A stretch of 24,000 nt of DNA from Oribacterium sp. C9 (GTDB lineage Bacteria > Bacillota > Clostridia > Lachnospirales > Lachnospiraceae): assembly GCF_002007235.1 (NCBI RefSeq), contig NZ_MUHW01000025.1, forward strand, positions 5,460 to 29,459, given 5' to 3'. Position numbers and translations under genes: made by a program. Positions within the stretch are counted from its first letter, which is position 1. Each line of letters opens with the position of its first letter. The notes under the pieces are model-generated. The model saw nothing but the letters and a program-made list of their open reading frames with translations, was not told where the DNA came from and ran no database searches. Below, piece after piece: positions 1-24,000 of this stretch.

Positions 1-378
1 CTCGAGATAAATCTCCGGCGGCAATTCAGTATCCGTGGCCAATGTCTTCTTCAGCAAACATTTGCCTCTCATGTTATTCACCGAGACCACTGTTATGTTT
101 CGTTCGATACAAATACCCAGAATCTTAGTGAAATCCCCATCAAGTCCTATTCGGATCTTCTTCCGACCGACATGAGCTTCCTCTTCCATCTCACCGTTTT
201 CTTTGAGAATGCCTATCTCCAAAAGCTCATTGCTTATCTGTGTTACGGCTGCGGCAGTAAGTCCCAACTGTGTTGCGATGTCCTTCCTCGCCATATCACC
301 CTTATCGTTCAATAAACGGATGATCTTACTTCTGTTTTCTGATTTTACATCATTACTGTTTATCCCCGAGTACTTCAT
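1..378 (-). CDS. ROK-family (NagC/XylR-type) transcriptional regulator, N-terminal 126 codons; the ORF runs off the left window edge
   Basis: Absent from the ORF track because it has no stop in the window. My translation of the reverse complement from ATG at 378 gives MKYSGINSNDVKSENRSKIIRLLNDKGDMARKDIATQLGLTAAAVTQISNELLEIGILKENGEMEEEAHVGRKKIRIGLDGDFTKILGICIERNITVVSVNNMRGKCLLKK... This is a winged-HTH segment followed by the first strands of the ROK sugar-kinase-like fold. GGGGGA lies 4 nt upstream of the ATG. Confidence 0.7.
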   Translation of the reverse strand, partial: MKYSGINSNDVKSENRSKIIRLLNDKGDMARKDIATQLGLTAAAVTQISNELLEIGILKENGEMEEEAHVGRKKIRIGLDGDFTKILGICIERNITVVSVNNMRGKCLLKKTLATDTELPPEIYLE

Positions 379-492
379 ACCGTCCCCCACCAACAGACGA
401 AAACCAAAACGTGACATCTTGTCATGAAGTGTACCACCCACTGATGCGCACACACAAGTGGATGATAGCCCAAATTCACTGATTTCTTATCA

Positions 493-1833
493 TCAAAATC
501 TGAATACTTCTATATTCAGCATATTGCCGAGCATCTCAAGTTCGTCAGCGCAGCTTCCGTAGGTCACAACATAATGTGGCTCCCATCCATCCTTAACTGC
601 CTTCTCAACTATTTCCTTGGAATCATTTTCTGTCTTTACAACTATGGATGTTCCCAGGAACTGACGTGGCTTATCAAGAACAGCGCCTTCTGCGATAAAG
701 AATCTGAACTTGCCGTTCTCATCTCTTCCTACTCTGAAAATTGTGGCATGCTCTGTGCTCTCGCAGCCAAACTCCATGGTAGGACCAAGCTTTCTGTTAG
801 GATGTACGCCAACTACAGCGCCGGTATCCTTTCTTGCCAGATCACAGGAAGCCATTCCGCAATGCCAGAATGTAATGGTGTTCTCACCCTCATCAAGTGA
901 TACAGGATCGCCGAAGAAGCAGGATCTTCCTGTAAGCTTTGATCCGATATACATTGACAGAGCACCATAGGTATCGGATTCACAGCTTGCACTTACTCCG
1001 AGAGAGTTAAGAAGTGAAAGAACCGCACATACCGGTGTTCCGAAATCTGTAAAGAAATCCGGCCAGCAGCGTGAAGAAATGGCACCGATGTGATTCTCTG
1101 TCACATAATCCTTATATGCCTTGTAAAGCTTTGCAAAATCCTTTACGTTCTTCTCCGGTGTATTATCAAGTCCGACGATCTGCTTCTTTGCATCCTCGAG
1201 GTAAGGTGCACACTCTTCATCAGTATAGGACTTTGCCTTATTGATAAGCTCTCTTGACTCGATGGAATCAAGTGTTGCACCGAAAACCGATGTGATATCT
1301 GCATCCAGAGCTCTTCCGAAGCCAAAGCCCTGAGGTGTATGACCGATGGATACAAGCTTTAATCCCTTGAGATCTGCCTTGACTCTTGCTGCCTTGATAG
1401 CGGCTGCAGCCTTATCGATGATCTCCTTCTCTTCAGGTCCGCCGAACATATACTCGAACTTGGAATCCTTGCGGAATGCCTTGATACTGTTCGCTGCAGA
1501 GAAAGCACCTGTGAGTGAATTAAGTCTCAGTCTTCCACCATCGATAACAGGCTCTCTCAGTGTCCAGAGTAAGATAGGACATGAAAATCTGCGAAGTACC
1601 TCTGTTGCATATGCAGCGTTGGCAAAAGTAATGTTCTGTAAAACTATAAGATCCGGGTTGATCTCATCCAGGAACTCATTCAAAAGATCGATAGAGAGAA
1701 GCATCTCCTTAGGAACCACAACATCTTCTGTGATATCCTTAAGCATCTTTATTGATTTTTCGAACTGAATCTGTGCACTCTCTAAATGAAATGTTCCTAC
1801 TCCGATAGGCACATAAGCCACCTGAAAACCCAT
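493..1833 (-). CDS. L-fucose/L-arabinose isomerase superfamily protein (446 aa), substrate unknown
   Basis: Full-length ORF with a GAGGA RBS 8 nt before the ATG. The size and overall pattern (N-terminal Rossmann-like part MGFQVAYVPIGVGTF..., C-terminal GPTMEFGCE...IFRVGRDENGKFRFFIAEG) resemble the short FucI/AraA-like isomerase family. The assignment is from memory, not from a search. Confidence 0.55.
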   Translation of the reverse strand: MGFQVAYVPIGVGTFHLESAQIQFEKSIKMLKDITEDVVVPKEMLLSIDLLNEFLDEINPDLIVLQNITFANAAYATEVLRRFSCPILLWTLREPVIDGGRLRLNSLTGAFSAANSIKAFRKDSKFEYMFGGPEEKEIIDKAAAAIKAARVKADLKGLKLVSIGHTPQGFGFGRALDADITSVFGATLDSIESRELINKAKSYTDEECAPYLEDAKKQIVGLDNTPEKNVKDFAKLYKAYKDYVTENHIGAISSRCWPDFFTDFGTPVCAVLSLLNSLGVSASCESDTYGALSMYIGSKLTGRSCFFGDPVSLDEGENTITFWHCGMASCDLARKDTGAVVGVHPNRKLGPTMEFGCESTEHATIFRVGRDENGKFRFFIAEGAVLDKPRQFLGTSIVVKTENDSKEIVEKAVKDGWEPHYVVTYGSCADELEMLGNMLNIEVFRF

Positions 1834-1941
1834 TGTTATTTCCTCTTTTCCATTATTTAGTATTAAAATTATGTATTATTTTTCCGGAATGATGCCCGGG
1901 TCCGCATTTTACTTTTCAGACGGGGCATCACTCACTCCCCT

Positions 1942-3507
1942 TCAACAAGCCTCTTGAGCCTCAAGGTCGTTATGCATCTTGTTGATCTCTTCAGCCTGCT
2001 CTTCATTAAGGGCATCCACCTTCTTGTTGATTCGAAGCATTGACCAAACAAGGAGAACTGTGATCACAAGAATGATGAGAGATATAGGTCTCTTGAAGAA
2101 GATAAAGTAATCTCTGTCATAGGACATCATGGCTGTTACAAAGTTTGTTTCCATGATCTTTGCAAGGATAAGTCCGAGAAGAAGAGGGATAGCGTCTATC
2201 TCCATGATCTTCAGAAGATAACTGAACACAAGAAGTACAGCACAGAATACCATCTCCTTGAAGTTTCCTGTTCCTGCAAATGCTCCTGCGAAACAGAAGA
2301 GCATGATAGCTGGAGCAAGATAGGTGTACTTGACCTGAACCACCTTTGCAACGGCTCTTGTCATGACCTTACCTAAAGGCCAGAGGAAAAGGTTGGCAAC
2401 GAAACAGCCAACGATAATTGTGTATGCCTGAAGAGCCTGCTTTGTGAACATGTTCGGACCAGGCTGCATACCGTGAAGGATAAATGCTCCGAGAAGAAGG
2501 GCTGTAACACCATCTCCCGGGATACCCATGGTCATGAGAGGGATCATAGCTGAACCTACTACCGCATTGTTTGAAGACTCTGCAGCTGCGATTCCTTCAA
2601 GTGAACCCTTTCCAAACTTCTCAGGATGCTTTGAAAGCTGCTTTGCCTGGTTATAGCAAAGGAACTGGGCAACACCACCGCCTACACCGGGCATAGCACC
2701 GATAAAGGAAGCGATAATTGTTGAAAGTGCTGTTGCCGGAAGGATCGACTTTGCCTCTGAAAGGCTTAAGCCCTTCTTATCGATCTTATTGGCATCTTCC
2801 ATCTTTCCGCCGTTTACTTTGAACTCGGCAAGCTTTCCTACTACCTGCTTTAATGCTACGAGAGCGATCATGGCCGGAAGCATATCGATACCGAACTGAA
2901 GAATGGATACTCCAAAAGTAAATCTGGAAACGCCTGTTACAGCATCAACACCGATGCAGGCAATGAGTATTCCGAAAAGACCTGAAAGAATTCCCTTAGG
3001 AAGTGAATTACCGGAAACACCTGCAAGAAGTGAGATTCCGAGAACAGCCATTGAGAAATACTCAACTGATGTGAACTTTGAAACAAACGCTGCTATAGGA
3101 GCTGCAAGAACAAGAAGTAAAAGTGCTCCGATGATTCCACCGAAAGATGACGCAAAAAGTGATGTGTCAAGTGCCTGAAGAACTCTTCCCTTCTTAGCCA
3201 GCGGATAACCGTCAAATGTTGTGGCGATAGCCGAATTGGTTCCCGGTGTGTTAAGTGTGATGGCACTTATGGAACCACCGTACATTCCACCTACGTAAAC
3301 CGCAAGGAGTGAAATGATAGCTGTACTTGGATCCTTGATTCCGTAAGTAAGCGGAAGGAAAAGGATGATTCCAAGTGTAACGCTGAGACCCGGTATACAT
3401 CCGATGACCATGCCCATGAGCATTCCGCCGAATATAAATACCAGATTTCCTAATGTAAATACCGCAGCAAATGCGGAAGTAATATAATCAAAATATCCCA
3501 TAACCAT
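1942..3507 (-). CDS. tctA: Tripartite tricarboxylate transporter (TTT) large permease, TctA family
   Basis: 521-aa polytopic Gly/Ala-rich membrane protein. The N-terminus (MGYFDYITSAFAAVFTLGNLVFIFGGMLMGMVIGCIPGLS) is typical of TctA. It directly follows TctB- and TctC-like genes. The AGAGG RBS fits the second ATG (3501) better than 3507. Confidence 0.85.
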   Translation of the reverse strand: MVMGYFDYITSAFAAVFTLGNLVFIFGGMLMGMVIGCIPGLSVTLGIILFLPLTYGIKDPSTAIISLLAVYVGGMYGGSISAITLNTPGTNSAIATTFDGYPLAKKGRVLQALDTSLFASSFGGIIGALLLLVLAAPIAAFVSKFTSVEYFSMAVLGISLLAGVSGNSLPKGILSGLFGILIACIGVDAVTGVSRFTFGVSILQFGIDMLPAMIALVALKQVVGKLAEFKVNGGKMEDANKIDKKGLSLSEAKSILPATALSTIIASFIGAMPGVGGGVAQFLCYNQAKQLSKHPEKFGKGSLEGIAAAESSNNAVVGSAMIPLMTMGIPGDGVTALLLGAFILHGMQPGPNMFTKQALQAYTIIVGCFVANLFLWPLGKVMTRAVAKVVQVKYTYLAPAIMLFCFAGAFAGTGNFKEMVFCAVLLVFSYLLKIMEIDAIPLLLGLILAKIMETNFVTAMMSYDRDYFIFFKRPISLIILVITVLLVWSMLRINKKVDALNEEQAEEINKMHNDLEAQEAC

Positions 3508-3513
3508 ACCTCT

Positions 3514-3990
3514 TTAGATTATTCCCTTGAGTATTCCGGCCGGAAGATCCACATGGAACACATTCTGAAAAAGGAAGTAAACTACAACCACCATAGCCAG
3601 TGTATAAATGTAGATAAGCGGTTTTCTCTCACCCTCATACCATTGAATGGCACAAAAAATGAGCATTCCGGCAGGGATGAATCCCAGCGTCTTTGTGAGT
3701 GCAACAAACACTACCAGTGCGCCGATAAGAAGAAGCTCTTTTCTTTCGTTTTCCCAGACAAATTCATAAATATGCTCTTTATGGAAAACAAGGCTCTGTA
3801 CGAGAAGTACTATGGAACAGATCAGTATACCGACCAGGCAGATACCCGGTATGATCCTGGGACTTGGTGCTCCTGAGTCCCACATCGGAAGTCTTACCTG
3901 TGTAGGCATTATCAGAAGCATGATGACTGAGAAAAGTCCCATTACGATACCTGCCAACAGGTTGGTTTTAATTTTTATTGTTTTTTTCAT
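3514..3990 (-). CDS. tctB: TTT small membrane subunit, TctB family
   Basis: About 158 aa with four predicted hydrophobic helices, located between tctC and tctA. I place the start at ATG 3990 (MKKTIKIK...) because GGAG sits 8-9 nt upstream. The longer track ORF (to 4032) would run into the intercistronic hairpin. Confidence 0.7.
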   Translation of the reverse strand: MKKTIKIKTNLLAGIVMGLFSVIMLLIMPTQVRLPMWDSGAPSPRIIPGICLVGILICSIVLLVQSLVFHKEHIYEFVWENERKELLLIGALVVFVALTKTLGFIPAGMLIFCAIQWYEGERKPLIYIYTLAMVVVVYFLFQNVFHVDLPAGILKGII

Positions 3991-4018
3991 AAGAAAATCT
4001 CCAAAATAGACCAAAACA

Positions 4019-4048
4019 GCCCGGCACTGCACAAAGGCAATGCCGGGC
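4019..4048 (-). terminator. Intercistronic hairpin between tctC and tctB (attenuator or mRNA-stabiliser candidate)
   Basis: GCCCGGCA (4019-4026) pairs with TGCCGGGC (4041-4048), an 8-bp GC-rich stem with a 14-nt loop. On the minus strand it is followed by TGTTTTGGTCTATTTT. This arrangement commonly raises binding-protein expression relative to the permease genes. Confidence 0.4.
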
Positions 4049-4126
4049 AGCTCTTAAGTTTTTGACTTATTTATAATTCAATGAACAACAATTTATACTT
4101 GATAACGTGGATCAATACCTATTTAA

Positions 4127-5230
4127 TCAGTTCTGACCGCTGAGAAGCTTGAATGCCTCTACAGCTGCCTTACAAGCATCCTCATAGTGCTGAACATCAT
4201 CCTGTCCGTAGATCTCTGTATCGTTGAGCATGATGCTTGCGATGAAATCCTTGTATTCATCTGTTGCCCATACATCCTTGGCAACCTGAACAACTGCATC
4301 CTGCCACTCCTGTGAAGCACCCTTACGTGTTGCAAGAGAACCACCGGCTGGAAGGATTGACTTTGTGTAATCCTTTGATGCATCAAGATCAGCTGACTTT
4401 GCATCACCTGCAAGTGAAGGAACTGTTATATCACCCTGAGGTCCCTTGAAGCCCTTGAATGCATTCTCTGAGAATGCAAGTACAGGAATAAGATTACCTG
4501 CCTCAACGTCTTCCTGAGCAGCCTGTGTTGTTCCTACGAAACAGTCAACCTCGCCATCTGTAAGACCCTTCTTCTGAGCAGCACCGCCGTCGTAAGGTAC
4601 TACCATTACCTTTCCGCCTTCCTGTGCAAGAAGTGAACCTAAAGCAAGATGTGGATCTGAAAGAGGATTTCCTCCGGACATCTTAAGTCCGCCGGTCTTT
4701 GACTTCTCGATAAGTCCTGCAAGTGTCTGATCAGGTGTTGTGTAAAGGATCCATGTTCTGTCGTCTACTGTTGCAAGTGGAAGGATCTCACTTCTGTCAA
4801 ACTCTACAACCTCTGTATTGAACTGCTTTCCGAGATCATGACGGTAAGCTACGCCGTATCCGTAAACAAGAAGATCTGTTGTGCTAGGATCTTCCTGTGT
4901 GAATGCTGTAGCTGCTGCGAATCCGTCTCCGCCTGTCTGCTGCTCAACGATGAAGTTATATTCAGGATGAGTCTTTGTTGCTACCTCTGCGAACTTTCTT
5001 GCGATGATATCTGCAGTACCGCCTACACCGTAAGGACAGATAACCTTAACTGTCTCTCCGCTGCCTGTTGTAGCCTGCTTTTCCTCAGCCTTTGTCTCTG
5101 CAGCTGTCTCTGTTTTAGCTGCTTCTGTCTTTGCTGCCTCTGTTGTAGCCGGAGCTCCTGAGCTTCCGCATGCTGCAAGTAATGCAGCCATAGCTGTTGC
5201 AAGAATTCCTGCCAATAATTGTTTTCTCAT
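4127..5230 (-). CDS. tctC: TTT periplasmic-type substrate-binding lipoprotein, TctC/Bug family
   Basis: Signal peptide with lipobox (MRKQLLAGILATAMAALLAAC, Cys21). A low-complexity TEAAK-type linker precedes a ~300-aa Bug-like domain (VICPYGVGGTADIIARKF...). AGGAGG lies 8 nt before the ATG. Confidence 0.8.
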   Translation of the reverse strand: MRKQLLAGILATAMAALLAACGSSGAPATTEAAKTEAAKTETAAETKAEEKQATTGSGETVKVICPYGVGGTADIIARKFAEVATKTHPEYNFIVEQQTGGDGFAAATAFTQEDPSTTDLLVYGYGVAYRHDLGKQFNTEVVEFDRSEILPLATVDDRTWILYTTPDQTLAGLIEKSKTGGLKMSGGNPLSDPHLALGSLLAQEGGKVMVVPYDGGAAQKKGLTDGEVDCFVGTTQAAQEDVEAGNLIPVLAFSENAFKGFKGPQGDITVPSLAGDAKSADLDASKDYTKSILPAGGSLATRKGASQEWQDAVVQVAKDVWATDEYKDFIASIMLNDTEIYGQDDVQHYEDACKAAVEAFKLLSGQN

Positions 5231-5368
5231 AGTAACTTCCTCCTGTTTACTATATCTTTTTGTATTTTACGTGGTCCCTTCAGGACCCATAATTCAGTTG
5301 TTGTTTGATGCTGCATATCGCAGTTCCGATCAATGTATACGTTATGTTCAGCATCACTGCCATGCCGC

Positions 5369-6187
5369 TTAAAGAAGCAGCTTTAATCCCATGACAAAGA
5401 GCAGTACATAGCTCATTATCATAAATGTTCTCTGGCTCATCCTCTTATAAAGCATGGAGCCTATCTTAAGTCCCGAGAACAGGAACGGTGCTGCCACAAG
5501 TGCACTGAAAACCAGTGCAAGGTTCCAGTAGCCCGACCTGATGTCATCTACAAGCACCATACCGTTCAGAAATATCCATACTGTGGAAATCGTCGTTCTG
5601 AACTGGTTCTTATCCGGCAGCTTCTTCGTCAGATAACTGATGAGCAGTGGTCCTCCGCTGACAAAAATCCCATGTACAATACCGGCTACCGGAAGGAGCA
5701 GATACAGAAGCCTGTCCCTGAGATTTCCTTTTTCAGGATCCCCGGAGGTTTCCTCCCCTGCCTTTACATCCCCTGTGAAAGCAACAGCCTTTTTGTCTCC
5801 TTCTTTCTTACCGGCCCCGCTGTGCATCAGTTCCTTATACAGTCCATGAACAGAGACACATATAACGAAGATGCCCAAAGCGAGATACAGCATTTTCTCC
5901 CTGCCGAAGAGCTGATCCTTGATGAGGATACCAATGAGTATCCCGCATCCCATGATCACAACTATCTTCCAAAGTTCTTTCCAGACCACATGTTTTCTGT
6001 TTCCCAAAAACACATATATGCCGCTCGCTATACCAAGCACATTCAATATAGGCTTAGCCACCGCATATCCCACAAGCATAAGCCCGAAGGGCATGGCCAG
6101 CACAGTTCCTGCGAAGCCTGTGACTCCATGCATGATGTGAGTCAGAAAAATGGCCAGAAAGAATAAAATGTAATTTGTACTTAACAT
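5369..6187 (-). CDS. TauE/SafE (DUF81) family anion exporter; predicted sulfite or organosulfonate exporter
   Basis: 272-aa membrane protein built from two 4-TM halves separated by a charged loop (GAGKKEGDKK...). The N-terminus (THIMHGVTGFAGTVLAMPF) is typical of TauE/SafE. It starts 6 nt after the sulfoquinovosidase stop. Confidence 0.7.
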   Translation of the reverse strand: MLSTNYILFFLAIFLTHIMHGVTGFAGTVLAMPFGLMLVGYAVAKPILNVLGIASGIYVFLGNRKHVVWKELWKIVVIMGCGILIGILIKDQLFGREKMLYLALGIFVICVSVHGLYKELMHSGAGKKEGDKKAVAFTGDVKAGEETSGDPEKGNLRDRLLYLLLPVAGIVHGIFVSGGPLLISYLTKKLPDKNQFRTTISTVWIFLNGMVLVDDIRSGYWNLALVFSALVAAPFLFSGLKIGSMLYKRMSQRTFMIMSYVLLFVMGLKLLL

Positions 6188-6193
6188 TTGTTT

Positions 6194-8194
6194 TTATTTT
6201 CCGTATTTAGCACGTATACTTTCGAACAGCTCTCTGTACTTTGATGCCTTACGGTAAAATACAGGCGTGTCACCAAGCTCCGCTTCTACGACATTGACAC
6301 CATGTCCGTAGCTTCGTCCTGTCCAAAGGTGGATCCACTCGTCATCCGGAAGATATACTTCACGTTCTGTCTGCCCTGCTGTATAAACCGGTGCAACCAG
6401 CACATCTCTTCCGAGTAGATACTCGAACTGCTCCGTGTAGCACCTTTCGTCTTCATAGTGAAGGAACAACGGTCTCTGAACCGGTATTCCCTTTTCATGA
6501 TTTTCCTTTACCGCATCCCTTGTGTACGGTGACATCATAGTGTAAATGTCTACAAGACGTGCCATCCTGCTGATTCCGTCTTCGTCATCATAGAACTGAT
6601 AGCAGTCATCCGGACGGTTTCCCTCGTGGGTTCTCATAACAGGTGTGAATGCTGCCATCTCAGCCCATCTCATGAATACTTCCTTGGTTCTCACATTACC
6701 GAAAAGTGAAGTATATCCGCCGATGTCGCTGTGGCTGATTCCGCATCCCATCATGCCTGTTCCGAGAGCCGCAGAAATGACTGTGCAAAGTCCGTCATGC
6801 CTTGAAAAATCCACTGACTGATCGCCTGCCCAGAGAAGTGTGCAGTACTTCTGGCTTCCGTTGGCGCCCGCTCTCATGAAGTAAACTATCTTTCCGAGAT
6901 TGCCGGACTCCTTGACTGCCTCGTAGTTGCATTTTGCCCAGAGAAGCGGCCAATGATTATGCTCGACCATGGCTGACTTTCCGCTGTAGAGCACGATATC
7001 GTCAGTTGGAAGATATTCGCCGAAATCCGCCATCCAGCCGTCGATTCCTATATCGATGCTGTACTTTTTGATGATTCCCTTGAACCATTCAAAGGCCTCA
7101 GGATTTGTCAGGTCCACAGCACCGCAGTAGAACTCTCCGAAATCCACAAGATATGTTGTACCGTCATGACGCTTTGCGAAATATCCCTTCTCTTCACCTT
7201 CCTTAAACAGCTCTCCATCATTAACGAGATATGGATTCACATATCCGAGGAACTTAACTCCCTTTTTGTGAAGCTCTGCTATCTTCTCAGGAAGGTCAGG
7301 ATACATCTCTTTGTGGAAATGCCAGTCCCACTGAAGTCTCTTTCCGAAGCTGGTAACTCTCTTACCGCACCAGTCCTGACACCAGATTCCGGAGAGCTTT
7401 ACGCCCTTTTCCTGAATCTTTTCTGCGAGACCGAAGGATCTTTCATTTCCGCCCTGTACTCCAAAGATAAGTCCGTTGTAGACCCAGTCCGGAAGCTCAG
7501 GCTGTCTGCCGAAATAAGCTGTTTCCTTTAAAAGGAGCTCCTGAAAATCTTCAGCCGCCTCTATACGGACGGAAGCAGGAACCTCCCAGATCTGAAGCTC
7601 ATGGAATTCATCATTTCTGAAATCGAAATCTGCATAAGCTGTTGAATCAACATGGAGATAATATCTCTTTGATGAAACGAAGGTAGGCTCCGGGTAGTTT
7701 GTATTGTAGTAATCTCCGCCGGCCTTGTTCTCAACGTCTGATCTCCATGTAACATATGTTGTTTTGTCTCTGCCTACTCCCGGTTCAGATGTCCAAAGAG
7801 GGAAATGTCTCCCTCTCAGGTCAAAATATGACATCTGCTCTCCGCAGCCGTAGATGTGTTCATCCTTATCAGCTGCTACTCTGAACCAGAATCTGTTTAC
7901 TGTCGGGTCGTTATTCTCGAACTTTATTTCCGCGCACTCGCCCTTTACAGTAACTGTGGCAGTTATCTTTCCTTCAAAATCAAGGACTGTGGTTCCGTCT
8001 TTTTCCTCAGAAGCTGTAAGCTTCAAAGGAACCTTATCCTCCACATAATCCTCGATCTTGTAGTTTCCTCTGTACATGTCCACAGACTCTTTTCCGTGAC
8101 CGACATATATCAAAGGTCTCTCTGAATCTGCGGAAAGTATTATTCTGTCACCCTCAGCAAGTTTTAATGTCTGCTCTTTAACAAGTAATTCCAT
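6194..8194 (-). CDS. yihQ: GH31 sulfoquinovosidase (YihQ-type)
   Basis: 666 aa. The sequence GIWCQDWCGKRVTSFGKRLQWDW (coords ~7328-7378) has the Q-x12-R-x2-W spacing I recall for the YihQ sulfonate-binding residues (Gln288/Arg301/Trp304). GWMADFGEYLP matches the nucleophile region, LWAGDQSVDFS the acid/base region, and HSDIGGYT carries the Tyr508 equivalent. Confidence 0.8.
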   Translation of the reverse strand: MELLVKEQTLKLAEGDRIILSADSERPLIYVGHGKESVDMYRGNYKIEDYVEDKVPLKLTASEEKDGTTVLDFEGKITATVTVKGECAEIKFENNDPTVNRFWFRVAADKDEHIYGCGEQMSYFDLRGRHFPLWTSEPGVGRDKTTYVTWRSDVENKAGGDYYNTNYPEPTFVSSKRYYLHVDSTAYADFDFRNDEFHELQIWEVPASVRIEAAEDFQELLLKETAYFGRQPELPDWVYNGLIFGVQGGNERSFGLAEKIQEKGVKLSGIWCQDWCGKRVTSFGKRLQWDWHFHKEMYPDLPEKIAELHKKGVKFLGYVNPYLVNDGELFKEGEEKGYFAKRHDGTTYLVDFGEFYCGAVDLTNPEAFEWFKGIIKKYSIDIGIDGWMADFGEYLPTDDIVLYSGKSAMVEHNHWPLLWAKCNYEAVKESGNLGKIVYFMRAGANGSQKYCTLLWAGDQSVDFSRHDGLCTVISAALGTGMMGCGISHSDIGGYTSLFGNVRTKEVFMRWAEMAAFTPVMRTHEGNRPDDCYQFYDDEDGISRMARLVDIYTMMSPYTRDAVKENHEKGIPVQRPLFLHYEDERCYTEQFEYLLGRDVLVAPVYTAGQTEREVYLPDDEWIHLWTGRSYGHGVNVVEAELGDTPVFYRKASKYRELFESIRAKYGK

Positions 8195-8195
8195 G

Positions 8196-8873
8196 TCAAT
8201 AATGAAGCTCCTTATTTGGTCCGATGACTCCTGTGACTGCTCCCTGCTTCACCAGAGGTTCTCTCTCAGGATGACAGATCACCCATTTGTTTCTCTGGAG
8301 AAGAAGTTCGCTTTCCTTGTCTACAGGTGAAAGCTTTTCAAGAGGTGTGTTGGTTCCCTTAGGCAGGATAACAACTCCCTTGAATCCTTCATCAGTCACT
8401 CTGCATGGTGAAAGGTGAAGAGTTGTCTCATACATCTCTATCACTGTGCCCTTCGGTACGAAAAATACCTGCACATCATTTATGTCGTAAGTATTGTCCT
8501 TTATGTCCCAGACATGACCGAGGCAGAGCATGAAGTCTGTTATGGCAATGTTTATCTCGCTGCCCTTGTGATACTCGAAACCGTTGTAGGTGGTATTTCT
8601 TCCGTTGCAGTATCCGATCTCTATCGGCATACCTCCGTAGATCAGGTTTTCAACCTTATCCTTTACAGAAAGGCTCTCCATCTCGAGAACAGATGCCACA
8701 TAGACATTGCCCTGCTCCGGAATGGGAGTTTCCTTTTCCATGTAATCCACAACTTCTGAAAAATCGTATCCTGTGACTACACGTCCGTAGGTCTTGAAGG
8801 CTTCATGATCAAGGACTGACTTGATGGTAACGTCATTAACTTCATTTAAATGCTTTAAAAGCTCCATGATCAC
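8196..8873 (-). CDS. Small cupin-like protein, probably DUF4867 family; candidate SQ/sulfofructose isomerase or accessory protein of sulfo-TAL clusters
   Basis: 225-aa ORF. Its start overlaps the upstream reductase stop by 4 nt (ATGA), and its stop is 1 nt from the yihQ start, so it is tightly translationally coupled within the operon. The beta-rich sequence (GFEYHKGSEINIAI...VFFVPKGTVIEMYETTLHLSPC) looks cupin-like. The family name is recalled, not searched. Confidence 0.55.
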   Translation of the reverse strand: MIMELLKHLNEVNDVTIKSVLDHEAFKTYGRVVTGYDFSEVVDYMEKETPIPEQGNVYVASVLEMESLSVKDKVENLIYGGMPIEIGYCNGRNTTYNGFEYHKGSEINIAITDFMLCLGHVWDIKDNTYDINDVQVFFVPKGTVIEMYETTLHLSPCRVTDEGFKGVVILPKGTNTPLEKLSPVDKESELLLQRNKWVICHPEREPLVKQGAVTGVIGPNKELHY

Positions 8874-9733
8874 ACCTTTTCAGCTCTAACGACCTTAATG
8901 GTTGCTGAGAAGTCTTCCTTTGCATATCCGGCTTCCATAGCCTTGTCGTAAACTCTTACTACGTTCATCTCGCCAGGCATCGGAAGTCCCTTCTCCTCTG
9001 CGAGCTTCTTGCAGATGTTCACATCCTTGTACATATTCTCAATTGAGAATGCTGTAGTGAAATCATTCTTCTCGATAACATCCTTCTTGCTGTCCAGATA
9101 GAAGTTCTGTCCGCCGCCGTAGGAAATAGCTGTTGCGAAGGTCTGGATGTCGATACCGCATACTGCAGCAAGATTTGAAACCTCATTTACGCCGTTCTGG
9201 ATCTGACCAACCAGAGCATTGTGAAGGATCTTCATGGTGATACCTGTTCCGTTCTCACCCATGCGGATGATGTTCTCGCCCATGTATGCAAGGATAGGAC
9301 GAACTGTATCGTAAAGCTCCTCATCACATCCAACATAGATTCCGAGCTTGCCTGCGATAGCCGCCGGCTTTGACTTAACAACAGGAGCATCTGCGAACTG
9401 AGCGCCTGTCTCCTTGACCATCTTTGCGATCTCAACTGATACGCTTGGATCGATGGTACTCATATCGATGCAGATCTTACCCTTGCCGAGCTTCGGAAGG
9501 ATCTGTGTATAAACTGATCTGGAATGCTCTGACTTCGGAACCATGGAAATGATCACATCCGCTTTCTCAGCGAGGTCAACATTGTCTGCAGCTGCAACTG
9601 CACCGAGCTTTACGAGCTCATCAACCTTTTCCTTTACCATGTCTGAGCAGTAAACTGTATCGTTATGCTTCTTGACTATATTTGCACACATTGACTCGCC
9701 CATGATTCCGAGTCCGATAAAACCAATCTTCAT
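8870..9733 (-). CDS. NAD(P)-dependent beta-hydroxyacid dehydrogenase family; predicted 3-sulfolactaldehyde reductase (YihU/SftR-like) producing DHPS
   Basis: The N-terminal Rossmann motif MKIGFIGLGIMG, the 287-aa length and the catalytic-region pattern (GAQFADAPV..SKPAA..G.L) place it in the 3-hydroxyisobutyrate/tartronate-semialdehyde reductase family. Substrate is inferred from operon context. Confidence 0.65.
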   Translation of the reverse strand: MKIGFIGLGIMGESMCANIVKKHNDTVYCSDMVKEKVDELVKLGAVAAADNVDLAEKADVIISMVPKSEHSRSVYTQILPKLGKGKICIDMSTIDPSVSVEIAKMVKETGAQFADAPVVKSKPAAIAGKLGIYVGCDEELYDTVRPILAYMGENIIRMGENGTGITMKILHNALVGQIQNGVNEVSNLAAVCGIDIQTFATAISYGGGQNFYLDSKKDVIEKNDFTTAFSIENMYKDVNICKKLAEEKGLPMPGEMNVVRVYDKAMEAGYAKEDFSATIKVVRAEKV

Positions 9734-9803
9734 TATCTTTTATCTCCATTCCTTAGTGCTCTCATGTGCAATGTCTACACAGAGCGCTTTTATCTGCTTT
9801 TTA

Positions 9804-10490
9804 TTACTCTGTCTTTGTGTTGTCCCATGCATCACAGAAGGTTCCGATACCCTGTGTTGTAAATGCGTGGTGCTGAGCACTCTTGTAGATCGCAAGACCA
9901 GCTGTGATGATGTCTGCACCTGCTACTGCACAGTCAACCATCTGCTTAGGTGAACGAAGAGCTGCACAAATGATCTGTGTCTTTCCGTAGAAGCCGTAGT
10001 TCTTGTAGATGTCAACGATGTCCTTGATGTACTGCTTGCAATCCTCACCGTTGTCCTCTTTCCATCCGATGAAAGGTGATACGAAAAGTGAACCGTTCTT
10101 TGCTGCGAAAATAGCCTGTGCAGGAGCAAATACAAGTGTAAGGTTTGTTCTGATGCCTTCCTTCTCAAGCTGTCTTGCTGCTGCTACACCAGCCTCTGTT
10201 GCAGGAATCTTGATGGCGAAGTTTGGAGAAACCTTTGCATACTTTCTTGCTTCAACTACCATATCCTCTGTCTTGTCAAGGTGTGGGTTGATCTCTATTG
10301 ATACAGGGAACTTGTCGATACCCTCAAGACCATTTTCCTTGATCCAGTTTGCGATATCAGTTATAGCTGTTACAAATGGCTTGCCACTGAGCATGATGTG
10401 CTTTGGATTTGTTGTTACACCATCGATGCCAAATGTCTTGTACGCATAATCAATCTCATCTAACTTTGCACTGTCTAAAAAGAACTTCAT
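9804..10490 (-). CDS. sftT: Class I transaldolase of the FSA/TalC subfamily; predicted 6-deoxy-6-sulfofructose transaldolase
   Basis: 228 aa. MKFFLDSAKLDEI...GVTTNPKHI and the Schiff-base lysine context FAIKIPAT align with E. coli FsaA/TalC (VKVPVT). A strong GGAGGAGG RBS is present. Substrate is inferred from the neighbouring sulfoquinovosidase and reductase. Confidence 0.75.
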   Translation of the reverse strand: MKFFLDSAKLDEIDYAYKTFGIDGVTTNPKHIMLSGKPFVTAITDIANWIKENGLEGIDKFPVSIEINPHLDKTEDMVVEARKYAKVSPNFAIKIPATEAGVAAARQLEKEGIRTNLTLVFAPAQAIFAAKNGSLFVSPFIGWKEDNGEDCKQYIKDIVDIYKNYGFYGKTQIICAALRSPKQMVDCAVAGADIITAGLAIYKSAQHHAFTTQGIGTFCDAWDNTKTE

Positions 10491-10560
10491 TACTTCCTCC
10501 TCCGGATGGGATATATAAATCTCATTCGCAATAATTAGTTAATTAATTTAATTAATTAGT

Positions 10561-10588
10561 ATTATAGTGTAGGTTGCACAATTGTAAA
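10561..10588 (-). promoter_or_regulatory. Sigma-A type promoter of the transaldolase-to-exporter operon
   Basis: On the minus strand there is a -35 TTTACA (10583-10588), a 16-nt spacer and a perfect -10 TATAAT (10561-10566). The predicted TSS is ~10553, about 60 nt before the ATG at 10490. Confidence 0.5.
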
Positions 10589-10728
10589 GAGCGTTTTCGA
10601 CCATAAATGCATCATAATTTTGTTTTTGTGAATTATATATCAATTAGCCTATTAATTTTATCCAAATTGCCCTCTTTTCACATTCCTGTTTTTGTGGTAA
10701 ATGCGGACAAGCACTTATAAAACCACAT

Positions 10729-10777
10729 AAAAAAGCTTCCACAGGCATCATCAGGATGCCGGCAGAAGCCTCTTTTT
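10729..10777 (-). terminator. Rho-independent terminator after the alcohol dehydrogenase gene (bidirectional in appearance)
   Basis: GCTTC..GGCATC (10735-10749) pairs with GATGCC..GAAGC (10755-10769): 6 + 5 bp with a 4x4 internal loop and a 5-nt loop. It is flanked by A6 (10729-10734, a U-tract on the minus transcript) and T5 (10773-10777). It starts 15 nt past the stop at 10784. Confidence 0.6.
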
Positions 10778-10783
10778 AAATTA

Positions 10784-11941
10784 TCAGATTGCCTTCTTAT
10801 AAAGCATGATGCAGTCCTTGAGTGTGGTCTGGCGAGGGTTTGCCATGATATTTGCCTGACCCTTCATGGCATCTTCAGCCATGGCATCGATCTTGTCCTC
10901 TGTTACACCTACATCAGAAAGCTTCTCAGGGATACCCAGCTGCCTGTTGAGTCTCTTTAACTCCTCCACCAGCATTTCAGGTCTGAAATTCACTACAGGT
11001 CCATTTTCCTCTCTGATGTATCTGTAGATCTTCTCGTACTTTCCGTCGTGGTCGGCGATTGCATTGAACTCAGCCACATAAGGAAGGAGGATAGCATTGG
11101 CAACACCGTGAGCTACATGGAAATGTCCGCTTACAGGGTGGCTTAAGGCGTGAACGTCGCCGAGTCTCGCCCATGCAAATGATATTCCCGCGAAATTTGA
11201 GCCGAGCATCATGGCACTGGCTGCCTCAGGATCCTTACGGTTTGCAGTGAAACGGCGGAGATTCTTGCCGATAAGCTCCATAGCCTTCTCTGCCATGGCA
11301 TCTGAGAAAGGTGTTGCGTTGTTTGAAACGTATGCCTCCATGGCATGAATGAGGGCATCGATACCACAGGATGCAGCAACGGATGCGGGAGCTGTCATGA
11401 TAAGCTCAGGATCGAGAACTGCAAACTTTGGGATCTGCTCATAGCTGAAAACAGACATCTTGAAGTTGGTAACTTCATCTGTGATAACAGCACTGGCTGT
11501 AACTTCGCTTCCTGTTCCGGCTGTTGTGGGTACTGCGATGATAGGTGTGATAGGGCCGGGAACCTTACCTGTACCTACGTACTGCTGGATCTCGCCACCG
11601 TATGTTGCAAGAACACCTACAGCCTTGGCAACATCCATAGGGCTTCCGCCGCCGAGAGCTATGATACTGCTGGCACCTGACTTTTTATACTGCTCTGTTG
11701 CGTCCTTAACACATGCAACTGTCGGGTTCGGCATAACATCGAGGAAAGCTGTGCACTTGATGCCGGATACCTCGATAAGATCCCTTACCTTCGCAACAAC
11801 ACCTATTCCTTCAAGTCCTCTGTCAGAAACCAGAAATACATGCTCTGACTTCATTTCGCCCTTTAAAAGCTCAGGAATCTCCTTGAGACTTCCTACACCG
11901 AATTTTATAGTCTGTGGAATTTTAAAACAAAAATCATTCAT
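10784..11941 (-). CDS. Iron-containing (group III) alcohol dehydrogenase, FucO/DhaT-like; predicted aldehyde/ketone reductase acting on the glycyl-radical-enzyme product
   Basis: 385 aa. It has the GGGSPMDVAK nucleotide-binding motif and metal-ligand His clusters (DALIHAME, HALSHPVSGHFHVAHG). GAAGGGG lies 7 nt before the ATG. Confidence 0.85.
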   Translation of the reverse strand: MNDFCFKIPQTIKFGVGSLKEIPELLKGEMKSEHVFLVSDRGLEGIGVVAKVRDLIEVSGIKCTAFLDVMPNPTVACVKDATEQYKKSGASSIIALGGGSPMDVAKAVGVLATYGGEIQQYVGTGKVPGPITPIIAVPTTAGTGSEVTASAVITDEVTNFKMSVFSYEQIPKFAVLDPELIMTAPASVAASCGIDALIHAMEAYVSNNATPFSDAMAEKAMELIGKNLRRFTANRKDPEAASAMMLGSNFAGISFAWARLGDVHALSHPVSGHFHVAHGVANAILLPYVAEFNAIADHDGKYEKIYRYIREENGPVVNFRPEMLVEELKRLNRQLGIPEKLSDVGVTEDKIDAMAEDAMKGQANIMANPRQTTLKDCIMLYKKAI

Positions 11942-12036
11942 AATTATACCCCTTCTCTATTATCCCCTTCTCATTAACCGTAAAGAGACCTGTTTTAAGT
12001 GACACATCCTGTGTCATATTATGACATAAGTGTCAT

Positions 12037-12082
12037 AAGTCTATCTCCCACTTGTGCTTGCACAAAAGTAGGAGATAGACTT
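12037..12082 (-). repeat. 46-nt near-perfect hairpin in the GRE-ADH intergenic region
   Basis: AAGTCTATCTCC (12037-12048) is the exact reverse complement of GGAGATAGACTT (12071-12082). The inner ACTTGTGC/GCACAAAAGT extends the stem with a 2-nt bulge. No U-tract follows on the transcribed strand. Confidence 0.5.
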
Positions 12083-12234
12083 CATGACACGCCACACATG
12101 GAGCATGGAAGGACGCTTTAGCGGCCTGGGAGTGCGGAATGTGGGAGAATCGTGAGAGCGCTCTGCGCGGAACGATTCTATGTCGACTTTTGACACTCAC
12201 GTCATATTATATTAAAAATCATATACCCGGCTAA

Positions 12235-14718
12235 TCAGAAACTAAGTTCAGTTCTCTGTATCAGATCCTTCTGGAGCGCCTTTCCGAGCTCTACAAAGTA
12301 CGCACTGTATCCGGCAACTCGCACCAGCATATCCTTGTAGTCTTCAGGATGCTTCTGAGCCGCCCTCATGGTGGCGGAGCTCATGATATTGAACTGTACA
12401 TGCATGGCTCCATGCTTTATGTACTGGTCGATAAATGCGATCATGTTGTCTCTTCCCTCTATTCCGGCAACTGCCTCCTGAGGGAATTTCATATTCATGA
12501 GAGTTCCGTTTCCCGCCTTGCTGTGATCAACCTTCGATACGGAATTTGTCAGGGCTGTCGGTCCCATCACATCATGGGAGCCTCCATCTGTGTGCACAGG
12601 TCCCATATTGTCGGAGATGGCCTCTCCCATCTTTCGGCCGTCAAGAGTTGCATTGGTCACCATACCCATGGCGACATTGGCATTGACAGAATATACTCCC
12701 GGATTGAACTGTCCGCCCTTTCTGTAGGTCTTTCTACCGCTGATATGACCTGTGTAACAATCGAACATGAACTTGAAAAGCTCATCTGCGTAATCATCGT
12801 CGTTACCGTAGTGATGAACCTTGGAACCGTTCACAAGAGCATACAGCATCTCATGTCCCTTCCAGTTGTCCTTTACAGCCTGAAGGAGCTCCGCGCCTGT
12901 CACCTTATGCTCGTCGAACATAAGCTGTTTGATAGTTGCCAGTGAATCGGTGCAGGTTCCGAGGCCGCTTGCCTGAGGACCGATACCGTTATACTTTGCG
13001 CCTCCCTCAGTAAGATCCTTTCCTGTGTCCATGCAGTTCTGGAAGAATGCCGATACATATGGAATCGGTTTTCTGTGCTCATGAGCCGCTTCGATGATAT
13101 TGAGACTTGAACACATCTGGTCGCACCAGTAGTCGAACTGCTTATCTATGCTTTTAAGAACCTCATCAAAGTTCTTATATGTCTCGAGGCTTCCGGTATC
13201 CGGTCCGAACTGCTCTTCGGAATCCAGGAACTTTCCTCCGTTGATGACCATTTCAAGCATCTTCGGGGTGTTTACATAAGCCGCATCATGCCATCCGTAC
13301 TCTGCTCCCGGAAGGTCAGGCTCAACGCATCCTACTACGCAGTAGTCTCTTGCTTCTTCGAGAGACATGCCCTTACCGAGCATTGCCTTTATGGCAGGTG
13401 CATCATTGAAAAGCTTTGGATGACCGAAGCCCGCACGTATACATTCAACGGTTTTTACCTTAAGCTCATAAGGTGTCTTTTCCGATAAACGAACACAGAT
13501 CCATGGAACCATCATCCTCGTATGCTCTGAAGCTTCCAGAACAAGAAAGGTAAGGTCGTTTGTGGCATCATTGCCATCCCTGTCGAGGCCGCCTATGGTG
13601 AGGCTTTCTCCTCCGAAGCCACGACCGTTTCTTACTGCGGTTGACCCCCAGTCCTTGAGCTTCGTCGGATTGTTAAGCTTCACGAACTGATCCTCAAGTA
13701 TCTCCAGAGCCTGCATCTTGGTGATCACACCGTCATCTATGTCAGCCTTATAGTACGGGTACAGCCATTGATCCATTCTTCCGTAGGATATGGAATGACC
13801 GTTACTTTCGATGGTGATAAGGGTCGTTGCAAAGTTAAAAAGCTGTACTGCCTGCCAGAAGGATCTCGCCGGACCTCCTGCGATCTGATGACAGTTAAAT
13901 GCCATCCTTTCAAGCTCTGCTTTCCTCTTTGTATCCTTTTCTTTTTCCGCATACTCTTCCGCAAGATCAGCATATCTTTCGATGTATGCCACCGATGCCG
14001 AAAGCTCTATGATCATGGCATCGTAAAAATCTCTCTTATCGGAGAACTCAGGGTCCTTCCTTGATAATGCTTCTCTCTTTTCCTTTGCCTCCGCAATAAG
14101 CCCGTTGAAACCCAGCTTCATGAGCTTTCCGTAATCTATGGCCAGATGTCCGGTGCCTGCGTAATGATATAGATTGGTCTGGAAGATCTTCTTCCCGGCT
14201 TCCGAGCCTTTGATCTGTTCGTCATCAAGACGCCCCTCTACTTCATCCGCAACGGTTCTGCCCTGCCACCACTTACAAAGCTCGATGGCCTCCTGCTTCT
14301 CCTCTTCACTTCTGAAATAGAACTGATCATGCTCTCTGTCTTCAAAAGGATGGTTTACTGCCTCATCAAGTATCCAGTTCACGGAAAATTCCGGATAGAT
14401 GGGTGACGCTTTCGTGGGAGCGGCATTATCACCCAATATAAGCTCCTGATCGTAGATATAGAGTGTCACATTTTCAAGGATGTGCTTAAAGGCATATGCA
14501 CACTGAAGCTTCGCAGGCGCTTTTGGATGTGCCTTGTAGGATTCCGTCACGAGACGAAGCCGCTCTATGTCTATCCAGTATTTTTTATCCAGAAATTCCT
14601 GCCTCAGATAGTTGATTCTCGGAAAGGGTGACCAGTCCTTGTGATGCACCTCATAACCCAGATGGCACTGATGATCAAAGGGTTCTGTCCCCTTTGCATT
14701 TGTATGATACTCCGTCAT
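12235..14718 (-). CDS. Glycyl radical enzyme of the dehydratase/eliminase (PFL2) class; by context a DHPS-converting enzyme (HpfG-type dehydratase or HpsG-type sulfolyase)
   Basis: The C-terminal glycyl-radical motif is MLVRVAGYSAYF (Gly codon at 12310-12312). The Cys loop is VVGCVEPDLPG, with a single Cys (13327-13329) followed by x-Glu as in glycerol dehydratase, CutC and IslA, not the CC pair of PFL. I set the start at ATG 14718 (MTEYHTNAKG) because AGGAGG lies 6 nt upstream; the track ORF extends to 14763. Confidence 0.9.
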   Translation of the reverse strand: MTEYHTNAKGTEPFDHQCHLGYEVHHKDWSPFPRINYLRQEFLDKKYWIDIERLRLVTESYKAHPKAPAKLQCAYAFKHILENVTLYIYDQELILGDNAAPTKASPIYPEFSVNWILDEAVNHPFEDREHDQFYFRSEEEKQEAIELCKWWQGRTVADEVEGRLDDEQIKGSEAGKKIFQTNLYHYAGTGHLAIDYGKLMKLGFNGLIAEAKEKREALSRKDPEFSDKRDFYDAMIIELSASVAYIERYADLAEEYAEKEKDTKRKAELERMAFNCHQIAGGPARSFWQAVQLFNFATTLITIESNGHSISYGRMDQWLYPYYKADIDDGVITKMQALEILEDQFVKLNNPTKLKDWGSTAVRNGRGFGGESLTIGGLDRDGNDATNDLTFLVLEASEHTRMMVPWICVRLSEKTPYELKVKTVECIRAGFGHPKLFNDAPAIKAMLGKGMSLEEARDYCVVGCVEPDLPGAEYGWHDAAYVNTPKMLEMVINGGKFLDSEEQFGPDTGSLETYKNFDEVLKSIDKQFDYWCDQMCSSLNIIEAAHEHRKPIPYVSAFFQNCMDTGKDLTEGGAKYNGIGPQASGLGTCTDSLATIKQLMFDEHKVTGAELLQAVKDNWKGHEMLYALVNGSKVHHYGNDDDYADELFKFMFDCYTGHISGRKTYRKGGQFNPGVYSVNANVAMGMVTNATLDGRKMGEAISDNMGPVHTDGGSHDVMGPTALTNSVSKVDHSKAGNGTLMNMKFPQEAVAGIEGRDNMIAFIDQYIKHGAMHVQFNIMSSATMRAAQKHPEDYKDMLVRVAGYSAYFVELGKALQKDLIQRTELSF

Positions 14719-14894
14719 ATATATCCTCCTGATGAAACGCCGGTCTTTGATATGGATAAGCAAAGCCGACGCTGCATATCTATATATGATGATGTAAAAG
14801 AGAAAAGTTGATCACGAAACATCAACTGAAGAAATACCATGTCCAACATCCTGCTGTGGATGCCGGACATGAACACAGAAGACTGTATCCGCCG

Positions 14895-15845
14895 TCACTT
14901 TCCGGTCCTGGTACCCACAAGACATTTAATGCCTCTCTCATTGAAGTATTCTGCTATCTTTTCCACCCGCCTCTGAAAACTCGGGCGGTTGAACTTCAGA
15001 TTTTTCATGGGATATTCCTGTCCCAAAGACTCATACTTCTCGATACCTAGGCGCATAAAGCTCAGAAGCTGCAGCACCTCTATGTTGTTGTTAAGTTCTT
15101 CCTTAATGAAATCCGCAGAAGCTTTTATATTCTCTTCATCATCATTTATATGTGGGATCACAGGGATGCGCAGTATGGTATCTATATTTTGTCCGGAAAG
15201 TTTTTTCAGATTCTCGCGAATCAGCTCATTGCCAACGCCGGTATATACGCGATGCTTGGTGCTGTTCATCAGTTTAAGATCAGAGATCACAAGGTCCGTA
15301 TAGGGAAGCACCTTTTCAACCTCGTTCCATGAAACGGAAAAAGTGGATTCCAAACAGGTATGAATGTTCTCCTCTTTACATCTCTTAAACAGCTCTCTTA
15401 CGAAATCTGCCTGAAGCAGAGGCTCTCCGCCGGAAACAGTCACTCCGCCTCCGGACTCTTCATAATAACCCTTGTCTCTCAGAATAATCTCCATGCATTC
15501 CTGAACCGACATCTTCTTTCCCCAGCTTCTTATGGCGTCCGAGGGACAATTATCCCCGCATACCATACATCCCTGGCAATCAGCTCTTTCAAGTCTCACA
15601 GGCTTGTTCCTGAAAAACTGCAGTACATTATCCTTCGGACAGACTGCCTTGCAGGCACCGCACTGCTTCAGTCCTATGCATTTTTTCTTATAAAGCCCCG
15701 GTTCTATTCCGGGCTTCTGACTCTCCGGATTGCTGCACCATCTGCACCTCAGTGGGCATCCCTTGAGAAAAAGCTCTGTCCTCATTCCCGGTCCGTCATG
15801 TATGGTAAATCTCTGAATATTAAAAACAATTCCTTCTGTACTCAA
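14895..15845 (-). CDS. Glycyl-radical-enzyme activating enzyme (radical SAM, with two auxiliary ferredoxin-like clusters)
   Basis: The N-terminus FNIQRFTIHDGPGMRTELFLKGCPLRCRWCSNPES carries CxxxCxxC. It is followed by CIGLKQCGACKAVCP and CQGCMVCGDNCP, and GGVTVSGGEPL is the SAM-binding motif. The start codon at 15845 is TTG with GGTGA 4 nt upstream. Confidence 0.9.
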   Translation of the reverse strand: MSTEGIVFNIQRFTIHDGPGMRTELFLKGCPLRCRWCSNPESQKPGIEPGLYKKKCIGLKQCGACKAVCPKDNVLQFFRNKPVRLERADCQGCMVCGDNCPSDAIRSWGKKMSVQECMEIILRDKGYYEESGGGVTVSGGEPLLQADFVRELFKRCKEENIHTCLESTFSVSWNEVEKVLPYTDLVISDLKLMNSTKHRVYTGVGNELIRENLKKLSGQNIDTILRIPVIPHINDDEENIKASADFIKEELNNNIEVLQLLSFMRLGIEKYESLGQEYPMKNLKFNRPSFQRRVEKIAEYFNERGIKCLVGTRTGK

Positions 15846-16028
15846 TTAGTCACCTATCCTTAGTTTACCTTCAATTCCTTTACATATACGTTCGAGAGTG
15901 TCCTACATAGCCTTACTCTTGCCAAGTTCCAGCCGAAGAATCTCTTCCCGAGACATGTCCGATCCTGCCCTTGACTATGTTATATTCTAGGCATAAACGG
16001 CAGAATTTAATATTACCCCTATTGCTTA

Positions 16029-16057
16029 TTTATATAGGGAATGTTCCTTATTTTCAA
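16029..16057 (-). promoter_or_regulatory. Sigma-A type promoter candidate for the activase-GRE-ADH operon
   Basis: On the minus strand there is a -35 TTGAAA (16052-16057), a 17-nt spacer and a -10 TATAAA (16029-16034). This implies a ~175-nt leader before the TTG start at 15845. Confidence 0.45.
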
Positions 16058-16093
16058 ATGGATGTAAACAGTTCTGTCAAGCCAAAAGAATAA

Positions 16094-16128
16094 GCACATC
16101 ACTGTCGTTTTCCGACATAATGATGTGC
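16094..16128 (-). terminator. Terminator-like hairpin distal to the RT gene and its 3' structured element
   Basis: GCACATCA (16094-16101) pairs with TGATGTGC (16121-16128), an 8-bp stem with a 19-nt loop. On the minus strand it is followed by TTATTCTTTT. Confidence 0.4.
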
Positions 16129-16136
16129 CATATCAC

Positions 16137-16273
16137 AAAAAACGGGCGGGGTTCCATTGAATGGCTGTGCCGTCAAAAACACACCCTTACAGCGGCCGTC
16201 TGCCGAGCCGTTTTTTGCCGAAGAGCTGTTTTCTGTGCAGACGCGCATATGTATGCGCACCCGCCCGTTTTTT
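16137..16273. ncRNA. 137-nt multi-helix structured element (candidate RT-associated ncRNA); strand not resolvable from sequence
   Basis: A perfect 14-bp closing stem pairs AAAAAACGGGCGGG (16137-16150) with CCCGCCCGTTTTTT (16260-16273), enclosing 109 nt. The enclosed region contains CGTCTGC/GCAGACG (16197-16203 / 16237-16243), the palindrome GCGCATA-TG-TATGCGC (16243-16258) and CCAT/ATGG (16154-16164). The element begins 35 nt after the RT stop codon. Confidence 0.4.
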
Positions 16274-16308
16274 CATTATGATGGTGGTGTTAAAAAAACA
16301 GTTTAAAT

Positions 16309-17547
16309 CTATATCCTTTTATCATTCTCATCGATACCATGATAGAAGGCATGAACCAGTGTACGGTATCCCATTCTTTGCATAGTCTTATATCGGACCC
16401 TGTATTTGGAATCAGTTCTCTTGCCTCCGCTTCCGACATAGCGTATACATTCCTGACAGTAATTGTCAAGCTTACGGAGACTGTCACAACGAGTCAGTAT
16501 CCTGAAGGACCAGTCAACCCAGTTGAGCTCGTTGGTATCAAGTCCTCTTCCGAAAAAATACATATCTATCCTGTCTATCATTTTCTTCATGGTCTCTTCT
16601 CTGGACAAACCATACTTTTTTTGACACCTCACCAGCTTTCTGGCTTTGTGATTCATACGCCACATTATGGATTTCATAGAATGCTTTGATATATCATACT
16701 CTCGTCCTTCTATGGAAAAACCAAGAAGATCAAATTTCTCCCCGGGCATAAGTATATCTGTTTTATCTTCATTAAATGAAAGTCCTCTTTCTGAAAACAG
16801 ATCCTTAAGCTTTATGTATATCCCTTTGGCCTCCTCCTGAGACGATGAAAAAATCGCTATATCATCTGCATAGCGACAGTAATAATCGCATTCCTTCCTG
16901 ATAAGCATATCTACGTCTTTAAGGTAAACATTCTCAAAAAATGTGGTCAGGGGACATCCGCTAAGGGCTCCTGTAGAACCTTCCATGAGCCTGCCGTCAG
17001 CATAAAACCGTCCCCTCATCAAAAGTGTCCTTAAAAACCAGCAAAGATCCGGATCTGTATCTTTAAATAAAGCATCAAGCATATCCGCAAGAATACCGGG
17101 CTGAAGACTGTCTCCATAGCTTTTAATATCTGATTTCAGGACCCATTTGGTATTACACAGATCATTCTTTCTTATGTCATAAAATATTCTGGAAACATGC
17201 TTTCCGATTCTGAAAGAATAGACCGAATCTTCATAAATATCATCATAATCATGAAGCACAAAGGCCATGAGCTTCATGAGCATCTTCTCTTCAGCTAAAA
17301 AACGGTATATGGTCCTTTTTTTCTGGCTGCTTTTCTTTTTAAGTAAGGTCCTGTGAGGTATGGACAGAAAAAAATCACGGTTACAGAGACGTTTTATATC
17401 CGTTTTACATTTATCTGAAAGGATATACTCCTTTAATTCGGCAAGTTCTTCCGGGCTTATGTTATATGAACCTTCCTTTCTCAAAAGGAAAGCATCCCGA
17501 ACCTCGGGAGATAGCATTTTTTCAAAAACAGTTGCTGTATTATTCAT
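16309..17547 (-). CDS. Stand-alone reverse transcriptase (RNA-directed DNA polymerase), group-II-like/unclassified lineage, with no endonuclease or other fused domain
   Basis: 412 aa with RT motifs in order: KKKSSQKKRTIYRF (1), EEKMLMKLMAFVL (2), WVLKSDIKSYGDSL (A/3), GALSGCPLTTFFENVYL (B/4), YCRYADDIAIF (C/5, YADD at 16861-16872), LSFNEDKTDIL (D/6) and FDLLGFSI (E/7). A ~130-aa helical thumb/X-like tail follows (MIDRIDMYFFGRG...LRKLDNYCQECIRYV). Confidence 0.85.
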   Translation of the reverse strand: MNNTATVFEKMLSPEVRDAFLLRKEGSYNISPEELAELKEYILSDKCKTDIKRLCNRDFFLSIPHRTLLKKKSSQKKRTIYRFLAEEKMLMKLMAFVLHDYDDIYEDSVYSFRIGKHVSRIFYDIRKNDLCNTKWVLKSDIKSYGDSLQPGILADMLDALFKDTDPDLCWFLRTLLMRGRFYADGRLMEGSTGALSGCPLTTFFENVYLKDVDMLIRKECDYYCRYADDIAIFSSSQEEAKGIYIKLKDLFSERGLSFNEDKTDILMPGEKFDLLGFSIEGREYDISKHSMKSIMWRMNHKARKLVRCQKKYGLSREETMKKMIDRIDMYFFGRGLDTNELNWVDWSFRILTRCDSLRKLDNYCQECIRYVGSGGKRTDSKYRVRYKTMQRMGYRTLVHAFYHGIDENDKRI

Positions 17548-17675
17548 CTTTTCATGCCCCCTGAATAAACATGGAGTGCCGGTATAAACCGGCTCTAATA
17601 TACTACAACAGCTTATTTTTTACCATTTTATCATAGCCGGCTCATGCCGTAAAGATAGCCATCACAGGACGCAAC

Positions 17676-17684
17676 TGATATAAT
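17676..17684 (+). promoter_or_regulatory. Extended -10 promoter element for the ABC exporter operon
   Basis: TGATATAAT matches the TGnTATAAT extended -10 consensus exactly. The -35 region is weak. The predicted TSS at ~17691-17693 argues against the GTG 17694 start and for ATG 17724. Confidence 0.45.
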
Positions 17685-17723
17685 ACAAGGTAAGTGTATG
17701 GTTATTTTTTGAGGACATGTACC

Positions 17724-19913
17724 ATGAACATAAATATCCCTATAACGATACAGATGCATTCCGCCGAAAACGCAATTGCTGTGATAGCTTCCATGCTCGG
17801 GGCCTACGGAAGATTCGAGCCCCTTGAAAAGCTGCGCGAAAAAACAGTGGCTTCCAGAAACGGTTCCACTCCCGAACAGCTTTCGGATATGGCAGAGCAG
17901 TTCGGACTGGATACGGAAATTCTGAATATTTCAAAAGATGACATCTGTAAGCAGACTTTCCCACTGGTGGCCTTCTGGAAGAAAAGGTATTACTGCATAG
18001 TAAAAAAGATAGACGGAGAAAGGGTATATGTCATGGATCCTTCAAAGGGAAATGTATGCCTGCCTCTTTCATTTTTTAAAGACAGATTCTCCGGCATCAT
18101 GATAAGGATGGTTCCCGGTGACGGTTTTTTAAAAAGCGGAACCAGGCCCCGGATATTTAATATTATCTTCCGGCGCATGAAGGGAATGGAGGCCGTACTT
18201 ATAAAGGTCATCATCCTTAACATCCTCGCTGTGGTACTGAATCTTATCATGATCAACAGCCAGAGGATCCTGCTTGATATGGCATCAGATACAACAGGAG
18301 CTTCCGGATTTACTTCGCCCTTAAACCATCAGCTTATGATGAAGCTCCCGACCCCGCTCCAAAATACCTCAGGCCTTATTCTGGCCACGATGTATGTGTC
18401 TCTTGCCCTTCTTACCATTGTTAATGTTTTAAAAACTCTCTTCATCTTCAGATCAGCTTTTTTGAATGCTGCAAAATCTGAATCAGCCCTCTTTAAGAAG
18501 CTGTTTGCCCAGCCTCTTCAGTTTTTTGAGCAGTACAGCATCGGTGAGCTGATGCAGCGTATAGACACCAATAAGAATCTGAGCATGTCTCTCATCAGAA
18601 GCATAGTCCCAAGATTTCTGGATCTGCTGATGGTCTTGCTTTATGGTATTCAGATGTTCCTGTTTAACCCTGTGCTGGGCGTCCTCTGTCTTCTGGTGGA
18701 GATAATCTATCTTATACTGTCCGGTATCCTTCAGTCTGAGATCGCAAACCGGGCCAGAGTTCTAAGTACAAGTGCAAATTCCATGAACTCCGTCACCTTA
18801 AGCGGTCTTGGAAACATTGAAACCATCAAGGCCGGCGGTGTGGAAAGGGTCTTTTTTTCAAGATGGAACAAGGCACAGCGTCTTTACCGCGAAAGTCGTT
18901 TTGACAATATAAATATCAAACAGGCATCCACAGCTCTGAACGGATTCCGTTCCGTCTTTTCGCAGGGCATGATACTGTTTGCAGGCGCGTATTTCATCAT
19001 AAAGGGGAATTTCACTCTTGGAATGATGGCAGCACTTCAGTCAATTCTTGCAAACCTGAGAAAAAGCCTCTCAAACTGCGTTCAGACCGTAAACTCTCTT
19101 CAAAGCACCAGAACCAGCATAGAACGGGTCGAAGACATCGAAAACAGACACCTGAGAAATGAGATACCTCTTCATGAAAAGGAAGAACCGGTACAATTTC
19201 CCGGAAATCTGGAAGTAAAGAATATTGTATTCCGGTACAATGCCGGTGATCCTCCCGCCATTCAGGATGTATCTCTATCCGTAAAAAGCGGTGAGATCAT
19301 CGCTATCGTGGGAGAAAGCGGCTGCGGAAAGACGACTCTCCTTAAATGCATAGGAGACATGTATCAGCCCGAATCCGGAAGCATCCTATATTCGGGAAAA
19401 GAAAGAGCGGCCATTCCTGATGTGGTATTTCATTCATCTCTTGCAATGGTCAATCAGGAAGTAATGACGTTTCAGGATACCATCATGTCCAATATAACCC
19501 TATGGGATTCCACCATAGCAAATTATGACGTTATCATGGCCGCCAATGAGGCCCAGATCCATAAACGGATAATGAGGGATCGAGACGGATATTACGGGTC
19601 TGTTCTTGAAAACGGCAAAAATTTTTCAGGGGGAGAGCTCCAGAGGATGGACCTGGCAAGAGCTCTTGCAAAGGAACCCACTCTGCTCCTGCTGGATGAA
19701 TTCACATCATCCCTTGATGCTCTGACTGAAGAGAAGGTTTTTGAAGCTTTACGAAAAAAGGGCACCACCTGTATCATTTCGGCCCACAGACTTTCCACTG
19801 TTGCATCCTGTGACCGTATTTACTGCATGGAAAAGGGGCGAATTGTTGAAAGCGGAACTCATAATGAACTTATGGAGATGGACGGTCTTTATAAACGGCT
19901 GGTCAATGCTTAG
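17724..19913 (+). CDS. ABC exporter (TMD-NBD) with an N-terminal catalytically inactive C39-peptidase-like domain
   Basis: The N-terminus IQMHSAENAIAVIASMLGAYG aligns to the C39 motif Q-x4-[DE]CG...YYG, with the Cys position occupied by Asn (17769-17771). FWKKRYYCIV stands in for the His-containing strand (His to Tyr, 17988-17990). Six TM segments follow. The NBD has Walker A GESGCGKTT, signature FSGGELQRM, Walker B LLLLDEFTSSLD and H-loop SAHRLST. The start is set at ATG 17724 with GAGGA 8 nt upstream. Confidence 0.85.
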   Translation: MNINIPITIQMHSAENAIAVIASMLGAYGRFEPLEKLREKTVASRNGSTPEQLSDMAEQFGLDTEILNISKDDICKQTFPLVAFWKKRYYCIVKKIDGERVYVMDPSKGNVCLPLSFFKDRFSGIMIRMVPGDGFLKSGTRPRIFNIIFRRMKGMEAVLIKVIILNILAVVLNLIMINSQRILLDMASDTTGASGFTSPLNHQLMMKLPTPLQNTSGLILATMYVSLALLTIVNVLKTLFIFRSAFLNAAKSESALFKKLFAQPLQFFEQYSIGELMQRIDTNKNLSMSLIRSIVPRFLDLLMVLLYGIQMFLFNPVLGVLCLLVEIIYLILSGILQSEIANRARVLSTSANSMNSVTLSGLGNIETIKAGGVERVFFSRWNKAQRLYRESRFDNINIKQASTALNGFRSVFSQGMILFAGAYFIIKGNFTLGMMAALQSILANLRKSLSNCVQTVNSLQSTRTSIERVEDIENRHLRNEIPLHEKEEPVQFPGNLEVKNIVFRYNAGDPPAIQDVSLSVKSGEIIAIVGESGCGKTTLLKCIGDMYQPESGSILYSGKERAAIPDVVFHSSLAMVNQEVMTFQDTIMSNITLWDSTIANYDVIMAANEAQIHKRIMRDRDGYYGSVLENGKNFSGGELQRMDLARALAKEPTLLLLDEFTSSLDALTEEKVFEALRKKGTTCIISAHRLSTVASCDRIYCMEKGRIVESGTHNELMEMDGLYKRLVNA

Positions 19914-19918
19914 AAGCT

Positions 19919-22090
19919 ATGGGAATATTCAGTAATCTTATTATTCAAAGAGACGAAAGAGACAGAGACGCGGAGCATAAGGCAGATCTCAATATGACAA
20001 ATCATCTGGAGACTTCCGGCGCCGATTCTCTTTCTGCTGCCCAAAATATCATCCACTATATCCTAAACAGATACAATATCAGCGCAAAAGCAGTTTACGG
20101 ATGTGACACTCTGGAGGATATGATGGATCTTATTCTTGATCCTCTGGGAATGATGTATGATGAAGCAGATCTTAAAGATCCTTCTTGGAAAAAAAGAAAC
20201 GATCTAATGCTGGGGTTTTTATGTGACGGTACAGCCATTGCCCTGATACCTGGCATTTTCGGCTACAAATTCATCAGTTCAAAGGACGGAAAAAAACATC
20301 TTGTGACAAATAAGACACCGCTGAAGCAAAAGGCCTATGCGATCTACCGACCTCTTCCCAGTGAGAAGCTTAGTCTCTGGCACCTCCTTATATATATGCT
20401 TCATATACTGTCTCCCAGAGATTATATTCTGGTGATGACAGCAAGTATAGCTGTCACCCTCCTCGGACTGGTGATCCCGAAAATGAATGCCCTTGTTCTT
20501 AAAGAGGTTGTTCCCAAAGGTTCAGAAGGAATCCCTCTTTTGATTGAACTTGCACTCCTTTTTTCTTTGTCAGGATGCATAAGAAGCGCCATATCTGCCA
20601 TAAAAGGAATCCTTTTGGGAAGAACCAGAGAACGAATCGCAGGCCAGACTCAGGCCGCCGTTATGGCAAGGCTCCTTCTCCTGTCCCAAAGCTACTTTAC
20701 AAAATATTCAACGGGTAATCTCGCAAAGCAGATAAGCAACACAAGGAGGCTTTGTGACCAGATTACAGGATTTGTACTGGATTCTCTTTTTACCGCTATT
20801 TTCTCTGTGGCCTATATATTCCAGATGCAGGATTTTTCGGCGGTACTGGCATTGCCGGCCCTCACCGTTCTTTTTATACGCTGCATTCTGTCCTTTATTA
20901 TAGCCTTATACGAAGCAGGTAACGACAGGAACACACTTGCTGCAGAAACGGAATCGGATTCCTTTTTATATACAGCCATAAAAGGAGTGCAGACTGTAAA
21001 GGGAAACGGTGCGGAAAGGCGTCTTTATGCCAACTGGGTCAGACGCTACAGCAAAGTTTTAAAGTATGATCTGGACAAGCCCGTGATCTTAAAGCTGGAA
21101 GACGTCATAACCGACCTTGTTTCTTCCGTAGGAACGGTGATTCTGATCTCTATGGTGATACCCTTTGGAATCGATGTCACTGACTATCTTGCTTTTATCA
21201 ATGCTTATGGTCTGATAGTTACCGCATGCTCATCTCTTATGGAATCCTTTGAAAAAATCATACTCATGAAACCCATGGCGGAAACTCTTTCAGATCTCAT
21301 GAAGGAGCACATAGAGTGTGTAGAGGGAGGAACCTACCTTAGAAATGTCCGGGGAGAGCTAAGGATCGAAAACCTTTCTTTCTCCTATGAAGGCACCGGC
21401 AGAAGCTGCCTTAAGGATATTTCCTTCGGAGTAAAAAAGGGCGAAAAAGTTGCGATAGTAGGGGAGAGCGGGTGCGGAAAAAGCACTCTTTTAAAGCTCA
21501 TACTCGGCGCTCTCAGACCTGATGGCGGAGGAATCTATATCGACGGAAATGAACTCAGTACCATAAACCTGAGATCCTACAGAAAACACGTGGGCTCTGT
21601 ATTTCAGTTCAGCAGTCTCATGCCGGGCACCATATATTCCAATATCGCCTTTGGTCCCGTACCGGTTTCGAGGGACACTGCTGTGGAGGCTGCCCAAAAA
21701 GCGGATATTCTGGATTATATAAACACCTTGCAGATGGGACTGGATACAGAAATTTCAGAATCCGGATCCAAAGGTTTCTCAGGCGGACAAAGGCAGCGTA
21801 TCCTTCTGGCAAGAGCATTTGCTTCCCATCCCAGCATTCTCCTACTGGATGAAGCAACTTCGGCTCTTGATAATGTCTCTCAGTCAAAGGTCCTCGAGTC
21901 CGTATATAAGGAAAAATGTACGGTCGTTATGGTTGCCCACAGACTTTCAACGGTGAAGAAGTGCGACCGCATCATCATGCTTGATGACGGGACAGTCATC
22001 GAACATGGAACTTACGACGAACTCATCAAAAAGAACGGCGCCTTCGCAAATCTTGTCAGAAGACAGCAGATGTCAGCATGGTCAGACTAA
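19919..22090 (+). CDS. ABC exporter (TMD-NBD) partner subunit with a ~160-aa N-terminal domain of unknown function
   Basis: It starts 5 nt after the stop of the previous gene. It has Walker A GESGCGKST, signature FSGGQRQRILLARA, Walker B ILLLDEATSALD and H-loop VAHRLST. The N-terminal domain has no C39 motifs. The paired layout resembles the bacteriocin-type 'peptidase/ATP-binding + ATP-binding' ABC pairs. Confidence 0.85.
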   Translation: MGIFSNLIIQRDERDRDAEHKADLNMTNHLETSGADSLSAAQNIIHYILNRYNISAKAVYGCDTLEDMMDLILDPLGMMYDEADLKDPSWKKRNDLMLGFLCDGTAIALIPGIFGYKFISSKDGKKHLVTNKTPLKQKAYAIYRPLPSEKLSLWHLLIYMLHILSPRDYILVMTASIAVTLLGLVIPKMNALVLKEVVPKGSEGIPLLIELALLFSLSGCIRSAISAIKGILLGRTRERIAGQTQAAVMARLLLLSQSYFTKYSTGNLAKQISNTRRLCDQITGFVLDSLFTAIFSVAYIFQMQDFSAVLALPALTVLFIRCILSFIIALYEAGNDRNTLAAETESDSFLYTAIKGVQTVKGNGAERRLYANWVRRYSKVLKYDLDKPVILKLEDVITDLVSSVGTVILISMVIPFGIDVTDYLAFINAYGLIVTACSSLMESFEKIILMKPMAETLSDLMKEHIECVEGGTYLRNVRGELRIENLSFSYEGTGRSCLKDISFGVKKGEKVAIVGESGCGKSTLLKLILGALRPDGGGIYIDGNELSTINLRSYRKHVGSVFQFSSLMPGTIYSNIAFGPVPVSRDTAVEAAQKADILDYINTLQMGLDTEISESGSKGFSGGQRQRILLARAFASHPSILLLDEATSALDNVSQSKVLESVYKEKCTVVMVAHRLSTVKKCDRIIMLDDGTVIEHGTYDELIKKNGAFANLVRRQQMSAWSD

Positions 22091-22150
22091 AGAGTTTTGT
22101 CATATATCAGTCAAAGAAGACTTTTCCCCATTAAAAAAACACAGTGGGTA

Positions 22151-23332
22151 TCATAACTTCTTCATCAGCTGGTATCTGCTATTCACATGGAACTTTTCGT
22201 AGATATTCTCAACGTGCTTCTTTACAGTGTGGTAACTAATGACCATAGAGGCCGCTATCTCCTTATAGGTATATCCCCTGACCATGAGGCGGGCCACCTT
22301 CTGTTCTGTTTTTGTAAGAGCACTGAGACTGGCGATTCCGGCATCCATGGCTACATCTGCCTGTGAGGCAGACTCATGAGTTTCCTTATGTATGGTGATC
22401 CAGTGATAGAGATCCACTATACCGTTTGAATAACTCTGTCTGTAATCGTGTATGGTGTAAATATAATTCTTTATGGTCCTGTTATGTACTTCGCTGTGGT
22501 CTCCTTCGGAAACTCCAAGAAGGAAAGGAAGCCAGTTACACGGGGTATCAGAGTCAATGCTTCCGAGATTCCCCCCCATCAGCTCTTCAAGTCTTCTCAT
22601 AGCCTCACTGCTGTGATCAAGTATATGCATGAAGTCATCGGTTATAAGATATGCCTTCTCTCCCGAAGCGATGATTTCCCCCTGTATCTTCGAGATGATC
22701 TTTACCTGTTCGTACTTCTTGAAATTCTTGTAAGCCGTGGCTATATAAGAATATATATCCCGGAGATGTTCCACATCTTTGTCGCTAAAGTCTCCCTCTT
22801 CCTCATCCCTCAGGAATACCAGCTGAATGTAGGCATTGATACCGAAGGCCATGGTGAGGCTGTAATGGGCCCCGAAATACTTTTCAAGAAAACCAACATG
22901 GGCTGAATTCTTATAGTCCAAAACGATGTCTGTTCCACGATACAGTCTCGGTTCAATATCAAAGTAGGTGAGATGATCATTTACAGCATCTTCATATATT
23001 TTTTGTCTCACTATATCTTCAGGTTCAAAATACCTATATGGATGGCTATCCCCTTCTATGTCTTTATCTTCATAAGCCGCACTTTTGTCCTGCATGCTCC
23101 CGTCAAGTCTCGAACCTCTGTTTATATTTGAAATATTGCCCTCGATCTTTTCAGTCTGGGAAAGGAACTTTCCATGGGTATCGAAATACATGATCACGAC
23201 CTTGGAAAGCCCGAAATTTCTCTCGAGAGACTCAAGCATAAAGGGATTGAAAAATTCCTGAGATCCGGTCTGGTGCTGTTCCATATCCATGAAAAAATTC
23301 TTTTGTCCCGATTCATAGCTGTTTGTAGTCAT
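22151..23332 (-). CDS. LuxR/GerE-family transcriptional regulator with a large unassigned N-terminal domain
   Basis: The C-terminus LTKTEQKVARLMVRGYTYKEIAASMVISYHTVKKHVENIYEKFHVNSRYQL is a canonical LuxR-type HTH. The first ~325 aa carry no motif I recognise. I prefer ATG 23332 (AAGGAG 11 nt upstream) over the GTG at 23344, which abuts the RBS. Confidence 0.75.
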   Translation of the reverse strand: MTTNSYESGQKNFFMDMEQHQTGSQEFFNPFMLESLERNFGLSKVVIMYFDTHGKFLSQTEKIEGNISNINRGSRLDGSMQDKSAAYEDKDIEGDSHPYRYFEPEDIVRQKIYEDAVNDHLTYFDIEPRLYRGTDIVLDYKNSAHVGFLEKYFGAHYSLTMAFGINAYIQLVFLRDEEEGDFSDKDVEHLRDIYSYIATAYKNFKKYEQVKIISKIQGEIIASGEKAYLITDDFMHILDHSSEAMRRLEELMGGNLGSIDSDTPCNWLPFLLGVSEGDHSEVHNRTIKNYIYTIHDYRQSYSNGIVDLYHWITIHKETHESASQADVAMDAGIASLSALTKTEQKVARLMVRGYTYKEIAASMVISYHTVKKHVENIYEKFHVNSRYQLMKKL

Positions 23333-23473
23333 GTCGAAAATCACTCCTTAATATCTATACGCTTTAAAATACAGCGCATCCTTATAGTAGCATAAAATCA
23401 GAAAATACCTTATCGATAAATACAATCAGAAAAAGCGCATCCGTTAAGAGACGCTTGCCCCAATGTCACAACC

Positions 23474-23523
23474 ACTGTCTGATAATCTTACTGTCTGATC
23501 TTCACACTTATACTCTGTCAGAC
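23474..23523. promoter_or_regulatory. Repeat cluster in the luxR-like/alsD divergent intergenic region (candidate operator)
   Basis: ACTGTCTGAT occurs twice as an exact direct repeat (23474-23483 and 23490-23499, 16 nt apart start to start). An inverted partial copy TGTCAGAC lies at 23516-23523. Confidence 0.3.
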
Positions 23524-23684
23524 CTTTCACCTGTTTAGTCGTGGTTCTTTTTATGTTCAACGAGACCAATGCATATTACCAGTCTTTATTTTTATATTTA
23601 TGGCTACTAAAATATCTGTATAAGCAAATTCAGGATCGTGAAGAACAAATAACGAGTTACCTGCTCAGAAAGAAAGGGGAAACT

Positions 23685-24000
23685 ATGTCTAATCATAACA
23701 TGGGAAAATATTATCAGATATCCACATTACAGGCATTGGCGCTTGGATTTTCAAAGTCTGTAGTTACTGTCGAAGAACTGCTTCGTCATGGAAATATGGG
23801 GCTCGGAACATTTGAAGATGTGGATGGAGAAATGATAGTTCTGGACGGAAAATGCTATCGCGCAAAGAACAACGGTGATGTGGTTCCCGCGGAGGATGAA
23901 AGAGGCGTTCCCTTTGCATCCGTATGCAGCTTTCAGGCGCAAAAGTCAGAAACTGTTGACCGTATGGATACTATAGAACGGCTTAAAGAATGGCTGACTC
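23685..24000 (+). CDS. alsD: Alpha-acetolactate decarboxylase, N-terminal 105 codons; the ORF runs off the right window edge
   Basis: Absent from the ORF track (no stop in the window). My translation gives MSNHNMGKYYQISTLQALALGFSKSVVTVEELLRHGNMGLGTFEDVDGEMIVLDGKCYRAKNNGDVVP... This matches the AlsD/BudA N-terminal signature (YQ.ST..AL..G.y.g..t..eLl.hGdfGlGTF..lDGE.i..dG.fY). AAAGGGGA lies 5 nt before the ATG. Confidence 0.8.
   Translation, partial: MSNHNMGKYYQISTLQALALGFSKSVVTVEELLRHGNMGLGTFEDVDGEMIVLDGKCYRAKNNGDVVPAEDERGVPFASVCSFQAQKSETVDRMDTIERLKEWLT

Follow-up and report, generated by a model that had tools for sequence, protein, structure and literature searches.

Predicted extension of a sulfo-TAL pathway from DHPS to 3-hydroxypropanesulfonate by an adjacent hpfHGD cassette in Oribacterium sp. 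C9

If the enzymes encoded at this Oribacterium sp. C9 locus act as their relationships predict, an hpfHGD cassette extends the sulfo-TAL pathway within a single organism, carrying sulfoquinovose (SQ) through DHPS and 3-sulfopropionaldehyde to 3-hydroxypropanesulfonate (3-HPS) with no release of sulfite. We assign this reading a probability of roughly 0.8. Within the 24,000-nucleotide stretch of DNA that was analysed (the window), comparison of the translated products establishes the family identity of the glycyl radical enzyme (GRE) HpfG, its activase HpfH, a sulfoquinovosidase and an SF-transaldolase. The original prediction implied that a one-organism route would be novel, but HpfGHD-extended sulfo-TAL and sulfo-EMP clusters have already been described (Wei 2022, PMC9594981; Chen 2024, PMC11489063; 2025 Microbiome, PMC12330013), and the locus is an ordinary new instance of extended sulfoglycolysis, in a rumen-type member of the Lachnospiraceae. 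The conversion of SQ to 3-HPS has been shown experimentally in Enterococcus gilvus (PMC11489063) and predicted for other taxa (PMC9594981, PMC12330013).

An ORF scan of the window recovered the three genes of the cassette on the minus strand, co-oriented with a complete set of sulfo-TAL genes that follows immediately downstream. The head-to-tail arrangement of activase, GRE and iron-type alcohol dehydrogenase (Fe-ADH) with the SQ-to-DHPS genes is as originally described, the genes lie at the coordinates given there, all open reading frames are intact, and model matches span their full length.

14895..15845, minus strand: hpfH, radical-SAM activase of the GRE, 316 aa, TTG start (NF048008)
12235..14718, minus strand: hpfG, GRE, predicted (2S)-DHPS dehydratase (NF048009; PF02901 and PF01228)
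10784..11941, minus strand: hpfD-like NADH-dependent Fe-ADH, putative 3-sulfopropionaldehyde reductase, 385 aa (PF00465/PF25137)

By homology, the GRE is an orthologue of the DHPS dehydratase HpfG, and its catalytic activity is predicted. The longest open reading frame occupies 12235-14763; however, translation most likely begins at the ATG at 14718, yielding 827 aa, because the gene as called in the source contig starts there too and the alignment to the HpfG model begins at residue 8. Residues 8-827 cover positions 1-824 of the 824 in the HpfG equivalog NF048009, at 1554.5 bits (cut-off 1000). The motifs named previously, GCVEP with its single cysteine and the glycyl motif RVAGYS, are both read in the translation, the former within VVGCVEPD, with C464 and E466 in GCVEP and the radical glycine at G803. 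Alignment shows that the catalytic set of glycerol dehydratase (H164/H281/S282/C433/E435/D447) is kept (H191 corresponds to H164, H308/S309 to H281/S282, and D478 to D447), and these residues and the radical glycine are conserved in 99–100% of 80 homologues. Over 827 aa the protein shares 73% identity with the GRE encoded in an hpf cluster of Klebsiella (L083), a genus in which HpfG has been characterised (the 2020 study used a K. oxytoca protein), and 72% with HpfG of Enterococcus raffinosus. The original prediction had offered HpfG/HpfD chemistry as one of several options, and this is the option that the HpfG and HpfH models, the retained catalytic set and the Klebsiella identities of GRE and ADH favour, as does the ranking of PDB matches of the GRE, in which glycerol dehydratase leads and HpsG is among the weakest.

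The activase, encoded 176 nt upstream of hpfG, is likewise an orthologue of HpfH as judged by its model scores: it passes the HpfH equivalog NF048008 (532 bits, cut-off 500) and falls below the cut-off of the HpsH model (326 bits vs. 430). It contains the radical-SAM motif CPLRCRWC (CX3CX2C) and two ferredoxin-like cysteine clusters. The ADH, whose gene lies directly downstream of hpfG, probably serves as HpfD, given its family and its conserved gene linkage. It matches PF00465 (164 bits) and PF25137 (184 bits) over its full length and, by eye, its translation shows GGGSPMD and stretches with His and Asp of the sort usual at the metal sites of Fe-type ADHs. Its identity to ADHs of other hpf clusters is 67% (Klebsiella), 66% (E. 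raffinosus) and 70% (Hungatella effluvii), these being congeners of the assayed HpfD proteins (H. hathewayi; E. gilvus R2XLL6) rather than the assayed proteins themselves, and in 41 of 80 loci the sequence fetched around HpfG encodes an orthologue (58–98% identity). None of the curated equivalog models is passed by the ADH, and no homologue is named HpfD in the sources consulted; since there is no curated HpfD model, the case for orthology is built on gene linkage and on similarity to hpf-cluster ADHs that are themselves uncharacterised.

The sulfo-TAL genes and their associated transporters follow downstream of hpfD.

9804..10490, minus strand: sftT, SF-transaldolase of the TAL/FSA family (PF00923)
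8870..9733, minus strand: sftR-like, putative sulfolactaldehyde reductase of the beta-hydroxyacid dehydrogenase family (NAD_binding_2/11 domains)
8196..8873, minus strand: sftX, DUF4867 (PF16161, 258 bits)
6194..8194, minus strand: sftG/yihQ, sulfoquinovosidase of family GH31 (NF007746)
5369..6187, minus strand: sftE, putative TauE/SafE-type sulfonate exporter (PF01925, 79 bits)
1942..5230, minus strand: putative tripartite tricarboxylate-type importer (TctC-like binding protein, 4127-5230; TctB, 3514-4032; TctA, 1942-3507)
493..1833, minus strand: sftI-like, putative sulfoquinovose isomerase (NF048012)

Comparison with solved and characterised enzymes confirms the family identity of two of these proteins. 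The best PDB match of SftT is the Bacillus megaterium enzyme BmSF-TAL (8bc3), at 282 bits vs. 153 for an ordinary transaldolase; and the sulfoquinovosidase scores 971 bits against the YihQ model NF007746 (cut-off 553), with PDB matches to 6pnr (1142 bits), Agrobacterium sulfoquinovosidase (5ohy, 812 bits) and E. coli YihQ (5aed, 799 bits). DUF4867 is a standard component of sft clusters (Frommeyer 2020, PMC7491151). The roles of SftR, SftI, the importer and the exporter we infer from family membership and conserved gene linkage. The SftR candidate scores 146 bits against the YihU model (cut-off 348) and its PDB matches are generic HIBADH enzymes, and it is assigned because its position fits the canonical sft gene order. 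For SftI, the only NCBIfam match is NF048012, which it matches over its full length at 414 bits vs. a cut-off of 700; orthologues with 67–72% identity lie beside hpf genes in four of the sampled loci (L009, L016, L043, L047). The TauE/SafE gene reported earlier as lying downstream is present, is the sole exporter candidate in the cluster, and has a product 27% identical to the TauE protein in the hpfE position of E. raffinosus. Pfam scores for the importer are 437 bits for TctA, 69 for TctB and 24 for TctC, the last below its cut-off; tct genes are syntenic with sft genes in eight loci from other genera (L015, L028, L051, L052, L054, L056, L043, L047) and in two Oribacterium loci (L005, L066).

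On these assignments, SQ or SQ-glycerol would enter the cell, presumably via TctABC, and the sulfoquinovosidase would free SQ, which SftI would isomerise to sulfofructose. SftT would then pass a three-carbon unit to glyceraldehyde-3-phosphate, yielding fructose-6-phosphate and sulfolactaldehyde, and SftR would reduce the latter to (S)-DHPS with NADH. HpfG, activated by HpfH, would convert DHPS to 3-sulfopropionaldehyde by a radical C–O elimination resembling that of glycerol dehydratase, and HpfD would use a second NADH to reduce the aldehyde to 3-HPS, which would leave through the single TauE-type exporter. No C–S bond would be cleaved and no sulfite formed along this route. The stoichiometry deduced here agrees with the earlier statement that such a pathway would provide two NADH sinks per SQ.

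Adjacent and co-oriented as they are, hpfHGD and the sft genes each seem to be transcribed as a unit of their own.

10723..10775, minus strand: intrinsic terminator after hpfD, in which a U tract follows a long, interrupted stem
10561..10588, minus strand: putative promoter of the sft unit, sigma-70-like (TTTACA-16-TATAAT; by consensus match only)
1..378, minus strand: first 126 aa of a ROK-family (NagC/Mlc-like) regulator that is truncated at the window edge (from translation; weak NagC and Mlc hits)

The predicted terminator is stable (−26.9 kcal/mol; z = −4.89 against shuffled sequences), and the site preceding the transaldolase is the top promoter-like site in 300-17800, with 11/12 matches. 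The combination of a strong terminator after the ADH and the best promoter match before the transaldolase suggests that the modules are probably not one operon. The sft unit, having its own promoter, would probably answer to the ROK protein, a candidate regulator whose adjacency to sftI recurs in two other loci (L043 and L047).

The hpf unit is associated with a regulator and a promoter element of a different kind.

22151..23344, minus strand: LuxR/GerE-type one-component regulator, conserved partner of hpfH (GerE HTH at residues 342-394)
16033..16052, minus strand: 20-bp palindrome AATAAGGAACATTCCCTATA, putative operator in the hpfH promoter

Both recur, as conserved components, in hpf cassettes of organisms ranging from Klebsiella to Clostridia. 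Of the 80 HpfG loci, 44 encode an orthologue of the regulator upstream of hpfH, usually at a distance of 90–490 nt, and Klebsiella has one there as well; full-length identity between the window's protein and the one directly upstream of hpfH in E. raffinosus is 49%. A Pfam search of its N-terminal 330 aa returned no match, and its AlphaFold model (pLDDT 81.6) contains two alpha/beta sensor-like domains and the HTH, with Foldseek matches to VqmA, CviR/RhlR and EL222. The palindrome is the sole match in the window, where 0 are expected by chance, and a -10-like TAATAT lies 18 nt downstream of it. Of 74 loci, 33 have its consensus, TATAGGGAAnnTTCCCTATA, in the 400 nt preceding hpfH, as against 7 hits in 1.35 Mb elsewhere; the E. 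raffinosus copy is perfect, and Klebsiella also has one.

We infer that the palindrome is the operator of the LuxR-type regulator, such that the hpf promoter would be recognised by this protein through a site that is a 20-bp palindrome, with PAS/GAF-like domains sensing a ligand that is probably DHPS. If so, DHPS derived from SQ would switch on its own further reduction. Against this regulatory model, the regulator gene lies about 6.3 kb from its presumed target, hpfH, as a result of an insertion between them in this lineage. Our literature search found no description of an hpf-linked LuxR-type regulator. It is a tentative idea, and one that we consider somewhat more likely to fail than to hold, that regulator and TATAGGGAAnnTTCCCTATA together form an undescribed sulfonate-responsive switch, with DHPS or 3-sulfopropionaldehyde as ligand, that connects the SQ module in series with the DHPS module and toggles between DHPS and 3-HPS. 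Such a switch would travel with hpfHG through Gammaproteobacteria, Bacilli and Clostridia. Were it to operate, a cell could alternate between excreting DHPS, which can lead to H2S via sulfite-respiring bacteria, and producing 3-HPS, which is unusable by Bilophila; and it would offer a natural DHPS biosensor as well as a handle on the dietary sulfonate sulfur that reaches H2S.

Separate transcription units also raise the question of whether the two modules function together. The hpf unit might instead serve, under regulation of its own, as an electron sink for any DHPS, including that imported after release by other fermenters, or be mostly silent, with SQ fermentation ending mainly in excreted DHPS. 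The terminator and the separate sft promoter are as this explanation would have it, as is the finding that the upstream regions of hpfH and sftT share no operator, the palindrome occurring at hpfH only. Moreover, in Lachnospiraceae bacterium JC7 and three Oribacterium genomes, unrelated genes occupying 5.6–6.9 kb lie between hpfD and sftT, and no sft gene was present in the fetched flanks of 64 of the 80 species-level HpfG loci that made up our linkage sample. In addition, Enterocloster clostridioformis YL32 possesses hpfGHD and sft genes, yet in pure culture it stopped at DHPS and formed no 3-HPS (PMC12330013), such that gene presence does not guarantee flux. However, hpf and sft genes are juxtaposed in the other 16 loci in three architectures (sft downstream, sft upstream, or divergent), and the recurrence of linkage in these forms across several families argues that it has been selected. 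Fused clusters also lack the DASS-type importer and the HpfE of stand-alone islands, which fits an internal supply of DHPS, and E. gilvus does turn SQ into 3-HPS. The missing dedicated HpfE and the scores of SftR and SftI below their model cut-offs do, for their part, weigh against the extended pathway. We regard an independent or silent hpf unit as unlikely, though it is the most serious competitor to the extended pathway.

That the GRE and ADH do not act on DHPS at all, and are instead a dehydratase of glycerol or 1,2-propanediol paired with a 1,3-propanediol dehydrogenase resembling DhaT, is far less probable. Hydrolysis of SQ-glycerol yields glycerol as a by-product, of which such a pair could dispose; the closest solved structure to the GRE is glycerol dehydratase (653 bits, ahead of propanediol dehydratase at 555, CutC at 466 and HypD at 439), all of whose catalytic residues are kept, and DhaT and FucO are among the top solved relatives of the ADH (238–244 bits). 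But the GRE is only 40.6% identical to the C. butyricum glycerol dehydratase, whereas identities within the HpfG family, to which its Klebsiella counterpart belongs, are 64–98%, and the HpfG cut-off is exceeded by a wide margin. Furthermore, the Y339/Q340/N341 specificity loop of glycerol dehydratase is replaced by VRNGRGFGGES, in which R363, R366 and E371 are invariant among the 80 homologues, as expected for an anionic substrate; and in stand-alone islands the cassette adjoins TauE sulfonate exporters.

Least credible is a C–S lyase of the HpsG/IslA type, with sulfite leaving through TauE and the ADH reducing hydroxyacetone or acetaldehyde: sulfite export is the annotated function of TauE family members and the ADH could reduce hydroxyacetone, but the GRE scores 522 bits against the HpsG equivalog NF048011 (cut-off 1000), its matches to IseG/IslA (385/370 bits) and HpsG (6LON, 351 bits) are among the weakest of the eliminases, and it keeps the dehydratase histidine (H191) and aspartate (D478). 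The HpsG/sulfite option of the original prediction is rejected on the equivalog and 6LON scores, and isethionate, also proposed there as a substrate, is unlikely on account of the weak IslA/IseG matches. The position of glycerol dehydratase H164 and the beta-hairpin aligned to its residues 639-645, where the second sulfonate-binding arginine of C–S lyases is presumably located, may correspond to sites of the HpsG sulfonate triad; this hairpin reads VYSVNAN in the window's GRE, with no arginine. The triad of the C–S lyases is Arg/Gln/Arg, i.e., R183, Q187 and R672 in HpsG (PMC13450708).

[quoted passage not shown] Unlike that Enterococcus cluster, the one in this rumen-type Lachnospiraceae host has neither the aldehyde dehydrogenase HpfX (PF00171) nor the ADP-forming CoA ligase HpfYZ (PF08442/PF02629), and would therefore have no oxidative, ATP-yielding branch to 3-sulfopropionate: these domains are absent from the 16 open reading frames judged to be genes (out of 31 in the window of at least 100 aa), and from the extra 5.6 kb in JC7. 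It also has a single TauE exporter and no separate HpfE, and its importer is of the TctABC type where E. gilvus uses the sugar transporter SqvU.

Stand-alone hpf islands are reported from Klebsiella (oxytoca group) and, as HpfGHDE, from Hungatella hathewayi, in what PMC11489063 relays of Liu et al. 2020. Those of Klebsiella and E. raffinosus (L082) contain the same cassette of LuxR-type regulator, palindrome, hpfH, hpfG and Fe-ADH. In Klebsiella and Enterococcus, the islands carry no SQ genes but include two transporters, a TauE-type HpfE and a protein of the DASS family (Na+/sulfate symporter-like), whereas in the window import and export fall to the sft cluster's own transporters and the regulator gene has been displaced. 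E. clostridioformis and E. aldenensis (PMC12330013) are, likewise, Clostridia with both modules, and the locus tags I5Q83_09270, 09300, 09310 and 09315 (SftI, YihQ, SftR and SftT) imply the same relative order; but in YL32 the modules lie about 260 genes apart by locus tag, whereas here they are adjacent.

With respect to mechanism, the B12-independent glycerol dehydratase of Clostridium butyricum (1R8W) and DhaT provide the model for radical dehydration of a 1,2-diol by the same catalytic residues, followed by reduction of the aldehyde by an Fe-ADH according to the same NADH-sink logic; the window's enzyme differs in its overall sequence and in a rebuilt substrate loop with two invariant arginines, and its predicted substrate is a sulfonated diol. 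HpsGH of Bilophila wadsworthia also employs a GRE on (S)-DHPS but, in contrast to its distant relative in the window, cleaves the C–S bond to produce hydroxyacetone and the sulfite that feeds sulfite respiration.

From 1 to 17547 the genes of the window form an unbroken minus-strand array in the ORF listing and the Pfam/NCBIfam scans, which bear out the original prediction that a module of activase, glycyl radical enzyme (GRE) and iron-type alcohol dehydrogenase (Fe-ADH), i.e., hpfH, hpfG and hpfD, lies beside genes for the use of sulfoquinovose (SQ).

Features of the window, all from the ORF listing, with the supporting scan in parentheses
1-378, minus strand, cut by the window edge: ROK-family regulator (translation, weak NagC and Mlc hits)
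493-1833, minus strand: SftI-like isomerase (NCBIfam)
1942-3507, minus strand: TctA (Pfam)
3514-4032, minus strand: TctB (Pfam)
4127-5230, minus strand: TctC-like binding protein (Pfam)
5369-6187, minus strand: TauE/SafE (Pfam)
6194-8194, minus strand: GH31 sulfoquinovosidase (NCBIfam)
8196-8873, minus strand: DUF4867 (Pfam)
8870-9733, minus strand: beta-hydroxyacid dehydrogenase (Pfam)
9804-10490, minus strand: transaldolase (Pfam)
10784-11941, minus strand: Fe-ADH (Pfam)
12235-14718, minus strand: GRE (Pfam/NCBIfam)
14895-15845, minus strand: GRE activase (NCBIfam)
16309-17547, minus strand: reverse transcriptase (PADLOC)
17694-22090, plus strand: two ABC-transporter genes (Pfam)
22151-23344, minus strand: LuxR/GerE regulator (Pfam)

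For the GRE, the ATG at 14718 is the most likely start codon. The protein predicted from it has 827 aa, as has the one called on its contig of origin (SRR8449972, Logan assembly), and the translation contains both motifs on which the prediction relied, GCVEP with one Cys and RVAGYS. We assigned its class by curated HMM cut-offs, by bit-score ranking against the PDB, and by identities to neighbours in Klebsiella, Enterococcus and Hungatella. Against the NCBI equivalog model for HpfG ((2S)-3-sulfopropanediol dehydratase, Klebsiella-type) it scores 1554 bits (cut-off 1000), versus 522 bits, under the cut-off of 1000, against the model for the C-S lyase HpsG; its activase passes the HpfH model (532 bits, cut-off 500) and fails that for HpsH (326 bits, cut-off 430). 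The window enzyme shares 73% identity with the GRE of a Klebsiella hpf cluster and 72% with that of Enterococcus raffinosus, versus 40.6% with the glycerol dehydratase (GD) of C. butyricum. GD also leads the solved structures (653 bits), followed by propanediol dehydratase (555) and PDB 9RCO (542), with CutC (~465), HypD (439), IseG/IslA (385/370) and HpsG (351) weaker. The entry 9RCO, the third-best structural relative and ahead of CutC and HypD, is a solved 816-aa ‘Glycyl radical protein’ with no stated function.

By alignment, the GD residues H164, H281, S282, C433, E435 and D447 correspond to H191, H308, S309, C464, E466 and D478 of the window enzyme; all are kept, and the catalytic residues are invariant (99-100%) across 80 homologues drawn from as many species-level genomes. 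Because the HpfG model is passed, the HpsG model failed and the dehydratase residues retained, the enzyme is, as judged from its sequence, an HpfG-type C-O eliminase. The scores against the HpsG model and structure rule out a C-S lyase, so that the choice between HpfG/HpfD and HpsG, which the original prediction had left open, falls to the former, with no release of sulfite predicted. HpfG is without any solved structure (PMC13450708), and its specific substrate residues were taken from our own alignment: Where the GD loop has Y339/Q340/N341, the window enzyme has VRNGRGFGGES, whose R363, R366 and E371 are invariant among the 80 homologues, and R363 and R366 likely form the sulfonate pocket.

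The dehydrogenase is a full-length Fe-type ADH (PF00465 in Pfam), the family to which HpfD also belongs (PMC9594981). It passed none of the curated equivalog models, and a protein search returned thousands of entries named ‘iron-containing alcohol dehydrogenase’ and none named HpfD. Its best solved relatives, at ~240-270 bits, are methanol dehydrogenase, alcohol dehydrogenase 2, lactaldehyde reductase and 1,3-propanediol oxidoreductase, the last of which parallels the pairing of glycerol dehydratase with DhaT. Among the ADHs of other hpf clusters, those of Klebsiella, E. raffinosus and Hungatella effluvii match it with identities of 67%, 66% and 70%, and an orthologue occurs in the fetched HpfG flanks of 41 of 80 loci. 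Membership in HpfD is well supported by gene linkage, the comparison covering these hpf-cluster neighbours.

The sulfo-TAL (sft) genes are predicted to convert SQ to DHPS. The transaldolase scores 282 bits against the solved sulfofructose transaldolase of Bacillus megaterium versus 153 against ordinary transaldolases, and the GH31 enzyme scores 971 against the YihQ model (cut-off 553) and also matches solved sulfoquinovosidases. The families of SftI and SftR fit, with scores under the curated cut-offs. Clusters of this type normally include DUF4867 (SftX) and TauE (SftE) (PMC7491151).

A strong terminator follows hpfD, and the top promoter match of the region sits 5' of sftT. Since, in addition, 5.6-6.9 kb of unrelated genes lie between hpfD and sftT in Lachnospiraceae bacterium JC7 (locus L001, 13655-19292) and in three Oribacterium genomes (L002, L003 and L004), we infer that the hpf and sft modules are probably separate transcription units. 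The block is missing from the window and from loci L005 and L066. In JC7 its products are a choline-binding-repeat protein of 771 aa, a DUF5640 protein and, on the opposite strand, one of 307 aa that matches no Pfam family; this content rules out HpfXYZ, which had been suspected there. We found no operator common to the upstream regions of hpfH and sftT. Directly 3' of the sftT -10 box is an AT-rich near-palindrome (10530-10560, minus strand; ACTAATTAATTAAATTAATTAACTAATTATT), and the related AATACTAAATAAT occurs 5' of sftI; the near-palindrome is a candidate operator of the sft unit, perhaps bound by the ROK regulator. Immediately 3' of the hpfH stop, ahead of hpfG, is a 15-bp stem-loop with a weak T tract (14837-14872, minus strand), which may act as a partial terminator or processing site that sets the ratio of activase to GRE. 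A permissive Rfam scan of 10400-17800 detected no riboswitch or leader in the ~190-nt region 5' of hpfH, its sole match being a Clostridiales-1 RNA.

Control of the hpf cassette could involve the LuxR/GerE protein, which from end to end shares 49% identity with the regulator directly 5' of hpfH in E. raffinosus. An orthologue lies 5' of hpfH in 44 of 80 loci and also in Klebsiella; both the window and JC7 have the gene ~6.3 kb away from hpfH, with the reverse transcriptase and the pair of ABC genes filling the gap. Within the promoter region of hpfH is a 20-bp palindrome (16033-16052), the only copy in the window, and its consensus occurs within 400 nt 5' of hpfH at 33 of 74 loci, versus 7 matches elsewhere in 1.35 Mb; Enterococcus and Klebsiella have it too. 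An 18-nt spacing to a -10-like hexamer on its 3' side places the palindrome near -41, the usual position for LuxR-type activators. In its AlphaFold model (pLDDT 81.6), the regulator has a pair of alpha/beta sensor-like domains together with a long helix and an HTH, and Foldseek matched it to VqmA, CviR/RhlR/QscR, EL222 and PAS-GAF modules; whole-protein matches had high probabilities and low TM-scores, such that the model supports only a fold class, a PAS/GAF-like sensor with a LuxR HTH, and indicates no specific relative or ligand. Palindrome and regulator are a candidate operator/regulator pair. A literature search that left out Liu et al. 2020 PNAS found no paper describing the regulator, and the pair is the sole element here that may be undescribed. 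Two genomes of the Oribacterium type carry a good copy of the palindrome directly 5' of hpfG (L003 9899-9916, where it sits between hpfH and hpfG, and L002 34-51), a position at which the window has none.

In the gap from the hpfG stop to the hpfD start lies, in antisense orientation, a full-length Clostridiales-1 RNA (Rfam RF01699; 12022-12185, plus strand; 111 bits, gathering score 48). It has 26-nt inverted repeats on both sides and is part of a segment at 11963-12236. This ~274-bp segment is wholly missing from JC7 (98% related), where the hpfG-hpfD gap is ~20 nt, and weaker copies occur elsewhere in Oribacterium loci (L004 14190-14304, L003 6375-6491); it behaves like a dispersed or mobile element. 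The reverse transcriptase between the regulator gene and hpfH (16309-17547, minus strand) belongs to ‘unknown group 26’ (PADLOC RT_UG26, a full-length match at 333 bits) and is a candidate defence-associated enzyme; the copy in JC7 is 100% identical. The group II intron model gives only 98 bits (cut-off 300), and Rfam found no intron RNA. Of the two ABC exporters encoded on the plus strand at 17694-22090, the first carries a C39 peptidase domain at its N-terminus and is of the type that exports bacteriocins or peptides. Because the regulator-hpfH gap is filled differently in other genomes (5.7 kb in L004, 4.6 kb in L020), it looks like an insertion hot spot.

The nearest genome is that of JC7, at 98% amino-acid identity; rumen Oribacterium spp. 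come next (90-91%). Relative to JC7, hpfG and hpfD are 93.5% and 91.1% identical in DNA, with both flanks at 97-98% and the proteins at 98%; this mosaic (10790-14757) suggests that the hpfGD segment has undergone allelic recombination. The whole sft set is present at 12 of the 80 fetched HpfG loci, and parts of it at 4 more. Three architectures recur: hpfHGD then sft (the window, Oribacterium, Brotaphodocola and Gemmiger), sft then hpfHGD (Faecalibacterium/Oscillospiraceae, Mediterraneibacter and Faecalicatena), and a divergent form (Dysosmobacter and relatives). The linkage thus appears to have arisen in several gene arrangements.

If it is true that a rumen Oribacterium-like lineage takes SQ to 3-hydroxypropanesulfonate (3-HPS), the overall balance would, on stoichiometric grounds, be SQ to acetate, CO2 and 3-HPS, a fermentation fully redox-balanced without H2 or formate. 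The end product decides the next user: DHPS and 3-sulfopropionate support bacteria that respire sulfite, and the formation of H2S, 3-HPS is not usable by Bilophila wadsworthia (PMC11489063), and by such a lineage the sulfur of plant sulfolipid would be kept from sulfide.

The original prediction set out from a food chain in which DHPS is passed to a second organism; as a universal premise this is now outdated, since a one-organism route from SQ to 3-HPS has been published (PMC9594981, PMC11489063, PMC12330013). HpfG and HpfD occur inside sulfo-EMP (Vibrio scophthalmi) or sulfo-TAL (E. gilvus) clusters as ‘extended sulfoglycolytic pathways’ (Wei et al. 2022, PMC9594981), and several bacteria are said to carry SQ-to-3-HPS variants (Chen et al. 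2024, PMC11489063). MAGs of Enterocloster clostridioformis and E. aldenensis have hpfGHD with the transaldolase pathway, Faecalibacterium prausnitzii is mentioned, and strain YL32 stopped at DHPS despite having both (2025 Microbiome, PMC12330013). The principle being already published, the value of the window is incremental: It lies in a new host group, in the evidence for several hpf/sft arrangements, and in the candidate hpf regulator and operator. Our literature search found no paper tying Oribacterium to sulfoquinovose, and the supplement files searched for the two iScience papers gave no match to Oribacterium or JC7.

Compared with known systems, the window differs from E. gilvus, which on SQ yields both 3-HPS and 3-sulfopropionate (Chen et al. 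2024, PMC11489063) and has an oxidative HpfXYZ branch; no aldehyde dehydrogenase or succinyl-CoA-ligase-type genes occur in the window, and this branch is therefore absent from it. It differs also from the stand-alone hpf islands of Klebsiella, Enterococcus raffinosus, Hungatella and lactobacilli, which have their own TauE-type hpfE, 26-30% identical to the TauE of the window, and which in Klebsiella and E. raffinosus, the two looked at closely, additionally carry a DASS-type transporter.

Follow-up and report, generated by a model that had tools for sequence, protein, structure and literature searches.

The locus and the 137-nt element

The window, by which we mean the whole stretch of 24 kb of DNA that was analysed, contains a reverse transcriptase (RT) gene, two ABC transporter genes that diverge from it and, just past the RT stop codon, a compact element that is closed by long inverted repeats and followed by a hairpin. 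The features of this region are:

16082-16128, minus strand: terminator-like hairpin (16094-16128) with a U-rich tail
16137-16273, minus strand: predicted gene for a 137-nt ncRNA of diverged RT-5 type, according to covariance models R1 and R2 and a permissive Rfam match; sole copy in the window
16309-17547, minus strand: reverse transcriptase gene, 412 aa, divergent member of UG26 (class 2 UG/Abi RTs)
17625-17653, minus strand: promoter-like site TTTACG-17-TAAAAT upstream of the RT gene, a match to the consensus only
17694-22090, plus strand: two ABC transporter genes, divergent from the RT gene, the first with a C39 peptidase domain (Pfam)

Apart from the ABC transporters, searches with Pfam and PADLOC revealed a glycyl-radical enzyme operon among the neighbours in the window, and no known defence genes.

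The RT is a member of UG26, a small group of class 2 UG/Abi RTs for which no ncRNA has been described and for which defence prediction was inconclusive (Mestre et al. 2022, PMC9226505). It matches the PADLOC profile RT_UG26 over its full length (profile positions 3-395 of 398; E = 4e-100, 333 bits), well above the runners-up UG27 (E = 4e-26) and UG17 (E = 1e-23), and its YADD active-site motif is intact. Since canonical UG26 RTs reach 480-543 bits with PADLOC as compared to 333 bits for the window RT, the latter represents a divergent branch of the group. The 10 RTs from distant comparison loci that were checked with PADLOC all belong to UG26 (307-543 bits). A profile search against solved structures indicated a likeness to group II RTs that is confined to the RT domain and gave no specific mechanistic clue. 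A group II intron was considered and rejected; Pfam recognizes RVT_1 alone in the protein, with no maturase domain, and the Rfam scan of the window found no intron RNA family.

The inverted repeats AAAAAACGGGCGGG (16137-16150) and CCCGCCCGTTTTTT (16260-16273) are exact and form a perfect 14-bp stem with 109 nt between them, at precisely the coordinates given in a preliminary description of this DNA. The distance of 35 nt between the RT stop codon and the start of the element, also reported there, agrees with the position of the RT open reading frame. The window has one perfect inverted repeat of 14 nt with a loop that does not exceed 200 nt, and such a repeat was seen in 3 out of 200 mononucleotide shuffles. 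The predicted folding energy of the 137-nt element is -58 kcal/mol (z = -4.2), and for the 241-nt region around it the z value is -5.8 on the RT strand as compared to -4.3 on the opposite strand. The G+C-rich stem has an A run on one side and a U run on the other.

The RNA would be read from the RT-sense strand, which is the minus strand of the window. In the predicted architecture, P1 closes the RNA and encloses P2, a long stem P3 that is capped by P4, a pseudoknot between the P4 loop and the GUCUGC segment and, finally, P5 with a UUNAAA-type motif. From 5' to 3' the parts are:

16260-16273, minus strand: P1 closing stem, 5' strand AAAAAACGGGCGGG, exact complement of 16137-16150
16243-16258, minus strand: P2 basal hairpin GCGCAU-ACAU-AUGCGC
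16237-16242, minus strand: pseudoknot 5' strand GUCUGC, just 3' of P2, complementary to 16198-16203
16217-16233, minus strand: P3 long central stem, 5' strand GAAAACA-GCUCUU-CGGC (minimum-free-energy fold)
16210-16216, minus strand: A-rich joining segment 5' of P4
16194-16209, minus strand: P4 hairpin GGCU-CGGCAGAC-GGCC, which caps P3 and carries the pseudoknot 3' strand in its loop
16198-16203, minus strand: pseudoknot 3' strand GCAGAC, within the P4 loop, complementary to 16237-16242
16175-16193, minus strand: P3 long central stem, 3' strand GCUG-U-AAGGGU-G-UGUUUUU (minimum-free-energy fold)
16154-16171, minus strand: P5 mini-hairpin GGC-ACA-GCC and, 3' of it, a conserved single-stranded motif, AUUCAAUGG, for which the family consensus is UUNAAA
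16137-16150, minus strand: P1 closing stem, 3' strand CCCGCCCGUUUUUU, pairing with 16260-16273

The internal helices that had been noticed before (GCGCAU/AUGCGC, GUCUGC/GCAGAC and CCAU/AUGG) are all present in the element. The accompanying statement that all pairs are of the Watson-Crick type had to be dropped, since the fold predicted for the RT-sense strand has U-G and G-U pairs in P3 and P4.

Beyond the element, the preliminary description had mentioned a second hairpin with a T-rich tail, and this structure (16094-16128) is indeed found, with a folding energy of -22.4 kcal/mol (z = -6.2). Read on the minus strand, it is directly followed by the U-rich sequence UUAUUCUUUU. A simple terminator scan overlooked this hairpin because it is branched. 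It is peculiar to this genome and not conserved; nothing equivalent is present in the closest homologues, in which a gene starts about 20 nt past the RNA.

A conserved RNA fold at UG26 reverse transcriptase genes

The comparison set consisted of 46 protein homologues and 80 genomic loci (numbered with the prefix L), mostly from rumen and gut MAGs. Covariance model R1 was built from 16 window-type copies and model R2 from 64 matches to R1. With R2, a full-length element was found beside 75 of the 80 UG26 RT genes, with scores of 41-117 bits and matches that always cover the whole length of the model; in one of the five loci without it the RT gene lies at the end of a contig. The window itself gave a single match with R2, at 16138-16272 on the minus strand (93.9 bits). 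The co-varying element that the preliminary description proposed to look for beside homologous RTs is present, although its position varies, and the reading of the element as a structured RNA that belongs to the RT instead of a terminator holds up, with the same fold at these 75 loci and compensatory changes in every helix.

The functional strand had been thought not to be deducible from the sequence. However, R1 scores 109.8 bits for the window element on the minus strand as compared to 20.1 bits on the plus strand, and G-U pairs are numerous in the family alignment, from which it follows that the functional strand is the RT-sense one.

In the alignment of 64 sequences, standard pairs occupy 92.2% of the cells at paired positions, as compared to 66.5% in shuffled alignments, of which none out of 500 reached the observed value, and 44-49% in controls in which the pairing partners were slid along the alignment. 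Compensatory changes occur in all 46 pairs, including those of the 7-bp pseudoknot. For P1, 13 of 13 pairs covary and 97.1% of the cells are paired; the corresponding values are 6 of 6 and 93% for P2, and 4 of 4 and 98% for P4, and the helices of P3 covary across the family with 85-86% of the cells paired. The pseudoknot, in which 7 of 7 pairs covary and 98.4% of the cells are paired, is absent from the covariance model and was added by hand for counting. Its two strands have changed together into a range of variants: GUCUGCA/UGCAGAC, GCCUGC/GCAGGC, GUUUUCA/UGAAAAC, GCCAGCA/UGCUGGC, GUCCACA/UGUGGAC and GUUCUCA/UGAGAAC. The nested helices were counted on an alignment that was fitted to the model, which inflates their pairing somewhat. 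No such inflation affects the slid-partner controls, nor the pseudoknot, which lies outside the covariance model and gained no advantage from the way in which the sequences were aligned. Both speak for a genuine covariation signal. RNAalifold, when applied to a MAFFT alignment, treated the pseudoknot helix as a nested one and missed P3 and P4, and its result was replaced by a hand-drawn structure that was checked with pair counts. The nucleotides that are conserved are concentrated where P1, P2, the pseudoknot and P4 meet, and in the single-stranded UUNAAA motif.

The same organization is evident in close relatives. The nearest ones, L081-L084, are metagenome contigs with RTs of 70% identity to the window RT, and they carry the element 17-32 nt past the RT stop codon. 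In L002-L009, of which the RTs are the closest in the comparison set (52-57% identity), the element also directly follows the stop codon and has the same order of helices, with stems that have changed in sequence but remained complementary.

The coupling between RNA and RT was also approached from the opposite side, by scanning metagenome contigs for the sequence pattern of the element. At least 120 stretches matched; among the 80 matches listed, true elements were present in only four loci, and nearly all of the matches listed were due to chance. In all three contigs that could be assessed, the RT gene lies directly upstream of the pattern-found element, on the same strand; this reverse test rests on few cases, i.e., four true loci, three of them assessable. 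Among the findings that would speak against its reading, the preliminary description had named absence of the element beside orthologous RTs and a wide occurrence as a generic repeat. Neither is observed, in view of its presence in 75 of 80 loci, the single copy in 24 kb and the adjacency of the pattern-found copies to an RT gene.

Kinship with RT-5, placement and transcription

At the gathering score, an Rfam scan of the window and loci L001-L020 gave no match at the element, and none of the L001-L020 copies passed. In a permissive scan, the motif RT-5 (RF03026) was matched at 16149-16246 on the minus strand over model positions 1-104, which is the whole model, with 25.3 bits (E = 0.006-0.04), a score that does not reach the gathering score of 45.7 bits. 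The same model passes the gathering score, with 49-91 bits, upstream of and on the same strand as 19 out of 20 canonical UG26 RTs that were tested, which have about 30-35% identity to the window RT. A single covariance model covers both types: R2, built from both, assigns 93.9 bits to the window copy and 73-105 bits to bona fide RT-5 copies.

The window element and RT-5 have a common core, consisting of GCCUGC 5' of the long stem, an inner hairpin with the loop UUGCAGGC that is complementary to GCCUGC, a following hairpin, and a tail of the UUCAAA type. Both the fold, with P3, P4 and P5, and the conserved nucleotides, with the pairing of GCCUGC to UUGCAGGC, are thus shared, and both RNAs adjoin UG26 RT genes. 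P1 and P2 occur in window-type and RT-5-type copies alike, but fall outside the 104 positions of the Rfam model. The window element differs in its position 3' of the RT gene, where canonical RT-5 lies 5' of it, and in its diverged sequence, with GUCUGC/GCAGAC as the pseudoknot strands, a P3 of which the 3' strand is U-rich and a P5 that is very short. RT-1 to RT-19 are motifs, with no function assigned, that were found near RT genes by Weinberg et al. (2017, PMC5737381), who speculated that they belong to retrons or diversity-generating retroelements (DGRs). A literature search yielded no publication on a UG26 ncRNA or on a connection between RT-5 and UG26. On the basis of these comparisons, the element is best filed as a diverged and relocated relative of RT-5 RNA that would be the partner of a divergent UG26 RT.

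The placement of the RNA relative to the RT gene varies widely. About 55 loci have it upstream of the RT gene with the same orientation, and a downstream position with the same orientation is seen in the window, L002-L009, L022, L027 and L081-L084, while it is antisense in a downstream position in L032 and L068, and antisense in an upstream position in L010, L011, L020, L023 and L024. Tandem arrays are found in L003 (three copies), L004, L009 and L011 (two copies each) and L022 (four copies), the extra copies always being arranged in tandem and beside the RT gene. Sites resembling sigma-70 promoters (at least 9 of 12 matches) that end 4-9 nt before P1 precede 20 out of 84 copies, as compared to 0.7 expected. 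A promoter of its own is predicted for the RNA in both copies of L011 and in L020, L023, L024 and L068, L010 being the sole exception among the upstream antisense cases, and in L027 a perfect TTGACA-16-TATAAT precedes the RNA. Since the RNA stays beside the RT while its place and orientation vary, often with its own promoter-like site, it appears to be an independent RNA gene that partners the RT. The occurrence of upstream, downstream, antisense and tandem placements around the RT shows that this RNA can be expected to act in trans.

The best promoter-like site before the window element has only 8 of 12 matches, and read-through from the promoter-like site of the RT (17653-17625) is therefore the more likely source of the RNA in this genome. 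It is plausible that the RNA is co-transcribed with the RT in this way, in which case the site at 17625-17653 would be a candidate for the start of the RT-RNA transcript and the downstream hairpin would form its end.

Some indication as to which segment of the RNA may be functionally variable comes from the arrays. Among the tandem copies within one locus, differences are concentrated in P5, the most variable segment, which has the conserved motifs UUUUGA and UUGAAUG on its two sides, and in the loop of P2, although the loci behind this comparison are few and related. P5 can be regarded as a candidate specificity or template segment, which is only a lead.

Throughout the RT clade of the window (window, L003-L007, L009-L012, L015, L019-L021, L081-L084, L122, L150 and L155), the ABC transporter pair accompanies the RT-RNA module. 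Its arrangement is not fixed: the pair diverges from the RT gene in the window and in L007, L020 and L081-L083; it is located downstream with the same orientation in L003, L004, L006, L009, L012, L015, L019, L021 and L150, and upstream with the same orientation in L005, L010 and L011; and it is convergent in L084 and in the contig carrying P0006. Canonical UG26 loci do not have the ABC pair, and in 30 loci an open reading frame of about 170-230 aa is found directly upstream of the RNA. No Pfam match was obtained for this open reading frame upstream of canonical RT-5 copies.

Possible function and comparison with known systems

We consider it likely that the element is a small structured RNA gene of about 135 nt that serves as the dedicated partner of the adjacent UG26-type RT, is a diverged and relocated relative of RT-5, and is bound and copied by the RT in analogy to related systems. 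In such a mechanism the RT would bind the RNA, use it as a scaffold and copy a defined internal segment into cDNA, which would be the active product of the system. That the RNA probably both scaffolds and templates cDNA synthesis is suggested by the behaviour of characterised class 2 UG RTs (DRT2, DRT9 and DRT10/UG17) and the sister group UG27, which do so.

A partner RNA might also act in another way than as a template. RNA repeats of type III antitoxins hold their partners inactive, and the RNA described here might, as a regulator, an antitoxin-like inhibitor or a scaffold only, keep the RT or the linked membrane proteins inactive. The tandem arrays of units in L003, L004, L009, L011 and L022, as well as the frequent presence of a predicted promoter for the RNA itself, would fit such a role, as would the outcome of an inspection by eye of the printed sequences, in which neither an A-B-A' template pattern of the DRT10 type nor a poly-U template in the loops, or another template-like repeat pattern, was recognised. 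On the other hand, the window RT keeps an intact YADD catalytic motif, and every class 2 UG RT with a characterised ncRNA (DRT2, DRT9, DRT10 and UG27) uses it as a template (10.1101/2025.10.16.682844; 10.64898/2026.09.22.753630), so that we regard a purely non-template function as unlikely. A retron, in which the element would be an msr-msd RNA with its closing stem as a1/a2 and in which branched multicopy ssDNA is primed from an RNA 2'-OH, comes to mind because of the long inverted repeats around a structured RNA beside an RT, a resemblance that had been noticed in the preliminary description and that stands as such. The protein is also named 'retron-type RT' by NCBI, and many RT motifs were speculated to be parts of retrons where Weinberg et al. 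(2017, PMC5737381) discuss them. The enzyme itself is not a retron RT, however, but a full-length UG26 RT (E = 4e-100) that finds no retron RT model in the best 25 of 69 PADLOC matches. Furthermore, an msr-msd-ret operon has its RNA upstream of the RT in the same transcript, whereas the RNA is located downstream here and antisense in several relatives, and its conserved core is a pseudoknot and not an msd stem. A retron is thus very improbable.

An explanation that requires no trans function at all is that the element only forms the 3' end of the RT mRNA, as an unusual or bidirectional terminator or as a stabiliser. Its position directly past the stop codon and its G+C-rich stem between an A run and a U run would agree with this, but the 109-nt interior would then not be expected to be conserved and to covary as it does. 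Most relatives, moreover, have the RNA upstream of the RT, some have it in antisense orientation with a promoter-like site of its own, and in L006, L009 and L081 the next gene follows directly after the RNA, with no terminator; we consider a role restricted to the mRNA end extremely unlikely. As for an intrinsic terminator in the strict sense, the 'loop' of the 137-nt element would be a covarying structure of 109 nt and the element usually precedes the RT; the hairpin at 16094-16128 does look like a terminator. Perfect terminal inverted repeats and the presence of several copies in some loci are also what one would see with a dispersed repeat or a miniature transposable element, and a 27-nt stretch with 81% similarity to a stretch of the neighbouring ABC gene could be taken for the template repeat of a DGR. 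The similarity of this stretch is at the level of shuffled controls, 13 other loci lack such a match, and the mismatches in it are not adenine-specific. Extra copies outside the window, where there is one copy in 24 kb, are always in tandem and beside an RT gene, and so are the true elements found by pattern: in the four true loci among the 80 matches listed, out of at least 120 matched, three of three assessable cases adjoin an RT. There is hardly any probability left for this explanation. A diversity-generating retroelement was also rejected as such, with no pair of template and variable repeats with adenine differences in the window or the 13 other loci.

The reading as a dedicated RNA partner of the UG26 RT brings together two families that stood apart. 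UG26 is an RT group to which no function, RNA partner or product was assigned, and RT-5 is a motif that has stood as an orphan since 2017. Once linked, they form a defined system of two components, an RT (about 400 aa) and an RNA (about 135 nt) for which fold, pseudoknot, strand and probable ends have been mapped, and this makes an uncharacterised RT group directly testable. The steady association with a peptidase-type ABC exporter pair in the clade of the window suggests a candidate effector or a different biological role. Continuing the analogy, we can envisage UG26 RTs with RT-5-type RNAs as a further RNA-templated DNA-synthesis system in which P5 or P3/P4 is copied into a short cDNA that acts together with the linked ABC exporter pair, a possibility that we put forward tentatively and would not call probable. 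To our knowledge, coupling of an RT-RNA module to a membrane export or effector machine has not been described for any RT system.

When compared to known systems, the element resembles the msr-msd RNA of retrons in being a structured RNA that is closed by long inverted repeats and encoded beside an RT, but differs in the clade of the RT, in gene order and orientation, and in having a conserved pseudoknot core where retrons have the msd hairpin. The class 2 UG RTs are closer. These enzymes use ncRNA templates; in DRT2, DRT9 and DRT10, a short stretch of a dedicated ncRNA is copied iteratively, and the ncRNA of DRT10 is 137 nt long and forms a large stem bearing smaller stem-loops (10.1101/2025.10.16.682844). 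The UG26 locus shares with them a dedicated structured ncRNA that lies beside the RT and is conserved with it. Like UG26, the systems DRT10 (UG17), DRT9 (UG28) and DRT2 (UG2) combine a compact RT that has no extra domain with an adjoining multi-stem ncRNA of about 130-180 nt, and they are often linked to membrane proteins, as is the window system. They belong to other RT groups, however, and their RNAs lie upstream of their genes, whereas the window RNA lies downstream. For these systems both template and product have been determined (a concatemeric gene, poly-dA and tandem repeats), whereas no poly-U tract or A-B-A' pattern was recognised in UG26.

By the reciprocal ranking of PADLOC models, in which UG26 and UG27 are each other's next-best match, UG27 would be the sister RT group of UG26. 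UG27 systems are phage-borne, need two accessory proteins and contain arrays of ncRNA units of 135-167 nt, most of them with a pseudoknot, and each unit's central hairpin is copied into ssDNA of 50-100 nt (10.64898/2026.09.22.753630). When applied to 32 UG27 loci of viral contigs, R2 gave no match, and viral contigs yielded no UG26 RTs, so that the RT-5-type RNA is, as judged by these loci, specific to UG26 with respect to UG27. The UG26 arrays are short, with one to four units (one in the window), and the neighbouring genes differ from those of UG27. In unit size, basal stem, pseudoknot, central hairpin and the arrangement in tandem arrays of variable copy number, the two groups are alike.

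ABC transporter genes beside the RT-RNA module

The reverse transcriptase (RT) gene and its RNA are adjoined in the window by a pair of ABC transporter genes:

Window 17694-22090, + strand: ABC transporter gene pair, the first gene with a C39 peptidase domain

The same pair, again with the C39 peptidase domain in the first gene, adjoins the RT-RNA module throughout the following loci of the window's RT clade.

Loci with the ABC transporter pair
Window; L003-L007; L009-L012; L015; L019-L021; L081-L084; L122; L150; L155

Since the pair takes at least four different orientations relative to the module across these taxa, whose RTs are merely 34-70% identical to that of the window, and since it is absent from the canonical UG26 loci, its presence suggests a functional link with the RT-RNA module and not an inherited gene order.

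Sequence variation of the RNA

Compared over 16137-16310, the window and the public contig of Lachnospiraceae bacterium JC7 (L001, ALYD01000013.1) show a few base differences. Two of these lie inside the element, each at a position that is not base-paired (GAC/GAA following the central stem P3, and AACCCC/AAUCCC ahead of the closing stem P1); others fall in the spacer that follows the stop codon of the RT gene. Every helix of the RNA is left intact. Five comparison loci carry the RNA as tandem arrays of two to four units:

L003 4249-4742: tandem RNA array
L004 4255-4590: tandem RNA array
L009 4241-4558: tandem RNA array
L011 2639-2939, - strand: tandem RNA array
L022 4301-4928: tandem RNA array

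Units within an array differ chiefly in the P5 mini-hairpin and the loop of the basal hairpin P2; in the L022 array the pseudoknot also differs among units, with compensating changes.

In the RNA, 27 nt (16160-16186) match 20213-20239 of the second ABC gene with 81% identity and in the same sense. This match is probably due to chance, since its score is barely above that of shuffled controls and no counterpart was found in 13 other loci.

Other genes and RNAs near the module

The RNA is followed on its own strand by an ordinary-looking operon (12235-15845, - strand), with the terminator-like hairpin and an A+T-rich spacer between the two. A further RNA is located between the gene for an alcohol dehydrogenase and that for the glycyl-radical enzyme.

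14895-15845, - strand: radical SAM activase
12235-14763, - strand: pyruvate formate lyase-like glycyl-radical enzyme
12022-12185, + strand: Clostridiales-1 RNA (Rfam RF01699), 111 bits, full length

Fusion and upstream ORFs in related loci

In comparison locus L023 a single ORF of 1271 aa (385-4200, + strand) combines an N-terminal radical SAM protein (PF19864 and PF04055) with a C-terminal UG26 RT; the RNA gene is divergent, upstream of this ORF, and has a strong promoter. The RNA of L024 is placed in the same way, at 120-250 (- strand), a long distance upstream of the RT match.

In canonical UG26 loci the RT-5 RNA is closely preceded by the end of a conserved ORF, about 170-230 aa long and without a Pfam match (30 loci among L025-L078).

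L034 2341-2838: example of this ORF
L048 2213-2839: example of this ORF
L077 1753-2688: example of this ORF

It may correspond to the YcjD/COG2852-like cluster described in 9 of 35 UG26 members (Mestre et al. 2022, PMC9226505).

Follow-up and report, generated by a model that had tools for sequence, protein, structure and literature searches.

Comparing the locus of a reverse transcriptase (RT) gene in Oribacterium sp. C9 with those of its relatives, we found that the RT and a structured RNA have been kept, through repeated rearrangements in this subclade, beside a heterodimeric ABC exporter whose C39 peptidase domain is dead. The RT falls in a divergent branch of UG26, a Class 2 UG/Abi group that has been catalogued yet is uncharacterised (Mestre et al. 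2022, PMC9226505), and the RNA, judged from its aligned relatives, is a diverged RT-5 RNA. UG26 is among the Class 2 UG/Abi groups still lacking an assigned RNA, partner or function, and its relatives DRT2, DRT9 and DRT10 have each turned out to be a new mode of DNA making. The locus ties this group to the orphan RT-5 motif, which offers a concrete candidate template RNA with a covariation-supported pseudoknot, and it defines an RT subclade tied to an ABC exporter of bacteriocin type whose peptidase domain is inactivated, a kind of partner that the searchable literature does not describe for any RT system. Coordinates are those of the window, the whole 24-kb stretch of DNA analysed here (Table 1).

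Table 1. Positions of the RT gene, the RNA with its helices, the control region and the exporter genes in the window
Feature	Coordinates	Strand	Remarks
Reverse transcriptase, divergent UG26 subclade (Class 2 UG/Abi)	16309..17547	-	412 aa, ATG start, YADD at residues 226-229
Structured ncRNA, diverged RT-5 by alignment	16142..16268	-	about 127 nt, starts 40 nt past the RT stop
RNA helix P1	16268-16260 with 16150-16142	-	strong G+C-rich closing stem
RNA helix P2	16258-16254 with 16247-16243	-	
RNA helix P4	16232-16217 with 16193-16176	-	long stem
A-rich linker of the RNA	16216-16210	-	
RNA helix P5	16209-16206 with 16197-16194	-	8-nt loop
Pseudoknot 5' strand, GUCUGC	16237..16242	-	pairs with the P5 loop
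Pseudoknot 3' strand, GCAGAC	16198..16203	-	within the 8-nt P5 loop
U-run after P1	16135..16141	-	read from the sequence
Divergent control region between RT and ABC1	17548..17723	.	sigma-70-like sites on both strands, hairpin in the RT 5' UTR
ABC1, probable partner, ABC exporter with N-terminal C39-like domain	17724..19913	+	likely start ATG 17724
ABC2, probable partner, second half-transporter of the heterodimeric exporter	19919..22090	+	Pfam

A reverse transcriptase of the UG26 group

The gene that the original prediction had described carries YADD, motif B (GALSGCPLTTFFENVYL, residues 193-209) and LLGFSI (residues 274-279), all located in the predicted open reading frame (ORF). A Pfam scan of the protein returned RVT_1 at residues 70-279 (E 1e-17) and no other domain, in agreement with the lack of an effector fusion claimed for it; since RVT_1 begins only at residue 70, the N-terminal extension of about 70 aa is real as well. 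The AlphaFold2 model of the RT (pLDDT 89.8) superposes in Foldseek over its full length on the group II intron RT GsI-IIC (TM 0.72-0.74), and the protein is thus predicted to have fingers, palm, thumb and a C-terminal helical domain. Between the window and the approximately 98% identical contig of Lachnospiraceae bacterium JC7, the RT differs at 10 nucleotides and 2 amino acids, a divergence of 0.8% compared to 2-2.9% in the adjoining genes, and by this comparison it is under purifying selection. Of the 16 lineages checked, 15 have an intact (Y/F)ADD motif; in the RT of the remaining one, L014, the scan for motifs did not locate it. Judged from these alignments, the ORF is genuine and its catalytic motif intact.

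Among PADLOC profiles, RT_UG26 is by far the best match (333 bits, E 4e-100), with residues 7-404 of the RT aligned to positions 3-395 of the 398 in the profile; the runner-up is UG27 at 90 bits, and UG17 is among the next-best at 82 bits. This full-length match takes the RT out of the undescribed members among which it had tentatively been placed and, together with the conserved RNA 3' of the gene, bears out the companion suggestion of a compact UG/DRT-type RT with an adjacent ncRNA. Of the classification proposed for it, the profile part is given by this match; the phylogeny was drawn as a small neighbour-joining tree that took two canonical UG26 proteins for its outgroup. Members of the window RT's clade score 271-342 bits against the UG26 profile, canonical UG26 proteins score 488-517 bits, and the two share approximately 30% identity; lying some 150-250 bits below canonical UG26, the clade may deserve the status of a subgroup. 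It resembles UG26 as catalogued by Mestre et al. (2022, PMC9226505) in its full-length profile match, its size of about 400 aa without a fusion, its YxDD motif and its RNA family. It differs in the position of the RNA, which is 5' of the gene in canonical UG26 but here follows the gene or lies at another place in the module, and in its constant neighbour, the ABC exporter pair, whereas PMC9226505 reports for UG26 only a Vsr-like endonuclease and no ncRNA.

The best NCBIfam match of the RT is the group II intron RT/maturase model TIGR04416, and its closest solved fold is likewise a group II intron RT, with GsI-IIC and G2L4 as the best whole-protein structural matches (TM 0.69-0.74). Both observations would fit a decaying, now functionless RT left over from a group II intron or a retron, a reading that has next to no chance of being right and that the sequence comparisons already contradict. 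The TIGR04416 score of 98 bits is far under its cutoff of 300, in contrast to the full-length UG26 match; identity to GsI-IIC and G2L4 is only 14-17%, and the window RT, unlike these, comes without a ribozyme and without a Pfam match to the maturase domain GIIM; moreover, the related lineages checked retain an intact ORF and catalytic motif under purifying selection. Searches for RNA families detected no group II intron, whether at the gathering threshold or with E values up to 10, and no retron. The RT scores 41.5 bits with the retron St85 model, whose cutoff is 235, and the RNA of the locus differs in architecture from msr-msd. For the other RT classes, there is no TR/VR pair in the 24 kb, in which the only direct repeats were two chance-level pairs of 30-34 nt, no CRISPR-like array, and no cas gene among the ten flanking ORFs scanned with Pfam. 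The earlier exclusion of group II introns, retrons, DGRs and CRISPR-associated RTs therefore holds for lack of any such context.

The structured RNA and its relation to RT-5

The fold of the RNA that follows the RT gene has a z-score of -3.84, with none of 200 shuffles folding as well, and the element is strongly conserved across lineages, in line with the 3' structured element of the original prediction, which is the main partner of the RT. By the same token the RT is not the stand-alone, single-gene system described there, as a conserved RNA follows the gene and an ABC exporter pair adjoins it. A covariance model built from this clade's RNA copies alone, R1, scores 130 bits at the window RNA and 93-142 bits at the other core-clade loci, and it gives full-length matches in every core-clade lineage with flanks, L017 excepted. 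The strand is that of the RT coding sequence, the only one that the many G-U pairs fit, and R1 scores 15-18 bits on the reverse strand compared to about 130 on the coding one. In a joint alignment with RT-5, pairing holds in 92.6% of cells and compensatory changes occur at 36 of the 42 pairs, while slid controls of the alignment are 40-51% paired. The pseudoknot helix, which is not in the covariance model, pairs in 98.6% of cells and has compensatory changes at three of its six pairs (G-C/A-U, U-A/C-G and C-G/U-A), with a further U-A to C-G change in L101. Helix P6 is small and weakly supported.

The RT-5 motif was published by Weinberg et al. 2017 (PMC5737381) and is in Rfam as RF03026. Its Rfam model, for which the gathering score is 45.7, gives the window RNA 25.3 bits (E 0.04 on 2 kb), and no core-clade locus attains that threshold. 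Elsewhere in the family, R1 and the Rfam model match the same coordinates (L048, L047, L052, L059, L049, L055 and L044; E 2e-7 to 3e-3), and bona fide RT-5 instances sit just upstream of canonical UG26 genes. The window RNA is like RT-5 in its GCGYCUGC 5' segment, its UUGCAGRC P5 loop, its long P4 and its RT neighbour, and unlike it in its sub-threshold score, its strong G+C-rich P1, its short P6 and its place after the RT gene rather than before it. As covariance-model matches across these loci show, RT-5-type RNA accompanies the RT throughout the UG26 family.

Two features of the RNA would suit a cis-regulatory element (terminator, attenuator or leader) for the RT or ABC genes rather than a template or scaffold of the RT. 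First, P1 and the U-run behind it look like an intrinsic terminator of the RT-RNA transcript; second, the element lies 30-80 nt or less upstream of ABC1 in L006, L025 and L012. The U-run is kept in JC7-like lineages and in those at 66-70% identity, but a longer P1 extension replaces it in L014, L024/25 and L008, so that it is not a universal feature and several lineages do without it. Further, a pseudoknot and five other covarying helices exceed the needs of a terminator, the same RNA stands before the RT in canonical UG26 where the ABC genes are absent, and the element of L101 is downstream of ABC2 on the opposite strand. Tandem duplicate copies in L008, L024 and L025, as well as the similar size of the RNAs that serve Class 2 relatives as templates, also speak against a purely regulatory role, which we regard as quite improbable.

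Other candidate RNA features of the locus were examined and rejected. A DRT2-like rolling-circle "never-ending" ORF across the whole RNA is excluded because the RNA lengths show no constraint to multiples of three and most homologues have stops in every circular frame. An upstream ncRNA of the DRT2/DRT9 kind is not found in this clade, where upstream regions are unrelated and often just 10-40 nt long, and Clostridiales-1 RNA is nearby in 2 of some 14 core-clade loci, a number that chance could equally give. Within the control region, promoter-like sites lie at 17653-17625 (minus) and 17656-17684 (plus), the count of such sites being below chance expectation. The leader hairpin reported earlier does exist (17578-17593, a 6-bp stem with a 4-nt loop) but is no conserved element: it is common only to the near-identical JC7, the upstream regions of other lineages are unrelated, and the folding of the entire RT 5' UTR is unremarkable (z -1.29).

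The ABC exporter pair and the conservation of the module

ABC1 has the Pfam domains Peptidase_C39, ABC_membrane and ABC_tran, and the catalytic residues of its C39 domain are replaced (Cys to Asn and His to Tyr), leaving the domain dead in all copies of the subfamily. ABC2 accompanies ABC1 always. The pair is closest to the exporters of NHLP and class II lanthipeptide systems, with which it shares the two-gene layout: the best NCBIfam match is NHLM_micro_ABC1 (TIGR03796) for ABC1, at 561 bits versus a cutoff of 853, and NHLM_micro_ABC2 (TIGR03797) for ABC2, at 507 bits versus 709. Relatives at 49-51% identity stand in LanM clusters with GG-leader precursors. In contrast to NHLP exporters, ABC1 and ABC2 score below both curated cutoffs and the C39 Cys and His are replaced, and in contrast to lanthipeptide clusters, the pair has no precursor or maturase gene nearby but an RT and an RNA instead; homologues of LanM or of lanthipeptide precursors are absent from every RT locus. 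In PADLOC, the ABC proteins give generic ATPase matches only. The ABC1 subfamily comprises approximately 27 cluster representatives at 43% identity or more, followed by a gap down to 33%, and is about as rare as the RT clade. It is also met in the absence of the RT, in two LanM lanthipeptide clusters and once by itself, and therefore the pair has a job independent of the RT. The mechanical ORF of ABC1 begins at GTG 17694.

RT and RNA adjoin this same ABC pair in 12 of the 13 informative lineages, across RT identities of 32-84%. The RT and ABC genes are arranged divergently, convergently or in tandem, with no other neighbour common to the lineages, and the RT and ABC trees are roughly congruent. 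In L101, the RT stop overlaps the ABC1 start (TTGA) and the RNA is found beyond ABC2 on the opposite strand, still in the module; in L012, the RNA is detached from the RT and lies upstream of ABC1. In L017, both the RNA and the ABC pair are missing from the 5-6 kb around the RT. The gene had been described as a singleton wedged between a metabolic island and an exporter operon, and a comparison of homologue neighbourhoods had been proposed along with that description; its outcome reverses the claim, since the exporter operon next door is a conserved and probable partner and the RT gene is therefore not a singleton. All loci come from rumen or gut Clostridia, so that shared descent inflates the count of independent observations. 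L008 possibly lacks the ABC pair.

The RT and RNA might still be a self-contained two-part system like canonical UG26/RT-5, with the ABC pair as a long-lived syntenic neighbour that exports peptides. Canonical UG26 loci do have RNA and RT without an ABC pair or consistent partner, the ABC subfamily serves LanM lanthipeptide clusters without RT or RNA, L017 and possibly L008 have no ABC pair, and the loci are all from related gut or rumen Clostridia. However, in 12 lineages, with RT identities as low as 32%, the adjacency has outlasted three orientation classes and a full turnover of the other neighbours, RT stop and ABC1 start overlap in L101, and the RNA of L012 and L101 borders the ABC genes instead of the RT, yet stays inside the block. 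On balance we consider the two-part system unlikely, although it keeps a real chance and is the strongest of the alternatives weighed here.

Carriage on plasmids or phages was considered and rejected: no family members were found in PLSDB or INPHARED, and IMG/VR gave one weak match. A shared protein partner in canonical UG26 loci was also sought and rejected, the neighbours there (clusters c4, c6 and others) being inconsistent and without informative domains.

Proposed mechanism and biological role

Our preferred explanation, which we hold to be probable, is a multi-part system in which an RT-ncRNA complex makes RNA-templated DNA and the exporter pair acts as its partner. By analogy with DRT2, DRT9 and DRT10, the RT would bind the RNA as both scaffold and template, and the DNA made on it would probably be short-template and repetitive, possibly protein-primed. 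The ABC pair would act downstream as effector, sensor or exporter, a position that has its parallel in the SLATT protein of DRT10. To our knowledge, membrane ABC exporters are not known as effectors of RT systems.

Class 2 UG RTs are described as using ncRNA templates of about 130 nt for iterative reverse transcription (bioRxiv 10.1101/2025.10.16.682844). In the same source, DRT10 consists of a UG17 RT, a 137-nt ncRNA and a SLATT membrane protein, and the window locus resembles it as a Class 2 UG RT with an RNA of similar size and a three-part layout with a membrane partner, SLATT in the one and the ABC pair in the other. For the RNAs this likeness is one of size and does not imply homology of architecture or pseudoknot, and tandem-repeat synthesis, serine priming and defence are features of DRT10. 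DRT9 (UG28) and DRT2 (UG2) likewise pair a compact Class 2 RT with an adjacent structured ncRNA, and the RT model resembles them structurally (TM 0.62 for DRT9 and 0.58 for DRT2); their sequence relationship to the window RT is weak, and a poly-U template tract of the DRT9 kind was not recognised in the window RNA.

As for the biological role, phage defence or abortive infection is the likeliest, and this is the weakest step of the explanation. The defence prediction for UG26 has been called inconclusive, and a Vsr-like endonuclease lies beside 9 of 35 UG26 genes (Mestre et al. 2022, PMC9226505). Remote UG26-like RTs bear an N-terminal PLD-like, ZacB-like domain, and such fusions, together with the Vsr-like neighbours, are a hint of defence. 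The neighbours of the RT loci are metabolic or housekeeping genes or the exporter pair, with no defence-island enrichment, and the searchable literature contains no report of UG26 RT-dependent phage resistance.

A role outside defence, in which RT and RNA would supply the bacteriocin-type exporter or regulate it, for instance by producing its cargo or licensing it, draws on gene order. The LanM relatives are arranged as precursor(s), LanM, ABC1 and ABC2, the tandem RT loci as RT, (RNA), ABC1 and ABC2, and no RT locus has a LanM or precursor homologue; moreover, defence-island context is absent, and non-defence roles are likewise assumed for the sister groups UG4 and UG27. Such a role is without precedent, however, a DRT2-like never-ending ORF over the whole RNA is excluded, and neither DNA nor a 47-kDa protein is likely to pass through an exporter of unfolded peptides, so that this role seems hardly probable.

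A related and somewhat less remote suggestion, though still a doubtful one, is that the RT, the RT-5-like RNA and the dead-peptidase ABC exporter are one machine that couples reverse transcription to a membrane transporter. In such a machine, the RT product or an RT-DNA conjugate would gate the exporter or yield its cargo, and RT and RNA would fill the place that precursor and LanM genes hold in the related clusters. If true, this would add a new output branch to the Class 2 UG RTs, possibly outside phage defence. A single-protein search of genome contigs returned the JC7 locus only; JC7 is a cultured rumen isolate that carries the same module, and the system is therefore directly testable.

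The RT and its place in the UG26 group

The reverse transcriptase (RT) gene was found with exactly the boundaries and length that had been described, and the motif strings read from it, GALSGCPLTTFFENVYL and LLGFSI, are present and belong to the conserved features of the family. The Pfam domain RVT_1 spans residues 70-279, with the YADD catalytic motif at residues 226-229, and no other Pfam domain was detected in the protein. A confident AlphaFold2 model (32 homologues, pLDDT 89.8) superposes over its full length on the group II intron RT GsI-IIC (TM 0.72-0.74), and also on G2L4; the match to GsI-IIC is better than those to DRT9 (TM 0.62) and DRT2 (TM 0.58). The window is ~98% identical in DNA to, without being the same sequence as, contig ALYD01000013.1 of Lachnospiraceae bacterium JC7, whose RT differs by 10 nucleotides and only 2 amino acids. 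Since RT divergence is 0.8% and that of the flanking genes 2-2.9%, the gene is maintained.

Classified with RT-specific profile sets, as the original prediction had proposed, the protein is matched end to end by the PADLOC RT_UG26 profile (333 bits, E 4e-100), with UG27, UG17, and UG4 following at 76-90 bits, and it falls far under all cutoffs of the NCBIfam models for group II intron RTs, retron RTs, and Drt2-5. The broad type had thus been guessed correctly, but the protein is not undescribed, since the group that it matches was already catalogued. The UG26 group (Class 2 UG/Abi) was defined with 35 members, without a reported ncRNA, and its defence prediction was graded "inconclusive" (Mestre et al. 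2022, PMC9226505); no later UG26 paper was found in the searchable literature. Because the profile gives 488-517 bits to proteins ~30% identical to the window RT (canonical UG26) and 271-342 bits to the RT's own clade (the core clade), the window RT is assigned by score to a divergent UG26 subclade. Searching 1.84 billion representatives with a profile gave 449 clusters at E <=1e-30; a word-indexed search gave only 46 close relatives, almost all of them from metagenomes of the rumen or gut. No relatives were found on plasmids or phages, and IMG/VR gave one weak match.

The exclusion of other RT contexts also held. Searches with Rfam families, both at the gathering score and at E <=10, found no RNA of a group II intron or retron, the RT has no GIIM domain, and the window contains neither TR/VR-type repeats of the DGR kind nor a CRISPR-like array.

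Some long proteins (P0103, P0173, P0166, P0207, and P0217) join a UG26-like RT to radical SAM, BspA-type LRRs, or a second RT of group II intron type, which could reflect gene-calling run-ons and not genuine fusions. Locus L017 encodes an intact core-clade RT (6001-7218; 56% identity, FADD) 12 nt before a Dus gene.

Coordinates of features in the window and in related loci (L numbers denote loci with homologues of the RT, RNA, or ABC genes)
Feature	Sequence	Coordinates	Strand or orientation	Description
RT ORF	window	16309-17547	minus	412 aa, ATG start
Structured RNA element	window	16268-16142	minus (RT-coding strand)	9-bp G+C-rich closing stem, then U-run
RNA pseudoknot	window	GUCUGC 16242-16237 with GCAGAC 16203-16198	minus	3' strand in 8-nt P5 loop
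ABC1 half-transporter	window	17724-19913	divergent from RT	Peptidase_C39 + ABC_membrane + ABC_tran
ABC2 half-transporter	window	19919-22090	divergent from RT	adjacent to ABC1
384-aa Cys-rich protein	L019	4719-5873
384-aa Cys-rich protein	L018	996-2150
384-aa Cys-rich protein	L021	816-1970

A structured RNA accompanying the RT

The RT gene had been described as a singleton, which is not borne out: an RNA follows its stop, and a pair of ABC exporter genes adjoins it in 12 lineages (32-84% RT identity). The spacer after the RT stop is 463 nt long and begins with a ~127-nt element that folds far better than its shuffles (z -3.84) and that recurs after the RT stop in all related lineages with 3' sequence. 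Two tandem copies are found in L025 (1427-1559 and 1599-1732) and in L008 (1592-1720 and 1844-1972), and at least two in L024 (3367-3501 and 3547-3589), all with diverged sequences and intact structure. A covariance model, R1, built from an alignment of 16 copies and run on all loci, scores the window copy at 130 bits and core-clade copies at 93-142 bits. The sole copy in L012 is found directly upstream of ABC1 and not beside the RT, and the L101 copy is encoded on the opposite strand, past ABC2. An alternative reading would make this RNA a cis-regulator.

In canonical UG26 loci, R1 finds weaker copies (14-42 bits) directly upstream of the RT, at positions that match Rfam RT-5 (RF03026) above the gathering score (50-82 bits). 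RT-5 belongs to the "RT motifs", which were found near RT genes and have no assigned function (Weinberg et al. 2017, PMC5737381). Although the window copy is sub-threshold on the RT-5 model (25.3 bits versus a gathering score of 45.7), this coincidence of positions identifies it as a diverged RT-5 RNA, and UG26 as the companion RT family of RT-5.

Covariation was tested on a 25-sequence alignment. Standard pairs occupy 92.6% of cells, versus 40-51% with partners slid 1-3 columns, and 36 of the 42 pairs show compensatory changes; no shuffle attains the covariation score observed. The nested helices guided the fitting of the alignment and are favoured by it; the independent evidence comes from the slid controls and the pseudoknot. 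The latter lies outside the covariance model, pairs in 98.6% of cells, and has compensatory changes at three pairs, with a fourth contributed by L101. The RNA is fixed on the RT-coding strand by its frequent G-U pairs and by the weak scores of the reverse strand. Helix P6 has poor support.

An ABC exporter pair with a dead peptidase

The best family matches of ABC1 and ABC2 are NHLP bacteriocin exporter subunits, both sub-cutoff. Comparing homologous RTs on longer contigs and 79 metagenome loci, we found that the ABC pair is the only gene family besides the RT common to RT loci; all other neighbours differ between lineages. Its order relative to the RT is divergent in the window and JC7, L002, and L019, convergent in L018, L020, L022, L021/L026, L012, and L014, and tandem in L006, L025, and L101; in L101 the RT stop overlaps the ABC1 start (TTGA). 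Two lineages (L008 and L024/29) end at contig ends. In all copies of the ABC1 subfamily, Asn and Tyr stand in place of the catalytic Cys and His of C39. The subfamily is small (~27 cluster representatives share >=43% identity, and the next ones drop to 33%); L022 also has a paralogous pair with canonical C39 residues.

Four look-ups started from ABC1 added one RT-linked locus (L101/102), an ABC pair on its own (L103), and two LanM lanthipeptide clusters with 73-74-aa GG-leader precursors and without RT or RNA. No LanM or precursor homologue was found in any RT locus. In NJ trees the LanM-linked pairs are nested within RT-linked pairs, and the RT tree broadly agrees with the ABC tree. Given these clusters, the lone pair, and L017, which has neither ABC pair nor RNA within 5-6 kb of its RT, the association is strong, but each partner also occurs without the other. 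The ABC pair may simply have stayed beside the RT for a long time.

In the LanM clusters (L098 3951-11342; L099 562-8585), the precursor leader is of the GG type (…VNGG) and must be removed by something else, since the exporter C39 lacks Cys and His. In lineages of 66-70% identity, the gene of a Cys-rich protein without Pfam family immediately precedes that of the RT; it sits between ABC1 and RT in L019, is absent from the window, and leaves a 3' gene fragment in L002 (5698-5991).

Proposed working and other features of the loci

Three elements are established here: an RT of UG26 type that is intact; a pseudoknotted RNA, conserved and strand-specific, that co-occurs with it across the UG26 family; and a linkage, resistant to rearrangement and specific to the subclade, to an ABC exporter whose peptidase domain is dead. 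Within the searchable literature we found no statement of a UG26/RT-5 link, and the pairing of UG26 with RT-5 RNA, the permuted RNA position in the window RT's subclade, and the tie to the exporter pair are apparently new. The system is testable in a cultured isolate.

The Class 2 UG RTs DRT2, DRT9, and DRT10 bind adjacent ncRNAs of ~130-190 nt and copy a short internal template repeatedly, with a protein primer in two cases; DRT10 has as third component a required membrane protein, SLATT (bioRxiv 10.1101/2025.10.16.682844). From the behaviour of these characterised relatives, we propose that RT and RNA would form a complex that makes DNA, probably repetitive, on an RNA template, and that the ABC pair would act downstream of it. 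Speculatively, the template could be the A-rich single strand 16216-16210 between the P4 helix and P5/pseudoknot, a layout recalling boundary helix, template, and pseudoknot. A DRT2-like endless ORF across the whole RNA is excluded.

Variable effectors of the PLD-like or Vsr-like kind are typical of defence systems. Remote UG26-like RTs of 730-890 aa (P0179, P0203, P0221, and P0184) carry an N-terminal PLD-like domain matching the PADLOC ZacB profile (80-115 bits), which may be an effector fusion and hints that some members of the family act in defence, and a Vsr-like endonuclease adjoins 9 of the 35 UG26 genes (Mestre et al. 2022, PMC9226505). A defence role is thus plausible; however, the genomic context of the loci here gives it no support, and the system may serve export instead.

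A Clostridiales-1 RNA (RF01699, 111 bits) occupies 12022-12185 (+) of the window. The ~274-nt segment that holds it (11963-12236) is missing from the JC7 contig, which is otherwise ~91-98% identical, and this points to an element that is mobile or was inserted recently. A second copy (94 bits; L008 10-180, minus) lies directly upstream of a UG26-clade RT; two of ~14 core-clade loci are too few to tell from chance. The "metabolic island" at 6194-15845 (-) looks like a sulfoquinovose/sulfonate-type pathway, with a GH31 glycosidase, DUF4867, a transaldolase-family protein, an NAD-dependent dehydrogenase, an Fe-alcohol dehydrogenase, and a glycyl-radical enzyme and its activase. Between the last two, a ~94-nt insertion relative to JC7 (14758-14851, TGGAT duplicated at its edges) displaces the JC7-type start of the glycyl-radical enzyme, which therefore probably starts at a downstream ATG (MTEYHT...). 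Converging on ABC2, a 397-aa protein (22151-23344, minus), which ends in a LuxR/GerE helix-turn-helix and whose N-terminal region is unassigned, occurs in the window and JC7 only, not in other RT loci.
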